NCBI GenBank assembly: GCA_025352225.1
Contig: JANXTT010000153.1
Location: 6,602-70,601 of the forward strand
DNA length: 64,000 nt
Origin: Mucilaginibacter sp.
Lineage (GTDB): Bacteria > Bacteroidota > Bacteroidia > Sphingobacteriales > Sphingobacteriaceae
Direction of reading: 5' to 3'
In this document: positions 1 through 64,000 of the stretch, piece after piece
How positions within the stretch are numbered: the first letter of the stretch is position 1
Layout of the letters: each line of letters starts with the position of its first letter
Notes under the pieces: model-generated
The model's database searches: none
What the model saw: the letters and a program-made list of their open reading frames with translations, nothing else
What the model was told of the DNA's origin: nothing
Translations under genes and position numbers: made by a program

Positions 1-988
1 GTTCATCAAAAGCACCAATCATGGTAGTTCCCAATTTTAGATGCACAACCTCACCCTTTGAATAGAGTATGGATGGGTTATGCCCGGCGTTTATATAAGC
101 TAGGCGGCGCGTTTCTTCATTGTATTTAGCCAAAAACAAGGTAATGAATTTTTCGCCTTTGGTTATCTTTATAACTATTTGATTAAGCCGCTCAACAAGG
201 GTGGTCAGGTCGGCCTCAACAGTGGCCCAGGCCCGCAAACTCGCTTGAAAGTTAGCCATAAGTAATGCCGCCGATATACCCTTACCTGAAACATCCGCTA
301 CACACCACATAAATTCTTTATCGTTTAAACGAATAAAATCAAAATAATCGCCCCCAATATTTTGATGTGGAAGATACCGGGCTCCAATTTCAACCCCCGT
401 TTCTTTATGTAACTTTACAGGGATCAGCATGTTTTGTACTTCAACTGCCAGCTCCATTTCGCGCTGAAAACGTTCTGCTTCTATCCGCTGCCTAAAAAGC
501 TTTTTATTTTCGAGTGCCACTACAATTACATTCATTAATGTTTGAATGAAATTGAGATCGTTACTGAGCATTTCTTCCGTTGTATTAAACTCTCCAACAA
601 GAGCAAAAGCTAAAAGACGGCTTTTATGGTAGATAGGGATAAAATAATCGTATGACGACAATATGGCATCGCTGCTGGAGGTTAAAGATGCCGGTTGTTT
701 GTATTTATTGAGCCGTGTACATGACTTATGCAGGTCTGCATTCGATTCAAATTTACCACCGTAGCGGGATACGCAAACATAGCTTCCAAACTTTTCTATC
801 ATAAAACGAAGCTTGCCAACGCTCAAATAATTTTTTAAGATAACTTCAAGCATATCGGTTAATACCTGTGTCGAGGTATTCTTGTTGATAGCTCTGGTTA
901 CTTCAAGCAATGAGTTTAACTCAGATTGCCGCTTAAGCAGTAACCTAATTAATTCCTCTTCGTTGTTATTGTTGTTAAAACCTTGCAT
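1..988 (-). CDS. GAF-domain PP2C/SpoIIE-family protein serine phosphatase (C-terminus runs off the left window edge)
   Basis: Absent from the ORF track because it is truncated. The minus-strand frame is open from the ATG at 988-986 to base 1. My translation starts MQGFNNNNNEEELIRLLLKRQSELNSLLEVTRAINK. It runs into a PP2C/SpoIIE core (RYLPHQNIGGDYFDFIRLNDKEFMWCVADVSGKGISAALLMANFQASL ... YINAGHNPSILY). Confidence 0.8.
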   Translation of the reverse strand, partial: MQGFNNNNNEEELIRLLLKRQSELNSLLEVTRAINKNTSTQVLTDMLEVILKNYLSVGKLRFMIEKFGSYVCVSRYGGKFESNADLHKSCTRLNKYKQPASLTSSSDAILSSYDYFIPIYHKSRLLAFALVGEFNTTEEMLSNDLNFIQTLMNVIVVALENKKLFRQRIEAERFQREMELAVEVQNMLIPVKLHKETGVEIGARYLPHQNIGGDYFDFIRLNDKEFMWCVADVSGKGISAALLMANFQASLRAWATVEADLTTLVERLNQIVIKITKGEKFITLFLAKYNEETRRLAYINAGHNPSILYSKGEVVHLKLGTTMIGAFDE

Positions 989-1021
989 TAAAGTTTAAAA
1001 GTATGTGGTGCAAATTACAAA

Positions 1022-2185
1022 CTAAATACGTGTATTTTGTGATTTGATGTCAAAAGCGTCACGCAAACCTATAGTTACCAAATTAAAAGCATATACCATT
1101 AACATAATAGCCAACCCTGGCAATATGGCCAGATACGCGGCGTCCATAATTATATATCCATAATTCTCTTTTATCATACTGCCCCATGTTGGCATTGGCG
1201 GCTGTGCTCCAAAGCCTAAAAAACTCAAACCAGCCTCCAGCAAAATTGCTGAAGCAAAGTTTGACGAAGCCAAAACTAATATAGGCCCTATTATATTAGG
1301 CAATATATGCTGCCTAATTATCCGGTAATTACTAAAACCTAATGCCCGCGATGCTTCTATAAACTCAACTCGTTTTAGGCTCATTACCTGCCCCCTTACC
1401 AAACGCGCTACATCAACCCACATGGATATGCCAACCGCTATAAATATTTGCCATAACCCTTTGCCCAAAGCAAATGATATAGCAATAACCAATAACAACG
1501 CCGGCAATGCCCACAAAACGTTCATTATCCAACTGAGGGCAGCATCTGTTTTACCGCCAAAATATCCGGCAACTGCGCCAATAAAAACGCCTAAAAACAA
1601 ACTTATAATTACAGCTACCAAACCTACCGCTAATGATATACGTGTACCTAAAATTATACGGCTCAATAAATCACGCCCATATACGTCTGTTCCAAACCAA
1701 AACCTTTTAATTACGACCTGATTATCAGTAATTTTATCATAATACTGTTTGCGCACCGCGCCATTAAATACTACACCATCCGCTTTTTTACCAGTAACAA
1801 CTTCAAAAACGTTAAACTTTAATCGCTCGGGTTTATCTTCATCTCCCATATATCCATCAGCATATATAGAGTCTTTATAGAAATGATACCCAATAATGGG
1901 TACGCTTCGGTATATATCAACCTGTCCAAACATTATTTTCTTAAATAGATTTACAGTATCAACCTGCTCACTTTTGTGGATTTTTAACAACATAAATTTA
2001 GCACCGGGCTGTTTAATGCTCAGTTGCAAAAGCATGCTATTTGCCTGCGGAGTAGAGTCGGGCATTATAGTATAAGCCAGCAATGCTATTAAAACCGAAA
2101 ACACAATATAAAAAAAACCCACGAGTGCTAATCTGTTGCACTTAAAGCGTTTCCATAAATTTGTGTAGTAGTTATAATTGGTCAA
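1022..2185 (-). CDS. ABC transporter permease, OppC/DppC type
   Basis: 387-aa ORF. N-terminal TM helix, then a roughly 130-aa extracytoplasmic segment, then a BPD-type permease core with an EAA-like loop (EASRALGFSNYRIIRQHILPN). The only available start is TTG at 2185-2183. Confidence 0.85.
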   Translation of the reverse strand: MTNYNYYTNLWKRFKCNRLALVGFFYIVFSVLIALLAYTIMPDSTPQANSMLLQLSIKQPGAKFMLLKIHKSEQVDTVNLFKKIMFGQVDIYRSVPIIGYHFYKDSIYADGYMGDEDKPERLKFNVFEVVTGKKADGVVFNGAVRKQYYDKITDNQVVIKRFWFGTDVYGRDLLSRIILGTRISLAVGLVAVIISLFLGVFIGAVAGYFGGKTDAALSWIMNVLWALPALLLVIAISFALGKGLWQIFIAVGISMWVDVARLVRGQVMSLKRVEFIEASRALGFSNYRIIRQHILPNIIGPILVLASSNFASAILLEAGLSFLGFGAQPPMPTWGSMIKENYGYIIMDAAYLAILPGLAIMLMVYAFNLVTIGLRDAFDIKSQNTRI

Positions 2186-2411
2186 TTAATTTTATAATTC
2201 CTTTTGGATAAATATCGTTCATTTAAAGCAAAAAACAATATATATTACAATATCACTTATTATTTCAGATATTCAAACCCAACGATCGTAATTGTTTGCA
2301 AATCAATAATTTAATTTTTAATTAAATTACAAATACTTTGCTATTTTTAGTTTAATTGTATACTTGTATTTAATGAGTTCATTTTGCATCTTTAATAAAT
2401 TACCTTTATTT

Positions 2412-5273
2412 ATGAAATTCAATTATCGTTTATCATTTTTCACCTTGTTGGCGGCAGCTTTAACTTCCTACGGAAGCTTTGCACAAGTTAAACCGCAACC
2501 ATCTCCAAAAAGCAAACCTATACCATTAGTTAACCAATTAATGGCCGATAATTTACTACCTATTGATCCGGCTGTAATTATTGGTAAGCTTCCTAATGGC
2601 TTAACTTATTATATCCGTAAAAACACACAACCAAAAAACAGGGCTGAATTGTATCTGGTTAACAAAGTAGGTTCGGTATTAGAAACTGATGCACAACAGG
2701 GCTTGGCTCACTTTACTGAACATATGGCTTTTAATGGTACAAAAGACTTTCCGAAAAACGAATTGGTGAGTTATCTTCAAAAATCGGGTGTTAAATTTGG
2801 TGCCGATTTAAACGCTTATACTTCATTTGACGAAACTGTTTACCAGTTGCCCCTACCTACAGATAGTGTTAAAATATTTGAAAAAGGGTTCACTATTTTG
2901 GCCAACTGGGCAGGTATGGTAAGTTTTGATACTGACCAAATTAATGGCGAGCGTGGTGTTGTTTTAGAAGAACAACGTTTGAGGGGGAAAAATGCCCAAG
3001 AGCGCATTCAACAACAAATATTACCCGTAATTTTAAACAACTCGCGTTATGCGCTGCGGCTGCCTATCGGTAAAGAAGAAATACTGAAAACATTTAAACC
3101 GGAAACTATAAAAAGCTTTTACCGTGATTGGTACCGCCCCGATTTGCAGGCCGTAATTGCTGTTGGCGATTTTGATGTTAAAAAAGTGGAAGAACTTATT
3201 AAGCAAAATTTTTCAACGTTAAAAAACCCGGTTGCAGAAAAAAAACGCATAAAATACAATGTACCACCAAGCTTAGGCACAGCGGTTAAAATTGTTACTG
3301 ATAAAGAATTTCCCTACACCCTGGCAGAAATTATTGTTAAACACCCCGCAAGTACAATAAAAAACCAAACCGATTATTTGCAGAATATGCGAATCAGTCT
3401 TTTTAATAGTATGCTCAATGCAAGGCTTGGCGAATTAACTCAAAAAGCTGACCCTCCATTTTTATATGGAGCAACAAGCTATGGTGGTTTTTTAGCAAAT
3501 TTAGATGCTTTTACTTCTATCGCTGTTGCCAAGCCCGGCGAGCTTGAAAAGGCTGTTAAAGCTGTGGTTGCAGAAACCGAACGTGCCCGCAAATTTGGAT
3601 TTACTGAAACCGAACTTGAACGCGCAAAGGCGTCCGCGCTTACAAATATTGAAAACTCCTGGAAAGAAAAAGACAAAACAAAATCAGTAAACTTTGTGCG
3701 CGAATACCAGCAGCACTTTTTGAAAGGCGAGGCTATACCGGGTATTGATTTTGAATACGACTTTCAAAAAAATCATTTCGATCAGATTAAACTGATTGAG
3801 ATTAATGCGATGGCTGGGAAGTTTATTAATGACCAGAACCGCGACATTATTGTTGAAGGGCCTGAAAAAGAAAAAGATAAATTACCAACACAACAAGCCT
3901 TACTTAGCTGGATAAATACAGCCGGCCAGGGTGTTACCGCTTATGTTGACAATGTAAGTAAAAAACCCTTGTTAGAGAAAGTGCCTGTTGGTACTAAAAT
4001 AATATCAGAACAAAAAGATGCGGCTATTGGCACATCAACCCTTACTTTAGGCAACGGAGTAAAAGTTATATTAAAACCTACCGATTTCAAAAACGATCAA
4101 ATACTAATTAACGGCTATAGCTTTGGCGGCACATCCTTAGCCAGCGATCAGGATTTTACCTCAGCTAAATTTGCGGCAAGTGTAGAAAACAGTAGTGGCG
4201 TTTCCGATATCAATGAAATACAATTAGACAAAATGCTAACCGGCAAAAATGTTTCAATGTCGCCTTACATTAGCGAAATTACACAAGGCGTTAACGGACA
4301 CTCATCACCCAAAGAGCTTGAAACCGCACTGCAGTTATTATATCTATATTACACCCAGCCACGTAAAGATAATGACATTTGGCAATCAACAATAACACAG
4401 ATAAAAGCTTCTTTAGTTAACCGAGGGCTTGATCCTTCCAGTGTTTTTCAGGATACATCAGCAGCTATTTTAAACAGTTATAATTTCAGAAGGATGACAA
4501 CAAGCCTGGCGCAGTTAAATACTGCCAGCCTTGATAAAGCCTACTCGTTTTATAAAGATAGGTTTGCTGATGCAAGTGGTACAACGTTTACCATTGTAGG
4601 TAACTTTGACAATGAAAAAATTAAACCTTTGTTAGAGAAATATCTGGGCGGATTACCCGCACTTAACAGTAATTCTACTTATAAAAACCTGGGCATCCAT
4701 CCACCTGCGGGGCAGGTATCCAAAACTGTATATAAAGGCATCGGCGATAAAAGCACCGTTCAACTGGTATTTAGCGGAGACTACGATTACAACGAGGCCA
4801 ATAATACCCAAATGGATGCTATGGGCGAGATACTTCAAATTAAAATGATTGACAGGTTACGCGAAAAAGAAAGTGGTGTATATGCACCAGGTGTAAGCGC
4901 CCGCTATAGTAAATTACCCGAAGGCCGATATACCATTACCATACGTTTTGGTTGTGCACCAATTAATATTGACAAGTTGGTTAATGCTGCTATGGATGAG
5001 ATCAACAAACTTAGACAAAATGGCGCCGAGCTAACAGATATACAAAAATTTGTTTCGGAGGATAAAAGGGCAACCGAAGTTCAGTTAAGAGAAAACGGTT
5101 TTTGGTCGAGCTACTTAAGCAGTACATCACAAAACCAGGAAAACCCCGACAATATATTAAATTACACAAAAAGGCTGGAGCAAGTTACAGTTCAAAGTAC
5201 TAAAGAAACAGCTAATAAATATTTAAGCGGAACTAATTTGATTAAATTAATATTAGTGCCCGAAAAAAAGTAA
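2412..5273 (+). CDS. M16-family (pitrilysin/insulinase-like) zinc metallopeptidase, secreted
   Basis: HxxEH zinc motif HFTEHMAFNG. About 950 aa, with duplicated M16 active and inactive halves. Signal peptide MKFNYRLSFFTLLAAALTSYGSFAQ follows the ATG at 2412. The ORF opens at TTG 2364. Confidence 0.9.
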   Translation: MKFNYRLSFFTLLAAALTSYGSFAQVKPQPSPKSKPIPLVNQLMADNLLPIDPAVIIGKLPNGLTYYIRKNTQPKNRAELYLVNKVGSVLETDAQQGLAHFTEHMAFNGTKDFPKNELVSYLQKSGVKFGADLNAYTSFDETVYQLPLPTDSVKIFEKGFTILANWAGMVSFDTDQINGERGVVLEEQRLRGKNAQERIQQQILPVILNNSRYALRLPIGKEEILKTFKPETIKSFYRDWYRPDLQAVIAVGDFDVKKVEELIKQNFSTLKNPVAEKKRIKYNVPPSLGTAVKIVTDKEFPYTLAEIIVKHPASTIKNQTDYLQNMRISLFNSMLNARLGELTQKADPPFLYGATSYGGFLANLDAFTSIAVAKPGELEKAVKAVVAETERARKFGFTETELERAKASALTNIENSWKEKDKTKSVNFVREYQQHFLKGEAIPGIDFEYDFQKNHFDQIKLIEINAMAGKFINDQNRDIIVEGPEKEKDKLPTQQALLSWINTAGQGVTAYVDNVSKKPLLEKVPVGTKIISEQKDAAIGTSTLTLGNGVKVILKPTDFKNDQILINGYSFGGTSLASDQDFTSAKFAASVENSSGVSDINEIQLDKMLTGKNVSMSPYISEITQGVNGHSSPKELETALQLLYLYYTQPRKDNDIWQSTITQIKASLVNRGLDPSSVFQDTSAAILNSYNFRRMTTSLAQLNTASLDKAYSFYKDRFADASGTTFTIVGNFDNEKIKPLLEKYLGGLPALNSNSTYKNLGIHPPAGQVSKTVYKGIGDKSTVQLVFSGDYDYNEANNTQMDAMGEILQIKMIDRLREKESGVYAPGVSARYSKLPEGRYTITIRFGCAPINIDKLVNAAMDEINKLRQNGAELTDIQKFVSEDKRATEVQLRENGFWSSYLSSTSQNQENPDNILNYTKRLEQVTVQSTKETANKYLSGTNLIKLILVPEKK

Positions 5274-5286
5274 ATAAGCTTTAAAC

Positions 5287-5321
5287 AAAAAGGGTCTTGC
5301 AAATAACGCGAGACCCTTTTT
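5287..5321. terminator. Bidirectional rho-independent terminator between convergent genes
   Basis: AAAAAGGGTCTTGC-aaataac-GCGAGACCCTTTTT. The stem is 9 bp and G+C-rich, with an A-run on one side and a T-run on the other. It lies between the M16 peptidase stop (5273) and the fucosidase stop (5344). Confidence 0.85.
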
Positions 5322-5343
5322 GTTTATAACAATTTTAGTATCG

Positions 5344-7005
5344 CTATCCGGGGATAACCTTTAACGCATACGCTGGTTGATCAGCAACGTTATCCGGAAG
5401 AGACACCACTAAACCGTCAGTAGTACGGTTAATATTCAAGGGTTGTTTTGTACCTGTTAACTCAACACGGCCAATCTCTTTTTGATAATACTGACTGCCT
5501 GAGGCCATGCTTTTGATTGTGATTTTACCATCAACCGGTTTACCAAGCGCAATAGCATAAACAATATCACCTTTGGCTGTAAATCTAATATCCTGTGCGC
5601 CAAACGGCTTGCCTTTACCTTCGTTAAACCCTTGCGCGCTTAAAGGTGCGGCAGCGGCAATAGCAGGGCCCTCGCCAAATACTTTCCAGGGGCGTGTTCC
5701 AAAAATGCTCTCGCTACTGTTTTTCATCCAAGCACCAATGCCTTCTACAACTGTCCGTTCTAGCTCATCAATGCTGCCGTCGCCCCTTACCGGGATATTA
5801 AGTAGCAAATTACCATTCTTGCTCACCACGTCAGCCAGGGTATGAATAACAGTTTTAGCAGTTTTGTAACGTTTTTGGTTATATATCCGGCGGTCGTAAT
5901 GCCAATCGCCTATGCAAGTATCTGTTTGCCAAACAAAGGGCTCTATCTTATTGCTTTGGCCACGCTCTATATCCCAAACCATGCATTTCTGTTGTTCTTC
6001 GGTTAATATTTTCCCGTTTAATACTGCATTTAATTTTCCGTTATGCCTTTTCATATTTGTATTGTAAAAATGGGCGGCAATTTTTAATCCCACATCACTC
6101 ACCGGCCACAAGGGCAACGCAGTATCATCAAAATAAATCAGATCGGGCTCATATTTATTAATGAGGTCAATTGTTCTGTTCAAAAATTTTTCGCAGTAGG
6201 CAGTACTTGGTGCAAGGGCGCCATTCCCCCAATTCCATTGCGAATTTATTGCAGATGGATTGGCACTATTAGCACTTAAAGCATGTTTTTGCGCATACAA
6301 CTCCTGTGGATCAAAACCATCCCACCATAACCCTTTTCCATCAGCTTTGGTTAAATTACCATCATAAGGCATACCTGCAAACGGCCCGCTTTTATCAGCT
6401 AACTGTGCAGATTCCATCCATCGCCAAGTATGCGCGGCGTGTATGCTAACCCCAAAAGGCAAACCCTGCTTTTTAGCCGCTTTTGCCCAACCCCCAATGA
6501 TATCCTTTTTGGGTCCTATCTGTGTTGAATTCCACGATTGATGCTTACTGTTAAACAGATCAAAGTTATCATGATGATTAGCGAGCGCTACAAAGTACTG
6601 TGCCCCCGCATTTTTATATAAGGATACGATCTCATCGGGATGCCAGTTTTCTGCTTTCCATTGATTAATTACATCCTTAAATCCGAACTTGGACGGATGT
6701 CCATATTTTTCAAGATGGAATTTATATTTTTCAGTCCCTTCCTGATACATACCCCGGGCATACCAGTCGCCATCTTCGGGCTGACATTGCGGGCTCCAAT
6801 GAGCCCACATACCAAATTTGGCATCCTGAAACCATTCAGGTACATGATATTGTTTTAAAGAATCCCACGAGGGCTTAAAAACGCCTGTAGCAACACGCTC
6901 TTCATTATTGATATATTCCTGTATCCTTGCCGCGTTAGCAAATTGGGTTAACCACATGGCAGATGCCGCTCCTGCAATGCCTTTTATAGCTGTTCTTCTC
7001 TTCAT
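5344..7005 (-). CDS. alpha-L-fucosidase (GH29)
   Basis: 553 aa with GH29-type blocks (HWSPQ..., YFVALANHHDNFDLFNSKHQSWNS). N-terminal twin-arginine-like signal MKRRTAIKGIAGAASAMW. Confidence 0.85.
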   Translation of the reverse strand: MKRRTAIKGIAGAASAMWLTQFANAARIQEYINNEERVATGVFKPSWDSLKQYHVPEWFQDAKFGMWAHWSPQCQPEDGDWYARGMYQEGTEKYKFHLEKYGHPSKFGFKDVINQWKAENWHPDEIVSLYKNAGAQYFVALANHHDNFDLFNSKHQSWNSTQIGPKKDIIGGWAKAAKKQGLPFGVSIHAAHTWRWMESAQLADKSGPFAGMPYDGNLTKADGKGLWWDGFDPQELYAQKHALSANSANPSAINSQWNWGNGALAPSTAYCEKFLNRTIDLINKYEPDLIYFDDTALPLWPVSDVGLKIAAHFYNTNMKRHNGKLNAVLNGKILTEEQQKCMVWDIERGQSNKIEPFVWQTDTCIGDWHYDRRIYNQKRYKTAKTVIHTLADVVSKNGNLLLNIPVRGDGSIDELERTVVEGIGAWMKNSSESIFGTRPWKVFGEGPAIAAAAPLSAQGFNEGKGKPFGAQDIRFTAKGDIVYAIALGKPVDGKITIKSMASGSQYYQKEIGRVELTGTKQPLNINRTTDGLVVSLPDNVADQPAYALKVIPG

Positions 7006-7142
7006 TATAGATTAATTGGTTGCATAAATTAAACCATAATATTTAAAATATCAAAAAAACACTTATTAATCAATAAGCTATAATACAACATGTTGCCCTA
7101 TAATTGACCAATTCCTGAATAAATAGTTTACTATTTTGGCAA

Positions 7143-7442
7143 CTAAGCGTAATAACAAATATAGGCAACATCGTTTTCGCAGCTCACATCAAAGGATTGC
7201 TTTTCGCCTATACTAAATTTTTGCTGTGGCTCAAATATCTCCCAGTCACTATTTGGTAGTTTTACTTTTAACTCACCGGAAATGATAACCATTACCTCGG
7301 CGGTACCAGTATTAAATGTATATGCTCCAGGACGCATTACACCAACCGTTGCCTCACCTTTATCGGTTTCAACGCCAAGGCTTTGTACCCGGCCTTCAAA
7401 ATAACTATTGTGCTTAACTTTTTCATCTGAATTATTGCTCAT
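7143..7442 (-). CDS. ppnP: pyrimidine/purine nucleoside phosphorylase PpnP (YaiE/DUF1255 cupin)
   Basis: 99 aa. Collinear with my memory of E. coli YaiE/PpnP (NSYFEGRVQSLG ... GVMRPGAYTFNT ... EVMVIISGELKVKLP ... YICYY). Confidence 0.8.
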   Translation of the reverse strand: MSNNSDEKVKHNSYFEGRVQSLGVETDKGEATVGVMRPGAYTFNTGTAEVMVIISGELKVKLPNSDWEIFEPQQKFSIGEKQSFDVSCENDVAYICYYA

Positions 7443-7512
7443 ATTATTTGGACTTTTAATTTGAAGGCGTGAATTTACTATTTAATGGCGAAAGCAAAAA
7501 TCAACATTCACG

Positions 7513-8088
7513 CTAACCAATGTTTTCGGCAATAAAAATAAAGGGTGTATTAAACTCAATGCTAATAAATCCATCGTTTACGGTTTTATAATTCGTATCA
7601 TTAACTTTTTCAAGCCCCATGGTATGTAAATCTGCCCCCTTACCTAACAATTCAATATGCTCTCCCTGGGGTTTCCATTTATTGAAGCCGCTGGCGATTG
7701 CATAAAATTTTTTGCATTTATAAAATATAACGATGTTAATTTGGGTAACATAGGCGAGATAGTCGTTTAATGATAATTCATCGGCGATGATATTTACCGC
7801 GGGATAATTATTGGCTATCAGGTAATTTAAAGCGAAGTTTATGATACTGTTATTCCCAGCTGGTATATATTTTACATCTGATTGAAAATTTTCGAAAGGA
7901 TCAGCATCACTCACTAAAATATCAATCTTAATACCAAACGCATGTACTATTTCCGCTGTATAACTCGTAACTATCAGTGTAGGGCTCCACTCCAGTAATT
8001 GCCCAAGTAGTTCGTCAGGAAAATTATCCAATCCAAGAATTAACAAGGCGGGTTCCTGCTTTTCGCGAACAATATGATGAGAAGACAT
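7513..8088 (-). CDS. thiamine pyrophosphokinase-like protein (tentative)
   Basis: 191 aa. Its size and N-terminal layout (LLILGLDNFPDELL ... IDILVSDADP) resemble Bacteroidota proteins usually annotated as thiamine pyrophosphokinase. The similarity is weak and recalled from memory only. Confidence 0.4.
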   Translation of the reverse strand: MSSHHIVREKQEPALLILGLDNFPDELLGQLLEWSPTLIVTSYTAEIVHAFGIKIDILVSDADPFENFQSDVKYIPAGNNSIINFALNYLIANNYPAVNIIADELSLNDYLAYVTQINIVIFYKCKKFYAIASGFNKWKPQGEHIELLGKGADLHTMGLEKVNDTNYKTVNDGFISIEFNTPFIFIAENIG

Positions 8089-8100
8089 TCTTTCAGTTAT

Positions 8101-8544
8101 TTATGAGGGCCTGTTAGCTATAAGAGCCTGTGCAATCATATCGGTTACCAGCACATCCAGGCCATGTCCCGATAGGTCTTGGAATTTTTTTTGATACTGG
8201 TCGTCAATACATCCCGGGTTAACCCGGATCAAAGTTTGACCAAATTTAAAGGTATCTGTTTTTAAGCCTAACTCGCCCAGTTTTTCCTCGTCAATATCAA
8301 TTATAACGCCTTTTTCGTTTTTGTCTTTGCCACTAAACTCCACTTCCAGTCCTATTTCGGCAAAGCAAATCCGTACAAAATCACGAATAGTAGTACAAGT
8401 TATAACTGAAGGGTTGCCGATGTGGTTTTTTTCATCCCTCCAATTGTGCAACTCAGATAAATTGGGTAAATAAATAACGCTTTGCAATGTTAATCCAACT
8501 TTAGCAACTTCATTAGTAATATACCGCGTTAAATCATTTTCCAT
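8101..8544 (-). CDS. GDP-mannose 4,6-dehydratase-like C-terminal fragment (N-terminal Rossmann/catalytic half absent; possible gene relic)
   Basis: 147 aa. TRYITNEVAKVGLTLQSVIYLPNLSELHNWRDEKNHI and TIRDFVRICFAEIGLEVEFSGKDKNEKGVIIDI align with my memory of the E. coli Gmd C-terminal half ([70 protein letters not shown]). Only 63 nt separate it from rfbA, so there is no room for the N-terminal half. Confidence 0.5.
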   Translation of the reverse strand: MENDLTRYITNEVAKVGLTLQSVIYLPNLSELHNWRDEKNHIGNPSVITCTTIRDFVRICFAEIGLEVEFSGKDKNEKGVIIDIDEEKLGELGLKTDTFKFGQTLIRVNPGCIDDQYQKKFQDLSGHGLDVLVTDMIAQALIANRPS

Positions 8545-8607
8545 TATATCAACAAATCTATACCTACTTAATCAAAACGTATAGCTAAGCATATTTTCAA
8601 TAAAAAA

Positions 8608-9474
8608 TTATTTCTTTTTTAGCAATTTTAAAAGATATTGGCCATAACCGCTCTTTACTAATGGCGTAGCTATTACTTGCAATTGAAACGCATCAATAAA
8701 GCCCATACGGTAGGCAATTTCTTCAATGCATCCAATCTTCATACCCTGACGTTCTTCAATAACCTGTACAAACTGTCCCGCTTGCATTAACGATGCAAAA
8801 GTGCCTGTATCTAACCATGCCGTACCTCGGCTTAATATACCTACTTTTAATTTGCCTTGTTCAAGATATTCCTTGTTGATATCCGTAATTTCGTACTCCC
8901 CACGCGGAGATGGCTTGATATTTTTTGCGATATCAACCACCGAATTATCATAAAAATATAAACCGGGAACAGCAAAATCAGATTTTGGTTCAATTGGTTT
9001 TTCTTCTATTGAAATCGCCTTATTGTTTTTATCAAACTCAACAACGCCATACCTTTCGGGATCAGAAACCTGGTAGGCAAAAACCATTCCCCCTTCAGGG
9101 TCATTACTAACCTGCAATAAGTGCGACAGACCATCGCCATAAAAAATATTATCACCTAAAATTAACGCCACTTTATCAGTGCCTATAAAATCAGCTCCTA
9201 TAACAAAAGCCTGCGCAAGCCCGTTTGGCTCTGGCTGAACCGCGTATTCAAATTTGCACCCTAAACGTGATCCATCACCAAGTAATTTTTCAAACTGGGG
9301 CAAATCATGCGGAGTAGAAATAATAAGAATCTCTCTAATACCGGCAAGCATCAAAACCGAAAGTGGGTAATAGATCATCGGTTTATCGTAAACCGGCATC
9401 AACTGTTTGCTTACTGCTAATGTTAAGGGGTGTAATCGTGTTCCAGACCCACCTGCAAGTATAATTCCTTTCAA
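8608..9474 (-). CDS. rfbA: glucose-1-phosphate thymidylyltransferase
   Basis: [38 protein letters not shown] is the canonical RfbA/RmlA N-terminus. 288 aa. The start codon is TTG (9474-9472), with an in-frame stop 2 codons upstream. Confidence 0.95.
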
Positions 9475-9539
9475 AGTTATTTAGTTTTAAAGTAAATATT
9501 CTATCAGCACAATATTATAAATAATTATTAACAGTATAC

Positions 9540-10103
9540 TTAACTTCCCGAAACTTGGTTCTCTAATTCAGCATACCATTCTTCGCCATATTTCCTTATC
9601 AGCGGCACTTTCAAAAATTCATGTACGCGTACCTGAAGCTCATCACCAAAACTGCAAGCAGGGCTGCATATGCTCCACCGATCATAATTTAAAACATCAA
9701 ATTCTGGATAGGTTGTAATACGAATAGGATATAAATGGCAGGATATAGGTTTTTGCCATTCAATGGCTCCATTTTCCCATGCCTTTTCAATGGCACATTT
9801 GGTAATGCCGTTTTCCCAAATAACGTAGGCGCATTCTTTATTTATATCAACGCAGGGAGTAGTATAATCACCTTCAAAATCCTTAACATAAGTACCCTCG
9901 CGTTCAATTGTTTGTATGCCTTTAGCCGTCATAAATGGCTTTACCTTAGGGTAAATCTCATTCAATATATCCAGTTCTGCTGCTTCTAAAGGGGCTCCTG
10001 AGTCGCCTTCGAGGCAACAGGCTCCCTTACATTTGTTAAGATTACACACAAAATTTTGCCTCACCACATCCTCATGCACCAGCGTATTCAGAACTTCTAT
10101 CAT
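9540..10103 (-). CDS. Cys-rich conserved hypothetical (recalled as DUF3109; CxxCxxCC-like metal-binding family)
   Basis: 187 aa with cysteine clusters CNLNKCKGACCLEG, TPCVDINKECAY, KCAIEKA, SCHLYP and CSPACSFG. Confidence 0.6.
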   Translation of the reverse strand: MIEVLNTLVHEDVVRQNFVCNLNKCKGACCLEGDSGAPLEAAELDILNEIYPKVKPFMTAKGIQTIEREGTYVKDFEGDYTTPCVDINKECAYVIWENGITKCAIEKAWENGAIEWQKPISCHLYPIRITTYPEFDVLNYDRWSICSPACSFGDELQVRVHEFLKVPLIRKYGEEWYAELENQVSGS

Positions 10104-10115
10104 TTTAATGTTTAG

Positions 10116-10886
10116 TTATTGGCTATTTAAGGGAAATTTCAACCCTTTAGCTTGCGTGAGGTCCATTGTTAGGCTTCCCACTACCACCTCTGCCTGGGCT
10201 TTTACAGGTATTCGGTTTTTATCATCAGTTATCCAAAGATAAAATCTACTGTCCTTTCTGAAAATATTTCCAGGTATAATTTCCGGGCTAAATTTAAGAC
10301 AATTAAATTTACCCATAGAACATTCTACGGTTTCTTTCCCAAAATAAGTTATGGTTAGAGCTTGTATTTTATCTTCTAAAAAATAATGGAAAGTGATTTT
10401 TTCGCCAACTTTTATCTTCGACATATCAAGGCAGCGGGCATAAAAGTAAGCTGATGGAAAATCAAATACCTTTCCCAAAAATGGAAATATACCTTTACTG
10501 GCGGTAATTTTGTTGTCCTCATGGTTAAATACTACATTATCAGTATGCCGATATTTACCTTCACGACGGTTCTCTCTATATAAATAAGGTAACAAGGTGG
10601 TGCAATCGATGAAAGACTCATAACGATTACGCACTTTGAAAAAAATATCGAAAGTTCCGGTTGTTTTTCCATCCGCAACTATACGGTAACTTGGCTTACC
10701 TTCAAATTTAGTATCAGAATTACTTACCTGCAAATCAGCTTCTGCAGCAGTAAATATGCCGTAATTAAACTTATAATGCAGATGCTCGCCGGGCTGGAAA
10801 GCAACTTGCCCGTCTTTATTGAGTTCTTGTGAAAACGTATTTGTGCTTATCAATATACATGCAAAAAGCAGAGTCCAGTGTTTCAT
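10116..10886 (-). CDS. secreted conserved hypothetical (recalled as DUF3108)
   Basis: Signal peptide MKHWTLLFACILISTNTFSQ follows the ATG at 10886. The ORF opens upstream at 10910. The remainder looks beta-rich. The family name is recalled, not searched. Confidence 0.55.
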   Translation of the reverse strand: MKHWTLLFACILISTNTFSQELNKDGQVAFQPGEHLHYKFNYGIFTAAEADLQVSNSDTKFEGKPSYRIVADGKTTGTFDIFFKVRNRYESFIDCTTLLPYLYRENRREGKYRHTDNVVFNHEDNKITASKGIFPFLGKVFDFPSAYFYARCLDMSKIKVGEKITFHYFLEDKIQALTITYFGKETVECSMGKFNCLKFSPEIIPGNIFRKDSRFYLWITDDKNRIPVKAQAEVVVGSLTMDLTQAKGLKFPLNSQ

Positions 10887-10918
10887 ATAGAAGGTAGTTA
10901 CAAAAAGCAATCCAAAGT

Positions 10919-11434
10919 TTAATCTTTTCTTTTATAGATAGGAACTGTTGAACATGGCTCGCCGTACATCAAGCTTTTTACCACCGGGGTTAAGCGTTTA
11001 GCTAATTCCACGTAGGCGGATTGAGGCACAGCGATATCACCACAACCTTTTATTACGATACGCTGATCACGGTATTGTTCAATATTTAACGCGTTTAACT
11101 CTTTTTCAAACAATATGGTTTCTAACGCAGCACTATCGCCAAACACAACCTCTCTGGCATACGGCGCCAGCCTATTGGCCAACAACATATAGGCCCAGGT
11201 GGGCACTATGGCATCTGCAGAGCAAGTTATACCAACATTTTTATTGCTGTATTGTTGCCAGTCATGATTTTTAACGAAATCGCGAAAGTCTTTTTCCCTC
11301 AACATTAAACCTTGAAATAAATTATCTTTAATGTCATATATAATACGTTCTCCTGGTGGGTAAAAATTAGCAGGGTCAATACTTACCAGTCCACTTTGAG
11401 CAACTTTATTTACTATGTTTTCTTGGATGTCCAT
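10919..11434 (-). CDS. conserved hypothetical (recalled as DUF2480)
   Basis: The ORF opens at TTG 11449 and the first ATG is at 11434 (MDIQENIVNKVAQSGLVSIDPANFYP...). The family name is recalled from Bacteroidota annotations. Confidence 0.55.
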   Translation of the reverse strand: MDIQENIVNKVAQSGLVSIDPANFYPPGERIIYDIKDNLFQGLMLREKDFRDFVKNHDWQQYSNKNVGITCSADAIVPTWAYMLLANRLAPYAREVVFGDSAALETILFEKELNALNIEQYRDQRIVIKGCGDIAVPQSAYVELAKRLTPVVKSLMYGEPCSTVPIYKRKD

Positions 11435-11443
11435 ATTTATATT

Positions 11444-11485
11444 AAACAAAAAATCCGGAAAAGGTTTAAACTACCTCGCCCGGAT
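11444..11485 (-). terminator. Probable rho-independent terminator after the ppiD-like gene
   Basis: On the minus-strand RNA: AUCCGG-gcg-AGGU-aguuuaa-ACCU-uuu-CCGGAU, followed by UUUUUGUUUAAU. This is an outer 6-bp stem plus an inner 4-bp stem. It lies between the ppiD stop (11508) and the next start (11434). Confidence 0.5.
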
Positions 11486-11507
11486 ACAAAATTACTTATT
11501 AAATTGA

Positions 11508-13625
11508 TTATAATATCTTCGATCTGTAATCTTTCACATGTGCTTTATTTTTCAATGCTTCTAATATTGAGCCCTCTGCACGTTGCAATAACGCCTGTCC
11601 GATTTGCTCTTTTTGACGTAAGGTATTAGTTAACGCCGGCGGATTAATAAAGCTATCTATTATATAAACATACACCCCTTTATCGCCTTCAATTGGTTTT
11701 GACAGCTTATTTGGTGCGGAACCAAATATAGAACCAACTAATTTATTTTCCTGGCCTCCGCCCGGAATTATAGGATTAGCAAAAACGATGTTTTGAACCG
11801 GTGTAACCTTCCCTCCTATTTTTTGAGCTACCTGATCTATAGAAGGGGCTCCACTAAGGGTACTTGAAAACTTATCTGTAAGTTGTTTTGCTTTAACCAT
11901 ATTTAAAACCATCGGCTGTATTTGCTTTTTAACAGCATCTAATGCTAATAATCCTTTAGGCTTAACCGCTGTTAAACGAGCAACAACATATTGATTGCCA
12001 GATTGATAAACCTGATCTGTAAAATCGCCCTTTTCAGCTTTGTTAAACACCCATCTAATCAAGTCGCGGGCGTTATCTAACCCTGCAATGCCCGAAGCAA
12101 CTCCATTAACATCTTCGGCAACTTTTTTAGTTAAACCCTCTTTTTTAACTTCGTTATCAAAATTATCTTTTGTTAATGATGCTAAAAACGCCTGAGCTTT
12201 TGAATAAGCTAAAGATTGTGTTTTGCTACTTGAGGTTAAAGGCTTATCAACTATTGCAACTTTTACAACTTTCGACGAACCTATTTGGTTTAAAATTTCA
12301 ATCAAATGAACACCGTATTGCGAAGTAACAATTTTAAAATCGCCTTTTGCGCCATTAAAAACGGCATCTTCAAAAACAGGAATCATTGCGCCCCTGCCAA
12401 AAGTACCTAAGTCGCCACCTTTAGCAGCAGATCCTTTATCCAATGAATTAGCTGCTGCCAGTTCTGCGAAAGTTTTTTTACCGCTTTGTATCATTTTTTT
12501 TAAGGAGTCGGCTTTTGCAAGTGCTTGTTTTACTCCACCACTTGATGCAATATCAAGCAAAATATGACGAGCTTTAACAGAATCAGGGCTGATGCGAGAA
12601 TCTATTAGCTTAGCTAATTTATAAGATCCGTTTGAAAAATATGGCCCATAAATATATCCTTTAGCTGCATTCAGCATTACTGTATCCAATTTGGGATCTA
12701 ATTGTCCTTTTTTCTGATAAACTATTGGTGCTTTTGTTTCAGCATTTACAGCAACAAAAAGCGAATCGCTGGCAGTAGATTTAAATTCAGGAATTAATTT
12801 TTCAACTTGTAGTTTTATAGCGGCCGAATCATCTTTTGATGGCGATGCATCAAAGGTTACATAATCAAAATCGCGTAACTCTTGCTTATTCTTAAACTGA
12901 TTTTTATGCTCTTCATAATAACTTTTATAATCATCATCAGTTAAGGTTATTTTGTTATCTGGAATTGATGAATAATCAATGTTTACGTATTTAAAATTTG
13001 CAAGCTTGTTTTTAGCCTCGTAATCATCTTTGGCATCTAAACTATTAACATACAATCCATTCTTAATTAATGTTAAATACTTTTCAAATCTTTTACTTTC
13101 AATTATTTGGGTGACGAAGGCCTTCCACTTCGGTTTCATGGGGTCATCCGCTTTTGCAGTTAGGAGATTACGTAAAAATACGTCGCGCTGCGCCCTGTCA
13201 AACTCTCCTGTTTGTCTGTTAGTAAATGCCTGTACAATTTGACGGTCAGGGTTTGGGCCACTGATCAGCGCATTGGCTTCTGTTTCACCTACTACTAACC
13301 CGGTTTTGTCAATTTCTTTTTTTAGTATGACCTTACTAACCATTTGGTTCCACGTAGTTTCTTGAACGTAGCTTAAAATTTGTGGACTTACACTTGATTG
13401 ACCTGATTGTTGTTTGAATTGAGCCGAATTTTGCTCAACGCTGGTATTAAAATCCGCATAAGGAATTTTTTCTCCGTCAACTTCCCCAACATCATTTCCA
13501 GAGCCTTTCATCATTGAGCCACTATAATGAATTACTTCACCTACAATAAATGCAAAAAGCGCAAGGCCTATAACCACGGCTACTATTTTCCCAAACCGTT
13601 CGCGCAAAAAACCCATTATACCCAT
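11508..13625 (-). CDS. periplasmic chaperone / peptidyl-prolyl isomerase, PpiD/SurA-like
   Basis: 705 aa. N-terminal membrane anchor (FGKIVAVVIGLALFAFIVGEVI). Central parvulin-type segment (VKARHILLDIASSGG ... GGDLGTFGRGAMIPVFEDAVF). Confidence 0.8.
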   Translation of the reverse strand: MGIMGFLRERFGKIVAVVIGLALFAFIVGEVIHYSGSMMKGSGNDVGEVDGEKIPYADFNTSVEQNSAQFKQQSGQSSVSPQILSYVQETTWNQMVSKVILKKEIDKTGLVVGETEANALISGPNPDRQIVQAFTNRQTGEFDRAQRDVFLRNLLTAKADDPMKPKWKAFVTQIIESKRFEKYLTLIKNGLYVNSLDAKDDYEAKNKLANFKYVNIDYSSIPDNKITLTDDDYKSYYEEHKNQFKNKQELRDFDYVTFDASPSKDDSAAIKLQVEKLIPEFKSTASDSLFVAVNAETKAPIVYQKKGQLDPKLDTVMLNAAKGYIYGPYFSNGSYKLAKLIDSRISPDSVKARHILLDIASSGGVKQALAKADSLKKMIQSGKKTFAELAAANSLDKGSAAKGGDLGTFGRGAMIPVFEDAVFNGAKGDFKIVTSQYGVHLIEILNQIGSSKVVKVAIVDKPLTSSSKTQSLAYSKAQAFLASLTKDNFDNEVKKEGLTKKVAEDVNGVASGIAGLDNARDLIRWVFNKAEKGDFTDQVYQSGNQYVVARLTAVKPKGLLALDAVKKQIQPMVLNMVKAKQLTDKFSSTLSGAPSIDQVAQKIGGKVTPVQNIVFANPIIPGGGQENKLVGSIFGSAPNKLSKPIEGDKGVYVYIIDSFINPPALTNTLRQKEQIGQALLQRAEGSILEALKNKAHVKDYRSKIL

Positions 13626-13724
13626 ACAAAATCTATATTTATATTATTCAAAAAGAGCGCGCAAGATACAACTTTTGATAAAAATTTATAATACAATTTT
13701 TAGTGTATAAATTTGTATAAAAAA

Positions 13725-14303
13725 TCATTGTCCTAACTTGCCATTTGTAACAATGTCACCTTTACCACTATTAGTACTGTAATCAGAAAAATCGTCGTTG
13801 CTTTTAAAGTAGGTTCCGGTTAAAGCCGTTCCGTCTACTTTATTCATTTGCCATTGTTTTGTTGTAAAAACTACTTTTTTTTCCCGATCATAAATTAATT
13901 CATCAGATTTAAAAGTATCACCCTTATTGGTACTAACTACAACATTTTTTCTGAATTCAATAAGCTTGTCCGTATTTTGGGTTATAGCATAATCGGCAAC
14001 AATGGTATTCGTTATTTCTAATTTAGCGTTATAAACATACATTTTTACACCCTTAGGCATTTCTTTATATGGTTTTTTGGCTTTATCATAAGTTAACATT
14101 AATGGTGTTAACACTCGGAATTTAACCTTCGCCGAATCGCTATAAATAACTTCCACGCCTGTTGTCGTATCAGCAAGGCTGTTTACTTCTTTCGCAGAAA
14201 TCTCCTGTACTTTTTTTAAATCATTTTCACACGCGGGTAACAGCAACACGATGAGCAATGCAGGCAACAATAAACTGATCAATAATTTTGCCTGCCTTAG
14301 CAT
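13725..14303 (-). CDS. lptC: LPS export system protein LptC-like
   Basis: 192 aa. N-terminal anchor/lipobox-like LLLPACEND and a beta-rich OstA/LptC-like body. Its position next to the PpiD-like chaperone is typical for Bacteroidota lptC. The call is from recall. Confidence 0.65.
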   Translation of the reverse strand: MLRQAKLLISLLLPALLIVLLLPACENDLKKVQEISAKEVNSLADTTTGVEVIYSDSAKVKFRVLTPLMLTYDKAKKPYKEMPKGVKMYVYNAKLEITNTIVADYAITQNTDKLIEFRKNVVVSTNKGDTFKSDELIYDREKKVVFTTKQWQMNKVDGTALTGTYFKSNDDFSDYSTNSGKGDIVTNGKLGQ

Positions 14304-14312
14304 ATTGAAACA

Positions 14313-15650
14313 TTAATCAAATTTATATTTCTGAAACCATTTATCATTGATGGTAAATCCTATATGAAAGTTGTAATAGTTCTCACGTACCAGGTTATTC
14401 TCCAAATTACCTCTTCGCCCAATTTCTGCAGATATATTGATTTTGTAAAAACTTGTACGCCTGTCATTAGGAATAGGTAGGCCCAGGCCAAATGTACCTG
14501 CATATTGATTAATGTCATTCCCATTAACGTTGATGTAAGTTTTATCATATTTAAAACCAACACGATAATCAACAACCGCCCAATAGTTTGATAAGGCATT
14601 TATATTAGGGGTTATCTGTCCGCCTATAGCTAAACTTTGATTATCATGTAAACCTGCATTGGCATCACCCATAGTCAGGGTTGACCATTGACCCATTTTA
14701 TAATCTACACCTATTAAAAATTTATTATCTTTTTGGTAGGTAATGCCAAAACGATTTATCATAGGTAAATTAATTTTGCCATGAGTTTGTTCATTACGGG
14801 TACTATCTCGCGCAATATTGGGGGTATTGGTACCGTCAGAACTAAGTGTGTAATGACTAACTACAAAGTTACTTGTAGTGTTTAGATTTGAACTTGCTGA
14901 TCCTGAATACCCAAGTGTAAACCTTGACCCTTCATTAACATCAATAGTGTACTGAATACCATAATCATAATTTAAACCGCCAGCGCTAAATCCATTTTCA
15001 ACCTTTGTATTTAATATGTTTAAGAGTTCAGGAAACTCGGTAGATCTTACTTGCTTTTCATTACCAAAAACGTATGCAATATTAAATCCCAAACTTATAT
15101 GTTTACCAAGCCCAAAGCCATAGCCAATATAAGCCTTAGATAAGCCTCCTTCGCCAAAATATTTGTAGTTAGCAACGGTACTAGTGTCTTTACCACCCGA
15201 ATATTGATTGTTAATAGGCTGTGATATGACTTGCCTATAGCTGTAACCTAAATTACTATAAGGCAATAAACCAAAACTTAAAGCAGAACGTTTACTAACA
15301 GGCACGGCAAAAGCTAAATGGCCCAACCTGAAATTGCTACTTGTTTGGGGGCCGATGTTTGTTTTACTTAATGAGGTAAAGCCTGCAAATGCGCCAACAT
15401 CTATTGTGGTTAAAGTAATGTAACTATATGCTGCGGGGTTAACAACATTGATATCATTAAACCCACCTGTTTTATTTGTGGCTACTCCCATGCCTCCCAT
15501 ACCGCGGCTTTGGGGTAATAAAGGGTCTTCATAATCACCTATCCCATATTTTGAATATGGTGAACTTGTAGTAGCCGTAGTTTGCGCAATTGAACTTAAT
15601 GCCGTGGCAGAAAATAAAACTACAAAAAAATATTTGGTATAATTAGTCAT
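14313..15650 (-). CDS. outer-membrane beta-barrel protein, function unknown
   Basis: 445 aa. Signal peptide (FFVVLFSATALSSIAQ), an SPYSKYGIGD motif, alternating beta-strand pattern rich in G/Y/N, and an aromatic C-terminus ending ...KYKFD. Confidence 0.6.
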   Translation of the reverse strand: MTNYTKYFFVVLFSATALSSIAQTTATTSSPYSKYGIGDYEDPLLPQSRGMGGMGVATNKTGGFNDINVVNPAAYSYITLTTIDVGAFAGFTSLSKTNIGPQTSSNFRLGHLAFAVPVSKRSALSFGLLPYSNLGYSYRQVISQPINNQYSGGKDTSTVANYKYFGEGGLSKAYIGYGFGLGKHISLGFNIAYVFGNEKQVRSTEFPELLNILNTKVENGFSAGGLNYDYGIQYTIDVNEGSRFTLGYSGSASSNLNTTSNFVVSHYTLSSDGTNTPNIARDSTRNEQTHGKINLPMINRFGITYQKDNKFLIGVDYKMGQWSTLTMGDANAGLHDNQSLAIGGQITPNINALSNYWAVVDYRVGFKYDKTYINVNGNDINQYAGTFGLGLPIPNDRRTSFYKINISAEIGRRGNLENNLVRENYYNFHIGFTINDKWFQKYKFD

Positions 15651-16389
15651 TATGTTGCTGTATAACTGCGTTTAATCCTTTAAGAACCAAATATGGTTCA
15701 AGTTTTACATAAGGGGCAAAGATGCTATTTTTCAATAGAGTATCAAAAAAAATCGCATCGCCACCACTTAGCAAAATATTTAGTTCATTGTTTGCTTTAA
15801 AGCAGGCCTCAATAAAGCCTATAATTTCAAAGTTAATGCCATTTTGCACACCCGACCGTATGGCCGATGGCGTATCATATCCAAAAGCATTGTTAAACTC
15901 AATATCAGTTTCAATAAGCGGCAACAAAGCAGTATAATTATTTAATGCCTTGTAACGCATATTTAATCCTGGCGATATGCTACCGCCAAAATAATTTCCT
16001 CCTTTATCAACCCAATCATAAGTAATACATGTACCTGCATCTATAACCATATTACCTTTTTCGGGATAGAGCGAGTAAGCCCCTGCAATGGCAGCTAAAC
16101 GATCCAAACCAAGGGTTTGTGGCGTATGGTAATGATTATTAATTGATGATGGCATATCAGCATTAAACTTAACCAATGGTAGGCGATCACTTATATATAA
16201 CTCCCAGTTTTGCGCCTGTTGATTATTAACTGACGATACAATGGCTTTACCTGGTTTATACTTCGTTAATATCTGATTTATAATTTCATCATCAATATTG
16301 CTATAGCTTTGTACCCACAACAACTCATCAATATCAAAAATTGCTGCTTTAGTATAAGAATTACCAATATCAATTACCAGATTAGCCAT
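15643..16389 (-). CDS. coaX: type III pantothenate kinase
   Basis: MANLVIDIGNSYTKAAIF ... LGLDRLAAIAGA ... VIDAGTCITYD are the CoaX (Bvg accessory factor family) ATPase motifs. 248 aa. Confidence 0.9.
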   Translation of the reverse strand: MANLVIDIGNSYTKAAIFDIDELLWVQSYSNIDDEIINQILTKYKPGKAIVSSVNNQQAQNWELYISDRLPLVKFNADMPSSINNHYHTPQTLGLDRLAAIAGAYSLYPEKGNMVIDAGTCITYDWVDKGGNYFGGSISPGLNMRYKALNNYTALLPLIETDIEFNNAFGYDTPSAIRSGVQNGINFEIIGFIEACFKANNELNILLSGGDAIFFDTLLKNSIFAPYVKLEPYLVLKGLNAVIQQHND

Positions 16390-17081
16390 CAGGCTTTAAC
16401 AAACGATAGAATTGATTCAAAAATTGCAATCCCATCCTCATTAGCTACCAAACTATCCGAAGCGCGCTCGGGGTGGGGCATCATGCCAAAAACATTACGC
16501 CCGGCATTACATATACCTGCTATATTCTCTAGTGACCCGTTAGGGTTTGATGAGGAAGTGATATAACCACTAGCATCGCAATAGCGAAAAAGTACCTGAT
16601 CATTATCGTTTAACATTTTCAAGGTATCTGCATCAGCAAAAAAATTACCTTCACCATGTGCAATCGGAATTTTTAATGCCTTGGACGGATCTACCTGTGA
16701 GGTGAGCAAAGAGTTGGATGTTTGTGCTTTAAGGTATATATTATTACAAATAAATTTACGGCTTGGGTTATGTAACAAGGCTCCGGGTACCAACCCAGCT
16801 TCGACTAATATTTGAAAACCGTTACATATACCCCATACATAGCCCCCTTTTGCTGCAAATTGTATTACTTCCTGCATGATGGGCGAAAAGCGCGCTATTG
16901 CGCCCGAGCGCAGATAGTCGCCAAAAGAAAACCCACCTGGCAAAACTACAAAATCAACATTTTGCAAATCATGGTCTTTATGCCACAGGCGAATAACCTG
17001 TTGGCCCATTATATTCTCCAATACATGTATGATATCTTCATCGCAATTGGAGCCTGGAAAAATGACTACACCGAACTTCAT
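16389..17081 (-). CDS. purQ: phosphoribosylformylglycinamidine synthase subunit PurQ
   Basis: MKFGVVIFPGSNCDEDI ... LPGGFSFGDYLR ... GICNGFQIL ... MMPHPER are glutaminase triad motifs. 230 aa. Confidence 0.95.
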   Translation of the reverse strand: MKFGVVIFPGSNCDEDIIHVLENIMGQQVIRLWHKDHDLQNVDFVVLPGGFSFGDYLRSGAIARFSPIMQEVIQFAAKGGYVWGICNGFQILVEAGLVPGALLHNPSRKFICNNIYLKAQTSNSLLTSQVDPSKALKIPIAHGEGNFFADADTLKMLNDNDQVLFRYCDASGYITSSSNPNGSLENIAGICNAGRNVFGMMPHPERASDSLVANEDGIAIFESILSFVKA

Positions 17082-17136
17082 GCTACAAAACTAACACAAG
17101 CAGGCACATTTACACGAAACTAAAAGTTAAATTTTG

Positions 17137-18123
17137 TTAAAGCGGAGCTATTTGGAAGTAAATAATGCAAATTAACAGCAAAAAATACAATGATTCGTAA
17201 AACCAGCGCTTATTTGCATATAAAAAATAATATGCAAAAATGATGGCTGCAGGTACAGCACAGAGCATAAAGTGGCTTAATCTAAAATTTTCTTTTACGT
17301 AAAATGATAGCAAAGCAATCAGAAATATAAAAGCAAGTAACTGGAATGACTTGCGCATTTGAACGTAACTCTTAAAAAAATTTTGACGAATCCGGAAAAA
17401 CGCCAGTATAAAAATCAGGATAACAGGGATGAGCACAAGATAATGGTAATAATTGAAATTGATTTGGCTGGGAAAACTACTTCCTAAAGGCAACCATATG
17501 GTATAAAATTGATCAATACGATTATTCCAAAAATAAAAAACGGCCAGGAAAAAGAAAATAGTTATAAAGCCCATCAGTACAGCCATCCATTCGCGCCAGT
17601 TAAACGTCCGAAAAATAACCAAACCTATCAATACAGCTAAAAACATATAGATATAAGGGAAATATATTAATGTCCCCATAGCCACAATCATACCCAAATC
17701 ATAAGCGGTAGTGTTTGCACTTCCATCTCTATAAAAGCTAAACAGTTTATCGATCATCCATAAAACTAAAAAATTACAAATAAGCGGAGGACTAAGCGTT
17801 AAAAACGGTACAAATAAACCTGATATGGTAATGTACATTAATGCGGGTAAAAAAGTTGGTTTACCAAGTAAATTGTACTTATTAATAATTTGATTTAGCC
17901 ACAACGATTGTATAAAAACTAACACGCCTGCAACAAATAAATTACCCACAGGAGTAAAAACATGTTCATAAGCTACCGGAATAAGCAGGCGTGCAAAAGG
18001 TTCAACAAAAGTAAATTCAGCATTATCAGGCAGGCGCCCGATATAACCAACACGTATCAAAATCAAAAACACGCCAAGCCAAAGTATATTTAGCGGGTTT
18101 AACATTCTAAAAACGTTGATCAT
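17137..18123 (-). CDS. polytopic integral membrane protein, function unknown
   Basis: 328 aa. Very hydrophobic, with at least 8 predicted TM segments and rich in F/L/I/Y. I recognise no catalytic motif. Confidence 0.6.
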   Translation of the reverse strand: MINVFRMLNPLNILWLGVFLILIRVGYIGRLPDNAEFTFVEPFARLLIPVAYEHVFTPVGNLFVAGVLVFIQSLWLNQIINKYNLLGKPTFLPALMYITISGLFVPFLTLSPPLICNFLVLWMIDKLFSFYRDGSANTTAYDLGMIVAMGTLIYFPYIYMFLAVLIGLVIFRTFNWREWMAVLMGFITIFFFLAVFYFWNNRIDQFYTIWLPLGSSFPSQINFNYYHYLVLIPVILIFILAFFRIRQNFFKSYVQMRKSFQLLAFIFLIALLSFYVKENFRLSHFMLCAVPAAIIFAYYFLYANKRWFYESLYFLLLICIIYFQIAPL

Positions 18124-18211
18124 AAAGTAAACTGATTTGGAAACAATATTAACAGAAAAACGGCAAAGCTAAAAACGGTATAAGAGACAATTATTTATAC
18201 TGGAACAGCCT

Positions 18212-19195
18212 CTATCGCCCATATTTATGGACCATGTTTTCAATAATACTAGCTGTTTCATCAGGAAAGTTTACTTTTATCAAACGATCGTCCTCTACCC
18301 ATTTTTTAATTTCTTTTACAAAGTCGGACCCTACCTCGTTTATTACAGGCACGCCTAATTTTGATGCAGCAAGGGCATTACATTGTTGTTCGTACTGATC
18401 CTTCATCGGGATCATTAATACCTTTTTTTGCAAATAGAGCGCTTCGGCGGGGCCCTCAAAACCACCACCGGTTAACAACCCTGCGCAATTTGCCATACTA
18501 AAATTAAAAGCCTCATTATTTACCGGGTTCACTTTTACGTTACCTTCCTGATAACTTGTTTTTTGCCGTTTAGAAAAAATTTGCCAGGGCACGTCTACTT
18601 GTTTTAAATACTTAACCAATGTACGGTCATCATAAGCTGGTAAATACACCGTATAATGTCCCATATTACCCGCTTGTAAATTGCGTATTTCACTTCGGAT
18701 TACCGGGGTATTGATAAAATCGTCATATCGGTCAAAATGAAAACCAATATGATAATCTGTAGGCGAATAATATTTTAAAAGCAGTTCGGCAAAATTCCAT
18801 TTTCCCGGCCGTGGTGTTTTTGGTGATACAAATGAGCATTGGTGACTCAATGAAACCGATTTTACTTTTTGTAAACGGCAGGCCCAAGCTGTTACAGGCT
18901 CAAAATCATTAACAATTAAATCGTATTGTTTTAGCGGGATGGCATGCATATCTCGCCATAATTGGCGCAGGTTCATTATTTTGTAAGTTGCCCATTTATC
19001 AACTCCGCCCTTAAGGCCGAATACAAAACTAAATCCGTGAAAACGGTATTTAATGGCTTGTGATAATGCCATTTCGGCTTCGGTACCGCTTATTAGAAGA
19101 TCTATATCCCCAAACTTTTGCAACAAGGGTACAACTTCGCGCGCACGGCTGATGTGGCCATTGCCTGTTCCCTGTATCGCGTATAATATTTTCAT
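18212..19195 (-). CDS. glycosyltransferase family protein (MJ1255/GT-B-like)
   Basis: MKILYAIQGTGNGHISRAREV is a typical N-terminus for this uncharacterised GT-B family. C-terminal ...LLTGGGFEGPAEALYLQKKVLMIPM... matches a nucleotide-sugar binding half. The ATG is at 19195 and the ORF opens at 19228. Confidence 0.75.
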   Translation of the reverse strand: MKILYAIQGTGNGHISRAREVVPLLQKFGDIDLLISGTEAEMALSQAIKYRFHGFSFVFGLKGGVDKWATYKIMNLRQLWRDMHAIPLKQYDLIVNDFEPVTAWACRLQKVKSVSLSHQCSFVSPKTPRPGKWNFAELLLKYYSPTDYHIGFHFDRYDDFINTPVIRSEIRNLQAGNMGHYTVYLPAYDDRTLVKYLKQVDVPWQIFSKRQKTSYQEGNVKVNPVNNEAFNFSMANCAGLLTGGGFEGPAEALYLQKKVLMIPMKDQYEQQCNALAASKLGVPVINEVGSDFVKEIKKWVEDDRLIKVNFPDETASIIENMVHKYGR

Positions 19196-19238
19196 AGATG
19201 TATTCAAAAACAGCACAAAGATAGGCACCTTTATTTAA

Positions 19239-20093
19239 TTAGTGGCTTTCTTGTTTAAAGCGCTCTAAAAGATCCTGCACATTCATTTTTGCGTTCAAAT
19301 CTTCGGCATCTGTTATATCGTCATCTTCGCTCTCAATTTTAAAATCCTCCGGGTTGTAGGTGTATACCTTCCATGTACCGTTATGGTATTCTAGTGAAGA
19401 TAAACTTTCTACCCAATCTCCCGAATTGAGATATAAAACCGACCCTAGGGTATCAGTCGACTGTACTTCTCTGATTTCAGGATGATGAATATGGCCACAT
19501 ATCACATAATCGTAGCCTTTGTCGACAGCCAAATCTGCCGCAGTTTGTTCAAAATGATTGATAAACTTTACGGCCTCTTTTACCCGGCCCTTTATTTTTT
19601 GTGAGAAACTCATTTTTTGGCGGCCAATAGCCTTTAGGCACCAATTTACAAAACTATTGATCAAAATTAAAGAATCATAACCAACAGCGCCTAGTTTAGC
19701 AAGCCATTTGGAATGTTGCATTGTAACATCAAAAATATCCCCATGAAATATCCATGCTTTTTTACCATCAATATTGAGTAACACTTTGTTTAACAATTGA
19801 AAACTCCCTAAGTTAAAATCAGCAAATTTGCGCAGCATTTCATCGTGGTTTCCCGTTAGATAATATACAGGAATGCCATCGGTAACAAATTTAAGTATCC
19901 GGCGGACTACCTTCATGTGGGTTTCGGGCCAATATGATTTGCTAAACTGCCAGATATCAATAATATCTCCGTTCAGGATTAGTATTTTTGGTTTAATGCT
20001 TTTCAAATATTTAAGCAGTTCTTTTGCCTGGCAGCCATAGGTGCCTAAATGTACATCGGAAATTACTACAATATCAACTTCGCGCTTTACCAT
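19239..20093 (-). CDS. LpxH-family metallophosphoesterase (UDP-2,3-diacylglucosamine diphosphatase-like), paralogue 1
   Basis: Calcineurin-like motifs are present in order: SDVHLG, NGDIIDIW, TGNHDEM, FHGDIFD, CGHIHHP. 284 aa with an acidic C-terminal tail. Confidence 0.75.
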   Translation of the reverse strand: MVKREVDIVVISDVHLGTYGCQAKELLKYLKSIKPKILILNGDIIDIWQFSKSYWPETHMKVVRRILKFVTDGIPVYYLTGNHDEMLRKFADFNLGSFQLLNKVLLNIDGKKAWIFHGDIFDVTMQHSKWLAKLGAVGYDSLILINSFVNWCLKAIGRQKMSFSQKIKGRVKEAVKFINHFEQTAADLAVDKGYDYVICGHIHHPEIREVQSTDTLGSVLYLNSGDWVESLSSLEYHNGTWKVYTYNPEDFKIESEDDDITDAEDLNAKMNVQDLLERFKQESH

Positions 20094-20180
20094 TAAATAA
20101 ACAGGGGTAAGAAAACATTTAAGGAAGGAAACTTGTACCGGTTTATAAAACCAGTTAAATTTAAATGGGATTGTTTATCG

Positions 20181-20297
20181 TTACTCGTCGTCTTCGTCGT
20201 CCTCATTAACTTTGAGTTCAAAAGGGCTCAGATAAAATATGCCAAGCAAAAATAATAATGCGCAAACTTCAAACACATGGATTAATTCGAAATTCAT
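20181..20297 (-). CDS. possible 38-aa small membrane protein with acidic tail (speculative)
   Basis: Below the ORF-track size cut-off. ATG...TAA encodes MNFELIHVFEVCALLFLLGIFYLSPFELKVNEDDEDDE in an otherwise empty 287-nt gap. I saw no homology and no clear ribosome-binding signal. Confidence 0.2.
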   Translation of the reverse strand: MNFELIHVFEVCALLFLLGIFYLSPFELKVNEDDEDDE

Positions 20298-20380
20298 CTC
20301 AATTAAGTGTTAATAAACAAATATCGTGTTACCAAATTAACTAAGTGTTAAAACTATGTTAATTGTAAATTGTTTACAGT

Positions 20381-20902
20381 TTATACTTTAAATTGCTTAT
20401 TTATACGATCTAACTGTTTTAAGTGGTGTTTGGTGTGGATATTAATAAAACGAAACCATTGTTTAGCATTTAATAACCCCAACCTCGGATGCTTTACTTT
20501 GCAGAACGAAGAAGATTTATTGATAGTTGAAGCTAACTGATCAGTACGTTTTTTTAGTTTTACCAATAGGTTTCGCGCCTCTTCTTTATCAATATTGGTT
20601 ACCATTGCCGCAATTTCTTTAGGAGCCTTAATTTTAACAGGTGGAAAACGCCCCATCAAAAAAATAAGCCAGGCAAGTATACTCAACCGTTTATTATCTA
20701 TTGTCCCGGTTCCATTACTACATTTTTCAATCGCTGTAAAGGAACCCATGTTAGCTTGCAGGATATGTGAATACACTTCGCCGTATGACCAACCACCATC
20801 AGAAGGCGTTTTATTAAAAAGTTCATCAGGTATTTCATCAAGTTTGCGGCGATAATCCAGCAAAGCACTTTCTATTGATTTTTTATCGGTTGCAATACTC
20901 AT
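20381..20902 (-). CDS. DinB-family protein
   Basis: 173 aa, four-helix-bundle type, with His residues at the DinB positions (YSHILQAN ... HTKHHLKQL). Confidence 0.75.
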   Translation of the reverse strand: MSIATDKKSIESALLDYRRKLDEIPDELFNKTPSDGGWSYGEVYSHILQANMGSFTAIEKCSNGTGTIDNKRLSILAWLIFLMGRFPPVKIKAPKEIAAMVTNIDKEEARNLLVKLKKRTDQLASTINKSSSFCKVKHPRLGLLNAKQWFRFINIHTKHHLKQLDRINKQFKV

Positions 20903-21588
20903 AATAGCAAAGTTAACTCATTTAAGTGGGTTATTTGCACAAGCACATCGGCCGGCTTATCTAACCTGGCAGGGTTAAAATATATCGTATCCATCCCAAA
21001 AGCCATAGCACCTCTAATGTCTGCCTCTATACTATCACCAATCATAATACTTTGGTATTTTTCTGCTTTGGCAAGCGATAATGCATGTTCAAATATCGCC
21101 CTGTCCGGTTTGTTAACGCCTACTATTTCTGATATAATGATATTGTCAAAATATTTATTGATGTCGGTTTTAGTAACCTTGAGTTCGGTTGATTCATGGA
21201 AACCATTGGTAATTAAATGCAGCCGGTATTTTTTTTGAAGATACTGCAGTGTTGGATGGGCGTCAGGAAAAAGGTTGGTTTTAGTTGGGCATATACGTAC
21301 ATAATCGTCTTCAAAATGGAGTGGAATAACTTCGGGGTTAAGGCCCAAATCTAAAAATGTTTTTTTAAACCGGGTTTCGCGCAGGGTTTGTTTGGATATT
21401 TTACCTACATGGTAATCTGCCCAAAGCTGATGATTGTTATGTGTATAGGTTTCGATAAAAACATCTCTGTTTAAACCCAAACGAGCCAAATTATAGGTCA
21501 CAAATAATTCGGCTAAAGTTTCCTCGGCATTTTTATCAAAATCCCATATCGTGTGGTCGAGGTCGAAAAAAATATGCTGATATTTCAT
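20899..21588 (-). CDS. HAD-family hydrolase, YjjG-like noncanonical pyrimidine nucleotidase
   Basis: FFDLDHTIWDF (HAD motif I) ... LITNG ... IGDSIEADIRGA. 229 aa. Confidence 0.85.
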   Translation of the reverse strand: MKYQHIFFDLDHTIWDFDKNAEETLAELFVTYNLARLGLNRDVFIETYTHNNHQLWADYHVGKISKQTLRETRFKKTFLDLGLNPEVIPLHFEDDYVRICPTKTNLFPDAHPTLQYLQKKYRLHLITNGFHESTELKVTKTDINKYFDNIIISEIVGVNKPDRAIFEHALSLAKAEKYQSIMIGDSIEADIRGAMAFGMDTIYFNPARLDKPADVLVQITHLNELTLLL

Positions 21589-21683
21589 TAAATATGTAAG
21601 AAGTAAGCTATACTACGGCAAATGTACGATTGAAAAATGATTCTTATTTACATTCTATCGCCTCTTTTACTGTCCGCGTCGTA

Positions 21684-22328
21684 TCATACCTTTTCGCCAA
21701 ACGCAAGGTCGCCGGCGTCGCCAAGCCCCGGAACGATATATGATTTTGATGTCATTTCCTCATCAATGGCGCCAAACCATAAATGCGCTTTTGGTAAATT
21801 AGCTTTCACATGTTCCACACCCTCGGTACTGGCTATAATAGATACAATATGCAAGGCCTTTAAGGTATATTGGGCTATAATTTCTTTACAAACTAACACC
21901 ATGCTTTGCCCGGTTGCCAGCATGGTATCGCATAATATCAAAGTTTTTCCGTTCAAATCGGGGGTAGAAATATGATCTACCTGGATAACAAAGCCACCAC
22001 TTTTTTTAGTTTTACGATAGGCCATTATAAATGCCGATGGTGCCTGGTTAAAAAATCGCAATAACCCCTGGTGCAAGGGTAATCCTGCACGAAGGATAAT
22101 GCCCAAAACAGGTTGCTCCGCCAGCACATTAATAGTAGCGAGGCCAAGCTGTGTTTGTACTTCTTTAGGCTCATATTTTAGATGTTTACTGATCTCGTAG
22201 GCAAAAATCTCACCTAAACGCTCTTGGTTTAAGCGGAAGCGTTGCATGTCGAGTTGTATTTCTGCATCCCGCATTTCAGCCAAAAACTGATTACCGATAG
22301 AGTTAGTTTTATTGAGTATAAAAAGCAT
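21684..22328 (-). CDS. upp: uracil phosphoribosyltransferase
   Basis: PRPP loop LILCDTMLATGQS and C-terminal YIVPGLGDAGDLAFG. 214 aa. Confidence 0.9.
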   Translation of the reverse strand: MLFILNKTNSIGNQFLAEMRDAEIQLDMQRFRLNQERLGEIFAYEISKHLKYEPKEVQTQLGLATINVLAEQPVLGIILRAGLPLHQGLLRFFNQAPSAFIMAYRKTKKSGGFVIQVDHISTPDLNGKTLILCDTMLATGQSMVLVCKEIIAQYTLKALHIVSIIASTEGVEHVKANLPKAHLWFGAIDEEMTSKSYIVPGLGDAGDLAFGEKV

Positions 22329-22424
22329 AATATAAAATTACGACTTTAAATAATTGAATCGCCTATATACCTGCCATAAATTGCATAAATGCTTACAAAT
22401 ATATTATTTGGAATGCTTATGCAA

Positions 22425-23075
22425 TTAAGCGTTTTTAACTAAAATTGTCTCCATTACGTTTGCGGCATCTTCGCACATATCGGTAGCGGTTTCCAATGCT
22501 GATAATATTTCCTTGTATTTAATAAGCTGTATTGCATCCTTTTCATATAAAAACAGATCGGCTACAGCACGGTCAAATACATCATCCGCCTGATGCTCTA
22601 TGCTGTTGATGCGAATGCAGGCATCAGCAATATTGCGTATATTTTTAAGGTTCTTTAACTCTTTTACAGCTTTATCCATTTCTATGCTTCCTTGTAAAAT
22701 GAACATAGATAACTTTCTGATGGCCTCAATCAAATCATCTATCCGGTACAAGCTCATCCGGTTTGCCGATCCTTGTATATTATCTGCAATATCATCAATA
22801 GCCCCTGTAAGCGCTGCGATGTCTTCCCTATCAAAAGGCGTAATAAAGTTTCTACTTAATTCGATATATATCTGATGCGATATTTCATCTCCTTTAGTTT
22901 CCAGTTTATCAATTTTAGAGTACAAATCTTCCCGAAAATCAGAATCAGCAGAGTTTACTGCTTCAACTAACATCTTCGCCATATCCACTACATTGCTGGA
23001 TGCCTGTTCAAAAAGAGGGAAAAATACCTTACGGCCTTTTGGAACAAAGTATTTAAATATTTTAGTTAGCGTCAT
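22425..23075 (-). CDS. DUF47-family protein (PhoU-like, YkaA type)
   Basis: 216 aa, all-helical. Start FVPKGRKVFFPLFEQASSNVVDMAKML and ...FITPFDREDI... are typical of DUF47 proteins, which normally precede a PiT phosphate transporter. Confidence 0.85.
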   Translation of the reverse strand: MTLTKIFKYFVPKGRKVFFPLFEQASSNVVDMAKMLVEAVNSADSDFREDLYSKIDKLETKGDEISHQIYIELSRNFITPFDREDIAALTGAIDDIADNIQGSANRMSLYRIDDLIEAIRKLSMFILQGSIEMDKAVKELKNLKNIRNIADACIRINSIEHQADDVFDRAVADLFLYEKDAIQLIKYKEILSALETATDMCEDAANVMETILVKNA

Positions 23076-23127
23076 ATCAAGCTTTGCATATGTTTGGCAA
23101 ATATAATTCCAACTTATTAATTCTACG

Positions 23128-24186
23128 TTAACCTTTCAATACCGGTAATACCGGGAAAGGTGACTGCCGTATTTTTTGCAGGGTAAATCCAAATGTAGAA
23201 CCAACACCTTCAGTACTGCGCACATTGATCGTTTGCTGATGCGACTCTATAATATGCTTAACAATAGCCAAACCTAAACCTGATCCTCCTATCTGCCTTG
23301 ATCTACTACTATCTGTACGGAAGAAGCGTTCAAATAGCCGCGGAAGAAACTTTTCTTCTATCCCAACTCCATCATCAGTAACTTCCACCAATATCTGCTC
23401 ATGCAGGTCATAGAGCCTTATGCCAGTAGTACCATTTTCTTTACCATATTTAAACGAGTTATCAATTAGATTGACTAATACTTGTGTTATTTTTTCCCGA
23501 TCGGCATTAACCCAAGCGGGTTCATCATATTTATCTTTAAAGGAAAGCTTAATTTTATACCGTTGCGCTTTCATTTCTAATGATTCTACCACTTCTTTAA
23601 CCAAGTCGTTGATTTTGAATTTTGAATAATTAATGGGTATCTCGCCCGACTCGAGTTTAGATATTTCGTCCAAATCTTTAATCAGATAACTTAACCTGTC
23701 TACATTTTTTGATGCCTTCGCTAAAAATTGCTTTACCATATCGGGATCATCCATATCATCCTGCAAAGCTTCAATATAACCTTGTATAGCAAAAAGTGGC
23801 GTTTTAAATTCATGCGATATGTTTGATAGAAAATCACGGCGAAACTGCTCCTGCTTTTTTAAATCCTCAATCTCTATCTTTTTATCCCGCGCCCACTCTT
23901 TCACTTCCTTTTCAACATCGTTTATCGGATCAGAAGTAACATGATCACCAATAGCGTCTTTAAGGTCCTTACCAAGTTTCAGGTTATGAATAAGCTTATA
24001 TATGATCTTTATTTTACCTACAATATATTTCTCTATCATATAATAAATAAAAATAAAGCTGCTCACCATCGTAGCCGAAAAGGTGATAGCCACATCATAC
24101 CAGCTATGCCTGAAATAATAGTTTACTGCCGATATAGTGATAGATACGGCAAGGGCATTAATAAAAACAAGTACACGTAATTTCAT
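23128..24186 (-). CDS. sensor histidine kinase with two TM helices and almost no external loop (PhoR/intramembrane-sensing type)
   Basis: H-box FLSNISHEFKTPL, N-box LIDNSFKYG, G-boxes DDGVGI and GGSGLGLAIVK. Two N-terminal TM helices are separated by about 6 residues (RHSWYD). Confidence 0.9.
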   Translation of the reverse strand: MKLRVLVFINALAVSITISAVNYYFRHSWYDVAITFSATMVSSFIFIYYMIEKYIVGKIKIIYKLIHNLKLGKDLKDAIGDHVTSDPINDVEKEVKEWARDKKIEIEDLKKQEQFRRDFLSNISHEFKTPLFAIQGYIEALQDDMDDPDMVKQFLAKASKNVDRLSYLIKDLDEISKLESGEIPINYSKFKINDLVKEVVESLEMKAQRYKIKLSFKDKYDEPAWVNADREKITQVLVNLIDNSFKYGKENGTTGIRLYDLHEQILVEVTDDGVGIEEKFLPRLFERFFRTDSSRSRQIGGSGLGLAIVKHIIESHQQTINVRSTEGVGSTFGFTLQKIRQSPFPVLPVLKG

Positions 24187-24213
24187 TTTTTGTTATATGG
24201 CTTATCTGTAAAG

Positions 24214-24912
24214 CTACGATTTGTAAATTATTACTTCCCACCTAAAAGCCCATTTCCAAGTTATTTTATAATTAAATATTTTAGCTTTTTTTAAAAGTTC
24301 AATAAGCTCCGCATGTTTAAAGCTTCGCCTTACTGATAGGGGTCCATCATAACACGCCATTTTGCTGCTGGTAAAAACATTTGCAATAAAAATAACGGCG
24401 TAATAAAGTACCCAATGGCGGTGCAGGTCGGTTATAATTACAGCCCGTTTACTACAATCAAGCATTTTCAAGACCACTTTTACCCACTCTTCGTCATCAA
24501 AATGATGGGTAAACAAACTAGAAAACACAATATCAAACTGGTTGGGTTTTAAACTATCACCCGTTACATCAGCTAAAATAAAATCAATATTGTTATACAA
24601 CTTTGCTTTTTTCTGGGCAAATACTACTGTGGAGGGTGTGGCATCAATTCCGGTTAACGTTAATTCAAGATCATTACTTTTTGCCCAATTAGCTATTGCC
24701 CTTAAGGCATCTCCGCCTCCACAACCCCAATCACTAATATGGAAATTGTTTGCTACTTTTAGGTTTTTTAATGCTTTGATGATTGTTTTATGTCCGCCAA
24801 ACAGTGCATTCATCTTCTCCAAGCCGTTTAACACAGGCACAACCTCGCTTTCTGGTAAACTAAAGTCGTCCATTATTTCCAACTCGGCCGCACGCTTGCT
24901 TAGGTCAATCAT
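24214..24912 (-). CDS. class I SAM-dependent methyltransferase
   Basis: Motif I ISDWGCGGGDALRAIA and post-I TLTGIDAT. 232 aa. It starts 2 nt after the stop of the preceding oxidoreductase gene. Confidence 0.85.
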   Translation of the reverse strand: MIDLSKRAAELEIMDDFSLPESEVVPVLNGLEKMNALFGGHKTIIKALKNLKVANNFHISDWGCGGGDALRAIANWAKSNDLELTLTGIDATPSTVVFAQKKAKLYNNIDFILADVTGDSLKPNQFDIVFSSLFTHHFDDEEWVKVVLKMLDCSKRAVIITDLHRHWVLYYAVIFIANVFTSSKMACYDGPLSVRRSFKHAELIELLKKAKIFNYKITWKWAFRWEVIIYKS

Positions 24913-24914
24913 AA

Positions 24915-26039
24915 TCAGGTAAAAGGTTGACCATGTGTCTTACTGATTAAATAATTAGCCAACGGCGGCAACGCATTTAACAATTTAAGGCTCATTGTAG
25001 TGGTCTCGTTTTGCCCAAACATGCGCTGTAGTTGTCTGCCCACCCAAAGCCTGCGCGCAAAATGCCTTTCCCATTCGCCTGCATACGCCTGTTCTAATTT
25101 GAGCCGCTGCTGCGGATTAAAAGTATTCCCCTTATAGTATTTCACAACATTACCCGACAAAATTTTGGCTGAATGAATAGCCATAGTCATGCCGTTACCA
25201 CAAAGCGGGGCAATCATTCCGGCGGTATCGCCACTCATTAATATATGATTTTCAACAGGCTGTTTTTTTTCAAAAGATATTTCGTTGATCACCTCAGGTT
25301 TGTCGAACAAAAATTCTGCATGATCAAAAAGCGCTTTCAGATTAAGGTTCTTGCAGATGATATTTTTTTCGAGCTCCGGCAAACTACCATACCTGCGCAG
25401 GTCATCGCGGTGAGCCAGGTAACACATGCAATACCGATCCCCTTCCACTTTACTTACGCCGCAATAACCATTTTTATAATTATTCAACTGAATCAGATCG
25501 TCCGGAAAATCTGCACGGATATGAAATTTAACAGCCAGATACGGGCTGCGCTTGTAAAAAAAATCGCGTTTAAGTTTTTGATCAAGATTAGAGCGCTTAC
25601 CAAACGTACCAATAACTAATGGCGCAGTTAATACCTTACCGGGAAGAGTAATTTCGAAGGTTTCATCTTTAAAACAAATATCTTCAACCTTAGTATCCAG
25701 TAAAAAATTCACCCCCTCGGCAAGTGCTTTTTTATATAGATAATGGTCAAATGTATACCTACTCAGGCCAAAGCCGCCGAGATCCAGTTTTTTAGAAACT
25801 TTAGTGCCCGATACCGATGTTACCTCCAAACGGTTAATACGAGCCACATTTAGCTCATCAAGGTTAATATCAAGGCCGCTTAAAAACGGAATCACTTCGT
25901 TAGAGATATATTCGCCGCATACCCGGTGGAAAGGATAACTTTTACGCTCAATCACGGTTACCCTCAAACCAGCCCTGTTCAATAATATTGCATTGAATAA
26001 CCCGGCCAGCCCGCCGCCAACAACAATTACCTCTTTCAT
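24915..26039 (-). CDS. FAD-dependent oxidoreductase (geranylgeranyl-reductase / aromatic-hydroxylase-like)
   Basis: N-terminal dinucleotide fold VIVVGGGLAGLFNAILLNRAGLRVTVIERK. Later GD motif LMSGDTAGMIAPLCGNGM. Its start overlaps the PKS stop (ATGA, 26036-26039). Confidence 0.85.
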   Translation of the reverse strand: MKEVIVVGGGLAGLFNAILLNRAGLRVTVIERKSYPFHRVCGEYISNEVIPFLSGLDINLDELNVARINRLEVTSVSGTKVSKKLDLGGFGLSRYTFDHYLYKKALAEGVNFLLDTKVEDICFKDETFEITLPGKVLTAPLVIGTFGKRSNLDQKLKRDFFYKRSPYLAVKFHIRADFPDDLIQLNNYKNGYCGVSKVEGDRYCMCYLAHRDDLRRYGSLPELEKNIICKNLNLKALFDHAEFLFDKPEVINEISFEKKQPVENHILMSGDTAGMIAPLCGNGMTMAIHSAKILSGNVVKYYKGNTFNPQQRLKLEQAYAGEWERHFARRLWVGRQLQRMFGQNETTTMSLKLLNALPPLANYLISKTHGQPFT

Positions 26040-27148
26040 AGCTTTGTTTCCAATACCATGCTTTCAACTGTTAAACCGGGGCCAAAAGCAAAACTTAAAA
26101 CTTTCTGCTCAGGATCAGGTTTTGAGCGCAACAGCTTTTCCAGCACAAAAAGTATAGTGGCTGATGACATATTACCATATTCTTTAAGCGTTTCATAACC
26201 CAATTTATTAGCTTCAGCAGATATATCCAAAGCCTGTTCTGTAGCTTCCAATATGCTTCGGCCGCCCGGATGCACAGCAAAGCAGCTTAACTGGTCAAAG
26301 GTTAAACCCGCCCGCATTAATAGCCGGTCTGTTAAACTTTTAATGTGCTTTTTTATTTGTTTTGAAACTTTAGAAGTTAGTTTCATTTCAAAACCATAGT
26401 CGCCAACATACCAACCCATATCGCCTTTAGCTTCGGGTATAAACTCCGAATAAAAACTATTTAATGATAAATGCGGACCCGTGATAACCCTTTTCGAATG
26501 GTGCTCTATCAACAGAGCCGCCGCCCCATCAGAAAACAACGAGTTAGCTACCCAGTTATCTAACGTATTTGTTTTTTGAAAGTGGAGTGTACATAACTCA
26601 ACACTTACCACCAATACTTTTGCATTAGGATTGGCACGGCAAATGTAATCGGCAACTTTAATGGCGTTTATGGCACCATAGCAACCCATAAAATTGATAC
26701 AAGTACGTTCAGTATCCCGGTTAAGATTAAGTTTTTCAACCAAATCAATGTCAATCCCGGGCGCGTACATTCCTGTACAACTAACTGTAATGAGATGTGT
26801 AATGGTTGATGCAATACCAGCGTCAAAAAAACTAAAACACTTTTTACACGCTTCGTAAGCAATATCAATTGCTGTGTCCTGGTATAATTTTAGTCTTTTT
26901 TGGGTATTAGGGAAGGGCTCCAGGTTGGCAGCCTTTTCGAAAAATGTATTATGATTAGTATCGTTAAAGCCAAAATCAGGAATTACAGAGTACCTGCAAT
27001 CAATCCCCGAGCCATCATAAATTTGTTTGAGCCTTAAAGCGTTATTAGTATCTAACCCAAAGGCATTTACCATAAAGTGGTAAATTGTTTGCTGTGGAAT
27101 ACAATACTGTGGGTTAGCTGTGCCAATGGCGCTAATACAACTGCTCAT
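26036..27148 (-). CDS. type III polyketide synthase (chalcone/stilbene synthase superfamily)
   Basis: The catalytic Cys-His-Asn triad contexts are all present: VSCTGMYAPG, FAVHPGGRSIL, GNMSSATILFVL. 370 aa. Confidence 0.9.
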   Translation of the reverse strand: MSSCISAIGTANPQYCIPQQTIYHFMVNAFGLDTNNALRLKQIYDGSGIDCRYSVIPDFGFNDTNHNTFFEKAANLEPFPNTQKRLKLYQDTAIDIAYEACKKCFSFFDAGIASTITHLITVSCTGMYAPGIDIDLVEKLNLNRDTERTCINFMGCYGAINAIKVADYICRANPNAKVLVVSVELCTLHFQKTNTLDNWVANSLFSDGAAALLIEHHSKRVITGPHLSLNSFYSEFIPEAKGDMGWYVGDYGFEMKLTSKVSKQIKKHIKSLTDRLLMRAGLTFDQLSCFAVHPGGRSILEATEQALDISAEANKLGYETLKEYGNMSSATILFVLEKLLRSKPDPEQKVLSFAFGPGLTVESMVLETKL

Positions 27149-27160
27149 ATATAAATGGTA

Positions 27161-27694
27161 TTATAAGGCAGTTTCAACATTTATAGAGATAGTTGCTTCG
27201 TTAGATAATATCATGCTGTGGTTACCTACATTAAAATCAAGCCGGTTAATTTTAAAACTTCCTTTATAAACAGTTGTACTGCCATTTACAATATACGCAA
27301 AAGGCAGTACAATACGCTTTGTTGTAGTTTTAATTGTTAAATCAAACACCCCTAGGTAGTTATTACCGCTTTTATGTTTAAAAGAAATTGATTTCATGGT
27401 AATTTTTGGATATTCATCCACATCAAAATAGTCTTCCTTTTTGAGATGTTTATCACGCATCTCGTTCTCAGAGCTTAATGTCCGGGTATCTACCGACGCC
27501 GTAATATTACTAGTGCTTAAATGATCTTTATCAAACTGGATAGCCGCCTCCAATCCACCAAAACTCCCTTCGGTGTTGATTCCCATATTTTTGATCTGGA
27601 ATCCAATTGTGCCTTTGGTTACTGTCTGCTTAGATTGAGCTAAAGCAATTAAATTACAACAAACCAGTATAAAATACAAACCAATTTTCTTCAT
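27161..27694 (-). CDS. YceI-family (polyisoprenoid/lipid-binding) secreted protein
   Basis: Signal peptide MKKIGLYFILVCCNLIALAQ follows the ATG at 27694. YceI-type blocks are present (GINTEGSFGG ... DTRTLSSENEMRDKHLK...YFDVDEYPKITMKS). It ends 12 nt upstream of the PKS start. Confidence 0.85.
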   Translation of the reverse strand: MKKIGLYFILVCCNLIALAQSKQTVTKGTIGFQIKNMGINTEGSFGGLEAAIQFDKDHLSTSNITASVDTRTLSSENEMRDKHLKKEDYFDVDEYPKITMKSISFKHKSGNNYLGVFDLTIKTTTKRIVLPFAYIVNGSTTVYKGSFKINRLDFNVGNHSMILSNEATISINVETAL

Positions 27695-27758
27695 TTTTAA
27701 TTGCTTAACAAATAATTTCAAACCTAACGATTTACCCCGAGTATTGTTACATTAGTGT

Positions 27759-28661
27759 ATGCAAATTTTACAATTGATCATCCCCAGTCGCTCTTCAATT
27801 GCCCATTTGCGTTTTGTATTCTCATTGTTTTTAATGCCTGTTTATCTATTTGCTTACAGCCAGGCACCGATAATACACATTGGTTATGCTTTTTTGGCAT
27901 TTTTGATATGGCATTTACTAGCTTTCCCGGCCAGTAACGGTTACAACAGCTATTTTGATAAAGATGAGGATAGTATCGGGCTGTTAGCTAAACCGCCGGT
28001 GGTTGATATTAGTTTATATTATTTTTCGCTATTACTGGAAATTTTTGCCTTTTTACTTGGCCTTATAATAAGCTGGGAATTTGCGTGTGCTGTACTGCTT
28101 TACGGTATCATGTCAAAATTATATAGCCACCCTGCAACACGTTTAAAAAAGTATCCGGTTGTTAGTTTTATAACTGTTTTCTTTTTTCAGGGTGCGTTTA
28201 TTTACTGGAGCACATATGCTGCGGTATCTGGCTTAAGTTTATTTTATGGATGGAATCTGAACTTTATGATCGCTGGATTAATTTGTTCATGCCTGATTGG
28301 TGCTTCTTACCCGCTTACCCAAGTTTATCAACATGCAGAAGATAGTCGCCGCGGCGATTATACCCTAAGCTTATTGCTTGGCTATAAAGGCTCGTTTATA
28401 TTCTCTGGCTTTTTATTCGCTATCGCGATTGTGCTATCCTTTTTTTACTGGGAGCGCGCGGGTATCCTATCTAACTTTTACTTCTTTTTAATCTGCGCCG
28501 CGCCAATATTTTTATTTTTTAATTATTGGTTCTATAAAGTAGGGCAATCAACCCGCAATGCTAATTTTAAAAACGCCATGCTCATGAATTTTATCAGTTG
28601 CGGCTGTATGTTGATTTATTTTGGAATATTAGCACTCAGAGCGTCGCGATTGTTGCTATAA
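27759..28661 (+). CDS. UbiA-family aromatic prenyltransferase
   Basis: 300 aa with about 8 TM helices. First Asp-rich motif NGYNSYFDKDED, second YQHAEDSRRGDY. Transcribed divergently from the YceI-PKS operon across a 64-nt gap. Confidence 0.8.
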   Translation: MQILQLIIPSRSSIAHLRFVFSLFLMPVYLFAYSQAPIIHIGYAFLAFLIWHLLAFPASNGYNSYFDKDEDSIGLLAKPPVVDISLYYFSLLLEIFAFLLGLIISWEFACAVLLYGIMSKLYSHPATRLKKYPVVSFITVFFFQGAFIYWSTYAAVSGLSLFYGWNLNFMIAGLICSCLIGASYPLTQVYQHAEDSRRGDYTLSLLLGYKGSFIFSGFLFAIAIVLSFFYWERAGILSNFYFFLICAAPIFLFFNYWFYKVGQSTRNANFKNAMLMNFISCGCMLIYFGILALRASRLLL

Positions 28662-28688
28662 GCAAATTAATAAATTACATCTAAAACG

Positions 28689-30806
28689 CTACCACTCCAT
28701 GCCCATATTACTAAACATAAATGCCCACCTATCGGCGGATTCATTGATGACCTGCGCTGTTGATTTACCTGCACCGTGCCCTGCCTTTGTTTCAATACGG
28801 ATTAGCACAGGCGCACTACCTTGTTGATATTCTTGCAAACGCGCCGCAAACTTAAAGGAATGTGCCGGTACAACACGGTCGTCATGATCACCAGTGGTAA
28901 TCATCGTTGCCGGATAGCTATTGGGTTTTAAGGCATGGTATGGCGAGTATTTAAACAAGTACTCAAACATTTCTTTCGAATCTTCGGCGGTGCCGTAATC
29001 ATAGGCCCATCCAGCACCAGCGGTAAATTTATTATAGCGTAACATATCTAAAACACCCACAGCCGGAAAAGCAACTTTGCAAAGGTCGGGTCGCTGTGTG
29101 ATGGTGGCTCCTACCAATAACCCACCGTTGGAGCCTCCAAAAATAGCCAGATAATCCCTCGAGGTATATTTATTGCTTATGAGGTATTCTGCAGCTGCAA
29201 TAAAATCATCAAATACATTCTGCTTTTTTAGCTTTGTGCCGGCAATGTGCCAGTTGTCGCCATACTCACCACCGCCGCGAATGTTAGGCACCGCATACAC
29301 GCCACCATGTTCCAACAGAATAATATTGGATGTACTAAATGCAGGGGTAAGGCTAATACCGAAACCACCATAAGCATACAATACCGTAGGATTTTTGCCA
29401 TTTAATACGGTGCCCTTTTTATAAGTGATGATCATCGGGATCTGCGTTCCATCTTTCGACGAATAAAACACTTGCTTAGATTCATATTTTTCAGGATCAA
29501 ACTGCACGCCCGATTTTTTAAAAATTTCTGATTTACCTGTTGATATATCATACTTAAAGATTGTTGAAGGATAGGTATAAGAGGTAAAAGTATAATAAGT
29601 TTCCTTCTGATCCCTCTTTGTCCCAAATCCACCCGCCGTACCCACCGAAGGTAGGGTAATATTGCGCTCCAGCTTACCGTTCATATCATACTGCAATACC
29701 AGCGAAGTAGCATCTTTCAGGTATTCTGCAAATATTTTACCTCCACCTGTGGTGGCGTTTAAAACATTTTTAGTTTCGGGTATAAAGTCTTTCCAGTTAG
29801 CGGGTTTGGCGTCTGTGGCATCAACTGTTACCAGTTTATAGTTGGGTGCGTGCAGGTTGGTGAAAATATATAGCTTGCTGCCAATATTATCTATTACATT
29901 GCTTTGCGTATCAAAATTATCCAACACGTTGGTAATTTTACTGCCGGGTATGCTAAGGTCCTGTATATACAACTCATTACCTGTGGTTGATGTTGCCGCG
30001 GTAATTACTAAATAATGTTCATCTTCGGTAAGGTAAGCGCCTATATAGCGGCGTGGCTTATCTGCACCACCAAATATTAATTTATCGGTATGTTGGGGCG
30101 TGCCCAGTTTATGATAGAAGAGTTTATGGTATTGTGTTAACCCCGAGAGTTTGCTGCCAGCTTTTGGTTTATCGTAACTACTATAATAAAACCCGTCGTT
30201 ACCTTTCCAGGCAATGCCAGAGAACTTTATATCAATCAGGGTATCGCCAATAATCGATTTGTCAGCGGCTTTAAGTACGATAACCTTGCGCCAGTCGGAG
30301 CCGCCTTCCGATAACTGATAAGCGGCCATACTGCCATCTCTGGTAAAGTCTATCCCGGCAAGGGAAGTGGTGCCATCTGCAGAAAACTTATTAGGATCCA
30401 GGAATATTTCCGGCTCACCTTTGCTGTCTTGCCTGTATAAAACCGCCTGGCTTTGTAAACCATTGTTTTTATAGAAATAAGTGTATTTACCTTCTTTAAA
30501 TGGCGCGCTGTACTTCTCATAGTTCCACAAGGTTTCCAAACGGTGGTGTATTGCTTCTCTATAAGGTATGTGAGCCAAATAGTTTTGGGTAATCTTGTTT
30601 TCTGCAATAACCCAGGCTTTGGTATCGTCGGCCTGGTCATTCTCTAACCAGCGGTAGGGATCGGGCACTTTAGTGCCAAAATAGGTATCTACAGTATCAA
30701 CTTTTTTAACCTGAGGATAAGGCAATGCTTTAATATTCATTTGTTGTGCGTAACTATAGCAGCAAAGTAAAGCAGCAATTACGATAAAGCATGAAATTTT
30801 TTTCAT
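28689..30806 (-). CDS. prolyl oligopeptidase (S9A family), secreted
   Basis: 705 aa. N-terminal beta-propeller region and C-terminal catalytic domain with the nucleophile elbow FGGSNGGLLVGA, plus ...TGDHDDRVVPAHS... and ...AGHGAGK.... Confidence 0.9.
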   Translation of the reverse strand: MKKISCFIVIAALLCCYSYAQQMNIKALPYPQVKKVDTVDTYFGTKVPDPYRWLENDQADDTKAWVIAENKITQNYLAHIPYREAIHHRLETLWNYEKYSAPFKEGKYTYFYKNNGLQSQAVLYRQDSKGEPEIFLDPNKFSADGTTSLAGIDFTRDGSMAAYQLSEGGSDWRKVIVLKAADKSIIGDTLIDIKFSGIAWKGNDGFYYSSYDKPKAGSKLSGLTQYHKLFYHKLGTPQHTDKLIFGGADKPRRYIGAYLTEDEHYLVITAATSTTGNELYIQDLSIPGSKITNVLDNFDTQSNVIDNIGSKLYIFTNLHAPNYKLVTVDATDAKPANWKDFIPETKNVLNATTGGGKIFAEYLKDATSLVLQYDMNGKLERNITLPSVGTAGGFGTKRDQKETYYTFTSYTYPSTIFKYDISTGKSEIFKKSGVQFDPEKYESKQVFYSSKDGTQIPMIITYKKGTVLNGKNPTVLYAYGGFGISLTPAFSTSNIILLEHGGVYAVPNIRGGGEYGDNWHIAGTKLKKQNVFDDFIAAAEYLISNKYTSRDYLAIFGGSNGGLLVGATITQRPDLCKVAFPAVGVLDMLRYNKFTAGAGWAYDYGTAEDSKEMFEYLFKYSPYHALKPNSYPATMITTGDHDDRVVPAHSFKFAARLQEYQQGSAPVLIRIETKAGHGAGKSTAQVINESADRWAFMFSNMGMEW

Positions 30807-31031
30807 TTTACTTATTTATTACCTGTTAAAGTAAATATAGCAAAGTACAATTACCTTTTTGACAGAAATAGGGGAACGATATTAAGAAGAACTATTGCTG
30901 ATAATTAAAGGATAATTATCGTTAATAAAAAATTGGTTTGTTCTATTGATATATGTAATAAAAAAAGAGCTTTCAGGTTTGAAAATAAATCTAACTTTTA
31001 GCATTAACTTAAAACAATTACTTTTGGGAAG

Positions 31032-31799
31032 ATGACAAGCAGAACTAAACTTTATTTCGCTTCTGATTTCCACCTGGGCGTACCTAATTATACAGCTAGC
31101 CGCCAGCGCGAAGACAAAATTGTTCGTTGGCTGGATATGATTAAGGCTGACGCCGCAGAAGTGTTTTTAATGGGCGATATTTTTGATTTCTGGTTTGAAT
31201 ATACCACTGTTGTACCTAAGGGCTACGTACGTTTATTTGGTAAACTGGCCGAATTAACCGACTCGGGGATAAAACTATATATGTTTAAGGGCAACCATGA
31301 TATGTGGATGTTTGAGTATTTCCAGAAAGAACTTAGTGCTTCCATTATTACCAACGAACTCGAGATTGAACGCAATGGCAAAAAGTTTTACCTGCATCAT
31401 GGCGATGGCCTGGGCCCAGGTGACACCAAATATAAGTTCTTAAAAAAAATATTTCGAAGCCGGTTGTGTCAGTGGTTGTTTGAGCGCATCCATCCTAATT
31501 TGGGAGTAGGAGTAGCCAACCGATGGTCAAACCATAGCCGTATAGTACAGGGCCATAATGAAGTACGTAAAAATCTGGAACAAGAATGGCTGGTTGCATT
31601 CTCTCGGGAGCAATTGAAAATTGAATACTACGATTATTTGATATTTGGACACCGGCATTTGCCCTTAGATATACAATTGAACGACCAAAGTCGATATATT
31701 AACCTGGGCGAATGGGTAAATTATTTTAGCTACGCCGTTTTTAATGGTGATGATCTGAGTTTGATGTATTTTGAAAAGATACCGCCAACCAACTTCTAA
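31032..31799 (+). CDS. lpxH: UDP-2,3-diacylglucosamine diphosphatase (LpxH family), paralogue 2
   Basis: Metallophosphoesterase motifs SDFHLG, MGDIFDFW, KGNHDMW, HHGDGLG, FGHRHLP. At 255 aa it is close to the E. coli LpxH length and layout. Confidence 0.8.
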   Translation: MTSRTKLYFASDFHLGVPNYTASRQREDKIVRWLDMIKADAAEVFLMGDIFDFWFEYTTVVPKGYVRLFGKLAELTDSGIKLYMFKGNHDMWMFEYFQKELSASIITNELEIERNGKKFYLHHGDGLGPGDTKYKFLKKIFRSRLCQWLFERIHPNLGVGVANRWSNHSRIVQGHNEVRKNLEQEWLVAFSREQLKIEYYDYLIFGHRHLPLDIQLNDQSRYINLGEWVNYFSYAVFNGDDLSLMYFEKIPPTNF

Positions 31800-31950
31800 A
31801 TAGATTGATGATTTTAAAAATGAGCTACTTGCAAAAAAACGACTTCTATAGAAAATAAAAATTCTATGGTTTTTTTCATTAAAGTCGCTCATCGTACATC
31901 AGGTTAGCATTTATATTTTTATCTTCACGGTTCACTTAACATTTAAAAAT

Positions 31951-32157
31951 ATGCCAGAAGGTACAGTAAAATGGTTTAACAGCATAAAAGGATACGGTTT
32001 TATACAACCAACCGATGGTAGCGCTGATATATTTGTTCATATCTCGGCTGTAGAACGGTCTGGTTTGAAAGACTTAAGTGAAGGCCAAGTCTTAACATAC
32101 GAAATAGTAATAGATAAATCGGGCAAAAATTCAGCAGAAGATCTGACTGCTAAATAA
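31951..32157 (+). CDS. cold-shock protein (CspA family)
   Basis: GTVKWFNSIKGYGFIQP (RNP1) and DIFVHISAV (RNP2). 68 aa. Confidence 0.95.
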   Translation: MPEGTVKWFNSIKGYGFIQPTDGSADIFVHISAVERSGLKDLSEGQVLTYEIVIDKSGKNSAEDLTAK

Positions 32158-32223
32158 CTTTTTTGCTTTTTGCGCATATAGTGTTATTTAATAGGTAAGC
32201 GGTTATAATTTCAAATCTATTAT

Positions 32224-32520
32224 ATGGATAAAAAATATTTTGCGATTAAACTTAATCCCAATAGACCCGATTTTGCCCAAACCATGACAGCCGAAGAGCG
32301 GGACATTATGCAACAACATATTGCCTATTGGAAAACCTATATGGAACAAGGCATAATGATTATTTTTGGGCCAGTTATTGATCCTAAAGGGGCTTATGGA
32401 TTTGGTATTATAGCGGTAGACGACCCTGGCCAAGTGCAGCCGCTTTTAGGTAACGACCCGGCATCAAAAATAAACCAATATGAGTATCATCCAATGCTTG
32501 CCGTTGTGAAACAGCAATAA
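32224..32520 (+). CDS. YciI-like protein
   Basis: 98 aa. Its ferredoxin-like pattern (YFAIKLNPNRP ... HIAYWKTYMEQGIMIIFGPV) resembles the YciI/DGPF family. The call is from recall. Confidence 0.65.
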   Translation: MDKKYFAIKLNPNRPDFAQTMTAEERDIMQQHIAYWKTYMEQGIMIIFGPVIDPKGAYGFGIIAVDDPGQVQPLLGNDPASKINQYEYHPMLAVVKQQ

Positions 32521-32552
32521 AAAAGCAAAATACGACTATTAGAAGATATTAC

Positions 32553-32578
32553 AAAAAAAGGCTCCGCGTTGCGGAACC
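32553..32578 (-). terminator. rho-independent terminator ending the atp operon
   Basis: Minus-strand RNA: GGUUCCGC-aac-GCGGAGCC (8 bp including one G-U pair), followed by UUUUUUUGUAAU. It lies 31 nt after the atpG stop (32609). Confidence 0.8.
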
Positions 32579-32608
32579 TTCACTAGGTTTATTATTGGAG
32601 AGACTCTT

Positions 32609-33490
32609 TTAGCTGGACAATGCCGCCGCTCCACTTACAATTTCTGTAAGCTCGGTAGTGATGGCTGCCTGGCGTGCCTGGTTGTAGCTTAATTTTAAGT
32701 TCCGTAATAGTTCGCCCGCATTATCAGTTGCTTTATCCATAGCCGTCATACGGGCGCCATGCTCTGATGCATGTGAGTCAAGTACGGCGCGGTATAATTG
32801 TATTTTAATATTTTTAGGGATCAGTTGATCTACAATTTCTTCCTGAGATGGCTCTAAAATATAATCAACATTTGATGCAGGTATCCCGGCCTTCTTTTCG
32901 GCTTTAGGTACCGGCAATAATTGCTCGGCTTTTAACTCTTGCATGGCTGCATTGCGGAAGTGGTTATATACTACTTCTACACGGTCGTAATCGCCATTTA
33001 TAAAGCCCGCCATAATGGCCTCGGTAATTTTCGATACATTCTCAAAGTTAAGCTCCTGAAACAACTCGTTATTATTACCAATAACATTGTATTTGCGCCT
33101 GGTATAAAACTCCTGTGCCTTTTTACCAATACCAATTATAGATACATTACCCGCCTTCAATTGTGTATTATATTTTTCGGCAATCAATACGTTAGCTGTT
33201 TTGATTGCATTGGCATTAAATGCGCCGGCTAAACCGCGGTTTGATGCCACAACTACAATCAATACCCGTACAGGCTCACGCTCCTGCAAATATGGCGATG
33301 AACCTTCTTCGAGACTGGCCGATAGGTTGGTCAGTATTTCATTCAGCTTATTGGCATAAGGGCGCAACTGAACAATAGCATCTGTAGCTCGCTTTAGCTT
33401 AGCCGCCGAAACCATTTTCATGGCCTTGGTTATCTGCTGCGTCGACTTTACCGATGCTATCCTGTTTCTTACTTCTTTTAAGTTTGCCAT
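32609..33490 (-). CDS. atpG: F1Fo ATP synthase subunit gamma
   Basis: MANLKEVRNRIASVKSTQQITKAMKMVSAAKL at the N-terminus and ...ITTELTEIVSGAAAL at the C-terminus. Confidence 0.95.
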   Translation of the reverse strand: MANLKEVRNRIASVKSTQQITKAMKMVSAAKLKRATDAIVQLRPYANKLNEILTNLSASLEEGSSPYLQEREPVRVLIVVVASNRGLAGAFNANAIKTANVLIAEKYNTQLKAGNVSIIGIGKKAQEFYTRRKYNVIGNNNELFQELNFENVSKITEAIMAGFINGDYDRVEVVYNHFRNAAMQELKAEQLLPVPKAEKKAGIPASNVDYILEPSQEEIVDQLIPKNIKIQLYRAVLDSHASEHGARMTAMDKATDNAGELLRNLKLSYNQARQAAITTELTEIVSGAAALSS

Positions 33491-33505
33491 TCTTTTTTAG
33501 TATCG

Positions 33506-33562
33506 AGTAGTTAGTATCAAGTAGCAAGTGATCTATATACTAACTACTTGATACTTGCTACT
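33506..33562 (-). other. 57-nt imperfect inverted repeat (about 21 of 24 positions paired) in the atpA-atpG intercistronic gap
   Basis: AGTAGTTAGTATCAAGTAGCAAGT-gatctatat-ACTAACTACTTGATACTTGCTACT, paired by hand. On the minus-strand RNA it is not followed by a U-run, so it is not a classical terminator. Confidence 0.6.
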
Positions 33563-33569
33563 AAAAAAT

Positions 33570-35144
33570 TTAATATTTACCAGACAATTCTTTAGCTACT
33601 GTTTCTAACACGCCAGTTAAGCTATCATCAAACTTGCCTGCTTTTAAACCCGCAAGTGTTTCCGGATGGCGCAATTCCAGCTGGCTTAAAAACTCACCTT
33701 CGAACTCTCTAACTTTATTTATTGGCACGTTACGCATTAGGTTTTTAGTACCGATGTAAACAATGGCCACTTGTTTCTCAACAGTTAAAGGCGAATATTG
33801 CCCTTGTTTCAAAATCTCAACGTTACGCGCACCTTTATCTAGAACAGTTTTAGTTGACGCATCCAGATCAGAACCAAATTTAGAGAACGCCTCTAATTCA
33901 CGGTATTGTGCCTGGTCCAATTTCAAAGTTCCGGCAACTTTTTTCATGGATTTGATTTGCGCGTTACCTCCTACACGTGATACCGAAATACCAACGTTAA
34001 TAGCCGGACGAACACCTGCGTTAAATAAGTTTGATTCCAGGAATATCTGACCATCAGTAATAGAAATTACGTTAGTCGGGATATAAGCAGATACATCACC
34101 AGCCTGAGTTTCGATAATTGGCAATGCCGTTAATGAACCTCCGCCTTTAACAATCCCTCTGATTGATTCAGGAAGATCATTCATATCTTTCGCGATAGCA
34201 TCAACCGAGTTGATTTTAGCGGCACGCTCTAACAAACGGCTATGCAGATAAAACACATCGCCCGGATAAGCCTCGCGGCCTGGTGGACGGCGCAATAGCA
34301 ATGATACCTCGCGGTAAGCCACAGCTTGTTTTGAAAGATCATCATAAACAATTAAAGCTGGGCGTCCGGTATCGCGGAAAAACTCACCAATTGCAGCACC
34401 TGCAAACGGCGCATAAAACTGCATTGGAGCAGGCTCTGAAGCCGAAGCGGCCACGATGATAGAGTAAGGCAATGCACCATTCTCTTCCAGCGTACGCAAA
34501 ATATTAGCAACCGTTGAGTTCTTCTGACCAATAGCTACGTATATACAATATACCGGCTTCCCGGCTTCATAAAACTCTTTTTGGTTTATGATGGTATCTA
34601 TACAAACCGCTGTCTTTCCGGTCTGTCTGTCACCAATAACAAGTTCACGTTGTCCACGGCCAATAGGTATCATCGCGTCAATCGCTTTAATACCAGTTTG
34701 CAATGGTTCAGTTACTGGTTGTCTGTAAATTACACCAGGCGCCTTACGCTCTAAAGGCATTTCGTAAGTAGTACCAGTAATTGGGCCTTTACCATCAATA
34801 GGCTCGCCTAATGTATTAACTACACGGCCAAGCATACCTTCGCCTACGTTAATAGAGGCAATTTTGCGTGTACGTTTAACGGTATCACCTTCTTTAACAC
34901 CATCAGAAGGACCCAACAATACCACCCCTACATTGTCCTCTTCAAGGTTTAATACTATACCTTGCAAATTGTTGTCAAATTCAACAAGTTCGCCTGATTG
35001 TACTTGTGTTAATCCATAAACACGAGCAATACCATCGCCCACCTGGAGCACGGTACCTACTTCTTCTAATTCAGATGCTGACTTAAAGCCCGACAATTGC
35101 TGACGCAATATTGCTGAAACTTCGTCTGGTCTTACCTCTACCAT
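33570..35144 (-). CDS. atpA: F1Fo ATP synthase subunit alpha
   Basis: Walker A GDRQTGKT and many conserved alpha-subunit blocks. 524 aa. Confidence 0.97.
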
Positions 35145-35176
35145 TTTTTATTTATTTTAGAGTTTGGTTTTATTAT

Positions 35177-35722
35177 TTAAAGTGCCTTGTGGGCAAATTC
35201 TGTTTTTAATTTTTTTAAGCTGTTAGCTATACTGGTATCAACCTGCCTGTCGCCTACGGTTAATACAAAGCCACCTATTAATTGGGGGTCAACCTTAGTT
35301 TGAAGTACAATATTACCGCCCACTTCGGCCCTAACCAGTTCAGTAATCTGCTTTTTATTTTCTTCGGATAATGGTGTAGCCGATGTAACTACAGCCTTAA
35401 CAATAGCTTTCTTTAAATTATATTGATTAACAAACTCATGAGCGGTAAAAAATAGCACCTCCCCACGGCTTTTAGTGATCATAATTTTAAAGAAACCATC
35501 AGTAGCCTTACTAACCTTCGAAGAAAAAATAGCTTCAAGTATTTTTATCTTTTTATCATGTGAGATGATCGGGTTCCGCAAAACTGTTTGCAATTCCGGG
35601 TTCTCTTTTAAAGTTTGCACAAATAAATCCATATCAGCTTTTATAGCCTCCAGCGCATTTTGCTCCAAAGCTAAGTCGATAAGTGATTTGGCGTATCTGG
35701 CCCCTACTGTTAATTCAGACAT
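35177..35722 (-). CDS. atpH: F1Fo ATP synthase subunit delta (OSCP)
   Basis: 181 aa. N-terminal ARYAKSLIDLA pattern and C-terminal ...IGGFVLTVGDRQVDTSI.... Operon position lies between atpF and atpA. Confidence 0.9.
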   Translation of the reverse strand: MSELTVGARYAKSLIDLALEQNALEAIKADMDLFVQTLKENPELQTVLRNPIISHDKKIKILEAIFSSKVSKATDGFFKIMITKSRGEVLFFTAHEFVNQYNLKKAIVKAVVTSATPLSEENKKQITELVRAEVGGNIVLQTKVDPQLIGGFVLTVGDRQVDTSIANSLKKLKTEFAHKAL

Positions 35723-35810
35723 ATAATTGGTGTTGTGTGTTACGCGTTGTGTGCCGTGAGTTTTCCATAACAGGTTACTTATAACTTACAACCCGCAACC
35801 AACTTCAATA

Positions 35811-36305
35811 TTAATTTAATTTCACTTCTTTTAATAGATCAGCAACCAACTCATCCTGAAGATGTGGGTGCTCAAATTGCTTGCGCAAAACTTTTTCGGC
35901 TATTTCAATTGAAAGTTCAGCAACTAGGTTTTTCACATCTGCCATTGCTATTGCTTTCTGACTGTTAATTTCCACACGGGCTTTTTCAATCATCTTGGCT
36001 CCTTCTTTTGCAGCAGCATCTTTGGCTTCCCCAATGATCTGATCTTTAACAATTTTTGCTTCGCGTAAAATCAAATCACGCTCAATACGGGCTTGTTTAA
36101 GTAACTGGTCGTTTTCATTTGTTAATCGAGCCATTTCATCTTTAGCGGCTTCTGCTTTTGATAAAGCATCTTCTATTGACAGCTCTCGCTCACTAATAGA
36201 GGCTAAAATAGGTGTCCATGCATACTTACGTAATATGAACAATAAAATGAGGAACGAAACTGTTGTCCAGAAAACTAAACCTATTTCGGGTTTAACTAAT
36301 TCCAT
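35811..36305 (-). CDS. atpF: F1Fo ATP synthase subunit b
   Basis: 164 aa. A single N-terminal TM helix followed by a long charged coiled coil. Operon position supports the call. Confidence 0.9.
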   Translation of the reverse strand: MELVKPEIGLVFWTTVSFLILLFILRKYAWTPILASISERELSIEDALSKAEAAKDEMARLTNENDQLLKQARIERDLILREAKIVKDQIIGEAKDAAAKEGAKMIEKARVEINSQKAIAMADVKNLVAELSIEIAEKVLRKQFEHPHLQDELVADLLKEVKLN

Positions 36306-36346
36306 GTTAAATTTTCTTTTATTTAAAACTAATTTAAACGAGTTTT

Positions 36347-36382
36347 AAAACATGCCGAAGCCAATCGCTCCGGGCATGTTTT
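36347..36382 (-). other. Stem-loop immediately downstream of atpE (attenuator or mRNA-stabilising hairpin candidate)
   Basis: Minus-strand RNA: AAAACAUGCC-c-GGAGC-gauug-GCUUC-GGCAUGUUUU, about 15 bp with one bulge. The trailing U-run is only 4 nt and is then followed by As. Confidence 0.55.
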
Positions 36383-36402
36383 TGTTTTTTGCCTAATAAA
36401 AA

Positions 36403-36693
<291 letters not shown>

Positions 36694-37746
36694 TTAATGG
36701 TGATGCTCTTCAACAGCCATCCCAATAAACAGGGCGGTGAGCATCGTAAAAATAAAAGCCTGTAAAAATGCTACCAATAGTTCTATGGTATCCATAAACA
36801 CCACAAAAACAACTGATACTGGTGACATCCAAAGTGTATTAAAAATGAATATCAGCGATATCAAGCTCAATACTACAATATGGCCCGCGGTTATATTTGC
36901 AAATAAACGAATCATTAAGGCAAATGGGCGGGATATTACACCAATTAACTCAACAGGAACCATGATGATATATAACCATTTAGGTATATCAGGAGCAAAA
37001 ATATGTTTCCAATAATATTTATTACCGCTAAAGTTTACCGTTATTAAGGTAATAACTGCTAATGTTATAGTTACCGCTATATTACCAGTAAGGTTAAAAC
37101 CGCCCGGAAAAAAAGGAATCAAACCTAATAAATTACTAATTAATATAAAAAAGAACATGGTGAGCAGCAATGGCATATATTTCACATGCTTATGGCCAAT
37201 GTTAGGAATAGCAACCTCATCGCGAACAAACAACACAAGAGGCTCCATAAAGGATTGCAATCCCTTAGGTGCTTTACCCTTGCGTGTTACGTATTTGCCA
37301 GAAACACTTATGAAAACACCAAACAGAATTGCCATAGACATCCACATGGCGGCAACGTTGCGTGTGATAGAAAAATCGTAAATCTTTGCGGTTAGATCTT
37401 CATTACCCGCGGCATCTACAGCAAGGATTTTATCCTTAACCAGTTTATAATTGTATTTACCCTGGTAAGTTTGCAATCCGTCGGCAAATACACTGGAGGA
37501 AAAAAACTCAAGACCTTTATCAGAACAGATGATTACAGGGAGAGGTATTTTATATGGCCCCACGATGTGCCAATAATGCGAATCCCCAATGTGCTCAAGA
37601 ATTACTTCTTTGGGATTGAATTCTTTTTTTTCTGAGCCTTTATTTTCTTGCGAAAAAGCTGAAAATGGAATTGCCAATATTAGGATAACGGCAACTTTGA
37701 GTAAATATTGAATTTTTTTAAATTTAAAAATTGAGCCTTTGTCCAT
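36694..37746 (-). CDS. atpB: F1Fo ATP synthase subunit a (with long N-terminal extension)
   Basis: Conserved Arg context ALMIRLFANITAGH. 350 aa, including a roughly 110-aa N-terminal secreted-looking extension. Confidence 0.95.
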   Translation of the reverse strand: MDKGSIFKFKKIQYLLKVAVILILAIPFSAFSQENKGSEKKEFNPKEVILEHIGDSHYWHIVGPYKIPLPVIICSDKGLEFFSSSVFADGLQTYQGKYNYKLVKDKILAVDAAGNEDLTAKIYDFSITRNVAAMWMSMAILFGVFISVSGKYVTRKGKAPKGLQSFMEPLVLFVRDEVAIPNIGHKHVKYMPLLLTMFFFILISNLLGLIPFFPGGFNLTGNIAVTITLAVITLITVNFSGNKYYWKHIFAPDIPKWLYIIMVPVELIGVISRPFALMIRLFANITAGHIVVLSLISLIFIFNTLWMSPVSVVFVVFMDTIELLVAFLQAFIFTMLTALFIGMAVEEHHH

Positions 37747-37760
37747 CTAAATGAAGTTTT

Positions 37761-38147
37761 CTACTTTAATTTTTGGTTGCGCAAGTTACATAACAAACCA
37801 TAAACTTCAAAGGCTGTATTTAAGAAATATATATATGCAAAATCACTAGCAAAAACCAGTTTATTGACAGGGGTTTTTATGGTAAAAACCAATATAAAAA
37901 TCAGTATTGCCAAGATTTTAAAAACAGTTCCTGCTAAAAAAGCCTGTGCATATAATTCTGGGTTTGCATTATAAATGGTCAATACAGATAAGATGACAAT
38001 AAAAGTAAGCCCCGATATGTATAGAAACAACAGCCAAAAATGAGGTATCAACATATCAAGATTTCCGGAGTACATGAGTATTATAGGCACAACAGCCAGA
38101 GCGGCAACAAAAAACAAGTGAAATAATAAAAAACGATATATCTTCAT
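37761..38147 (-). CDS. small 4-TM membrane protein in the atp operon leader (AtpI-like position), function unknown
   Basis: The ATG at 38147-38145 overlaps the stop of the upstream AtpZ-like gene (ATGA). MKIYRFLLFHLFFVAALAVVPIIL... is hydrophobic throughout. Confidence 0.55.
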   Translation of the reverse strand: MKIYRFLLFHLFFVAALAVVPIILMYSGNLDMLIPHFWLLFLYISGLTFIVILSVLTIYNANPELYAQAFLAGTVFKILAILIFILVFTIKTPVNKLVFASDFAYIYFLNTAFEVYGLLCNLRNQKLK

Positions 38148-38374
38148 TCTTTTAAAGACCGAATCACTATATATAATGAAATTAAAACCCCTGTGAGCGA
38201 AAATAGAGCCGTAATCCAATGCACCTTATTCTGTGTAGCACTGTCAATCCAATATCCTGCATAAGCAAAAACTCCGATTATGGCTATCATCTGAAAAGCA
38301 ACACCGCTATATTTTACATAGTTGTTAATTTGCCGGGGGTTATTATCTTTATCATCGGACTCATTTAGCTGCAT
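38144..38374 (-). CDS. AtpZ/AtpI-family small membrane protein
   Basis: First ATG at 38374 (MQLNESDDKDNNPRQINNYVKYSGVAFQMIAIIGVFAYAGYWID...). Two TM helices. It is the first gene of the atp operon. Confidence 0.7.
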   Translation of the reverse strand: MQLNESDDKDNNPRQINNYVKYSGVAFQMIAIIGVFAYAGYWIDSATQNKVHWITALFSLTGVLISLYIVIRSLKE

Positions 38375-38483
38375 GTGCAAAATTATCTAATCAATTTGAA
38401 TAATGTACATATTTTTGGCCCAAATAATTAATTTATCAAATATCTTTGTTAAACATTTATCATTGTTAAACCAAATATTCATT

Positions 38484-41279
38484 TTGAGGCGTTCACTATC
38501 TTACATCCATAAAAACCTTAATATATTAATACTGGGTTTGTTTATCTCCGGTTGTACACTTGAAAAAGAGAGTGGATTAAATCGTCGTATGCAAAATTTG
38601 ACGGCTCATTATAATATACTGTTTAATGCCAATGATCTTTTAAATCAGAAACAAGAAGCAAGGGCAGCACAATACATTGACGCTTATAACCAAATTTTAA
38701 GTGTTTATCAGGATACAGCCACAAAAAGCACAACTGCTGATAAAGACCTAGAAGCCGCTATAAATAAAGCTAATAATATTATTTCCATTAAAGAACAAAG
38801 CCATTACATTGGTGATGCCTATATGGTTTTAGGTAAAGCAAATTATCTGGAGGCTAACTACTATAACGCAATAGAATTTTTTAGTTATGTAGCACGCTCT
38901 TATTCAAAGCAAAAAAGCCTGGCACAGGATGCCTTAACATGGAAAGCTCGGGCTTTAATGCAAATTGACCAGTTACCATTGGCAAAAATCACTTTGGATA
39001 CTGCCTTACTTAATATTTTTCCAAAACAAAAAAACATAGCCGATGTGTATGCAACCCTGTTGCAATATGATATTTATAAAGAAAAGTATATTGATGCCGA
39101 AGAAATGGCTAAAAAAGCTATTCATTATACACACGATAAAAATCATCGGTTGCGGTGGACATTTATATTGGCCCAATTACAAGAAATTAACAATAAACCC
39201 AATGACGCATATCTGAACTATACAAAAATAGTAAATAGTAACGCCGCGTTTGAAATGGCCTTTAACGCTAGCCTTAACCGCGTCCGGATTGAAGATACGC
39301 ACAATGGAGTGAAATTAAGCCGTATTGACAGGCTACGCAGCTTGTTAAAAGATGATAAAAACAGTGATTTTATTGATCAGATATATTTTCAGATAGGGGA
39401 GCAATACTTGGCACAGAATAATATTGAAGATGCCTTAAAGAACTATGCCCTTGCTATTCGTAAGAGCACTAAAAATCAAAACCAAAAGGGCTTATCTTAT
39501 TTACGCATTGCTGATATTGATTTTAAAAATAAAGCTGATTACGCTGGTGCTAAAAATTATTACGATAGCACATTAACCGCCCTATCAACTAATTATCCGG
39601 GTTATCAAAACATTCTTAAAAAGAGTAATAACTTACAGTTACTTGCCAACAGTTTACAAATTATTGCAAACGAAGACACCTTGCAAATGCTGGCTAAATT
39701 GGACGAAAAGACACGTACAATAAAGGTAAACGAAATGGTGAGACTTAAAATGGCTCAGCAAAAAGCGTTGAGCCTGAGCAGTACGGGCAAAGCCGGAAAC
39801 TTTATTAATACTCAAACCGGATCGGTAAGCAATACCGTTAACAATACTAATAGTACCTTTTATTTTAATAATGTTAGTGCCGTTAGCCAGGGGTTTACAG
39901 ATTTTAAGCGCGTATGGGGTAACCGGCAGCTGGCGGATAACTGGCGCCGTAGTGTAAAATCAAACTCCGAAACAAATAACCCCCAAGTAGCAACCACTAT
40001 TCAAAATTTACAATCAACAGCCGCTGGTAATCAGTTGCAAAATAAATCCATAGATCCGGCTGAAACTAAAGCGCGCCTGGATATAGTTCAGAATATTCCA
40101 CTTACGCAAGCGGGATTATTACAATCCAACATGCACATTTATAACGCTTATGTAGATATAGCTGACTTTTACCGTGATATACTAAATGACCATAAAGAAG
40201 CTATAGTAAATTTCGAATTAATATTGACGAGGTTTTCAAACTCACCTAACAAAGCTGCTATATATTATAATTTATATAGGCTTTACAGCGATATTGATCA
40301 TATCAAGTCGGAAAAGTATAAAAATTTGATCCTTAAAGATTATCCAGAATCAAACTTTGCCAAAGTAATAATTGATCCGGATTTCAACCAAAAGCTAAAT
40401 GATAAAAATGCAGAGTTTACGGCCATTTATAATCAACTATTTGATTTGGTTAGCCATAAAAAGTACACCAAAGCGGCAACCGTCTCTGATAGCCTGATTC
40501 ATATTTATCCTAATAATAGCTTTATAGCTCAGGTATATTATTTAAGGGCCATAGCGTTAGGGCATACTCAAAAGCTAGCACCATTCCGTACAGAATTACA
40601 AGAGATAGCTGATAAATTTCAGGAAGATAGGTTAATAACCCCATTGGTAAAACAACATTTGGATTTTATTAAAAACAACGAAGCAGATATTGCCCAACGG
40701 CGATATGCACTACTTGACAGCGACCCTAATGAAGTGCCGTTTATGCAAGAGAAGTTTACTTATAAATCACCTACATACTACAACCCCGCTAATTTTGCAA
40801 AACCCCAACCCCCAATAAAACAACCTATTGCACAAGCAAGGCCAGCTGTTATTACCCCAGCTATTACAGCTATTAATCCCGCTATTAAACCAGTAGAGGT
40901 AAATAAGGAAGCCCCGTCAATTTTTTCGCTACGCGATAGTGCAAACTATTATTTTGTTATTAATGTAAATACCAATACAATAAATTTGGCCCCATCCCGG
41001 TTTGGCATAGGCCAATTTAACCGGGGTAACTTTCAGGGCAATTCAATTAAACATCAATTAAAACCTATTGGCAATAATCAGCTTATATATGTGGGTATGT
41101 TTAACAATTTAAAAGATGTAAAAGGTTATGCGCGTGCCATTGCCCCGCTGCTGCCAGATATTATGAAAGTACCGGCAGATAAATACACCTTTTTTATCAT
41201 CACCAAAGAAAATCTGGATAAGTTAGCCGACAAAAAAACATTGGACAGTTATTTTGACTTCTACCAAAAAAAATATTAA
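38484..41279 (+). CDS. sprE: TPR-repeat lipoprotein, probable type IX secretion/gliding protein SprE/PorW
   Basis: Lipoprotein signal RRSLSYIHKNLNILILGLFISGC if translation starts at TTG 38484. The ORF opens at ATG 38403 with a non-signal-like leader. The NRRMQNLTAHYNILFNAN motif after the Cys and the many TPR-like repeats resemble F. johnsoniae SprE as I recall it. Confidence 0.55.
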   Translation: MRRSLSYIHKNLNILILGLFISGCTLEKESGLNRRMQNLTAHYNILFNANDLLNQKQEARAAQYIDAYNQILSVYQDTATKSTTADKDLEAAINKANNIISIKEQSHYIGDAYMVLGKANYLEANYYNAIEFFSYVARSYSKQKSLAQDALTWKARALMQIDQLPLAKITLDTALLNIFPKQKNIADVYATLLQYDIYKEKYIDAEEMAKKAIHYTHDKNHRLRWTFILAQLQEINNKPNDAYLNYTKIVNSNAAFEMAFNASLNRVRIEDTHNGVKLSRIDRLRSLLKDDKNSDFIDQIYFQIGEQYLAQNNIEDALKNYALAIRKSTKNQNQKGLSYLRIADIDFKNKADYAGAKNYYDSTLTALSTNYPGYQNILKKSNNLQLLANSLQIIANEDTLQMLAKLDEKTRTIKVNEMVRLKMAQQKALSLSSTGKAGNFINTQTGSVSNTVNNTNSTFYFNNVSAVSQGFTDFKRVWGNRQLADNWRRSVKSNSETNNPQVATTIQNLQSTAAGNQLQNKSIDPAETKARLDIVQNIPLTQAGLLQSNMHIYNAYVDIADFYRDILNDHKEAIVNFELILTRFSNSPNKAAIYYNLYRLYSDIDHIKSEKYKNLILKDYPESNFAKVIIDPDFNQKLNDKNAEFTAIYNQLFDLVSHKKYTKAATVSDSLIHIYPNNSFIAQVYYLRAIALGHTQKLAPFRTELQEIADKFQEDRLITPLVKQHLDFIKNNEADIAQRRYALLDSDPNEVPFMQEKFTYKSPTYYNPANFAKPQPPIKQPIAQARPAVITPAITAINPAIKPVEVNKEAPSIFSLRDSANYYFVINVNTNTINLAPSRFGIGQFNRGNFQGNSIKHQLKPIGNNQLIYVGMFNNLKDVKGYARAIAPLLPDIMKVPADKYTFFIITKENLDKLADKKTLDSYFDFYQKKY

Positions 41280-41281
41280 TT

Positions 41282-43543
41282 ATGTGGACAAAAAACCCTA
41301 ACCATAAAAACACCAGCCTTACGCCCGAAGATATTCGACGATATAATTTTATGGTATGGAAGTTTATTATCGGTTGCTTTGCCTTTGTCATTTTAATGGT
41401 AACGCTTGCATCATTAGAATTATTCGGCAAATTACCTTCCTTCCGCGACCTTGAAAATCCCAAAAGTAACCAGGCCTCGCAAATTATATCTTCTGATAAA
41501 GAACTTTTAGGAACCTATTATGTAGAAAACAGATCTAATGTAAGCTATAAACAAATATCGCCAACTGTTCTTAACGCCTTAATTGCTACCGAAGATAAAC
41601 GCTTTAAGGATCATTCTGGAATTGACTTCCGAAGATTATTTACTATTATATTTCATACCATGATAGGTAGTAAACAAGGTGGCAGCACAATTACACAACA
41701 ATTAGCATTAAATTTATTTTCCGAGAAGGGCCGTGAACATTCATTCATCAAGCGAATTCCACAAAAATTGCAAGAATGGATAACCGCGGTAAGGTTAGAA
41801 CGCCGCTATACTAAGGAAGAAATTATTACCATGTACCTTAATACAGTTGATTTTGGTGCATTTAAAACATTTGGCATTAAGTCGGCTGCCCGAACATATT
41901 TTAACACCTCTCCTGATAAATTATCGCCTGAACAAGCTGCTTTATTGGTTGGGATGATAAATGCCCCCAGCAGGTTTTCACCTACAAGCCACCCGGACAA
42001 GGCGCTTGCCCGCCGAAATATAGTATTAAGCCGAATGGCGACAGCTGGATTTTTAAGCGATGGCCAGGCAGAAGAATTTAAACATAAGCCCTTGGGATTG
42101 GATTTTAACCCTACTGATCATAATGAAGGAATAGCCACGTATTTCAGGGACGTATTGAGAAGGGATGTACAAAAAATACTAGACGACCCGTCTTTTTATA
42201 AATCCGATAATACATCGTACGATATTGATCGTGATGGATTGAAAATATATACCACCATCAACTCAACTATGCAAGATTATGCAGAAGAAGCTCAAAAAGA
42301 GTACATGCGCAATTTACAGGCCCAATTTAATGCACACTGGAAAGGTATAAGCCGATGGAAAACTATTTCAAATTTTAAATTATTGATGGATCAGGGTATG
42401 CGCCGATCCGACAGGTATAAGGAATTAAAAGAACAAGGCAAATCTGATGAAGAGATTAAAGCCGATTTTGATACACCTGCAAAAATGAATTTATTTACAT
42501 GGAAAGGTAACATTGATACCATTATGAAGCCCATAGATTCTATTGTGTATTGTAAAATGTTGTTGCGGAATTCATTAATGAGCATGGATCCCACCACTGG
42601 CGAAATTAAAGCTTGGGTAGGTGGTATAAATTTTGAACATTTTAAATACGATCAGGTAAAACGGGGAACGCGACAGGTAGGATCAACTGCTAAACCGTTT
42701 ACTTATTCGGTTGCGATTGATAATGGTTACTCTCCATGCATGGTTATACCGAATGTTCCGGTAACTATTACGGGTTATGGAGCAGATTATACACCTGGTT
42801 CTTCAGATACTCGCCAGGGTAATTTAACCTTAAGGGATGCCTTGGCGTGGTCACAAAATTGGATAACTGCGGCGGTAATGAAAGAAGTAGGCCCAGTTGC
42901 AGTGGCAAAATTAATTAAAACTATGGGCATCACCAGTGATGTCCCCCCATATCCTTCAATATGCCTGGGTACTTTTAACGCATCTGTTTATGATATGACC
43001 GGTGCTTATTCGGCTTTTGCCAACCATGGTTTATGGACGGAACCTACCTACTTGCTACGCATTGAAGATAAAAATGGAAACCCAATATATGAGCATAAAC
43101 CTAAAGTAGTACAGGCACTAAATGAGCAAACCGCTTATGTAATGACCTATATGCTTAAAGGAGTAATTGAAAATGGAACAGGCGGCAGGATGCGTTATAA
43201 ATATGGATTAAACAACCCCGTTGGTGGCAAAACAGGCACCACGCAAAACAACTCCGATGGATGGTTTATTGGGATCACCCCCCAACTGGTTACCGGGGTA
43301 TGGACAGGCTGTGAAGACCCGGATATACATTTCCGCTCTACCTATTTAGGTGAAGGTGCAAACACCGCTTTACCCATTTTTGCCTTATATATGAAAAAAG
43401 TATATGCTAACACCGAACTGGGTATAAAAAAGAATATCGACTTTGACGCGCCTAAAGAACCATTAAAAATCACTTTAGATTGTAATGCATACAACCAGCA
43501 ACAACCTGGAACCACAGAGGCCGATAAAAAATTAACTTTTTAG
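41282..43543 (+). CDS. class A penicillin-binding protein (PBP1A; glycosyltransferase + transpeptidase)
   Basis: GT51 motifs EDKRFKDHSGID and GGSTITQQLA. Transpeptidase motifs STAKP, SQN and KTGTT. 753 aa. Confidence 0.92.
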   Translation: MWTKNPNHKNTSLTPEDIRRYNFMVWKFIIGCFAFVILMVTLASLELFGKLPSFRDLENPKSNQASQIISSDKELLGTYYVENRSNVSYKQISPTVLNALIATEDKRFKDHSGIDFRRLFTIIFHTMIGSKQGGSTITQQLALNLFSEKGREHSFIKRIPQKLQEWITAVRLERRYTKEEIITMYLNTVDFGAFKTFGIKSAARTYFNTSPDKLSPEQAALLVGMINAPSRFSPTSHPDKALARRNIVLSRMATAGFLSDGQAEEFKHKPLGLDFNPTDHNEGIATYFRDVLRRDVQKILDDPSFYKSDNTSYDIDRDGLKIYTTINSTMQDYAEEAQKEYMRNLQAQFNAHWKGISRWKTISNFKLLMDQGMRRSDRYKELKEQGKSDEEIKADFDTPAKMNLFTWKGNIDTIMKPIDSIVYCKMLLRNSLMSMDPTTGEIKAWVGGINFEHFKYDQVKRGTRQVGSTAKPFTYSVAIDNGYSPCMVIPNVPVTITGYGADYTPGSSDTRQGNLTLRDALAWSQNWITAAVMKEVGPVAVAKLIKTMGITSDVPPYPSICLGTFNASVYDMTGAYSAFANHGLWTEPTYLLRIEDKNGNPIYEHKPKVVQALNEQTAYVMTYMLKGVIENGTGGRMRYKYGLNNPVGGKTGTTQNNSDGWFIGITPQLVTGVWTGCEDPDIHFRSTYLGEGANTALPIFALYMKKVYANTELGIKKNIDFDAPKEPLKITLDCNAYNQQQPGTTEADKKLTF

Positions 43544-43563
43544 GATAAGGATACGATAAGGCA

Positions 43564-43932
43564 TTAATTACACATGTCCTGTGGTATCTGCTTGGTAATT
43601 TTTATTAGTTTTTTAATAACCAATATACTGTCGTATTCTGTATCTAGCGCATCGGTTTTAGTAGTCTTTATCTTTCTGCCTTCTACCTCAACATATACCG
43701 GCTCGTATGGTTTTTCAAAATTTAGTTGCGAATATTTAAGCTCCAGATTAGATGAACTATCAGTGGCCCAAAATTCATTGCCGGTTGTACATTCTTTAAA
43801 TAACTTTACTTCGGGGCCGAAACTATACAATCCTTTATATATAACAGGCTTTTGGCCGCTATTACCTATTCTGTTACAGCTACATACTGTAAACATTATT
43901 ACCCCAATTAATAAGATTAATTTTAATTTCAT
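43564..43932 (-). CDS. small lipoprotein, function unknown
   Basis: Lipobox IMFTVCSC. 122 aa. I recognise no family confidently. Confidence 0.55.
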   Translation of the reverse strand: MKLKLILLIGVIMFTVCSCNRIGNSGQKPVIYKGLYSFGPEVKLFKECTTGNEFWATDSSSNLELKYSQLNFEKPYEPVYVEVEGRKIKTTKTDALDTEYDSILVIKKLIKITKQIPQDMCN

Positions 43933-43944
43933 CCAATTACAAAT

Positions 43945-45171
43945 CTACAAATCCTGTTTGATTTCGTCTAACCCTTCCACACTAAGTCTTGCGCTTATAC
44001 CCGAGGCAACAACAGCAATTGTGCTGACAGTTAAGAATACTAGTATAAAGTCGTTTATCTTCAACCCTATAGGATATGCATCAAGAACTGTGCCCGCGCT
44101 GCCCATTTTAATAAACCCAATACGCTGCTGAAGCAGACAAAAAATCAAGCCCAATATAATTCCGGACGCACATCCTATCATAGATATTAGCATTCCTTCA
44201 ATAAAAAAAACACCTTGTATTAACCGCCTACCGGCACCCAAACTAGTTAAAATGGCAATATCCTTACGCTTATCTATAACTAGCATGGTTAATGAGCCAA
44301 CAATATTAAAAATAGCAATTATTAATACAAATGTTAGTATTAAGTAAACGGCCCATTTTTCTGTAGTTAAAATTTTATATAACGAAGTATTTTGTTCATA
44401 TCTGTCGTTAACTGTAAAATCATGCCCTATCTTATCTTTAATATCATTTTTTATTACTTCAATATTAGTCCCGTTCTTAAAATTAAGCTCAATAGCCGAC
44501 ACATTTTTAGGCTGACCAAGTAATTCGCGTGTAAATTCAATTGGTGTAACTACAATATCATCAAAATCTTGCTGAATAGAAAATACGCCGGAAGGATAAA
44601 TATACTTAACTACAAATTCATTAATGGGATTACTAGCGTCAACTACGTTCCTGTTTGGCGAATATATCTGCAACGCGGTTAGCTGATCTTTAACATTGAT
44701 AGATAGGCTGGATTGTACAATAGACCCAATAACTGCCGACGGCCGGCCTTGATTATGAACAGTGAAAGATCCGTTTTGTATGGTACTATCCAAATTTTTA
44801 TTGTTTAAAAACTCATCGCTTACACCTTTTATAGTGCTTATCACTTGCCTGTCGCCATATTTAACCAATGCTTTTTCTTCCAATACTTCGGCATACGAAA
44901 ACAATGCGGTATTTTTATGAAGCGTGTAAAAATAAGTTGTATTAGGATTAAAGGTTTTGCCAAGCCTGGGCTGTATTTTTATTTGAGGCGTAAAATTACT
45001 ATAAAGCTTCAGAATAACTTTTTCGAAACCATTAAAAACCGATAATATAATGATTAGGGCTGCACTACCAATAAAAACACCAAGCATAGAAATGCCCGAA
45101 ATTATATTAATGGCATGGATGCTCTTTTGCGAAAAAAGGTACCGCTTAGCTATATATATCGAAGTATTCAA
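43945..45171 (-). CDS. FtsX-like ABC permease (LolC/LolE family)
   Basis: 408 aa. TM1, a large periplasmic MacB-like domain, then three C-terminal TM helices. N-terminal IAKRYLFSQKSIHAINIISGISMLGV is typical of LolE. Confidence 0.85.
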   Translation of the reverse strand: MNTSIYIAKRYLFSQKSIHAINIISGISMLGVFIGSAALIIILSVFNGFEKVILKLYSNFTPQIKIQPRLGKTFNPNTTYFYTLHKNTALFSYAEVLEEKALVKYGDRQVISTIKGVSDEFLNNKNLDSTIQNGSFTVHNQGRPSAVIGSIVQSSLSINVKDQLTALQIYSPNRNVVDASNPINEFVVKYIYPSGVFSIQQDFDDIVVTPIEFTRELLGQPKNVSAIELNFKNGTNIEVIKNDIKDKIGHDFTVNDRYEQNTSLYKILTTEKWAVYLILTFVLIIAIFNIVGSLTMLVIDKRKDIAILTSLGAGRRLIQGVFFIEGMLISMIGCASGIILGLIFCLLQQRIGFIKMGSAGTVLDAYPIGLKINDFILVFLTVSTIAVVASGISARLSVEGLDEIKQDL

Positions 45172-45186
45172 TCTTACTATAATTAA

Positions 45187-45825
45187 CTACGTAAAAAATG
45201 GATTATGTAATTTTTCATAACCTATGGTAGTTTCAGGGCCATGCCCGGGATAAACAGTACACTCATCAGGCAAAACAAACAGCTTTTGTTGTATATTGTT
45301 AAGTAACTGCTTAAAATCCCCTCCCGGTAAGTCGCTACGGCCTATACTCCCTTTAAAAAGAACATCCCCACCTACTAAAAAATTTTCGTCACGGGCATAA
45401 AAACATAAATGAGCCGGCGAATGTCCAGGTGCAAAAATAAGTTCAAGTTGGCTTTTACCTATATTTATACTTCCGGTTTCCGGTAAAAAAGTATCCGGCA
45501 TTGGCGATAGTTCATATCTGAAACCCATTTGAGGCGCATATCCAGGGATTGATTCTAACACGCCAAGCTCCCCTTTATTAAACTGAGGCTTTAATCCATA
45601 CTGATCAAAAACAAATTTATTACCCAGCACATGATCGATATGGCAATGCGTGTTGAGCAGCAAAACGGGCTTCAGTTTATTATCCTTAATAAAATTTACA
45701 ACAACGTTTTGCTCGGACGCGGTATACATACCAGGGTCAATAATAGCACAATCGCTGTTATCATCATAAACAACGTAGGTATTTTCCTGATAAGGGTTAT
45801 TTATAAAGGCCTTTAACTTTAACAT
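45187..45825 (-). CDS. MBL-fold metallo-hydrolase (glyoxalase II-like)
   Basis: HxHxDH motif THCHIDH, plus GHSPAH and later GD/H ligands. 212 aa. Confidence 0.85.
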   Translation of the reverse strand: MLKLKAFINNPYQENTYVVYDDNSDCAIIDPGMYTASEQNVVVNFIKDNKLKPVLLLNTHCHIDHVLGNKFVFDQYGLKPQFNKGELGVLESIPGYAPQMGFRYELSPMPDTFLPETGSINIGKSQLELIFAPGHSPAHLCFYARDENFLVGGDVLFKGSIGRSDLPGGDFKQLLNNIQQKLFVLPDECTVYPGHGPETTIGYEKLHNPFFT

Positions 45826-45885
45826 AAGTCAAAAGTAAACAATTATGTCTTCAATGGCGATGTTTGCTTTGTTCACTCAATCCAC

Positions 45886-46464
45886 CTATTTTTTCCACCT
45901 AAAACTCTTGATCATCACATCCATATCCTTTTTAATGAAATTGAGCACCGGTTGTATAGAATCAAGCCGGGGTTCAGTCCCGAAATAAAGTGCGCCACGC
46001 AAATAGTGATGGGTACTATCTGTTAAAAAGAATTGGGCAGACGAGGCTGCGTTTCCATCAATTGTGTAATAAATGCCATAGAGCTTTCTGTCGGGATACG
46101 AAATCGCTCCTTCATCAATTGAACTGGCCTTTACAGTATGCTTAAAAGCAAAAGTATGGGCATCCTCAATTAAAGTATTAAACATTTTTTTGGAAGTAAT
46201 ACGCTCATAACTTAAGTGTAGCGTCCCGTTAAATTGAGGGAACCTGACATTTAGCCAGCATGGCTTTGAACCACGCATTTGATCGGGTTCTATAATTGCA
46301 TATTTGGGGTATTCAAAAACAAAGGGGCAGCCTCCTGTATATTCCTGATAGGCTTTAGTTGGAAATGTAATCCTGAAATACCCTCGCGGCTTTGGAGAAT
46401 AATCATGATTACGGCATGACGCAAATAACGTAATTAACCCACAAATTAAGTATATGCCCCTCAT
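45886..46464 (-). CDS. gldD: gliding motility lipoprotein GldD
   Basis: Lipobox LFASC, then PKPRGYFRITFP..., KPCWLNVRFP, GNAASSAQFFLTDSTHHYLRGALYF and a C-terminal ...FRWKK. These are collinear with my recollection of F. johnsoniae GldD. Confidence 0.8.
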   Translation of the reverse strand: MRGIYLICGLITLFASCRNHDYSPKPRGYFRITFPTKAYQEYTGGCPFVFEYPKYAIIEPDQMRGSKPCWLNVRFPQFNGTLHLSYERITSKKMFNTLIEDAHTFAFKHTVKASSIDEGAISYPDRKLYGIYYTIDGNAASSAQFFLTDSTHHYLRGALYFGTEPRLDSIQPVLNFIKKDMDVMIKSFRWKK

Positions 46465-47261
46465 TATTGCTTATCTTTTGAAGTCCATATTTCCCAGGCT
46501 TTTTCTGCCTGTAAAACAAGCATTTCGTACCCGTTTTTTATAGTAGCCCCTTTTTCCAGGCCTTTGGATAAAAACAGAGTTTGTTCCGGGTTGTAGATCA
46601 GGTCAAACAGTATATGTGCACTGGTGATAAACTCATAGGGTATTGGCGGACATTCATCAAAATTCGGATAGGTGCCAACTGGTGTGGTATTGATGATTAG
46701 CTTATGTTCGTTAAAGTGAATTGCTGTTAATTCGTTAAATAGCAGCGTGTCCGGATCGGGCTTACGGGTAACAATGATATAAGTTATACCCAATCGATCT
46801 AACACATATTTTACTGCCTTAGCAGCTCCCCCGTTACCTAATATCATCGCTTTTTGATGGGTGCTTTTTAACAGGGGGCGTAATGACATTTCGAAGCCAT
46901 ATACATCTGTATTATATCCTTCTAATCTAAAATCATACCTCTTTATGCCCACCTCACCCGTTAATGCTGCCATTACAGGGCTTTCAGAGGAAATACTGAT
47001 ACAGTTTACGGCTCCTACCTGCTTGGCATCATCAGCTATCCAGTCCAGTTGATGCATCACGTTTATTTTATGCGGAATGGTTACATTAAGGCCACATAAA
47101 TCAGGATGCTCTTGCAATAATTTTGAAAGTTGTTCTATTTTTTCTATCGGGAAAAGCTCATATGTACAATTATCAAGGTTTTCTTTTTCAAACTTCTCAC
47201 CAAAATACTTTTTGGAGAATGAATGTGAAAGTGGATAACCTATAAGCCCGAATTTTTTCAT
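46464..47261 (-). CDS. aroE: shikimate dehydrogenase
   Basis: FGLIGYPLSHSFSKKYF ... NVTIPHK ... GAVNC ... GYNTD ... ILGNGGAAKAV. 265 aa. Confidence 0.9.
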   Translation of the reverse strand: MKKFGLIGYPLSHSFSKKYFGEKFEKENLDNCTYELFPIEKIEQLSKLLQEHPDLCGLNVTIPHKINVMHQLDWIADDAKQVGAVNCISISSESPVMAALTGEVGIKRYDFRLEGYNTDVYGFEMSLRPLLKSTHQKAMILGNGGAAKAVKYVLDRLGITYIIVTRKPDPDTLLFNELTAIHFNEHKLIINTTPVGTYPNFDECPPIPYEFITSAHILFDLIYNPEQTLFLSKGLEKGATIKNGYEMLVLQAEKAWEIWTSKDKQ

Positions 47262-47352
47262 TGATTTGGATTGTACTAATATTTAGTTATGATTGAAATG
47301 GTATATAACTTATGCAGCGGCATAAGTGAAAGCGCAATTAAGTCGCATGCAA

Positions 47353-48114
47353 TCATAAATTTATAAAATGATCAAAAGTATCGCTACGTAACCCCAATCG
47401 CAAGGTTTCCAGCGGAATTGCATCAGAAGGAGCAATATTACCCAAATTTACATTAGCACCAAGTAATTTAATAAACCAAACCTGTTGGGCTTTTTGAGGG
47501 GTTTCCCAGATAATAGTTTCTTCGGGTATTTGTGTTAATATTTCATCTACTAAACCTTGTCTTACCTCGCCCGAATCGCGATAGATGCCTACATTTCCAC
47601 TTTCACGCGCTTCTGCAATAACCTTCCATGCTCCGGCTTCAATTTCGGCATTCATTAGTTTTATCCATTTATATGGGGCAAATATTTTTTGCACATCTTT
47701 TGACCCTACTTCTGATATTACAGTAATTTGCTCGCTAAGCTTACGTATGTACTCGCACTTTATATCGTGTTCAATAGTAATTGATCCGTCTGATACTTCG
47801 GCATATTCCATTTTATACTTTTCCAATATCCTGCGATAATCATCAAACTGCCCCCTAACTACAAAAGCTTCAAAAAGGGTACCGCCAAAATAGGTAGGTA
47901 ACCCCGCTTCTTTATAAATTTCCAGCTTTTTTTCCAGGTTAGGTGTTACAAAAGAGGTTGCCCAACCTAATTTTATAATGTCGGAATGTGGGCCCGCTAC
48001 TTCTATAAAATCTTCCGCCTGCCTGCAACTCAGTCCTTTATCCATCACCATAGTTAATCCGTTGGAGCGGGGTTTAAGCGTACGTTCAGGAAGATTATTT
48101 ATTTCGTAATTCAT
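47353..48114 (-). CDS. comA: (2R)-phospho-3-sulfolactate synthase (ComA family)
   Basis: Collinear with my memory of M. jannaschii ComA: LTMVMDKGL, IKLGWATS, GGTLFE, EVSDGS, EVGSKD, ARESG, ETPQKAQQVWFI, NLGNIAPSDAIPLETLRLGLRSDTF. Confidence 0.85.
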   Translation of the reverse strand: MNYEINNLPERTLKPRSNGLTMVMDKGLSCRQAEDFIEVAGPHSDIIKLGWATSFVTPNLEKKLEIYKEAGLPTYFGGTLFEAFVVRGQFDDYRRILEKYKMEYAEVSDGSITIEHDIKCEYIRKLSEQITVISEVGSKDVQKIFAPYKWIKLMNAEIEAGAWKVIAEARESGNVGIYRDSGEVRQGLVDEILTQIPEETIIWETPQKAQQVWFIKLLGANVNLGNIAPSDAIPLETLRLGLRSDTFDHFINL

Positions 48115-48174
48115 AGATGTATCAGATATACAATTTGTTAAAGCCCATCAATAAAAATGACGGCAAATGTTAAT

Positions 48175-48207
48175 AAAAAAGATCCAAAACTATAAAAATT
48201 TTGGATC
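48175..48207 (-). terminator. rho-independent terminator after the TPR gene
   Basis: Minus-strand RNA: GAUCCAAAA-uuuuuauag-UUUUGGAUC (9 bp), followed by UUUUUUAUUAAC. It lies 22 nt after the stop at 48229. Confidence 0.8.
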
Positions 48208-48228
48208 TATCGGCTTATTTCATTAAGC

Positions 48229-49632
48229 TTATTTTGTGTAGCGGTTTATAATATCAATAATCACTTTATTTTCCTGAAGTTGTGGTAAGTAATCAAACAG
48301 GATATAATGCTTCTCAGGATCGGAAGTTAACGCTTGCTCCAAAAATGTAAGCGCTTCATTAAACTCTCCTTTAGCAAATAAATAGGCTACCATACGGTAA
48401 TACAACTCAGCAGAATCAGGATTGTTTTTAATGCCCTCTGCAATTATCTCAATGGCTCCTTCCAGCTTTTTTTGCTCGTATAAAATGGACGAATAATCCA
48501 ACCAGGCATCGGTATCCAAGGGGTTAAGCTCAACTACTTTTTCATACGCCTGCTCGGCTTCAGCCAAATGCCCAAGTTTGTATTCGGCATCAGCAATGGC
48601 AAACCAATAATCAGCATTAGCTATATCAAGGTCAAGTGCTTTTTTATAAAAATGGAGTGCTTCAAAATATCTTTCTTCAAAATCAAGCGTTACACCAACC
48701 CCAAACCAAGCATCGGCAAGTTTCGGATCCATTTTTACCGATTTTTTATAAAACGCCCGCGCTTCGTCCATTTGTTCAAGCTTTTCATAACACTCGCCAA
48801 TGGCACAATAGGTATCAGCGTTAGGCGGTTCATACTCAAAAGTTTGCCTATACACTTCAATGGCTTCGGCATATTTTTCCAGGTTTACCAGTGCATTACC
48901 TTTATTAAAGTAAGCCGATGCAAAATTATCTTTGATTAAAATGGCATAATCATACGCGTCAATAGCTTTTTCAAACAAACTAAGTTTGGTAAAAGCATTA
49001 CCCAAATTATACCATGCGGCATAACTGTAGGGTTCGTTATCAATATATTGTTGATAAAATTGTACGCTTTCTTCCTGATTATCCATCACATCATAACAAA
49101 AAGCCAGTTCGTATAAAGCGTCCTGATTTTCCATATTTTGTTCAAGGCATAGCTTAAGGTAAGTTATAGCTGTATCATAATCGCCCATGTTTTGATTAAC
49201 ATAAGCGATATGCAATAAAATCTCATCAGTTTCTTCGGCTATATTAAGCGCCTTTTCATAATTGGCCAACGCTTCCGGATAACGCTCTAAACTTTCGTAC
49301 AGGTTACCTCTAATAATGTAAATATCAGCATCAGATGCTTCCAGCATTTCGGCCCTGTCTAATGAGCTAAAAGCATCTCCAATTCTGTTGGTTACAACAA
49401 ATAACTGGGCCTGCTTGATAAAAAACACCGCTGCAAAAGGATGTTGGTTTTTAGCATATTCAACTACCTGTAACGCCTTAACCGGATCGTTTTTTTCAAT
49501 GTAGAAGTCGATGATATTTTCAAACGCTTGTGCATCAAAAAAGTATTGGTCGTGGTTACGAATCATTTCTTCGTATCGTTCTACAGAAAACCTTGGGTCC
49601 TCAGTAAAATCAAATTCAAAATCTTCTTCCAT
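48229..49632 (-). CDS. tetratricopeptide-repeat protein
   Basis: 467 aa with about 10 tandem 34-residue TPR units (repeated A..Y.KAL....N..A patterns). No signal peptide. Confidence 0.85.
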   Translation of the reverse strand: MEEDFEFDFTEDPRFSVERYEEMIRNHDQYFFDAQAFENIIDFYIEKNDPVKALQVVEYAKNQHPFAAVFFIKQAQLFVVTNRIGDAFSSLDRAEMLEASDADIYIIRGNLYESLERYPEALANYEKALNIAEETDEILLHIAYVNQNMGDYDTAITYLKLCLEQNMENQDALYELAFCYDVMDNQEESVQFYQQYIDNEPYSYAAWYNLGNAFTKLSLFEKAIDAYDYAILIKDNFASAYFNKGNALVNLEKYAEAIEVYRQTFEYEPPNADTYCAIGECYEKLEQMDEARAFYKKSVKMDPKLADAWFGVGVTLDFEERYFEALHFYKKALDLDIANADYWFAIADAEYKLGHLAEAEQAYEKVVELNPLDTDAWLDYSSILYEQKKLEGAIEIIAEGIKNNPDSAELYYRMVAYLFAKGEFNEALTFLEQALTSDPEKHYILFDYLPQLQENKVIIDIINRYTK

Positions 49633-50006
49633 TCAATTTTGTTTGCAGAACTTCTGCTTAGCGTTTATTAAATACAATATATTTGCCAAGACTTTCGTTG
49701 AGTTAAAATACTTATAAAAACAGACCGCAAAACAATTTACTTTTCAACATATCCCCATTTTTAACAAATGATTCATTAACTACCTGAATTTAAACACAAA
49801 ACATTTACTTTGTATAAGAAACCAACACTATAAATAATTAGCATAACGCTTTAATTATACAAAGTTACCAAAAGCTTTCGATAACAAATTCAAAAAACGT
49901 TTGTATATAAACGTAAATAATTCTGATTTTAGTACAAATTATCCCTTTTGATACGTTTACTCCATTATATATATACAAATAAAACCAAATAATCAAAAAA
50001 CATTCA

Positions 50007-51641
50007 ATGACCATTCTATATAAAAAATTGCATTTCTTATCCATATGGGTAGCATTATTATTAAATGTACAAGCGTTTGCTCAAATTACCACAGAGCCTG
50101 ACCCACCAAGAAACTGGCATGAAATGGACCTTAAAACAGATGGCTATTATGGCATCAGTTTAAATAATGCTTATAAATTTTTAAAGGGCAAAAAAAGTAA
50201 AACCATTATAGTTGCTACTATTGATAGCGGTGTTGATACTTTGCAAAAGGACTTAAAAAGCATTTTATGGACTAACCCAAAAGAAATACCTGGTAATGGC
50301 ATTGATGACGATCATGATGGTTATGTTGATGACGTGCATGGTTGGGATTTTTTAGGGGGGCCTAATGGCAAAGCGGATTTTAATGAAACTACAGAAGAAG
50401 TGCGCGAGTATGCCAAACTTAAAAACAAATACAGTAACACAAGCGACGCAACCTCCAATCCAAAAGAATATGCTTATTGGATGAAGGTAAAAAGTATTTA
50501 TGATTCGACTGTAACTAAATCTGCTGCCGAAATTAAACAGCTTTCGCCAGTAATGAATATTCTAATGGTTACTAGCGGCATAATTAAAAACAACTTGCAT
50601 CTTAATGCCGACGCATCATTTACGAAAACAGATCTGGACAGAATTAAAACTGAAAACGATACTGTTATGCAGAGTAAAACGATTTGGTCGGAAATTTTTC
50701 ATGAAGAAGGGGGCTCTGCGAATAGTACCAAAACCATACGGGATTATAGTGAGTATTTAACCAAGTTAAATAATGACGTTAATCCAGATTTAGACGCCAG
50801 GAAAAACATAGTGGGTGATAACCCGGATGATAATAGCAATAGCCATTATGGTAATAATATTGTAAAGTATGATGATGCGTCTCACGGTACCGGTGTTGCG
50901 GGCTTAATTGGTGCAGTTCGGGGTAATGGGTATGGCATTGACGGTGTAGCCGACAATGTGAGGATAATGGCTATAAAAGCAGTGCCTAATGGTGATGAAT
51001 ATGATAAAGATATTGCAAACGCAATCCGGTTCGCGGTTAATCATGGTGCAAAAATTATTAACATGAGCTTTGGTAAAAAAATATCACCGCATAAAAAGTG
51101 GGTTGATGATGCTTTTAAATATGCAGCCGCGAATAATGTTTTATTGGTTATGGCTGCAGGTAACGACAATCAGGACGTAGATGCTAAGCCATCCTTTCCG
51201 AATGACACTTTTGAGGATGGTTCCGCTACAGATGCTGATAATGTAATTAACGTAGGTGCTTCTTCAGCCAAGCTTGGCGAAAAACTGGCTGCTACCTTTA
51301 GCAATTATGGTAAAAAAAATGTTGATGTTTTTGCGCCCGGAGTTAAGGTAACATCCATAGACAAGGATGCAGAGTTTAATACTGCAGATGGAACGAGCTT
51401 TGCCTCGCCTATTACGGCCGGTGTAGCCGCTTTAGTTTTATCCAGGTACCCCCATTTAAGTGCCCGGCAATTAAAGTTGGTAATATTACAATCTGCCAAA
51501 CCTTTAAACGGCATATCAGTATTAAAACCAGGAAGCAAAACAGTAAAAGTTGATTTTACAACCTTATCAAAAACCGGGGGCATAGTTAACGCTTATAATG
51601 CTGTATTGATCGCTTCTAAAATAAAGGGAGAGGTAAATTAA
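50007..51641 (+). CDS. S8-family (subtilisin-like) serine peptidase, secreted
   Basis: Catalytic contexts ATIDSGVD (Asp), HGTGVAGLIGA (His) and GTSFASPITAG (Ser). A signal peptide is present. Confidence 0.9.
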   Translation: MTILYKKLHFLSIWVALLLNVQAFAQITTEPDPPRNWHEMDLKTDGYYGISLNNAYKFLKGKKSKTIIVATIDSGVDTLQKDLKSILWTNPKEIPGNGIDDDHDGYVDDVHGWDFLGGPNGKADFNETTEEVREYAKLKNKYSNTSDATSNPKEYAYWMKVKSIYDSTVTKSAAEIKQLSPVMNILMVTSGIIKNNLHLNADASFTKTDLDRIKTENDTVMQSKTIWSEIFHEEGGSANSTKTIRDYSEYLTKLNNDVNPDLDARKNIVGDNPDDNSNSHYGNNIVKYDDASHGTGVAGLIGAVRGNGYGIDGVADNVRIMAIKAVPNGDEYDKDIANAIRFAVNHGAKIINMSFGKKISPHKKWVDDAFKYAAANNVLLVMAAGNDNQDVDAKPSFPNDTFEDGSATDADNVINVGASSAKLGEKLAATFSNYGKKNVDVFAPGVKVTSIDKDAEFNTADGTSFASPITAGVAALVLSRYPHLSARQLKLVILQSAKPLNGISVLKPGSKTVKVDFTTLSKTGGIVNAYNAVLIASKIKGEVN

Positions 51642-52330
51642 TTAACCAATAATTTATATCCTTTACCATGCACATTGATGATTTCAACATTGGAGTCATC
51701 TTTTAAATATTTACGAATCTTACTTAAAAAAACATCCATACTGCGGCCATTAAAATAATTATCATCGTGCCAAATATTAAGCAGAGCTTCTTCGCGGGTG
51801 AGCACTTCGTTTTGTTTTAAGCAAAGCAGCCTTAACAAATCAGCTTCTTTTGTGGAAAGTTTTTGGTGATTCACTCCGTCTTTGATGATTTGCTGATTAT
51901 AGTCAAAATCGTACTTACCTATTTTAAAACTAGTAATACTTTCACCCTTGTCATTGGTGTTTTCGTTTACACGTTTTAACAAAGCATTGATGCGTAAAAG
52001 TAATTCTTCAATACGGAAAGGTTTAGTAATATAGTCATCTCCACCCAAATTAAATGCTTGGGTTTTGTCCTCAATCATTGCTTTAGCTGTGGCAAAAATT
52101 ATCGGAATTCTGGCATTCATCTTCCTGATTTCTTTACCTAAAGTAAAACCATCCTTTTTAGGCATCATTACATCTAGTATTAACAAATCGAATGTGCTTT
52201 TGATAAAAGCCTTGAGGCCCTCTTCGCCATCTTTACATAATACAACATCAAATTTGCCTTTTAACTGCAGGTAATCCTGAAGCAACATTCCTAAATTGGG
52301 GTCGTCTTCTACGAGTAATATTCTCATCAT
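51638..52330 (-). CDS. OmpR/PhoB-family response regulator
   Basis: Receiver domain RILLVEDD ... LLILDVMMPKKDG ... K at TAKA. C-terminal winged helix ...VHGKGYKL. Confidence 0.92.
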   Translation of the reverse strand: MMRILLVEDDPNLGMLLQDYLQLKGKFDVVLCKDGEEGLKAFIKSTFDLLILDVMMPKKDGFTLGKEIRKMNARIPIIFATAKAMIEDKTQAFNLGGDDYITKPFRIEELLLRINALLKRVNENTNDKGESITSFKIGKYDFDYNQQIIKDGVNHQKLSTKEADLLRLLCLKQNEVLTREEALLNIWHDDNYFNGRSMDVFLSKIRKYLKDDSNVEIINVHGKGYKLLVN

Positions 52331-52332
52331 AA

Positions 52333-54147
52333 TTATTTACCTTGCATAGTTTTATCAAACCTCAACTCAAACTCAGACCCCTTATCCTTTTCAGATTTTA
52401 CACTGATAGTGCCGTTAAGCCGTTTCACAATAGTATTTACATAACTTAAACCCAGGCCAAAGCCCTTTACATCGTGCAGGTTACCGGTCGGTATGCGGTA
52501 AAACTGTTCAAATATTTTTGTTTGCTGGTCATTACTCATTCCAATGCCTTTATCAGCCACTTTAATTATAGCCTGTTTGCCTTTACTTAATGTGGTAATA
52601 GAAATATTTGGCTGTTCAGAACTGTATTTAATAGCGTTATCAATAAGGTTATAAATTACGTTTGAAAAGTGTAACTCGTCAGCCTTTATCACCATCTCTT
52701 CAGCAACCAGGTTTAAGTCAATTTTAACATCATGTTTCTGCAACTTTAACAACATACTATCTAATACTGTAGTTATCATTTCATTCACATCAACAGGTTT
52801 AATATCTAATTTAAAATCGTTTTTATCAATGCGCGCTATATTTAAAACACGCTCAATATGGCTTCCGAGCCGTACGTTTTCTTCGTATATAATATGGGCT
52901 AGTTTTGAAACCCGGGTTTTGTCTTCCGCTACTTCAACGTCTTTTAAAGCTTCGCTGGCAATCATTATAGTTGATACCGGAGTTTTAAATTCATGCGTCA
53001 TGTTGTTGATAAAATCGGTTTTCATTTCGGATATTTTTTTCTGTCGCAGAATGGTATAAATAGTATAACCAAAACAAAATACCAGAATAAAGAGTAATCC
53101 ACCGGTAGTGGCCATTGTAGCGGCCATTTGACTTAAGATTAGGGAGTTTTTTTGCGGAAACGCTATTTTAATTTTACCGGGGTCATTAATTACCTGCTTG
53201 CTAAAAATAGGCATTTGGTAGGTATTAGCCATTATAAAAACAGGCTTTTCTCCTTTTATATCCATCGCCTTCGAAAAAATCAATGAGTCGTTATGCGCGG
53301 TTGTAACTTCGTAACTAAATGGCAAAAAAACTCCCCTGTTAATTAACTCGGTTCTTAGCAGCGTATCTATCCAAACTTGATTAATCCTTTCTTTAAGTGG
53401 CTCTCCGCTCCGTTGATATTCAGCTGCCAGATTTTCAAATATAGCGGGGCGGTTTTTTTCACTTTGATTTGGCGTATCGGCGGTTTCAATCTGCAATAAC
53501 TTTTCTACCTGTTTTAATTGTAATTCCTTTTTTTTCCGATCTTGCTCCTGTACCCATAAAGGGTTTAAACGTGGTACAGACACTATCTGCTTGCCATATT
53601 GAGGGTCAATATAAGTAATATGGAGGGTGTCGATATACTTTTTAGGCTTAATTCGGAATTTATACTCTTGCGGATCAAGAACTTTGCTGGTAATTTGTGG
53701 TATAATATTTTGCTGTATCTGGCCAAATTCGTCAGTATACTCCTCAACTTTCAATTGGAAATTTAACGAGCCCTTTACTTCATTAAGCTCATTATCCATT
53801 TTATACCGCATATTCATCCGCTTTATGCTATCTCGTAATTTAGCTATTCGCTGAGTGCGTGTTAATATTTTACTATCAGATGCTGGAGTGTTAATTTTAT
53901 GCTCAACATTTGCCTGGCGTTGAGCAGTTATATTTTTATACCTAACCTTTTCATTCAAAAAATTGATTGCATCTTGTTTACTAATTTTAGCCACTACGTT
54001 ATTTAGAGCCTCATTAACGGAGCGGTCAAATAATTCGGACTGCAGACGGTAGGATTGCTTAAGAAAATAGAATTGCATAGCCATAACACCAATTAATGCT
54101 GTTAACATTAAGCCCGTAATTATGACAATACTTTTCTTTTTCATCAA
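52333..54147 (-). CDS. sensor histidine kinase with large periplasmic domain
   Basis: 604 aa. TM1, a roughly 320-aa external domain, TM2, then H-box FINNMTHEFKTPV, N-box LIDNAIKYS, and G-boxes DKGIGM and GFGLGLSYV. It stops 2 nt before the response-regulator start. Confidence 0.9.
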   Translation of the reverse strand: MMKKKSIVIITGLMLTALIGVMAMQFYFLKQSYRLQSELFDRSVNEALNNVVAKISKQDAINFLNEKVRYKNITAQRQANVEHKINTPASDSKILTRTQRIAKLRDSIKRMNMRYKMDNELNEVKGSLNFQLKVEEYTDEFGQIQQNIIPQITSKVLDPQEYKFRIKPKKYIDTLHITYIDPQYGKQIVSVPRLNPLWVQEQDRKKKELQLKQVEKLLQIETADTPNQSEKNRPAIFENLAAEYQRSGEPLKERINQVWIDTLLRTELINRGVFLPFSYEVTTAHNDSLIFSKAMDIKGEKPVFIMANTYQMPIFSKQVINDPGKIKIAFPQKNSLILSQMAATMATTGGLLFILVFCFGYTIYTILRQKKISEMKTDFINNMTHEFKTPVSTIMIASEALKDVEVAEDKTRVSKLAHIIYEENVRLGSHIERVLNIARIDKNDFKLDIKPVDVNEMITTVLDSMLLKLQKHDVKIDLNLVAEEMVIKADELHFSNVIYNLIDNAIKYSSEQPNISITTLSKGKQAIIKVADKGIGMSNDQQTKIFEQFYRIPTGNLHDVKGFGLGLSYVNTIVKRLNGTISVKSEKDKGSEFELRFDKTMQGK

Positions 54148-54255
54148 CTAACAAAAATATCGAAGAATTAACTAACATCGTGACCTTTAACATATTTTAA
54201 CATATTAAAGTTGGTTTAAGCCTGAACTCATACAAATATAAGAATGCCATTAATC

Positions 54256-54292
54256 AAAAAAGGATAGCTACATATATGTAACTATCCTTTTT
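54256..54292 (-). terminator. rho-independent terminator (usable in both directions) after the beta-helix lipoprotein gene
   Basis: AAAAAAGGATAGCTACA-tata-TGTAACTATCCTTTTT. The single mismatch becomes a G-U pair in the minus-strand RNA, which then continues UUUUUUGAUUAAU. Confidence 0.75.
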
Positions 54293-54309
54293 AAGTAAAT
54301 TGTTAGGAA

Positions 54310-55740
54310 TTAATGATGGTTACCAGTACCATTAGTTTGATAACAACCAATATCCTTACCGGGAAGAGTGATCTCGCTTGAACCAAAGTTAGGGTCAACT
54401 TTTATACCTAAGGTTACCGGACTAAAGCCTGTATATCCTTTATTAATAGCTGGTGACCCCGGTTTAAGGTGGAAATCGAAACCGTCTATTGAAGCTTGGG
54501 TTCTGAAATTGGTGTTTGGAAGTGGATAATTCACAAACATTGGATTATTTTGACCTATTAATGAACTGCCGTCATATATCATTCCGAAAGTATAATTTGC
54601 TGGCAAAAATGCTTTCATGTTTGGAATATCAGTAGCTTGCGGAGTTGTAACAACTGCTTGTGTAATATTTGTCGGTACAAATTGGTTAACAACGGATATA
54701 GAATCGCCATAATAGAAGTTATAACCGTAAGCAGTTTTACTGATCACACCATCACCCGGGTGAGCGGCAGTATCAGCCAAATATACCTTACCAGTAGAAA
54801 CGCCACCGGCAACCCGAACACCATACCTGCAATTAACAATAAGGTTGTTATAAGCTAAACCCCTTGAGGCGTTCTCAATTTCAATGGACCCACTTTTTAA
54901 GCCTAAAGCACTTGAACTTCTCCAGCCGCCGTTAACATAAGTGTTATTATACATGGCCACTTGGTTTTGTGGGGATACACCACCATCATTAGAAGTTTTG
55001 GTGGCATTTGTTGCATACCCGATAAACATATTATAAGCCATATTGCCTTGCGTACCGCTTTTTGAGTTAAAGCCATCGCCACCTGTGGCTCCCATTTTTT
55101 CGCAAGTGTTTCTCATCATATTGATGTGTCCTCCATAAAAACGGATAGCATCATCTGGTGATCCATAGATCCATGAATCTTCAAGGATAAACATACCGTC
55201 TGGAGCACCATAATAAATAATATACTTATCACCAACTTTAGGGCCGGCAGTAAAAGGGATGGACTGTAAGGCTGCACCACCAAAATCAAGATGTGTCCAT
55301 TTGATGACCAGTAATTTTGCAGTTTGGCTACAGTAGATACCGCCCCAACCTCCGCGATAAGCAGAATCCGCTGATGAAAAAGAAGCCCCTGTAGTTTTTA
55401 CTGCGCTCTTGTAAGTAATGTTTACCGGCGCATCACTGGTGCCCAAGCTTATTAATGTCCCATTTACTATAAAATTAGTACCCTTAGCCATATTAACTTT
55501 CACACCTTTTTGGATCAAAAGTGTATCACCAGCGTTAATAGTAATATCACCATTGACATTAAATGTTTGGTTACCAAGCATGGTGCCTTTATAAGTGCCT
55601 GCAGGCAGATCACCAGCAGCAATAGGCTTACCTACTTGAATTTGCGGTACAGAAATTACAACATTATCTGTAGAATGTTTTTTACATGCCGAAGCCGAAA
55701 TTACAAGCAGGGCAAATAAAGCGATCTTGATTTGTTTCAT
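54310..55740 (-). CDS. surface lipoprotein with predicted right-handed parallel beta-helix repeats, function unknown
   Basis: Lipobox LLVISASAC. 476 aa, rich in G/N/T, with repeating short beta-strand turns of PbH1 type (ITINAGDTLLIQKGVKVNM, NFIVNGTLISLG, MAYNMFIGYATN, AMYNNTYVNGGW, AYNNLIVNCRYGVRVAG). It starts 33 nt after the TonB-dependent receptor stop. Confidence 0.6.
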   Translation of the reverse strand: MKQIKIALFALLVISASACKKHSTDNVVISVPQIQVGKPIAAGDLPAGTYKGTMLGNQTFNVNGDITINAGDTLLIQKGVKVNMAKGTNFIVNGTLISLGTSDAPVNITYKSAVKTTGASFSSADSAYRGGWGGIYCSQTAKLLVIKWTHLDFGGAALQSIPFTAGPKVGDKYIIYYGAPDGMFILEDSWIYGSPDDAIRFYGGHINMMRNTCEKMGATGGDGFNSKSGTQGNMAYNMFIGYATNATKTSNDGGVSPQNQVAMYNNTYVNGGWRSSSALGLKSGSIEIENASRGLAYNNLIVNCRYGVRVAGGVSTGKVYLADTAAHPGDGVISKTAYGYNFYYGDSISVVNQFVPTNITQAVVTTPQATDIPNMKAFLPANYTFGMIYDGSSLIGQNNPMFVNYPLPNTNFRTQASIDGFDFHLKPGSPAINKGYTGFSPVTLGIKVDPNFGSSEITLPGKDIGCYQTNGTGNHH

Positions 55741-55773
55741 GATTTTGATTTAATGATCTATTGATTTGTTTAT

Positions 55774-58629
55774 TTAAAATTTGAACCTAAAACCCAATAA
55801 GTAACGCGCATTAAACTGGTCTTTTTGCACGGTTATATAGTCTGTACTTGCCTGAGAAGGAAACCTGTTTGTGGCTGCACCATTATAATGCGGGTTATTT
55901 TGTTTAATTATCAGCTCGTAAGGTGTATTAAGTAAATTATTGGCTTTTATATAAAAAATGTAATTCTTATGAAATGTTTTTTGAGCTGAAAGGTCTAAAT
56001 TAATAGTGGCTTTTTCCCAATTGTCCATATTGTAGTAGAAAGAGAGTGTGTTGATCCGCTCTCCGGTATAAACCATAGCTAATTGTGCGTCCAACCCATT
56101 CTTTACATCTTTATACAAAAAAGAGAAATTACCAATGTTTGCAGACTGGCCCTGTAATGGCCGCTGCTGGCTAACTTGGGTGTATTTAGGCCCGTTTTTA
56201 TCGTAGTAATCAAACTCCTTGCTTGAATTAATCAATGAATGTGTGTAAGTATAGTTACCAGATACACCAAAATTTCCAAAAAATTTTCGCAAAACAAGTT
56301 CTAATCCATAATTAGTAGCATCTCCAAAATTATTTGGTTGCAGCGTTAATTCGGCACTGCGGTTCTGTTGCACTAGTGCATATTCTATTGGGTTAGTAAT
56401 GTGCTTATAAAACGCACCTATCATATATTGATCAAGTGCTCCTTGAAACAATTCGTACCGAAGATCATAATTGTCAACAACGGTATGTTGTAAATAGGGA
56501 TTGCCCGATACTGCATAAGCCTCATTACTTGTATTATCACTAAAGGGTATCACGTCGGCATATGCAGGCCTGTATATTGATTGGAAGTAGGAGAACCGTA
56601 ACGCACCATTATTTTTAAATGAATACTTACCATTGATACTTGGTAAATAATCTGTATAGGATATTGAGCCGTATTTACCAGCAACTGTTACAGGTACCGA
56701 GGTAGTAAAATCTTGTGATGTATTTTCGGCTCTTAACCCAAGCAGAATATCGAAATCATCATTGATAAAGTATTTGATCTGACCGTATAATCCCTGTACG
56801 TTTTCTTTAAACGTGTATATACCAGCATTTTGCAGATTACCCAAAGCAAGGTTATCGGGCAGGAAGATAAATTTAGAATTTGGTATTGAAACAAATCTTT
56901 CCTGTTGGCCGCCCGGATCATTGACTATGCTAAGCGAGTAGTAATTATTATAGTTATCCCGGTTCTTATTTCTAGCCATTCCCCCAAATCCAATAACCGT
57001 TTTATGACCAGCTATTTTTGTATCCCAATTAAAATTAACATACCCCGAAATATCTTTATCTGTATTATGCTGCCAATCCGGCTTCTGACCATCCACAAAA
57101 AAAGCACCATAACTTGGTGGTGAACTTGTTGATGTATATGAAATATCCTGAGAGTAAGAAAACTCGTTAGTGTATGGTGCCTGTCGTTTAGCTTCTGATG
57201 CAACCAGCGACCAGTTAGCACTTAAAGAGCCAATCAATTTGTTTTTCCCCTGTAGCATCACGCTATATATATCCTGCAGCGTTTCTCTGGTTTGGATCTT
57301 ATTAGAAATTGTTTTGATACCTATACCGCCTTTATATATATAGGTGCCACCAGCTATCCCATCGGTTTCGTCTATTCGTACGCGATCGGCATTTAACTGT
57401 AAGTAAGTTGTAAATAAACTGATGCTATTATTTTTATTGAAATTGTAATCTATTGTAGATATCAGCCCTAACCGGCTTGATCTGGTGGAATACTGCCTGT
57501 AACGAATGTCCTGGATGTTTGCCTGTTGAATACTATCAATGCTAACCGATGGCGTTACTGTTGCCGTTTGGGCCAACGCAAAAGAATTATTACCCGAATA
57601 AGTATTTTGGTAACTCCCGGCTACTATTACACCGAGTTTTTTGTTTATGAACCGGTTCCCTAGTGTTAAATTGGCATTAGTATTTACAGGCTTATTGTTA
57701 GCGCTTGTTATAAATGTACTATATGGAAAACTGCTTAAAGAGGCATATGAAGCTGGGCCAAATATCTCTGATGGCGATAGGTGGTTTTTAGTTGATGCAT
57801 CAAAACCTATAAAATCTCTATTTGCAAATATTTGACTATAGCCTGTCCCAACGTTACCTTCTATCCTTAATCCATCGGGCGCGTGTTTCATTACCATGTT
57901 AATTACACCTCCAGTAGCATCTGCCTCCATATTAGGCGTTAACGTTTTATAAACCTCTATTCTTTCAACCAGATCTGCCGGAAAAATATCTAATGGAACA
58001 TACCTGTCGCGATCGTCAGGACTTGGTATTTTAACACCATTTATCAAAGTAGTATTATAACGCTTATCCATACCCCGGATAATGGCATACTGCCCTTCAC
58101 CCGAATTGCCTCTTTCAACTGATACTCCCGACACACGTTGCATTACATTAGCAACCGTAATATCCGGTGAGATAGCGATTGCATTTGCCGATACAATATT
58201 AACAGTGTTATCTGCAGCTTTTTCAGCTGTCTGCGCAGCCCTTTCGGTCTCTCTATTAGTGTGCCCGGTAATGTTTACCTCGGTAAGTGCTGTATTGTTA
58301 TCAACCATTGATACATTTACTGTAACAAGGCTCCCCTGCGCCACTTCAACAATTTGATCTTTACTGGTATAACCGATAAACTTCACCTGTAATTTATAAG
58401 CTCCAGTTGGAATGTTTTTGAATTGGTATGTGCCATCTAATTTTACAATGGAATTTAATTTGGTACTGCCTTGTTCAATATGTACAGTAGCACCGATTAA
58501 TGGTTCTCCTGTTTTTAAATCAAAAACTTTTCCTTTAATTGTTTGGCCGTTAGCTAGCGCATTGCAACCAATAAGCAATACACAGATTAAACAGAGTTTT
58601 TTATACATTAATGCAAAAGATGTCATCAA
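55774..58629 (-). CDS. TonB-dependent receptor with N-terminal CarboxypepD_reg-like domain
   Basis: 951 aa. N-terminal IKGKVFDLKTGEPLIGATVHI...YKLQVKFIGY. Plug domain (...YAIIRGMDKRYNTTLINGVKIPSPD...RIEVYK...). Long barrel ending ...LLGFRFKF. Confidence 0.9.
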   Translation of the reverse strand: MMTSFALMYKKLCLICVLLIGCNALANGQTIKGKVFDLKTGEPLIGATVHIEQGSTKLNSIVKLDGTYQFKNIPTGAYKLQVKFIGYTSKDQIVEVAQGSLVTVNVSMVDNNTALTEVNITGHTNRETERAAQTAEKAADNTVNIVSANAIAISPDITVANVMQRVSGVSVERGNSGEGQYAIIRGMDKRYNTTLINGVKIPSPDDRDRYVPLDIFPADLVERIEVYKTLTPNMEADATGGVINMVMKHAPDGLRIEGNVGTGYSQIFANRDFIGFDASTKNHLSPSEIFGPASYASLSSFPYSTFITSANNKPVNTNANLTLGNRFINKKLGVIVAGSYQNTYSGNNSFALAQTATVTPSVSIDSIQQANIQDIRYRQYSTRSSRLGLISTIDYNFNKNNSISLFTTYLQLNADRVRIDETDGIAGGTYIYKGGIGIKTISNKIQTRETLQDIYSVMLQGKNKLIGSLSANWSLVASEAKRQAPYTNEFSYSQDISYTSTSSPPSYGAFFVDGQKPDWQHNTDKDISGYVNFNWDTKIAGHKTVIGFGGMARNKNRDNYNNYYSLSIVNDPGGQQERFVSIPNSKFIFLPDNLALGNLQNAGIYTFKENVQGLYGQIKYFINDDFDILLGLRAENTSQDFTTSVPVTVAGKYGSISYTDYLPSINGKYSFKNNGALRFSYFQSIYRPAYADVIPFSDNTSNEAYAVSGNPYLQHTVVDNYDLRYELFQGALDQYMIGAFYKHITNPIEYALVQQNRSAELTLQPNNFGDATNYGLELVLRKFFGNFGVSGNYTYTHSLINSSKEFDYYDKNGPKYTQVSQQRPLQGQSANIGNFSFLYKDVKNGLDAQLAMVYTGERINTLSFYYNMDNWEKATINLDLSAQKTFHKNYIFYIKANNLLNTPYELIIKQNNPHYNGAATNRFPSQASTDYITVQKDQFNARYLLGFRFKF

Positions 58630-58894
58630 ATATTATTTGTTAGTAGTTGATAAAGGATTTGTGATTTGGAGCTCTGCTTACCAAATAAATGCTTAGAAAC
58701 AGCATTTAGAAATGAAGTGACATGTGCCACATTAGTATTTTTTAGGTAAAACTTGATTCATATCCCTTTAATGTGATACAAAGGAACAATAGCAGTATAA
58801 ATAAAAAATAGATTTAATATTAAGATATTATAACGGATCTGTTTTGCGAGTGTAATAAAAATGTTAATTTAACATCAACAGATAATAGGGGCCA

Positions 58895-59176
58895 TTAATC
58901 AACAGAAACTGTGAGTCCTTCTTGCTGTAATATTTTGCGGTAAATTTCCATTTCTGTGAATGAACCTTCAAGTACGGCGCATTTGCCTTCGTTATGAACT
59001 TTCCAGGCAATTTTTTCTGATTGGGATTCAGAATAATCAAGGTATTTAATCATGCAATGTATCACATGATCGAATGTGTTAAAATCGTCGTTCCATAAAA
59101 TTAACCGGTGCATTTCTTTTAGCCCGGCCAATACTTCTTCGAGTGTAAGGGTTTGTTCTTCTACCTGGGTTGACAT
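58895..59176 (-). CDS. clpS: ATP-dependent Clp protease adaptor ClpS
   Basis: LILWNDDFNTFDHVIHCMIKYL... is the ClpS core. The ATG is at 59176 and the ORF opens at TTG 59200. Confidence 0.85.
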   Translation of the reverse strand: MSTQVEEQTLTLEEVLAGLKEMHRLILWNDDFNTFDHVIHCMIKYLDYSESQSEKIAWKVHNEGKCAVLEGSFTEMEIYRKILQQEGLTVSVD

Positions 59177-59240
59177 TTGGTGCAAATTTATCAAAAACAA
59201 TCCGTAATAGAGAAGCAGGTCTCAATAAATAGTTAATGCT

Positions 59241-60113
59241 TCAACTCCCCTTAGCACCTCGTGTCATTTTTTCAATATTATCCCACATATCTTTTGTAAC
59301 CATTTCCAATGCGCTAAACTGGCCCGCCCCTTGCAGCCATTCACCACCATCAATAGTGATTATCTCTCCGTTAATATATCCCGAAAAATCAGACACTAAA
59401 AAAGCGGCCAAATTTGCCAGTTCCTGATGTTCGCCAACGCGTTTAAGTGGTACACGGTTTTTAAAATCAAATTTCTGAGCCATCTCTCCTGGCAGTAAAC
59501 GCTCCCACGCTCCCTTGGTGGGGAAAGGGCCTGGGGCAATAGCGTTGGTACGTATCCCGTGTTTGCCCCATTCTACAGCTAATGAGCGTGTTAAAGACAG
59601 CACACCGCCCTTAGCGCACGCGGATGGCACCACATACGCCGACCCGGTGAATGCATACGTTGTTATAATATTTAGTATTGTGCCCGCAATTTTGTTCGCT
59701 ATCCAATATTTACCCAAAGCCAGTGAGCAATTAACAGACCCCTTTAATACAATATCAATAACCGTGGAAAAAGCATTAGCCGATAACCGTTCTGTTGGGG
59801 ATATAAAATTACCCGCGGCATTATTCAGCAACGCGTCAACCTGTCCAAAGGCTTCAACAGATTTTTGAAGTACTGCTTCTATTTCCTCATAGTTCCGCAC
59901 ATCACATGGCAATGCCAATACCCTGCCCCCGGTTTCGGCTTGCATTTCGGTGGCTGCTTTCTGGAGCACGTCCAATTTCCGACTGGTTATTACCACGTTT
60001 GCGCCGAGTTTCAAAAAGTAGGTACTCATTGCCCTGCCCAAACCAGTGCCACCACCGGTAACTATTATTGTTTTACCCTGGAGCGCATCATCACGTAACA
60101 TACCTTTAACCAT
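59241..60113 (-). CDS. SDR-family 2,4-dienoyl-CoA reductase (DECR type)
   Basis: TGGGTGLG cofactor motif. The long block NNAAGNFISPTERLSANAFSTVIDIVLKGS ... VVPSACAKGGV ... LAVEWGKHGIRTNAIAPGP ... ELANLAAFLVSD matches my recollection of eukaryotic DECR1. Confidence 0.75.
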   Translation of the reverse strand: MVKGMLRDDALQGKTIIVTGGGTGLGRAMSTYFLKLGANVVITSRKLDVLQKAATEMQAETGGRVLALPCDVRNYEEIEAVLQKSVEAFGQVDALLNNAAGNFISPTERLSANAFSTVIDIVLKGSVNCSLALGKYWIANKIAGTILNIITTYAFTGSAYVVPSACAKGGVLSLTRSLAVEWGKHGIRTNAIAPGPFPTKGAWERLLPGEMAQKFDFKNRVPLKRVGEHQELANLAAFLVSDFSGYINGEIITIDGGEWLQGAGQFSALEMVTKDMWDNIEKMTRGAKGS

Positions 60114-60205
60114 AATACCCCCTTTTAAATCTCCCCTCTGGCGGGAGAGACTATTTGTATTTTAATGTTGATTATTCAATTAATACTTTAAACATCTTTA
60201 ACATC

Positions 60206-60997
60206 CTAAACCTTTCCTTCAGTAGAAGGTTTAGCAGAGCCCGCTTTTAAGTTTTGGATGATCATTTGAAGGGTTTGCCGTGTTTCGGGTGCCCACCATT
60301 GTTCATGCATCTGTTTTAAAGTTTCGCTTTGATCGGCGGATGCAGTCGCTATCAGCTCTTTACGCATATTTAGTTTGCTTTGGCTCCACGTTACGGAGTT
60401 AAATTGCATGTATTTTCTTATCTGCCGCTCTGCGGTGCTTATTACACTTTCAGCGTTGCATATTTCGTCAATTAAACCTGCCTGAAAGGCTTCCTCAACA
60501 GATAATAACTTGCCTTCCATTAAATATTGATACGCATTGCGCCCGCCTAACCAAAATGAGTATAAATTAAAAATGCTATCAGGCACAATTATACCTACCG
60601 GTATTTCATTCAACCCGATAATAAATTTACCGCTAGCCATTACCCGGTAATCGCAACAAAGTGCTAAAACACAACCACCTGCCGGGCTATGCCCGCTAAT
60701 AGCGGCTATCATTGGTTTTTTAAAAGCAATCAGCTTAACCTGCAGCGCTAAAAAATCATTCCAGAAAATGCGGCTTTGATGCTCGTCATAATCATAAATC
60801 TCTATCAGATCCAAACCGGCAGAAAAAAAGTTTTCCTTGCCGGTGATAATTAGGCCACCTATACTGTCATCGTTATCAATACTATGTACCAGCGTATGCA
60901 GCTCCTTAACCATCTCAGCATTAATAGGATTTGATTTACCTCTATTGAGTGCTATTATAGCTAGCCTGTCTTTTATAGTTACCTGAATGGTATTCAT
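60206..60997 (-). CDS. enoyl-CoA hydratase/isomerase (crotonase) family protein, probably delta3-delta2-enoyl-CoA isomerase
   Basis: Crotonase fold blocks FFSAGLDL, and AISGHSPAGGCVLALCCDYRVM for the oxyanion hole. 263 aa. Adjacent to the DECR-type reductase. Confidence 0.8.
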   Translation of the reverse strand: MNTIQVTIKDRLAIIALNRGKSNPINAEMVKELHTLVHSIDNDDSIGGLIITGKENFFSAGLDLIEIYDYDEHQSRIFWNDFLALQVKLIAFKKPMIAAISGHSPAGGCVLALCCDYRVMASGKFIIGLNEIPVGIIVPDSIFNLYSFWLGGRNAYQYLMEGKLLSVEEAFQAGLIDEICNAESVISTAERQIRKYMQFNSVTWSQSKLNMRKELIATASADQSETLKQMHEQWWAPETRQTLQMIIQNLKAGSAKPSTEGKV

Positions 60998-61080
60998 TTT
61001 GGCAATGGTTTATAAAGCCAAGGTCGGTTTATTATTTCGTAAATACAATGCAAGCATAGTATTTTAGATAAATAAATTAA

Positions 61081-61545
61081 CTACACAACAGCTATCGCTC
61101 TTTTTAGAGCCATGATATATCCGACATGCAGGCCCTCGTGAAATTGAAGAAAATTGATTGCCTCGTCAATGTTAACGATGCTAACACCGTACCGGGTTAC
61201 CCATGCAGTATATCCACCAAAAAGCTGGTTCTGATAATCTGCTTCTAACTTATCAAGGGTCGAAAACAATAATATCTTGATCTGTTCAATCTCTTTCTGA
61301 CTAGCTGGCGATTCTGGTTTTGAACCGGGCATATAGGTTTCAAAAAGGCCCCCCTCCAACGGAACGGCTAACCCTGCCCTGCGGTAACATACGCCTTGTT
61401 GGGCAGCCACCATATGGCCCAGGTTCCAAATGATGTTATTAACAAACCCATTGGGTATTTTATTTAATTCATCAACGCTTAGTGTATTGATTATACCTAA
61501 CAGGAATTCCCGGGTTTTACGGATATTTTCTATATAATTGTTCAT
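61081..61545 (-). CDS. DinB-family protein
   Basis: 154 aa with the DinB His pattern (IWNLGHMVAAQ ... LQFHEGLHVGYI). Confidence 0.75.
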   Translation of the reverse strand: MNNYIENIRKTREFLLGIINTLSVDELNKIPNGFVNNIIWNLGHMVAAQQGVCYRRAGLAVPLEGGLFETYMPGSKPESPASQKEIEQIKILLFSTLDKLEADYQNQLFGGYTAWVTRYGVSIVNIDEAINFLQFHEGLHVGYIMALKRAIAVV

Positions 61546-61585
61546 GCATCAAATATAAGATGCCGACTAATACAGCGTAATAATT

Positions 61586-62209
61586 TTAATGTAACTTTTG
61601 ATAAAAGTTCTTCGCAGTATTTTTAGGATCCGCGCTTAAATTAACAGCCGATGATACGGCTAAACCGTAAACACCTGTCTCCATTAAATGGTCAACATCG
61701 GTTAATTGGATACCCCCAACAGCTATTATAGGAATAGTAATAGGATAATTAGTTATTGTGCGGTAACCATTATAGCCTAATAATGCATAATCATTAGGTT
61801 TTGTATCGGTATGTGCAAATGGCCCGTATCCGCAATAATCAACCTCGCCTAAGGCTTGTAGTCTCAATAATTGATCAATATTTGTGGCCGATGCTCCCAG
61901 TGTTTTTTCGTGGGTAATAATTGCACTTATGGCTGCCAGATCCGCATCCATGTCTTCAATATGTACCCCTTGCGCGTCTACCTTATCTAGCAAATGGTAA
62001 TGTTGAGTTAATATCAATGTAGCTCCCCAATCATCACATATACGGGCTATTTCATTAATCTCATTTATTAATTCATCATCTGTTTTAGTTAGACACCTGT
62101 ATTGTATCCAATTTGCCCCGGCCTGGCAGGCAATGGTTACCTGTTCAAGGTGGCTACGGCTTGGCATGTCTTGTGTAAGATAGTGAAACCGGGAAATGTA
62201 TTTTTTCAT
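61586..62209 (-). CDS. thiE: thiamine-phosphate synthase (ThiE family)
   Basis: TIM-barrel ThiE blocks: FHYLTQD, IQYRCL, GVHI, LGASA, DYCGYGPF, IIAVGGI, GLAVSSAV. The ATG is at 62209 and the ORF opens at TTG 62236. Confidence 0.8.
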   Translation of the reverse strand: MKKYISRFHYLTQDMPSRSHLEQVTIACQAGANWIQYRCLTKTDDELINEINEIARICDDWGATLILTQHYHLLDKVDAQGVHIEDMDADLAAISAIITHEKTLGASATNIDQLLRLQALGEVDYCGYGPFAHTDTKPNDYALLGYNGYRTITNYPITIPIIAVGGIQLTDVDHLMETGVYGLAVSSAVNLSADPKNTAKNFYQKLH

Positions 62210-62242
62210 ATGGCTTATCTGTAAGTCAAAAATCAAGTAAAG

Positions 62243-62863
62243 TTAGGCCTTAGCTGCTTGCTGTTGCTTATTGATTTTTATCCAATCAATAAATCCCCAT
62301 ATACCAATAAAAAACAAAAATATTGTAAGCAGACCCAACAATGGCCGTTGTTTGTAAAAAAGCAACGGAATAGCAAAAATATTAGAGATATTGAGCAATA
62401 CCCAGTTCTCTATCTTTCGGCGGGCCAGCAGCCACATACCTGCCCATGCCGTTGACGATACCCAGGCATCCCATGCAGGCACATTTGATGATGTATAAGC
62501 TTTAAGTATATAATATAAAAACACACCTCCAAAAACAACTATCGATGCCGTGATCCACCATTCGCTGGGCGTGGAGTATGTTATTTCAACGGCCGGTTCA
62601 TTGGTTTTTTTTATCCAATACACCCAGCCATACACACTCATAATAACATAATATACATTAAGTAAACTTTCTGCATACAGTTGCACCTCAAACAGTAATA
62701 TTATAGATAATAGTGTGCTAATGATGCCTGCCGGATAGAGCCAAACATTGTTGATACGCGCTAACAGCACCTCAGCTATACCTGTAGCAACTGCCATCCA
62801 TTCTAATAAAGTAGTTTGTTTGATTTGCTCGATAAATAAAACTAGCCACTGGTGGATATCCAT
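62243..62863 (-). CDS. pnuC: PnuC-family transporter (nicotinamide riboside / thiamine-type PnuT)
   Basis: 206 aa with 7 TM helices and Trp-rich motifs typical of PnuC (YGWVYW, AWDAWVSSTAWAGMWLLARRKIENW). It starts 1 nt after the receptor stop. Confidence 0.85.
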   Translation of the reverse strand: MDIHQWLVLFIEQIKQTTLLEWMAVATGIAEVLLARINNVWLYPAGIISTLLSIILLFEVQLYAESLLNVYYVIMSVYGWVYWIKKTNEPAVEITYSTPSEWWITASIVVFGGVFLYYILKAYTSSNVPAWDAWVSSTAWAGMWLLARRKIENWVLLNISNIFAIPLLFYKQRPLLGLLTIFLFFIGIWGFIDWIKINKQQQAAKA

Positions 62864-62864
62864 A

Positions 62865-64000
62865 TTAAAATATTAAACTCAAACCAGCAAGAAAGTTGAT
62901 AGGGGCTTGTGGAGAATAGTAATTATAGTTGGATACATGTGTAGAAGCCGGGTCAATTTCAGGATAGGTTGCACCGCCAGATTCGTATTTACGGCTTAAT
63001 ATGTTGTTTATCAACAAGGAAATACCTATATGTTTTACGGCTTTTGTATTGAAACTATACCGTAACCGAACATCGTTTACAAAATACGGCATTATTGATC
63101 GACTCTCAGTTGAGGTGTTATCCAGATACTGGCGACTAACATATTTACTAATCAATGCAATTTCTGCTCCTTTTAAAGGCGTGTAAGCAAATTCGCTTGA
63201 AATTATTAACGAGGGCGAAAATGCTATATCTGCATTACTATATTTAATAGAATCTGTTTTTGTAATGTTAATATGGCCGGCATCATATTGGTTTAAATAT
63301 TGGTGGAAATTTTTAACTTTATTGGCGCTTACTGCCGCTGTAGCCGCCCAAATTAGTTGTTTATTAAGTTTAACCCGGCCATCAAACTCCATACCTGCCC
63401 TATAACTATCTTTAACATTATTCCGTATCTGGGCTCCAACATCATTTAATTGTCCGGTTAATATCAACTGATCTTTATAAAGCATATAAAACGCATTTAC
63501 CCCGGCCGTAAATGCCGACTCATTTGTTCTGTAACCTAATTCAAAATCGGTTAACTGTTCGGCTTTAGGCCGGCTTTGAGGGGTTGAGTTAATAAATTCG
63601 TCCCGGTTTGGTTCATGGTGAGCAATTGCGATACTTGCATAAACATTACTATTGGGATTTATTTGATATGTAATACCGGCCTTAGGATTAAAGAAACTAT
63701 AATTAATGGCTTGTTGTACATTAATCAAATTTTCATTGAAGCCATAAAATGAATAATCAATGTGGCGGTATTGCAGGTCTGCAAATAATGTAATATCCCC
63801 TAAAGCATAATCGGCTTTGGCGAATATGTTAAAATCTTTCTTTTTTGCATTATCCCGCGAATATTCAAAATCAGGAGGTATATTGGTTCCCAACTGAGTC
63901 CATTCAATTTTACCGAAATGAGCACCCTTGTATTCATTATATGCCCCTCCAAGGGTGAAATTTAATGCCTTTTGCGATTTATAATTTAACGCGTAAGTAA
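62865..64000 (-). CDS. TonB-dependent receptor, C-terminal barrel part (N-terminus beyond the right window edge)
   Basis: The ORF-track M at 63893 is an internal TTG. I checked that the frame stays open to base 64000 (...TYALNYKSQKALNFTLGGAYNEYKGAHFGKIEWTQLGTN...). Barrel-type alternating pattern with terminal ...LAGLSLIF. Confidence 0.85.
   Translation of the reverse strand, partial: TYALNYKSQKALNFTLGGAYNEYKGAHFGKIEWTQLGTNIPPDFEYSRDNAKKKDFNIFAKADYALGDITLFADLQYRHIDYSFYGFNENLINVQQAINYSFFNPKAGITYQINPNSNVYASIAIAHHEPNRDEFINSTPQSRPKAEQLTDFELGYRTNESAFTAGVNAFYMLYKDQLILTGQLNDVGAQIRNNVKDSYRAGMEFDGRVKLNKQLIWAATAAVSANKVKNFHQYLNQYDAGHINITKTDSIKYSNADIAFSPSLIISSEFAYTPLKGAEIALISKYVSRQYLDNTSTESRSIMPYFVNDVRLRYSFNTKAVKHIGISLLINNILSRKYESGGATYPEIDPASTHVSNYNYYSPQAPINFLAGLSLIF

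Follow-up and report, generated by a model that had tools for sequence, protein, structure and literature searches.

A type III polyketide synthase locus of Mucilaginibacter, its UbiA-family prenyltransferase and the prenylated phenolic lipid it most likely makes

Introduction

A stretch of 64,000 nucleotides from Mucilaginibacter sp. (the window) contains a type III polyketide synthase (PKS) gene closely surrounded by genes for a FAD-dependent oxidoreductase, a methyltransferase, a secreted YceI-family protein and a UbiA-family prenyltransferase. What does this locus make, and which of the neighbours take part? An earlier, sequence-only reading had proposed a phenolic-lipid pathway with a prenylation step and its own periplasmic carrier. 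The most likely product, we find, is an alkylresorcinol-type membrane lipid that is prenylated, methylated and probably also hydroxylated. The best explanation, in which the locus is inherited vertically in Sphingobacteriales and Cytophagales and its enzymes assemble a prenylated phenolic lipid at the cytoplasmic membrane, is given a probability of roughly 0.55.

Results

The locus is a compact and native gene group

The locus consists of a minus-strand YceI-PKS-FAD-methyltransferase run and a divergent UbiA gene (Table 1). On direct re-reading, the gene calls, the distances between them and the catalytic motifs of the PKS all proved correct, and all five families exceed the Pfam gathering scores (Chal_sti_synt_N/C, FAD_binding_3, Methyltransf_25/11, YceI and UbiA), which bears out the gene set as first described. 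Direct reading places 12 nt between the YceI stop and the PKS ATG, an ATGA overlap at the PKS stop and FAD start, 2 nt between the FAD stop and the methyltransferase ATG, and 64 nt between the ATG codons of YceI (27694) and UbiA (27759). The longest YceI open reading frame, 27161-27721 on the minus strand, begins at a TTG; the likely start is the ATG at 27694. Between YceI and UbiA, the minus strand reads TAGGTTTG (27726-27719), which fits TAnnTTTG, the Bacteroidetes -7 consensus; a sigma-70-type promoter scan of the spacer was uninformative.

A histidine kinase gene follows only 27 nt from the methyltransferase stop. Synteny with this kinase and PhoU_div is kept across Sphingobacteriaceae and the local GC content equals that of the surroundings, which indicates that the locus is native rather than mobile. 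As the sequence-only reading had stated, neither an acyl-AMP ligase nor an ACP is encoded at the locus, as judged from its open reading frames and a family search.

Table 1. Features of the PKS locus, in positions of the window.
Feature	Coordinates	Strand	Basis
Class-I SAM-dependent methyltransferase, 232 aa, closes the biosynthetic run	24214..24912	-	Pfam Methyltransf_25/11/31/12
FAD-dependent oxidoreductase, 374 aa, probable ring monooxygenase	24915..26039	-	Pfam FAD_binding_3
Type III PKS, 370 aa	26036..27148	-	Chal_sti_synt_N + C
Secreted YceI-family lipid-binding protein, 177 aa from ATG, opens the minus-strand run	27161..27694	-	Pfam YceI
Divergent intergenic region, 64 nt, between YceI and UbiA, presumed bidirectional promoter region	27695..27758	.	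direct reading
UbiA-superfamily membrane prenyltransferase, 300 aa, divergent, of a small PKS-dedicated subfamily	27759..28661	+	Pfam UbiA

More than 100 independent loci share the arrangement, which is therefore more than chance. Of 80 PKS-centred genome loci, 59 have the FAD gene, 58 the methyltransferase and 44 UbiA, and at least 596 related PKS loci are found in species-representative genomes. UbiA is not universal among them, a point that was noted against the earlier reading: it is missing from all 20 PKS-FAD-methyltransferase loci of Hymenobacter and Rufibacter, and two further loci (L011 and L025) keep YceI, PKS, FAD and methyltransferase genes and have lost UbiA.

A small UbiA subfamily is strongly linked to the PKS

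Modelling confirmed the UbiA fold: the protein scores 62.9 bits against Pfam UbiA and has at least seven hydrophobic segments, and its AF2 model (pLDDT 92.7) matches DGGGP synthase, AfUbiA, UBIAD1 and ApUbiA with TM scores of 0.57-0.66. In the first Asp-rich motif, NSYFDKDE, N63, D67 and D69 never vary, unlike the third Asp position. The second motif, TQVYQHxEDxxRGD, has invariant E194, D195 and D200, and when aligned to chlorophyll synthase shows an invariant Gln188 where the first Asp is expected. The original description of both Asp-rich motifs as present thus has to be amended, since the second is non-canonical, and the enzyme may therefore depart from canonical aromatic prenyltransferases in its donor and acceptor chemistry. 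Judged by sequence searches, the subfamily is small and well delimited, with just 740 representatives at E<=1e-3 among 1.84 billion.

The PKS gene adjoins members of this subfamily in 58 of 64 evaluable metagenomic loci, 38 of them divergent, 19 co-directional UbiA-PKS-methyltransferase-FAD operons and one with the genes nearby. In one tight four-gene operon (L126) stops and starts overlap. Moreover, Dyadobacter sp. 32 encodes a 652-aa UbiA-type III PKS fusion (WP_149244224.1), followed by the methyltransferase and FAD genes; this fusion has six members from independent assemblies, and the same kind is present in another locus (L156). The link between UbiA and type III PKS is therefore strong, and it supports the core idea of a phenolic-lipid pathway with a prenylation step. 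That UbiA merely keeps its place beside the operon while serving some unrelated purpose in the membrane, and that the operon makes an unprenylated hierridin-like lipid, is strongly disfavoured and in our judgement highly improbable. Such a reading could point to the opposite strand of UbiA in the window, to its absence from some Mucilaginibacter and all Hymenobacter and Rufibacter loci, and to a subfamily clade that lacks the PKS. It is, however, at odds with reciprocal adjacency in three gene orders, with the overlapping codons and with the fusion protein. In two loci of the clade without the PKS, the UbiA gene directly adjoins a carotenoid-biosynthesis-family gene, which counts against the favoured pathway.

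The PKS is intact and most likely makes an alkylresorcinol

Cys124 (SCTGMYAPG), His293 (HPGG) and Asn326 (GNMSSAT) of the PKS are invariant among 25 relatives. Its top solved relatives are Steely1, PKS18, 7cb3/7d41 (one sequence in two entries, labelled merely chalcone/stilbene synthase) and 4b0n (labelled 'polyketide synthase III'). We take Steely1 to be an acylphloroglucinol-type synthase and PKS18 a long-chain pyrone synthase. Since these closest solved relatives presumably make other scaffolds, and identity to the characterised planctomycetal enzymes is only about 28-34% on OCR-noisy sequences, cyclisation to a resorcinol is unproven. The PKS might instead make an alkylpyrone, an acylphloroglucinol or an alkylresorcylic acid, which UbiA then prenylates, and the UbiA and PKS pairs that occur without methyltransferase or FAD genes in four loci (L026, L048, L055 and L061) would suit this. 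We regard it as unlikely, because characterised methyltransferase-FAD-type III PKS operons are reported to yield alkylresorcinols (PMC10896814, PMC6836626) and overall similarity does not reveal cyclisation specificity. An acid acceptor for UbiA would mirror plant olivetolic acid geranyltransferase.

The methyltransferase and, more weakly, the FAD enzyme point to planctomycetal operons

A check for hydrophobic segments found no transmembrane segment in the 232-aa methyltransferase, and a profile built from 58 orthologues aligns collinearly with Gimesia maris Mtr from end to end. As a soluble class-I enzyme with this end-to-end match, it belongs with the planctomycetal trio. In contrast, SrsB is annotated as an isoprenylcysteine-carboxyl-methyltransferase (ICMT)-type enzyme (PMC6669644), so that the earlier label "srs-like" describes an analogy, and not orthology or membership.

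The FAD protein reaches 40.6 bits for Pfam FAD_binding_3 (cut-off 22), and its family profile gives a weak but collinear match to Gimesia Fdo. Its best NCBIfam match is TIGR02032, the geranylgeranyl-reductase (GGR) superfamily, at 96 bits, and its invariant Cys41 in RVCGEY recalls PCGG, which we take to be a GGR motif. A reductase of this kind would saturate the prenyl (or alkenyl) chain, leaving a dihydroprenyl alkylresorcinol methyl ether that lacks a quinone-type head; the agq products of Actinoplanes, discussed below, do carry a dihydrogeranyl group. This appears improbable, however, though less so than a role for UbiA as a bystander. The TIGR02032 score lies below the cut-off of 158.8 whereas FAD_binding_3 exceeds its own, and flavin halogenases and monooxygenases rank above GGR as the nearest PDB matches of the family profile, although the family has GYCGVSK in place of WxWxIP and lacks the halogenase Lys. 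Moreover, of 21 UbiA-less loci of Hymenobacter and Rufibacter, 20 have the FAD gene together with PKS and methyltransferase, and the enzyme is thus not dependent on a prenyl group. Finally, the hid FAD oxidoreductase serves hierridin B, which is unprenylated and needs ring hydroxylation (PMC6836626).

YceI is a lineage-restricted companion

The YceI protein scores 98.7 bits against Pfam YceI, carries a hydrophobic, signal-like stretch at its N-terminus that ends ALA|Q, and has polyisoprenoid-binding proteins and E. coli YceI among its PDB relatives. In the PKS-centred loci the gene is part of the operon in 18 of 20 Mucilaginibacter-type loci and in 0 of 60 others; a sensitive HMM scan found none next to the PKS outside the Mucilaginibacter-type loci, and Daejeonella, Pedobacter and Cytophagales PKS loci are without it. 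The YceI-PKS link is weak, lineage-restricted and not obligate.

It is almost as plausible as not that YceI stands outside the pathway, as part of a Mucilaginibacter backbone (HD, OprB, YceI, HK, PhoU_div, PHO4), is co-transcribed by position alone and binds a different isoprenoid or quinone lipid such as menaquinone. The five positional orthologues that were looked up (M. ximonensis, M. panaciglaebae, M. terrenus and two metagenomic contigs; 47-52% identity) adjoin OprB in every case and the histidine kinase block on the other side in four, with no PKS, UbiA, FAD or methyltransferase gene near any of the five, and more distant homologues lie in unrelated contexts. This weakens the proposal that YceI is the pathway's own carrier. 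On the other hand, the 12-nt gap to the PKS start has no terminator-like site, an unrelated lineage (L162) has a UbiA-PKS-methyltransferase-FAD-YceI operon with YceI at the opposite end, and a type III PKS operon of "Saltatorellus ferox" contains a gene for a lipid/isoprenoid-binding protein (PMC10896814). With three apparently independent YceI-like/PKS associations in total, a functional link to the pathway stays plausible.

Discussion

In the pathway that we favour, the PKS would load a fatty acyl thioester, extend it with malonyl-CoA and cyclise it, most likely to a 5-alkylresorcinol. With neither a ligase nor an ACP at the locus, the thioester presumably derives from the general pool. The dedicated UbiA-subfamily enzyme, whose genomic link to the PKS is observed, would then prenylate the aromatic head group. 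The PKS product itself is its probable substrate, because UbiA and PKS form the minimal recurring pair and are fused in Dyadobacter. By homology to related operons, the class-I methyltransferase would O-methylate a phenol and the FAD enzyme would hydroxylate the ring to give a methoxy-hydroquinone or quinone-type head. In the most tentative step, periplasmic YceI, co-transcribed in Mucilaginibacter-type genomes, may serve as a binding or shuttle protein for the isoprenoid-bearing product, in an accessory role that is not obligate.

The literature searched yielded no characterised product or cluster of this kind in Bacteroidota, in agreement with the sequence-only reading, which had, however, overlooked a system of the same enzyme classes. 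This is agqABCD of Actinoplanes missouriensis, a characterised cluster with a type III PKS, a monooxygenase, a methyltransferase and a UbiA-like O-prenyltransferase (PMC10896814, PMC7692728, PMC4044012), the UbiA-type enzyme O-prenylating the type III PKS product (PMC4044012, PMC10896814). The enzyme combination is thus not new in itself. Its products are reportedly alkyl-O-dihydrogeranyl-methoxyhydroquinones, going by the title of Awakawa et al. 2011 (ChemBioChem 12:439). Functionally, agqABCD is the best precedent for what is proposed here, and the proposed chemistry resembles its own; the likeness is one of enzyme class (type III PKS, oxygenase, methyltransferase and membrane UbiA-type prenyltransferase). 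It differs in phylum and in having no YceI, whereas UbiA here has the non-canonical second motif and forms a small subfamily of its own. An agq-related cluster of Micromonospora has an acyl-CoA-dehydrogenase-type flavoenzyme beside PKS, methyltransferase and UbiA genes (PMC7587189), so that the agq-type oxygenase may be of another family than the FAD enzyme here.

The planctomycetal methyltransferase-FAD-type III PKS operons, represented by Gimesia maris with its Mtr and Fdo matches, are linked by their authors to cyanobacterial hidABC; their PKSs yield C15 and C17 alkylresorcinols, whereas the methyltransferase and FAD roles are putative (PMC10896814). In hidABC (hierridin, Cyanobium), as in these operons, an alkylresorcinol comes first and its methylation and hydroxylation follow (PMC10896814, PMC6836626). 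For HidC the role of an alkylresorcinol synthase is reported, chiefly on the strength of biosynthetic logic and in vivo assays. HidA, as a recombinant enzyme, methylates pentadecylresorcinol, whereas for HidB the role of hydroxylase is proposed (PMC6836626). Unlike the present locus, both groups normally lack UbiA and YceI, and their gene order differs; one cyanobacterial hid-like cluster includes a prenyltransferase (PMC8086630). The srsABC operon, which in Streptomyces griseus yields alkylresorcinol methyl ethers and alkylquinones, shares the logic in which methylation and then hydroxylation follow the PKS step and a phenolic lipid or quinone results. An srsABC-like operon of Jiangella has a divergent UbiA gene (PMC13608877).

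YceI here shares its Pfam family and secretion with T. thermophilus TT1927b, E. coli YceI and the Campylobacter and Helicobacter homologues and aligns to their structures; what sets it apart from known members of the family is its restricted tie to PKS genes. In the plant cannabinoid route, a type III PKS (tetraketide synthase/OAC) supplies an alkylresorcinol-type acid, and a UbiA-type geranyltransferase of the membrane (CBGA synthase) C-prenylates it (reviews e.g. PMC10263468). That route is eukaryotic, with a short-chain starter, a carboxylated-ring acceptor and homology at the superfamily level alone, and yet it parallels the tight coupling and fusion of UbiA and PKS seen here.

Results

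Five adjoining genes form a compact cluster

The sequence-only reading had proposed five closely spaced ORFs encoding a SAM methyltransferase (MT), an FAD oxidoreductase (FAD), a type III polyketide synthase (PKS), a YceI protein and a divergent UbiA-type prenyltransferase. All five are where it had put them and score above curated Pfam cut-offs. Direct reading of the sequence also confirms the spacings: the YceI stop lies 12 nt before the PKS ATG, the PKS stop and the FAD start overlap as ATGA, the MT ATG follows the FAD stop after 2 nt, and 64 nt separate the YceI ATG from the divergent UbiA ATG. Only 27 nt lie between the MT stop and a histidine kinase (HK) gene. The GC content of the locus equals that of its surroundings. 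The host belongs to the Sphingobacteriaceae and is Mucilaginibacter-like; the best relative of its PKS is 79% identical.

Coordinates of the five genes in the window
Gene	Position	Strand	Domain evidence
MT	24214-24912	-	Pfam cut-off passed
FAD oxidoreductase	24915-26039	-	Pfam cut-off passed
Type III PKS	26036-27148	-	Pfam cut-off passed
YceI	27161-27721 (longest ORF, TTG start); likely start ATG 27694	-	Pfam cut-off passed
UbiA	27759-28661	+	Pfam cut-off passed

A promoter and terminator scan, which is not built for Bacteroidetes promoters, gave counts equal to the shuffled expectation. About 25 nt ahead of the YceI ATG, TAGGTTTG (window 27726-27719, minus strand) fits TAnnTTTG, the Bacteroidetes -7 promoter consensus. 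It is the sole match to this pattern on both strands around the 64-nt divergent region (plus strand 27600-27800 and minus strand 27650-27850 scanned).

A type III PKS and putative alkylresorcinol synthase

The N- and C-terminal Chal_sti_synt domains of the PKS score 94.8 and 87.6 bits (cut-off 27). The catalytic residues Cys124, His293 and Asn326 are invariant among 25 relatives and their motifs are readable in the window sequence, so that the triad is intact, as had been claimed. The PKS shares about 28-34% identity with the planctomycetal enzymes, as estimated from noisy supplement-derived sequences. Since the composition of the operon resembles that of hidABC and of the planctomycetal MT-oxidoreductase-type III PKS operon, the enzyme is a candidate alkylresorcinol synthase, a class taken here as ArsB, SrsA, HidC and AgqA. 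As such it would form a 5-alkylresorcinol from a fatty-acyl-primed tetraketide via aldol (C2-C7) cyclisation.

Partner genes of the PKS across Bacteroidota

A scan of one genome per species recovered at least 596 related PKS loci, the best 80 of which were studied with 10-kb flanks. Among these 80, tblastn and ORF clustering place FAD in 59, MT in 58 and UbiA in 44 loci. YceI occurs in 17 of them by ORF clustering and in 18 by tblastn, all of the latter being of the Mucilaginibacter type. Gene order varies with lineage. The Mucilaginibacter-type order is UbiA<>YceI-PKS-FAD-MT, where <> marks a divergent pair, with UbiA present in 16 and YceI in 18 of 20 loci; two Mucilaginibacter loci (L011 and L025) have retained YceI-PKS-FAD-MT and lost UbiA. 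Daejeonella and Pedobacter have UbiA<>PKS-MT-FAD, with UbiA in 13/13 loci and YceI in none, and many Cytophagales have FAD, UbiA<>PKS-MT, or UbiA<>PKS alone. Finally, the order in Hymenobacter and Rufibacter is FAD-PKS-MT, with UbiA nearby in 0/20 evaluable loci. The genomic comparison establishes MT and FAD as members of the operon.

When every ORF lying up to 7 kb from the PKS was clustered over the 80 loci, no further consistent partner genes emerged. A T9SS-tail protein, a deacetylase-like protein, RF1, TerC, a glycosyltransferase and MlaE, labels that come from reading the sequences without a domain scan, were rejected as partners, as their recurrence reflects lineage-specific synteny only. 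Separately, a Mucilaginibacter sp. MAG (L022) and M. terrae (L024) carry a PKS and an FAD only (10001-12250; PKS 59-60% and FAD 65-67% identical) in a different neighbourhood from which MT, UbiA and YceI are absent. These may be paralogous copies that exist beside the main cluster.

UbiA is very likely a dedicated partner of the PKS, with a divergent sequence

We also counted the linkage from the UbiA side. Scanning metagenomes with two motifs specific to the UbiA subfamily retrieved 80 loci, 64 of them evaluable, and in 58 of these 64 a type III PKS adjoins UbiA (38 divergent, 19 co-directional, 1 nearby). One metagenomic locus (L126) holds the four genes UbiA-PKS-MT-FAD as an operon in which stop and start codons overlap. 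In another contig (L156, 5920-7962) UbiA and PKS are joined in a single 680-aa ORF. The same fusion is found in a 652-aa protein of Dyadobacter sp. 32 (WP_149244224.1, P0252), in which Pfam assigns residues 19-271 to UbiA and 294-648 to type III PKS, and whose cluster has six members from independent assemblies. In a Dyadobacter-type contig (L172, fusion at 5001-6959), MT and FAD follow directly after the UbiA-PKS gene. The expectation that UbiA is tied to the PKS in other genomes is thus borne out, and reciprocal adjacency, three gene orders and a recurrent fusion together make a functional UbiA-PKS partnership very likely. A gene for a type II NADH dehydrogenase lies two genes upstream of the fusion in L172.

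The subfamily is small: among 1.84 billion representatives searched exhaustively, UbiA has only 740 relatives at E<=1e-3, the Dyadobacter fusion protein included. In a neighbour-joining tree gene order follows the UbiA phylogeny, and one clade is without PKS. In two loci of this clade a Caroten_synth gene (PF04240; L102 5317-5994, L103 5317-5991) abuts the 5' end of UbiA (5995-6867), an arrangement that recalls the lycopene-elongase/CruF pairs. This hints that in some lineages the subfamily may use non-aromatic acceptors.

UbiA itself scores 62.9 bits against its Pfam model (cut-off 34.2), which is matched by 34/34 subfamily members tested, and has at least seven hydrophobic segments. A PDB sequence search with the single protein gave no match and a profile search returned only chlorophyll synthase (E=0.02), so that a fold search was required. 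The AF2 model (pLDDT 92.7) recovered by Foldseek only structures of the UbiA superfamily, namely DGGGP synthase, AfUbiA, UBIAD1 and ApUbiA, at TM scores of 0.57-0.66 and 15-19% identity. In the first motif, NSYFDKDE, N63, D67 and D69 are invariant and align to the N-D-D of chlorophyll synthase NDFYDRDID; compared with NxxxDxxxD, the third Asp position is variable. When the second motif, TQVYQHxEDxxRGD, is aligned to chlorophyll synthase, an invariant Gln188 stands in place of the first Asp. E194, D195 and D200 are invariant and provide an acidic cluster, but neither the canonical DxxxD nor D-x6-D is found. Both Asp-rich motifs had been reported as present. This has to be qualified since, although the acidic cluster is there, the second motif is non-canonical, with Gln188 replacing its first Asp. 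Five subfamily proteins of about 500 aa (P0254, P0256, P0265, P0291 and P0379) have a C-terminal extension of about 210 aa beyond the last membrane helix, which looks soluble and matches no Pfam family.

A soluble class-I MT and a putative FAD-dependent ring monooxygenase

The MT matches only the class-I models Methyltransf_25/11 and has no TM segments. It was compared with the methyltransferase gene mtr of Gimesia maris, and the FAD with the oxidoreductase gene fdo; both are codon-optimised genes taken from the supplement of PMC10896814, whose text contains OCR frameshifts. A profile of 58 MT orthologues matches mtr collinearly over the whole length (HMM 3-86, 25 bits; HMM 96-227, 46 bits), the match being split over two frames by these frameshifts. 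The FAD profile matches the noisy fdo sequence weakly but collinearly (best segment HMM 34-123, 23.7 bits). Searching the Gimesia genes directly by tblastn gave no hit for MT or FAD, because of the frameshifts, whereas the profile search recovered both. In composition the MT-FAD-PKS trio corresponds to the planctomycetal operon.

The FAD enzyme scores above the cut-off of Pfam FAD_binding_3. Its best NCBIfam match is the geranylgeranyl reductase superfamily (TIGR02032) at 96 bits, below the cut-off of 158.8, which raises the alternative that it reduces a prenyl chain. The enzyme, however, accompanies PKS and MT in loci without UbiA. Moreover, the pathway in which the corresponding hid FAD oxidoreductase takes part leads to hierridin B, which is unprenylated but ring-hydroxylated (PMC6836626). 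For these two reasons a ring monooxygenase is favoured over a prenyl reductase. The closest PDB relatives of the family profile are flavin halogenases and monooxygenases, with CmlS and PltA as the nearest solved structures, and the family has an invariant Cys in RVCGEY. A halogenase identity was rejected: GWVWMIP of CmlS aligns to GYCGVSK, so that WxWxIP is missing, and the Lys position is not conserved. For the chlorination of hierridin C, no enzyme has reportedly been identified (PMC6836626).

YceI is a lineage-specific neighbour

YceI is a secreted protein of the polyisoprenoid-binding family. Its domain scores 98.7 bits (cut-off 23.7) and has relatives in the PDB, and its N-terminus is a secretion signal, MKKIGLYFILVCCNLIALA, followed by Q. 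The suggestion that it is linked to the PKS holds for the Mucilaginibacter-type loci and for a single metagenomic contig of an unrelated lineage (L162, 684-5013), which has a co-directional five-gene operon UbiA-PKS-MT-FAD-YceI with YceI at the opposite end compared to the window. It does not hold elsewhere among the 80 PKS loci. In favour of a link, "Saltatorellus ferox" has a gene for a lipid/isoprenoid-binding protein within a type III PKS operon (PMC10896814). Close YceI homologues are confined to Mucilaginibacter-like genomes and more distant ones occur in unrelated contexts. All five positional orthologues looked up (47-52% identity) directly follow OprB and lie in loci from which PKS, UbiA, FAD and MT are absent; in four of the five an HK-PhoU_div-PHO4 block follows. 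Thus, despite the 12-nt spacing and the cases of L162 and S. ferox, YceI is at best an optional accessory, because its orthologues persist without the PKS genes.

On the other side of the cluster, HK and PhoU_div (window 22425-24186, minus strand) are 70-78% identical across the Sphingobacteriaceae (L161, L168, L169 and L171), where they usually occur with a PHO4 phosphate transporter. Homologues of PHO4, HD and OprB are found nowhere in the 64-kb window. HK and PhoU_div were rejected as cluster members: they are conserved only within the Sphingobacteriaceae, and since the block is also kept in loci lacking the PKS genes, it belongs to the backbone and not to the cluster.

Discussion

In the pathway that we propose, the PKS would be primed with a fatty acyl unit drawn from the general pool and would build an alkylresorcinol-type ring. 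UbiA would prenylate this ring at the membrane, since UbiA and PKS are the minimal recurring pair and FAD or MT are missing nearby in some loci. The MT would O-methylate the ring and the FAD enzyme hydroxylate it, giving a hydroquinone or quinone head, with YceI as a candidate periplasmic binding protein for the product. More boldly, many Sphingobacteriales and Cytophagales might make undescribed prenylated alkyl-(methoxy)resorcinol/hydroquinone membrane lipids, with a private UbiA, a physiological role and YceI-mediated trafficking, a tentative reading to which we give roughly a three in ten chance. The UbiA subfamily with its altered second metal-binding motif would then take its substrate directly from the PKS, to which it is fused in Dyadobacter. 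The hydroquinone/quinone form could serve as a redox carrier, an antioxidant or an envelope-stabilising lipid rather than a sporadic antibiotic, and in some lineages periplasmic YceI might move the lipid towards the outer membrane.

Type III PKS regions turn up in genome mining of Bacteroidota, yet the literature searched, which was of limited coverage, contained no report of a type III PKS or alkylresorcinol product from this phylum. For one such region our analysis offers a testable hypothesis, in which a PKS works with a dedicated, sequence-divergent UbiA, at times within a single polypeptide. If true, the membrane chemistry of a phylum abundant in soil and the rhizosphere would gain a prenylated phenolic lipid, possibly a quinone, and a compact bacterial PKS-prenyltransferase fusion could serve to engineer cannabinoid-like meroterpenoids.

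Among known systems, srsABC had been named as the model for this cluster. We do not retain the label "srs-like": the cluster is not an srs orthologue, because SrsB is described as a membrane methyltransferase of the isoprenylcysteine-carboxyl-methyltransferase (ICMT) type (PMC6669644), whereas the MT here is soluble and of class I. The cluster resembles the planctomycetal operon, linked by its authors to hidABC (PMC10896814), in having a class-I MT homologous to Mtr by profile match. UbiA has also been found beside such operons in Jiangella (PMC13608877), Micromonospora (PMC7587189) and Raphidiopsis (PMC8086630). This combination of enzyme classes, with a UbiA-like O-prenyltransferase, has been characterised as agqABCD in Actinoplanes missouriensis (PMC10896814, PMC4044012, PMC7692728), where the product is an O-prenylated methoxyhydroquinone. 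A co-clustered type III PKS, oxygenase, MT and UbiA-type prenyltransferase are present both in the window and in many other loci. The finding is therefore incremental relative to agqABCD and hidABC, and its new elements are the wide conservation across Bacteroidota, a UbiA subfamily of its own in which a motif is altered, the fusion protein, and a YceI found in one lineage-specific setting.
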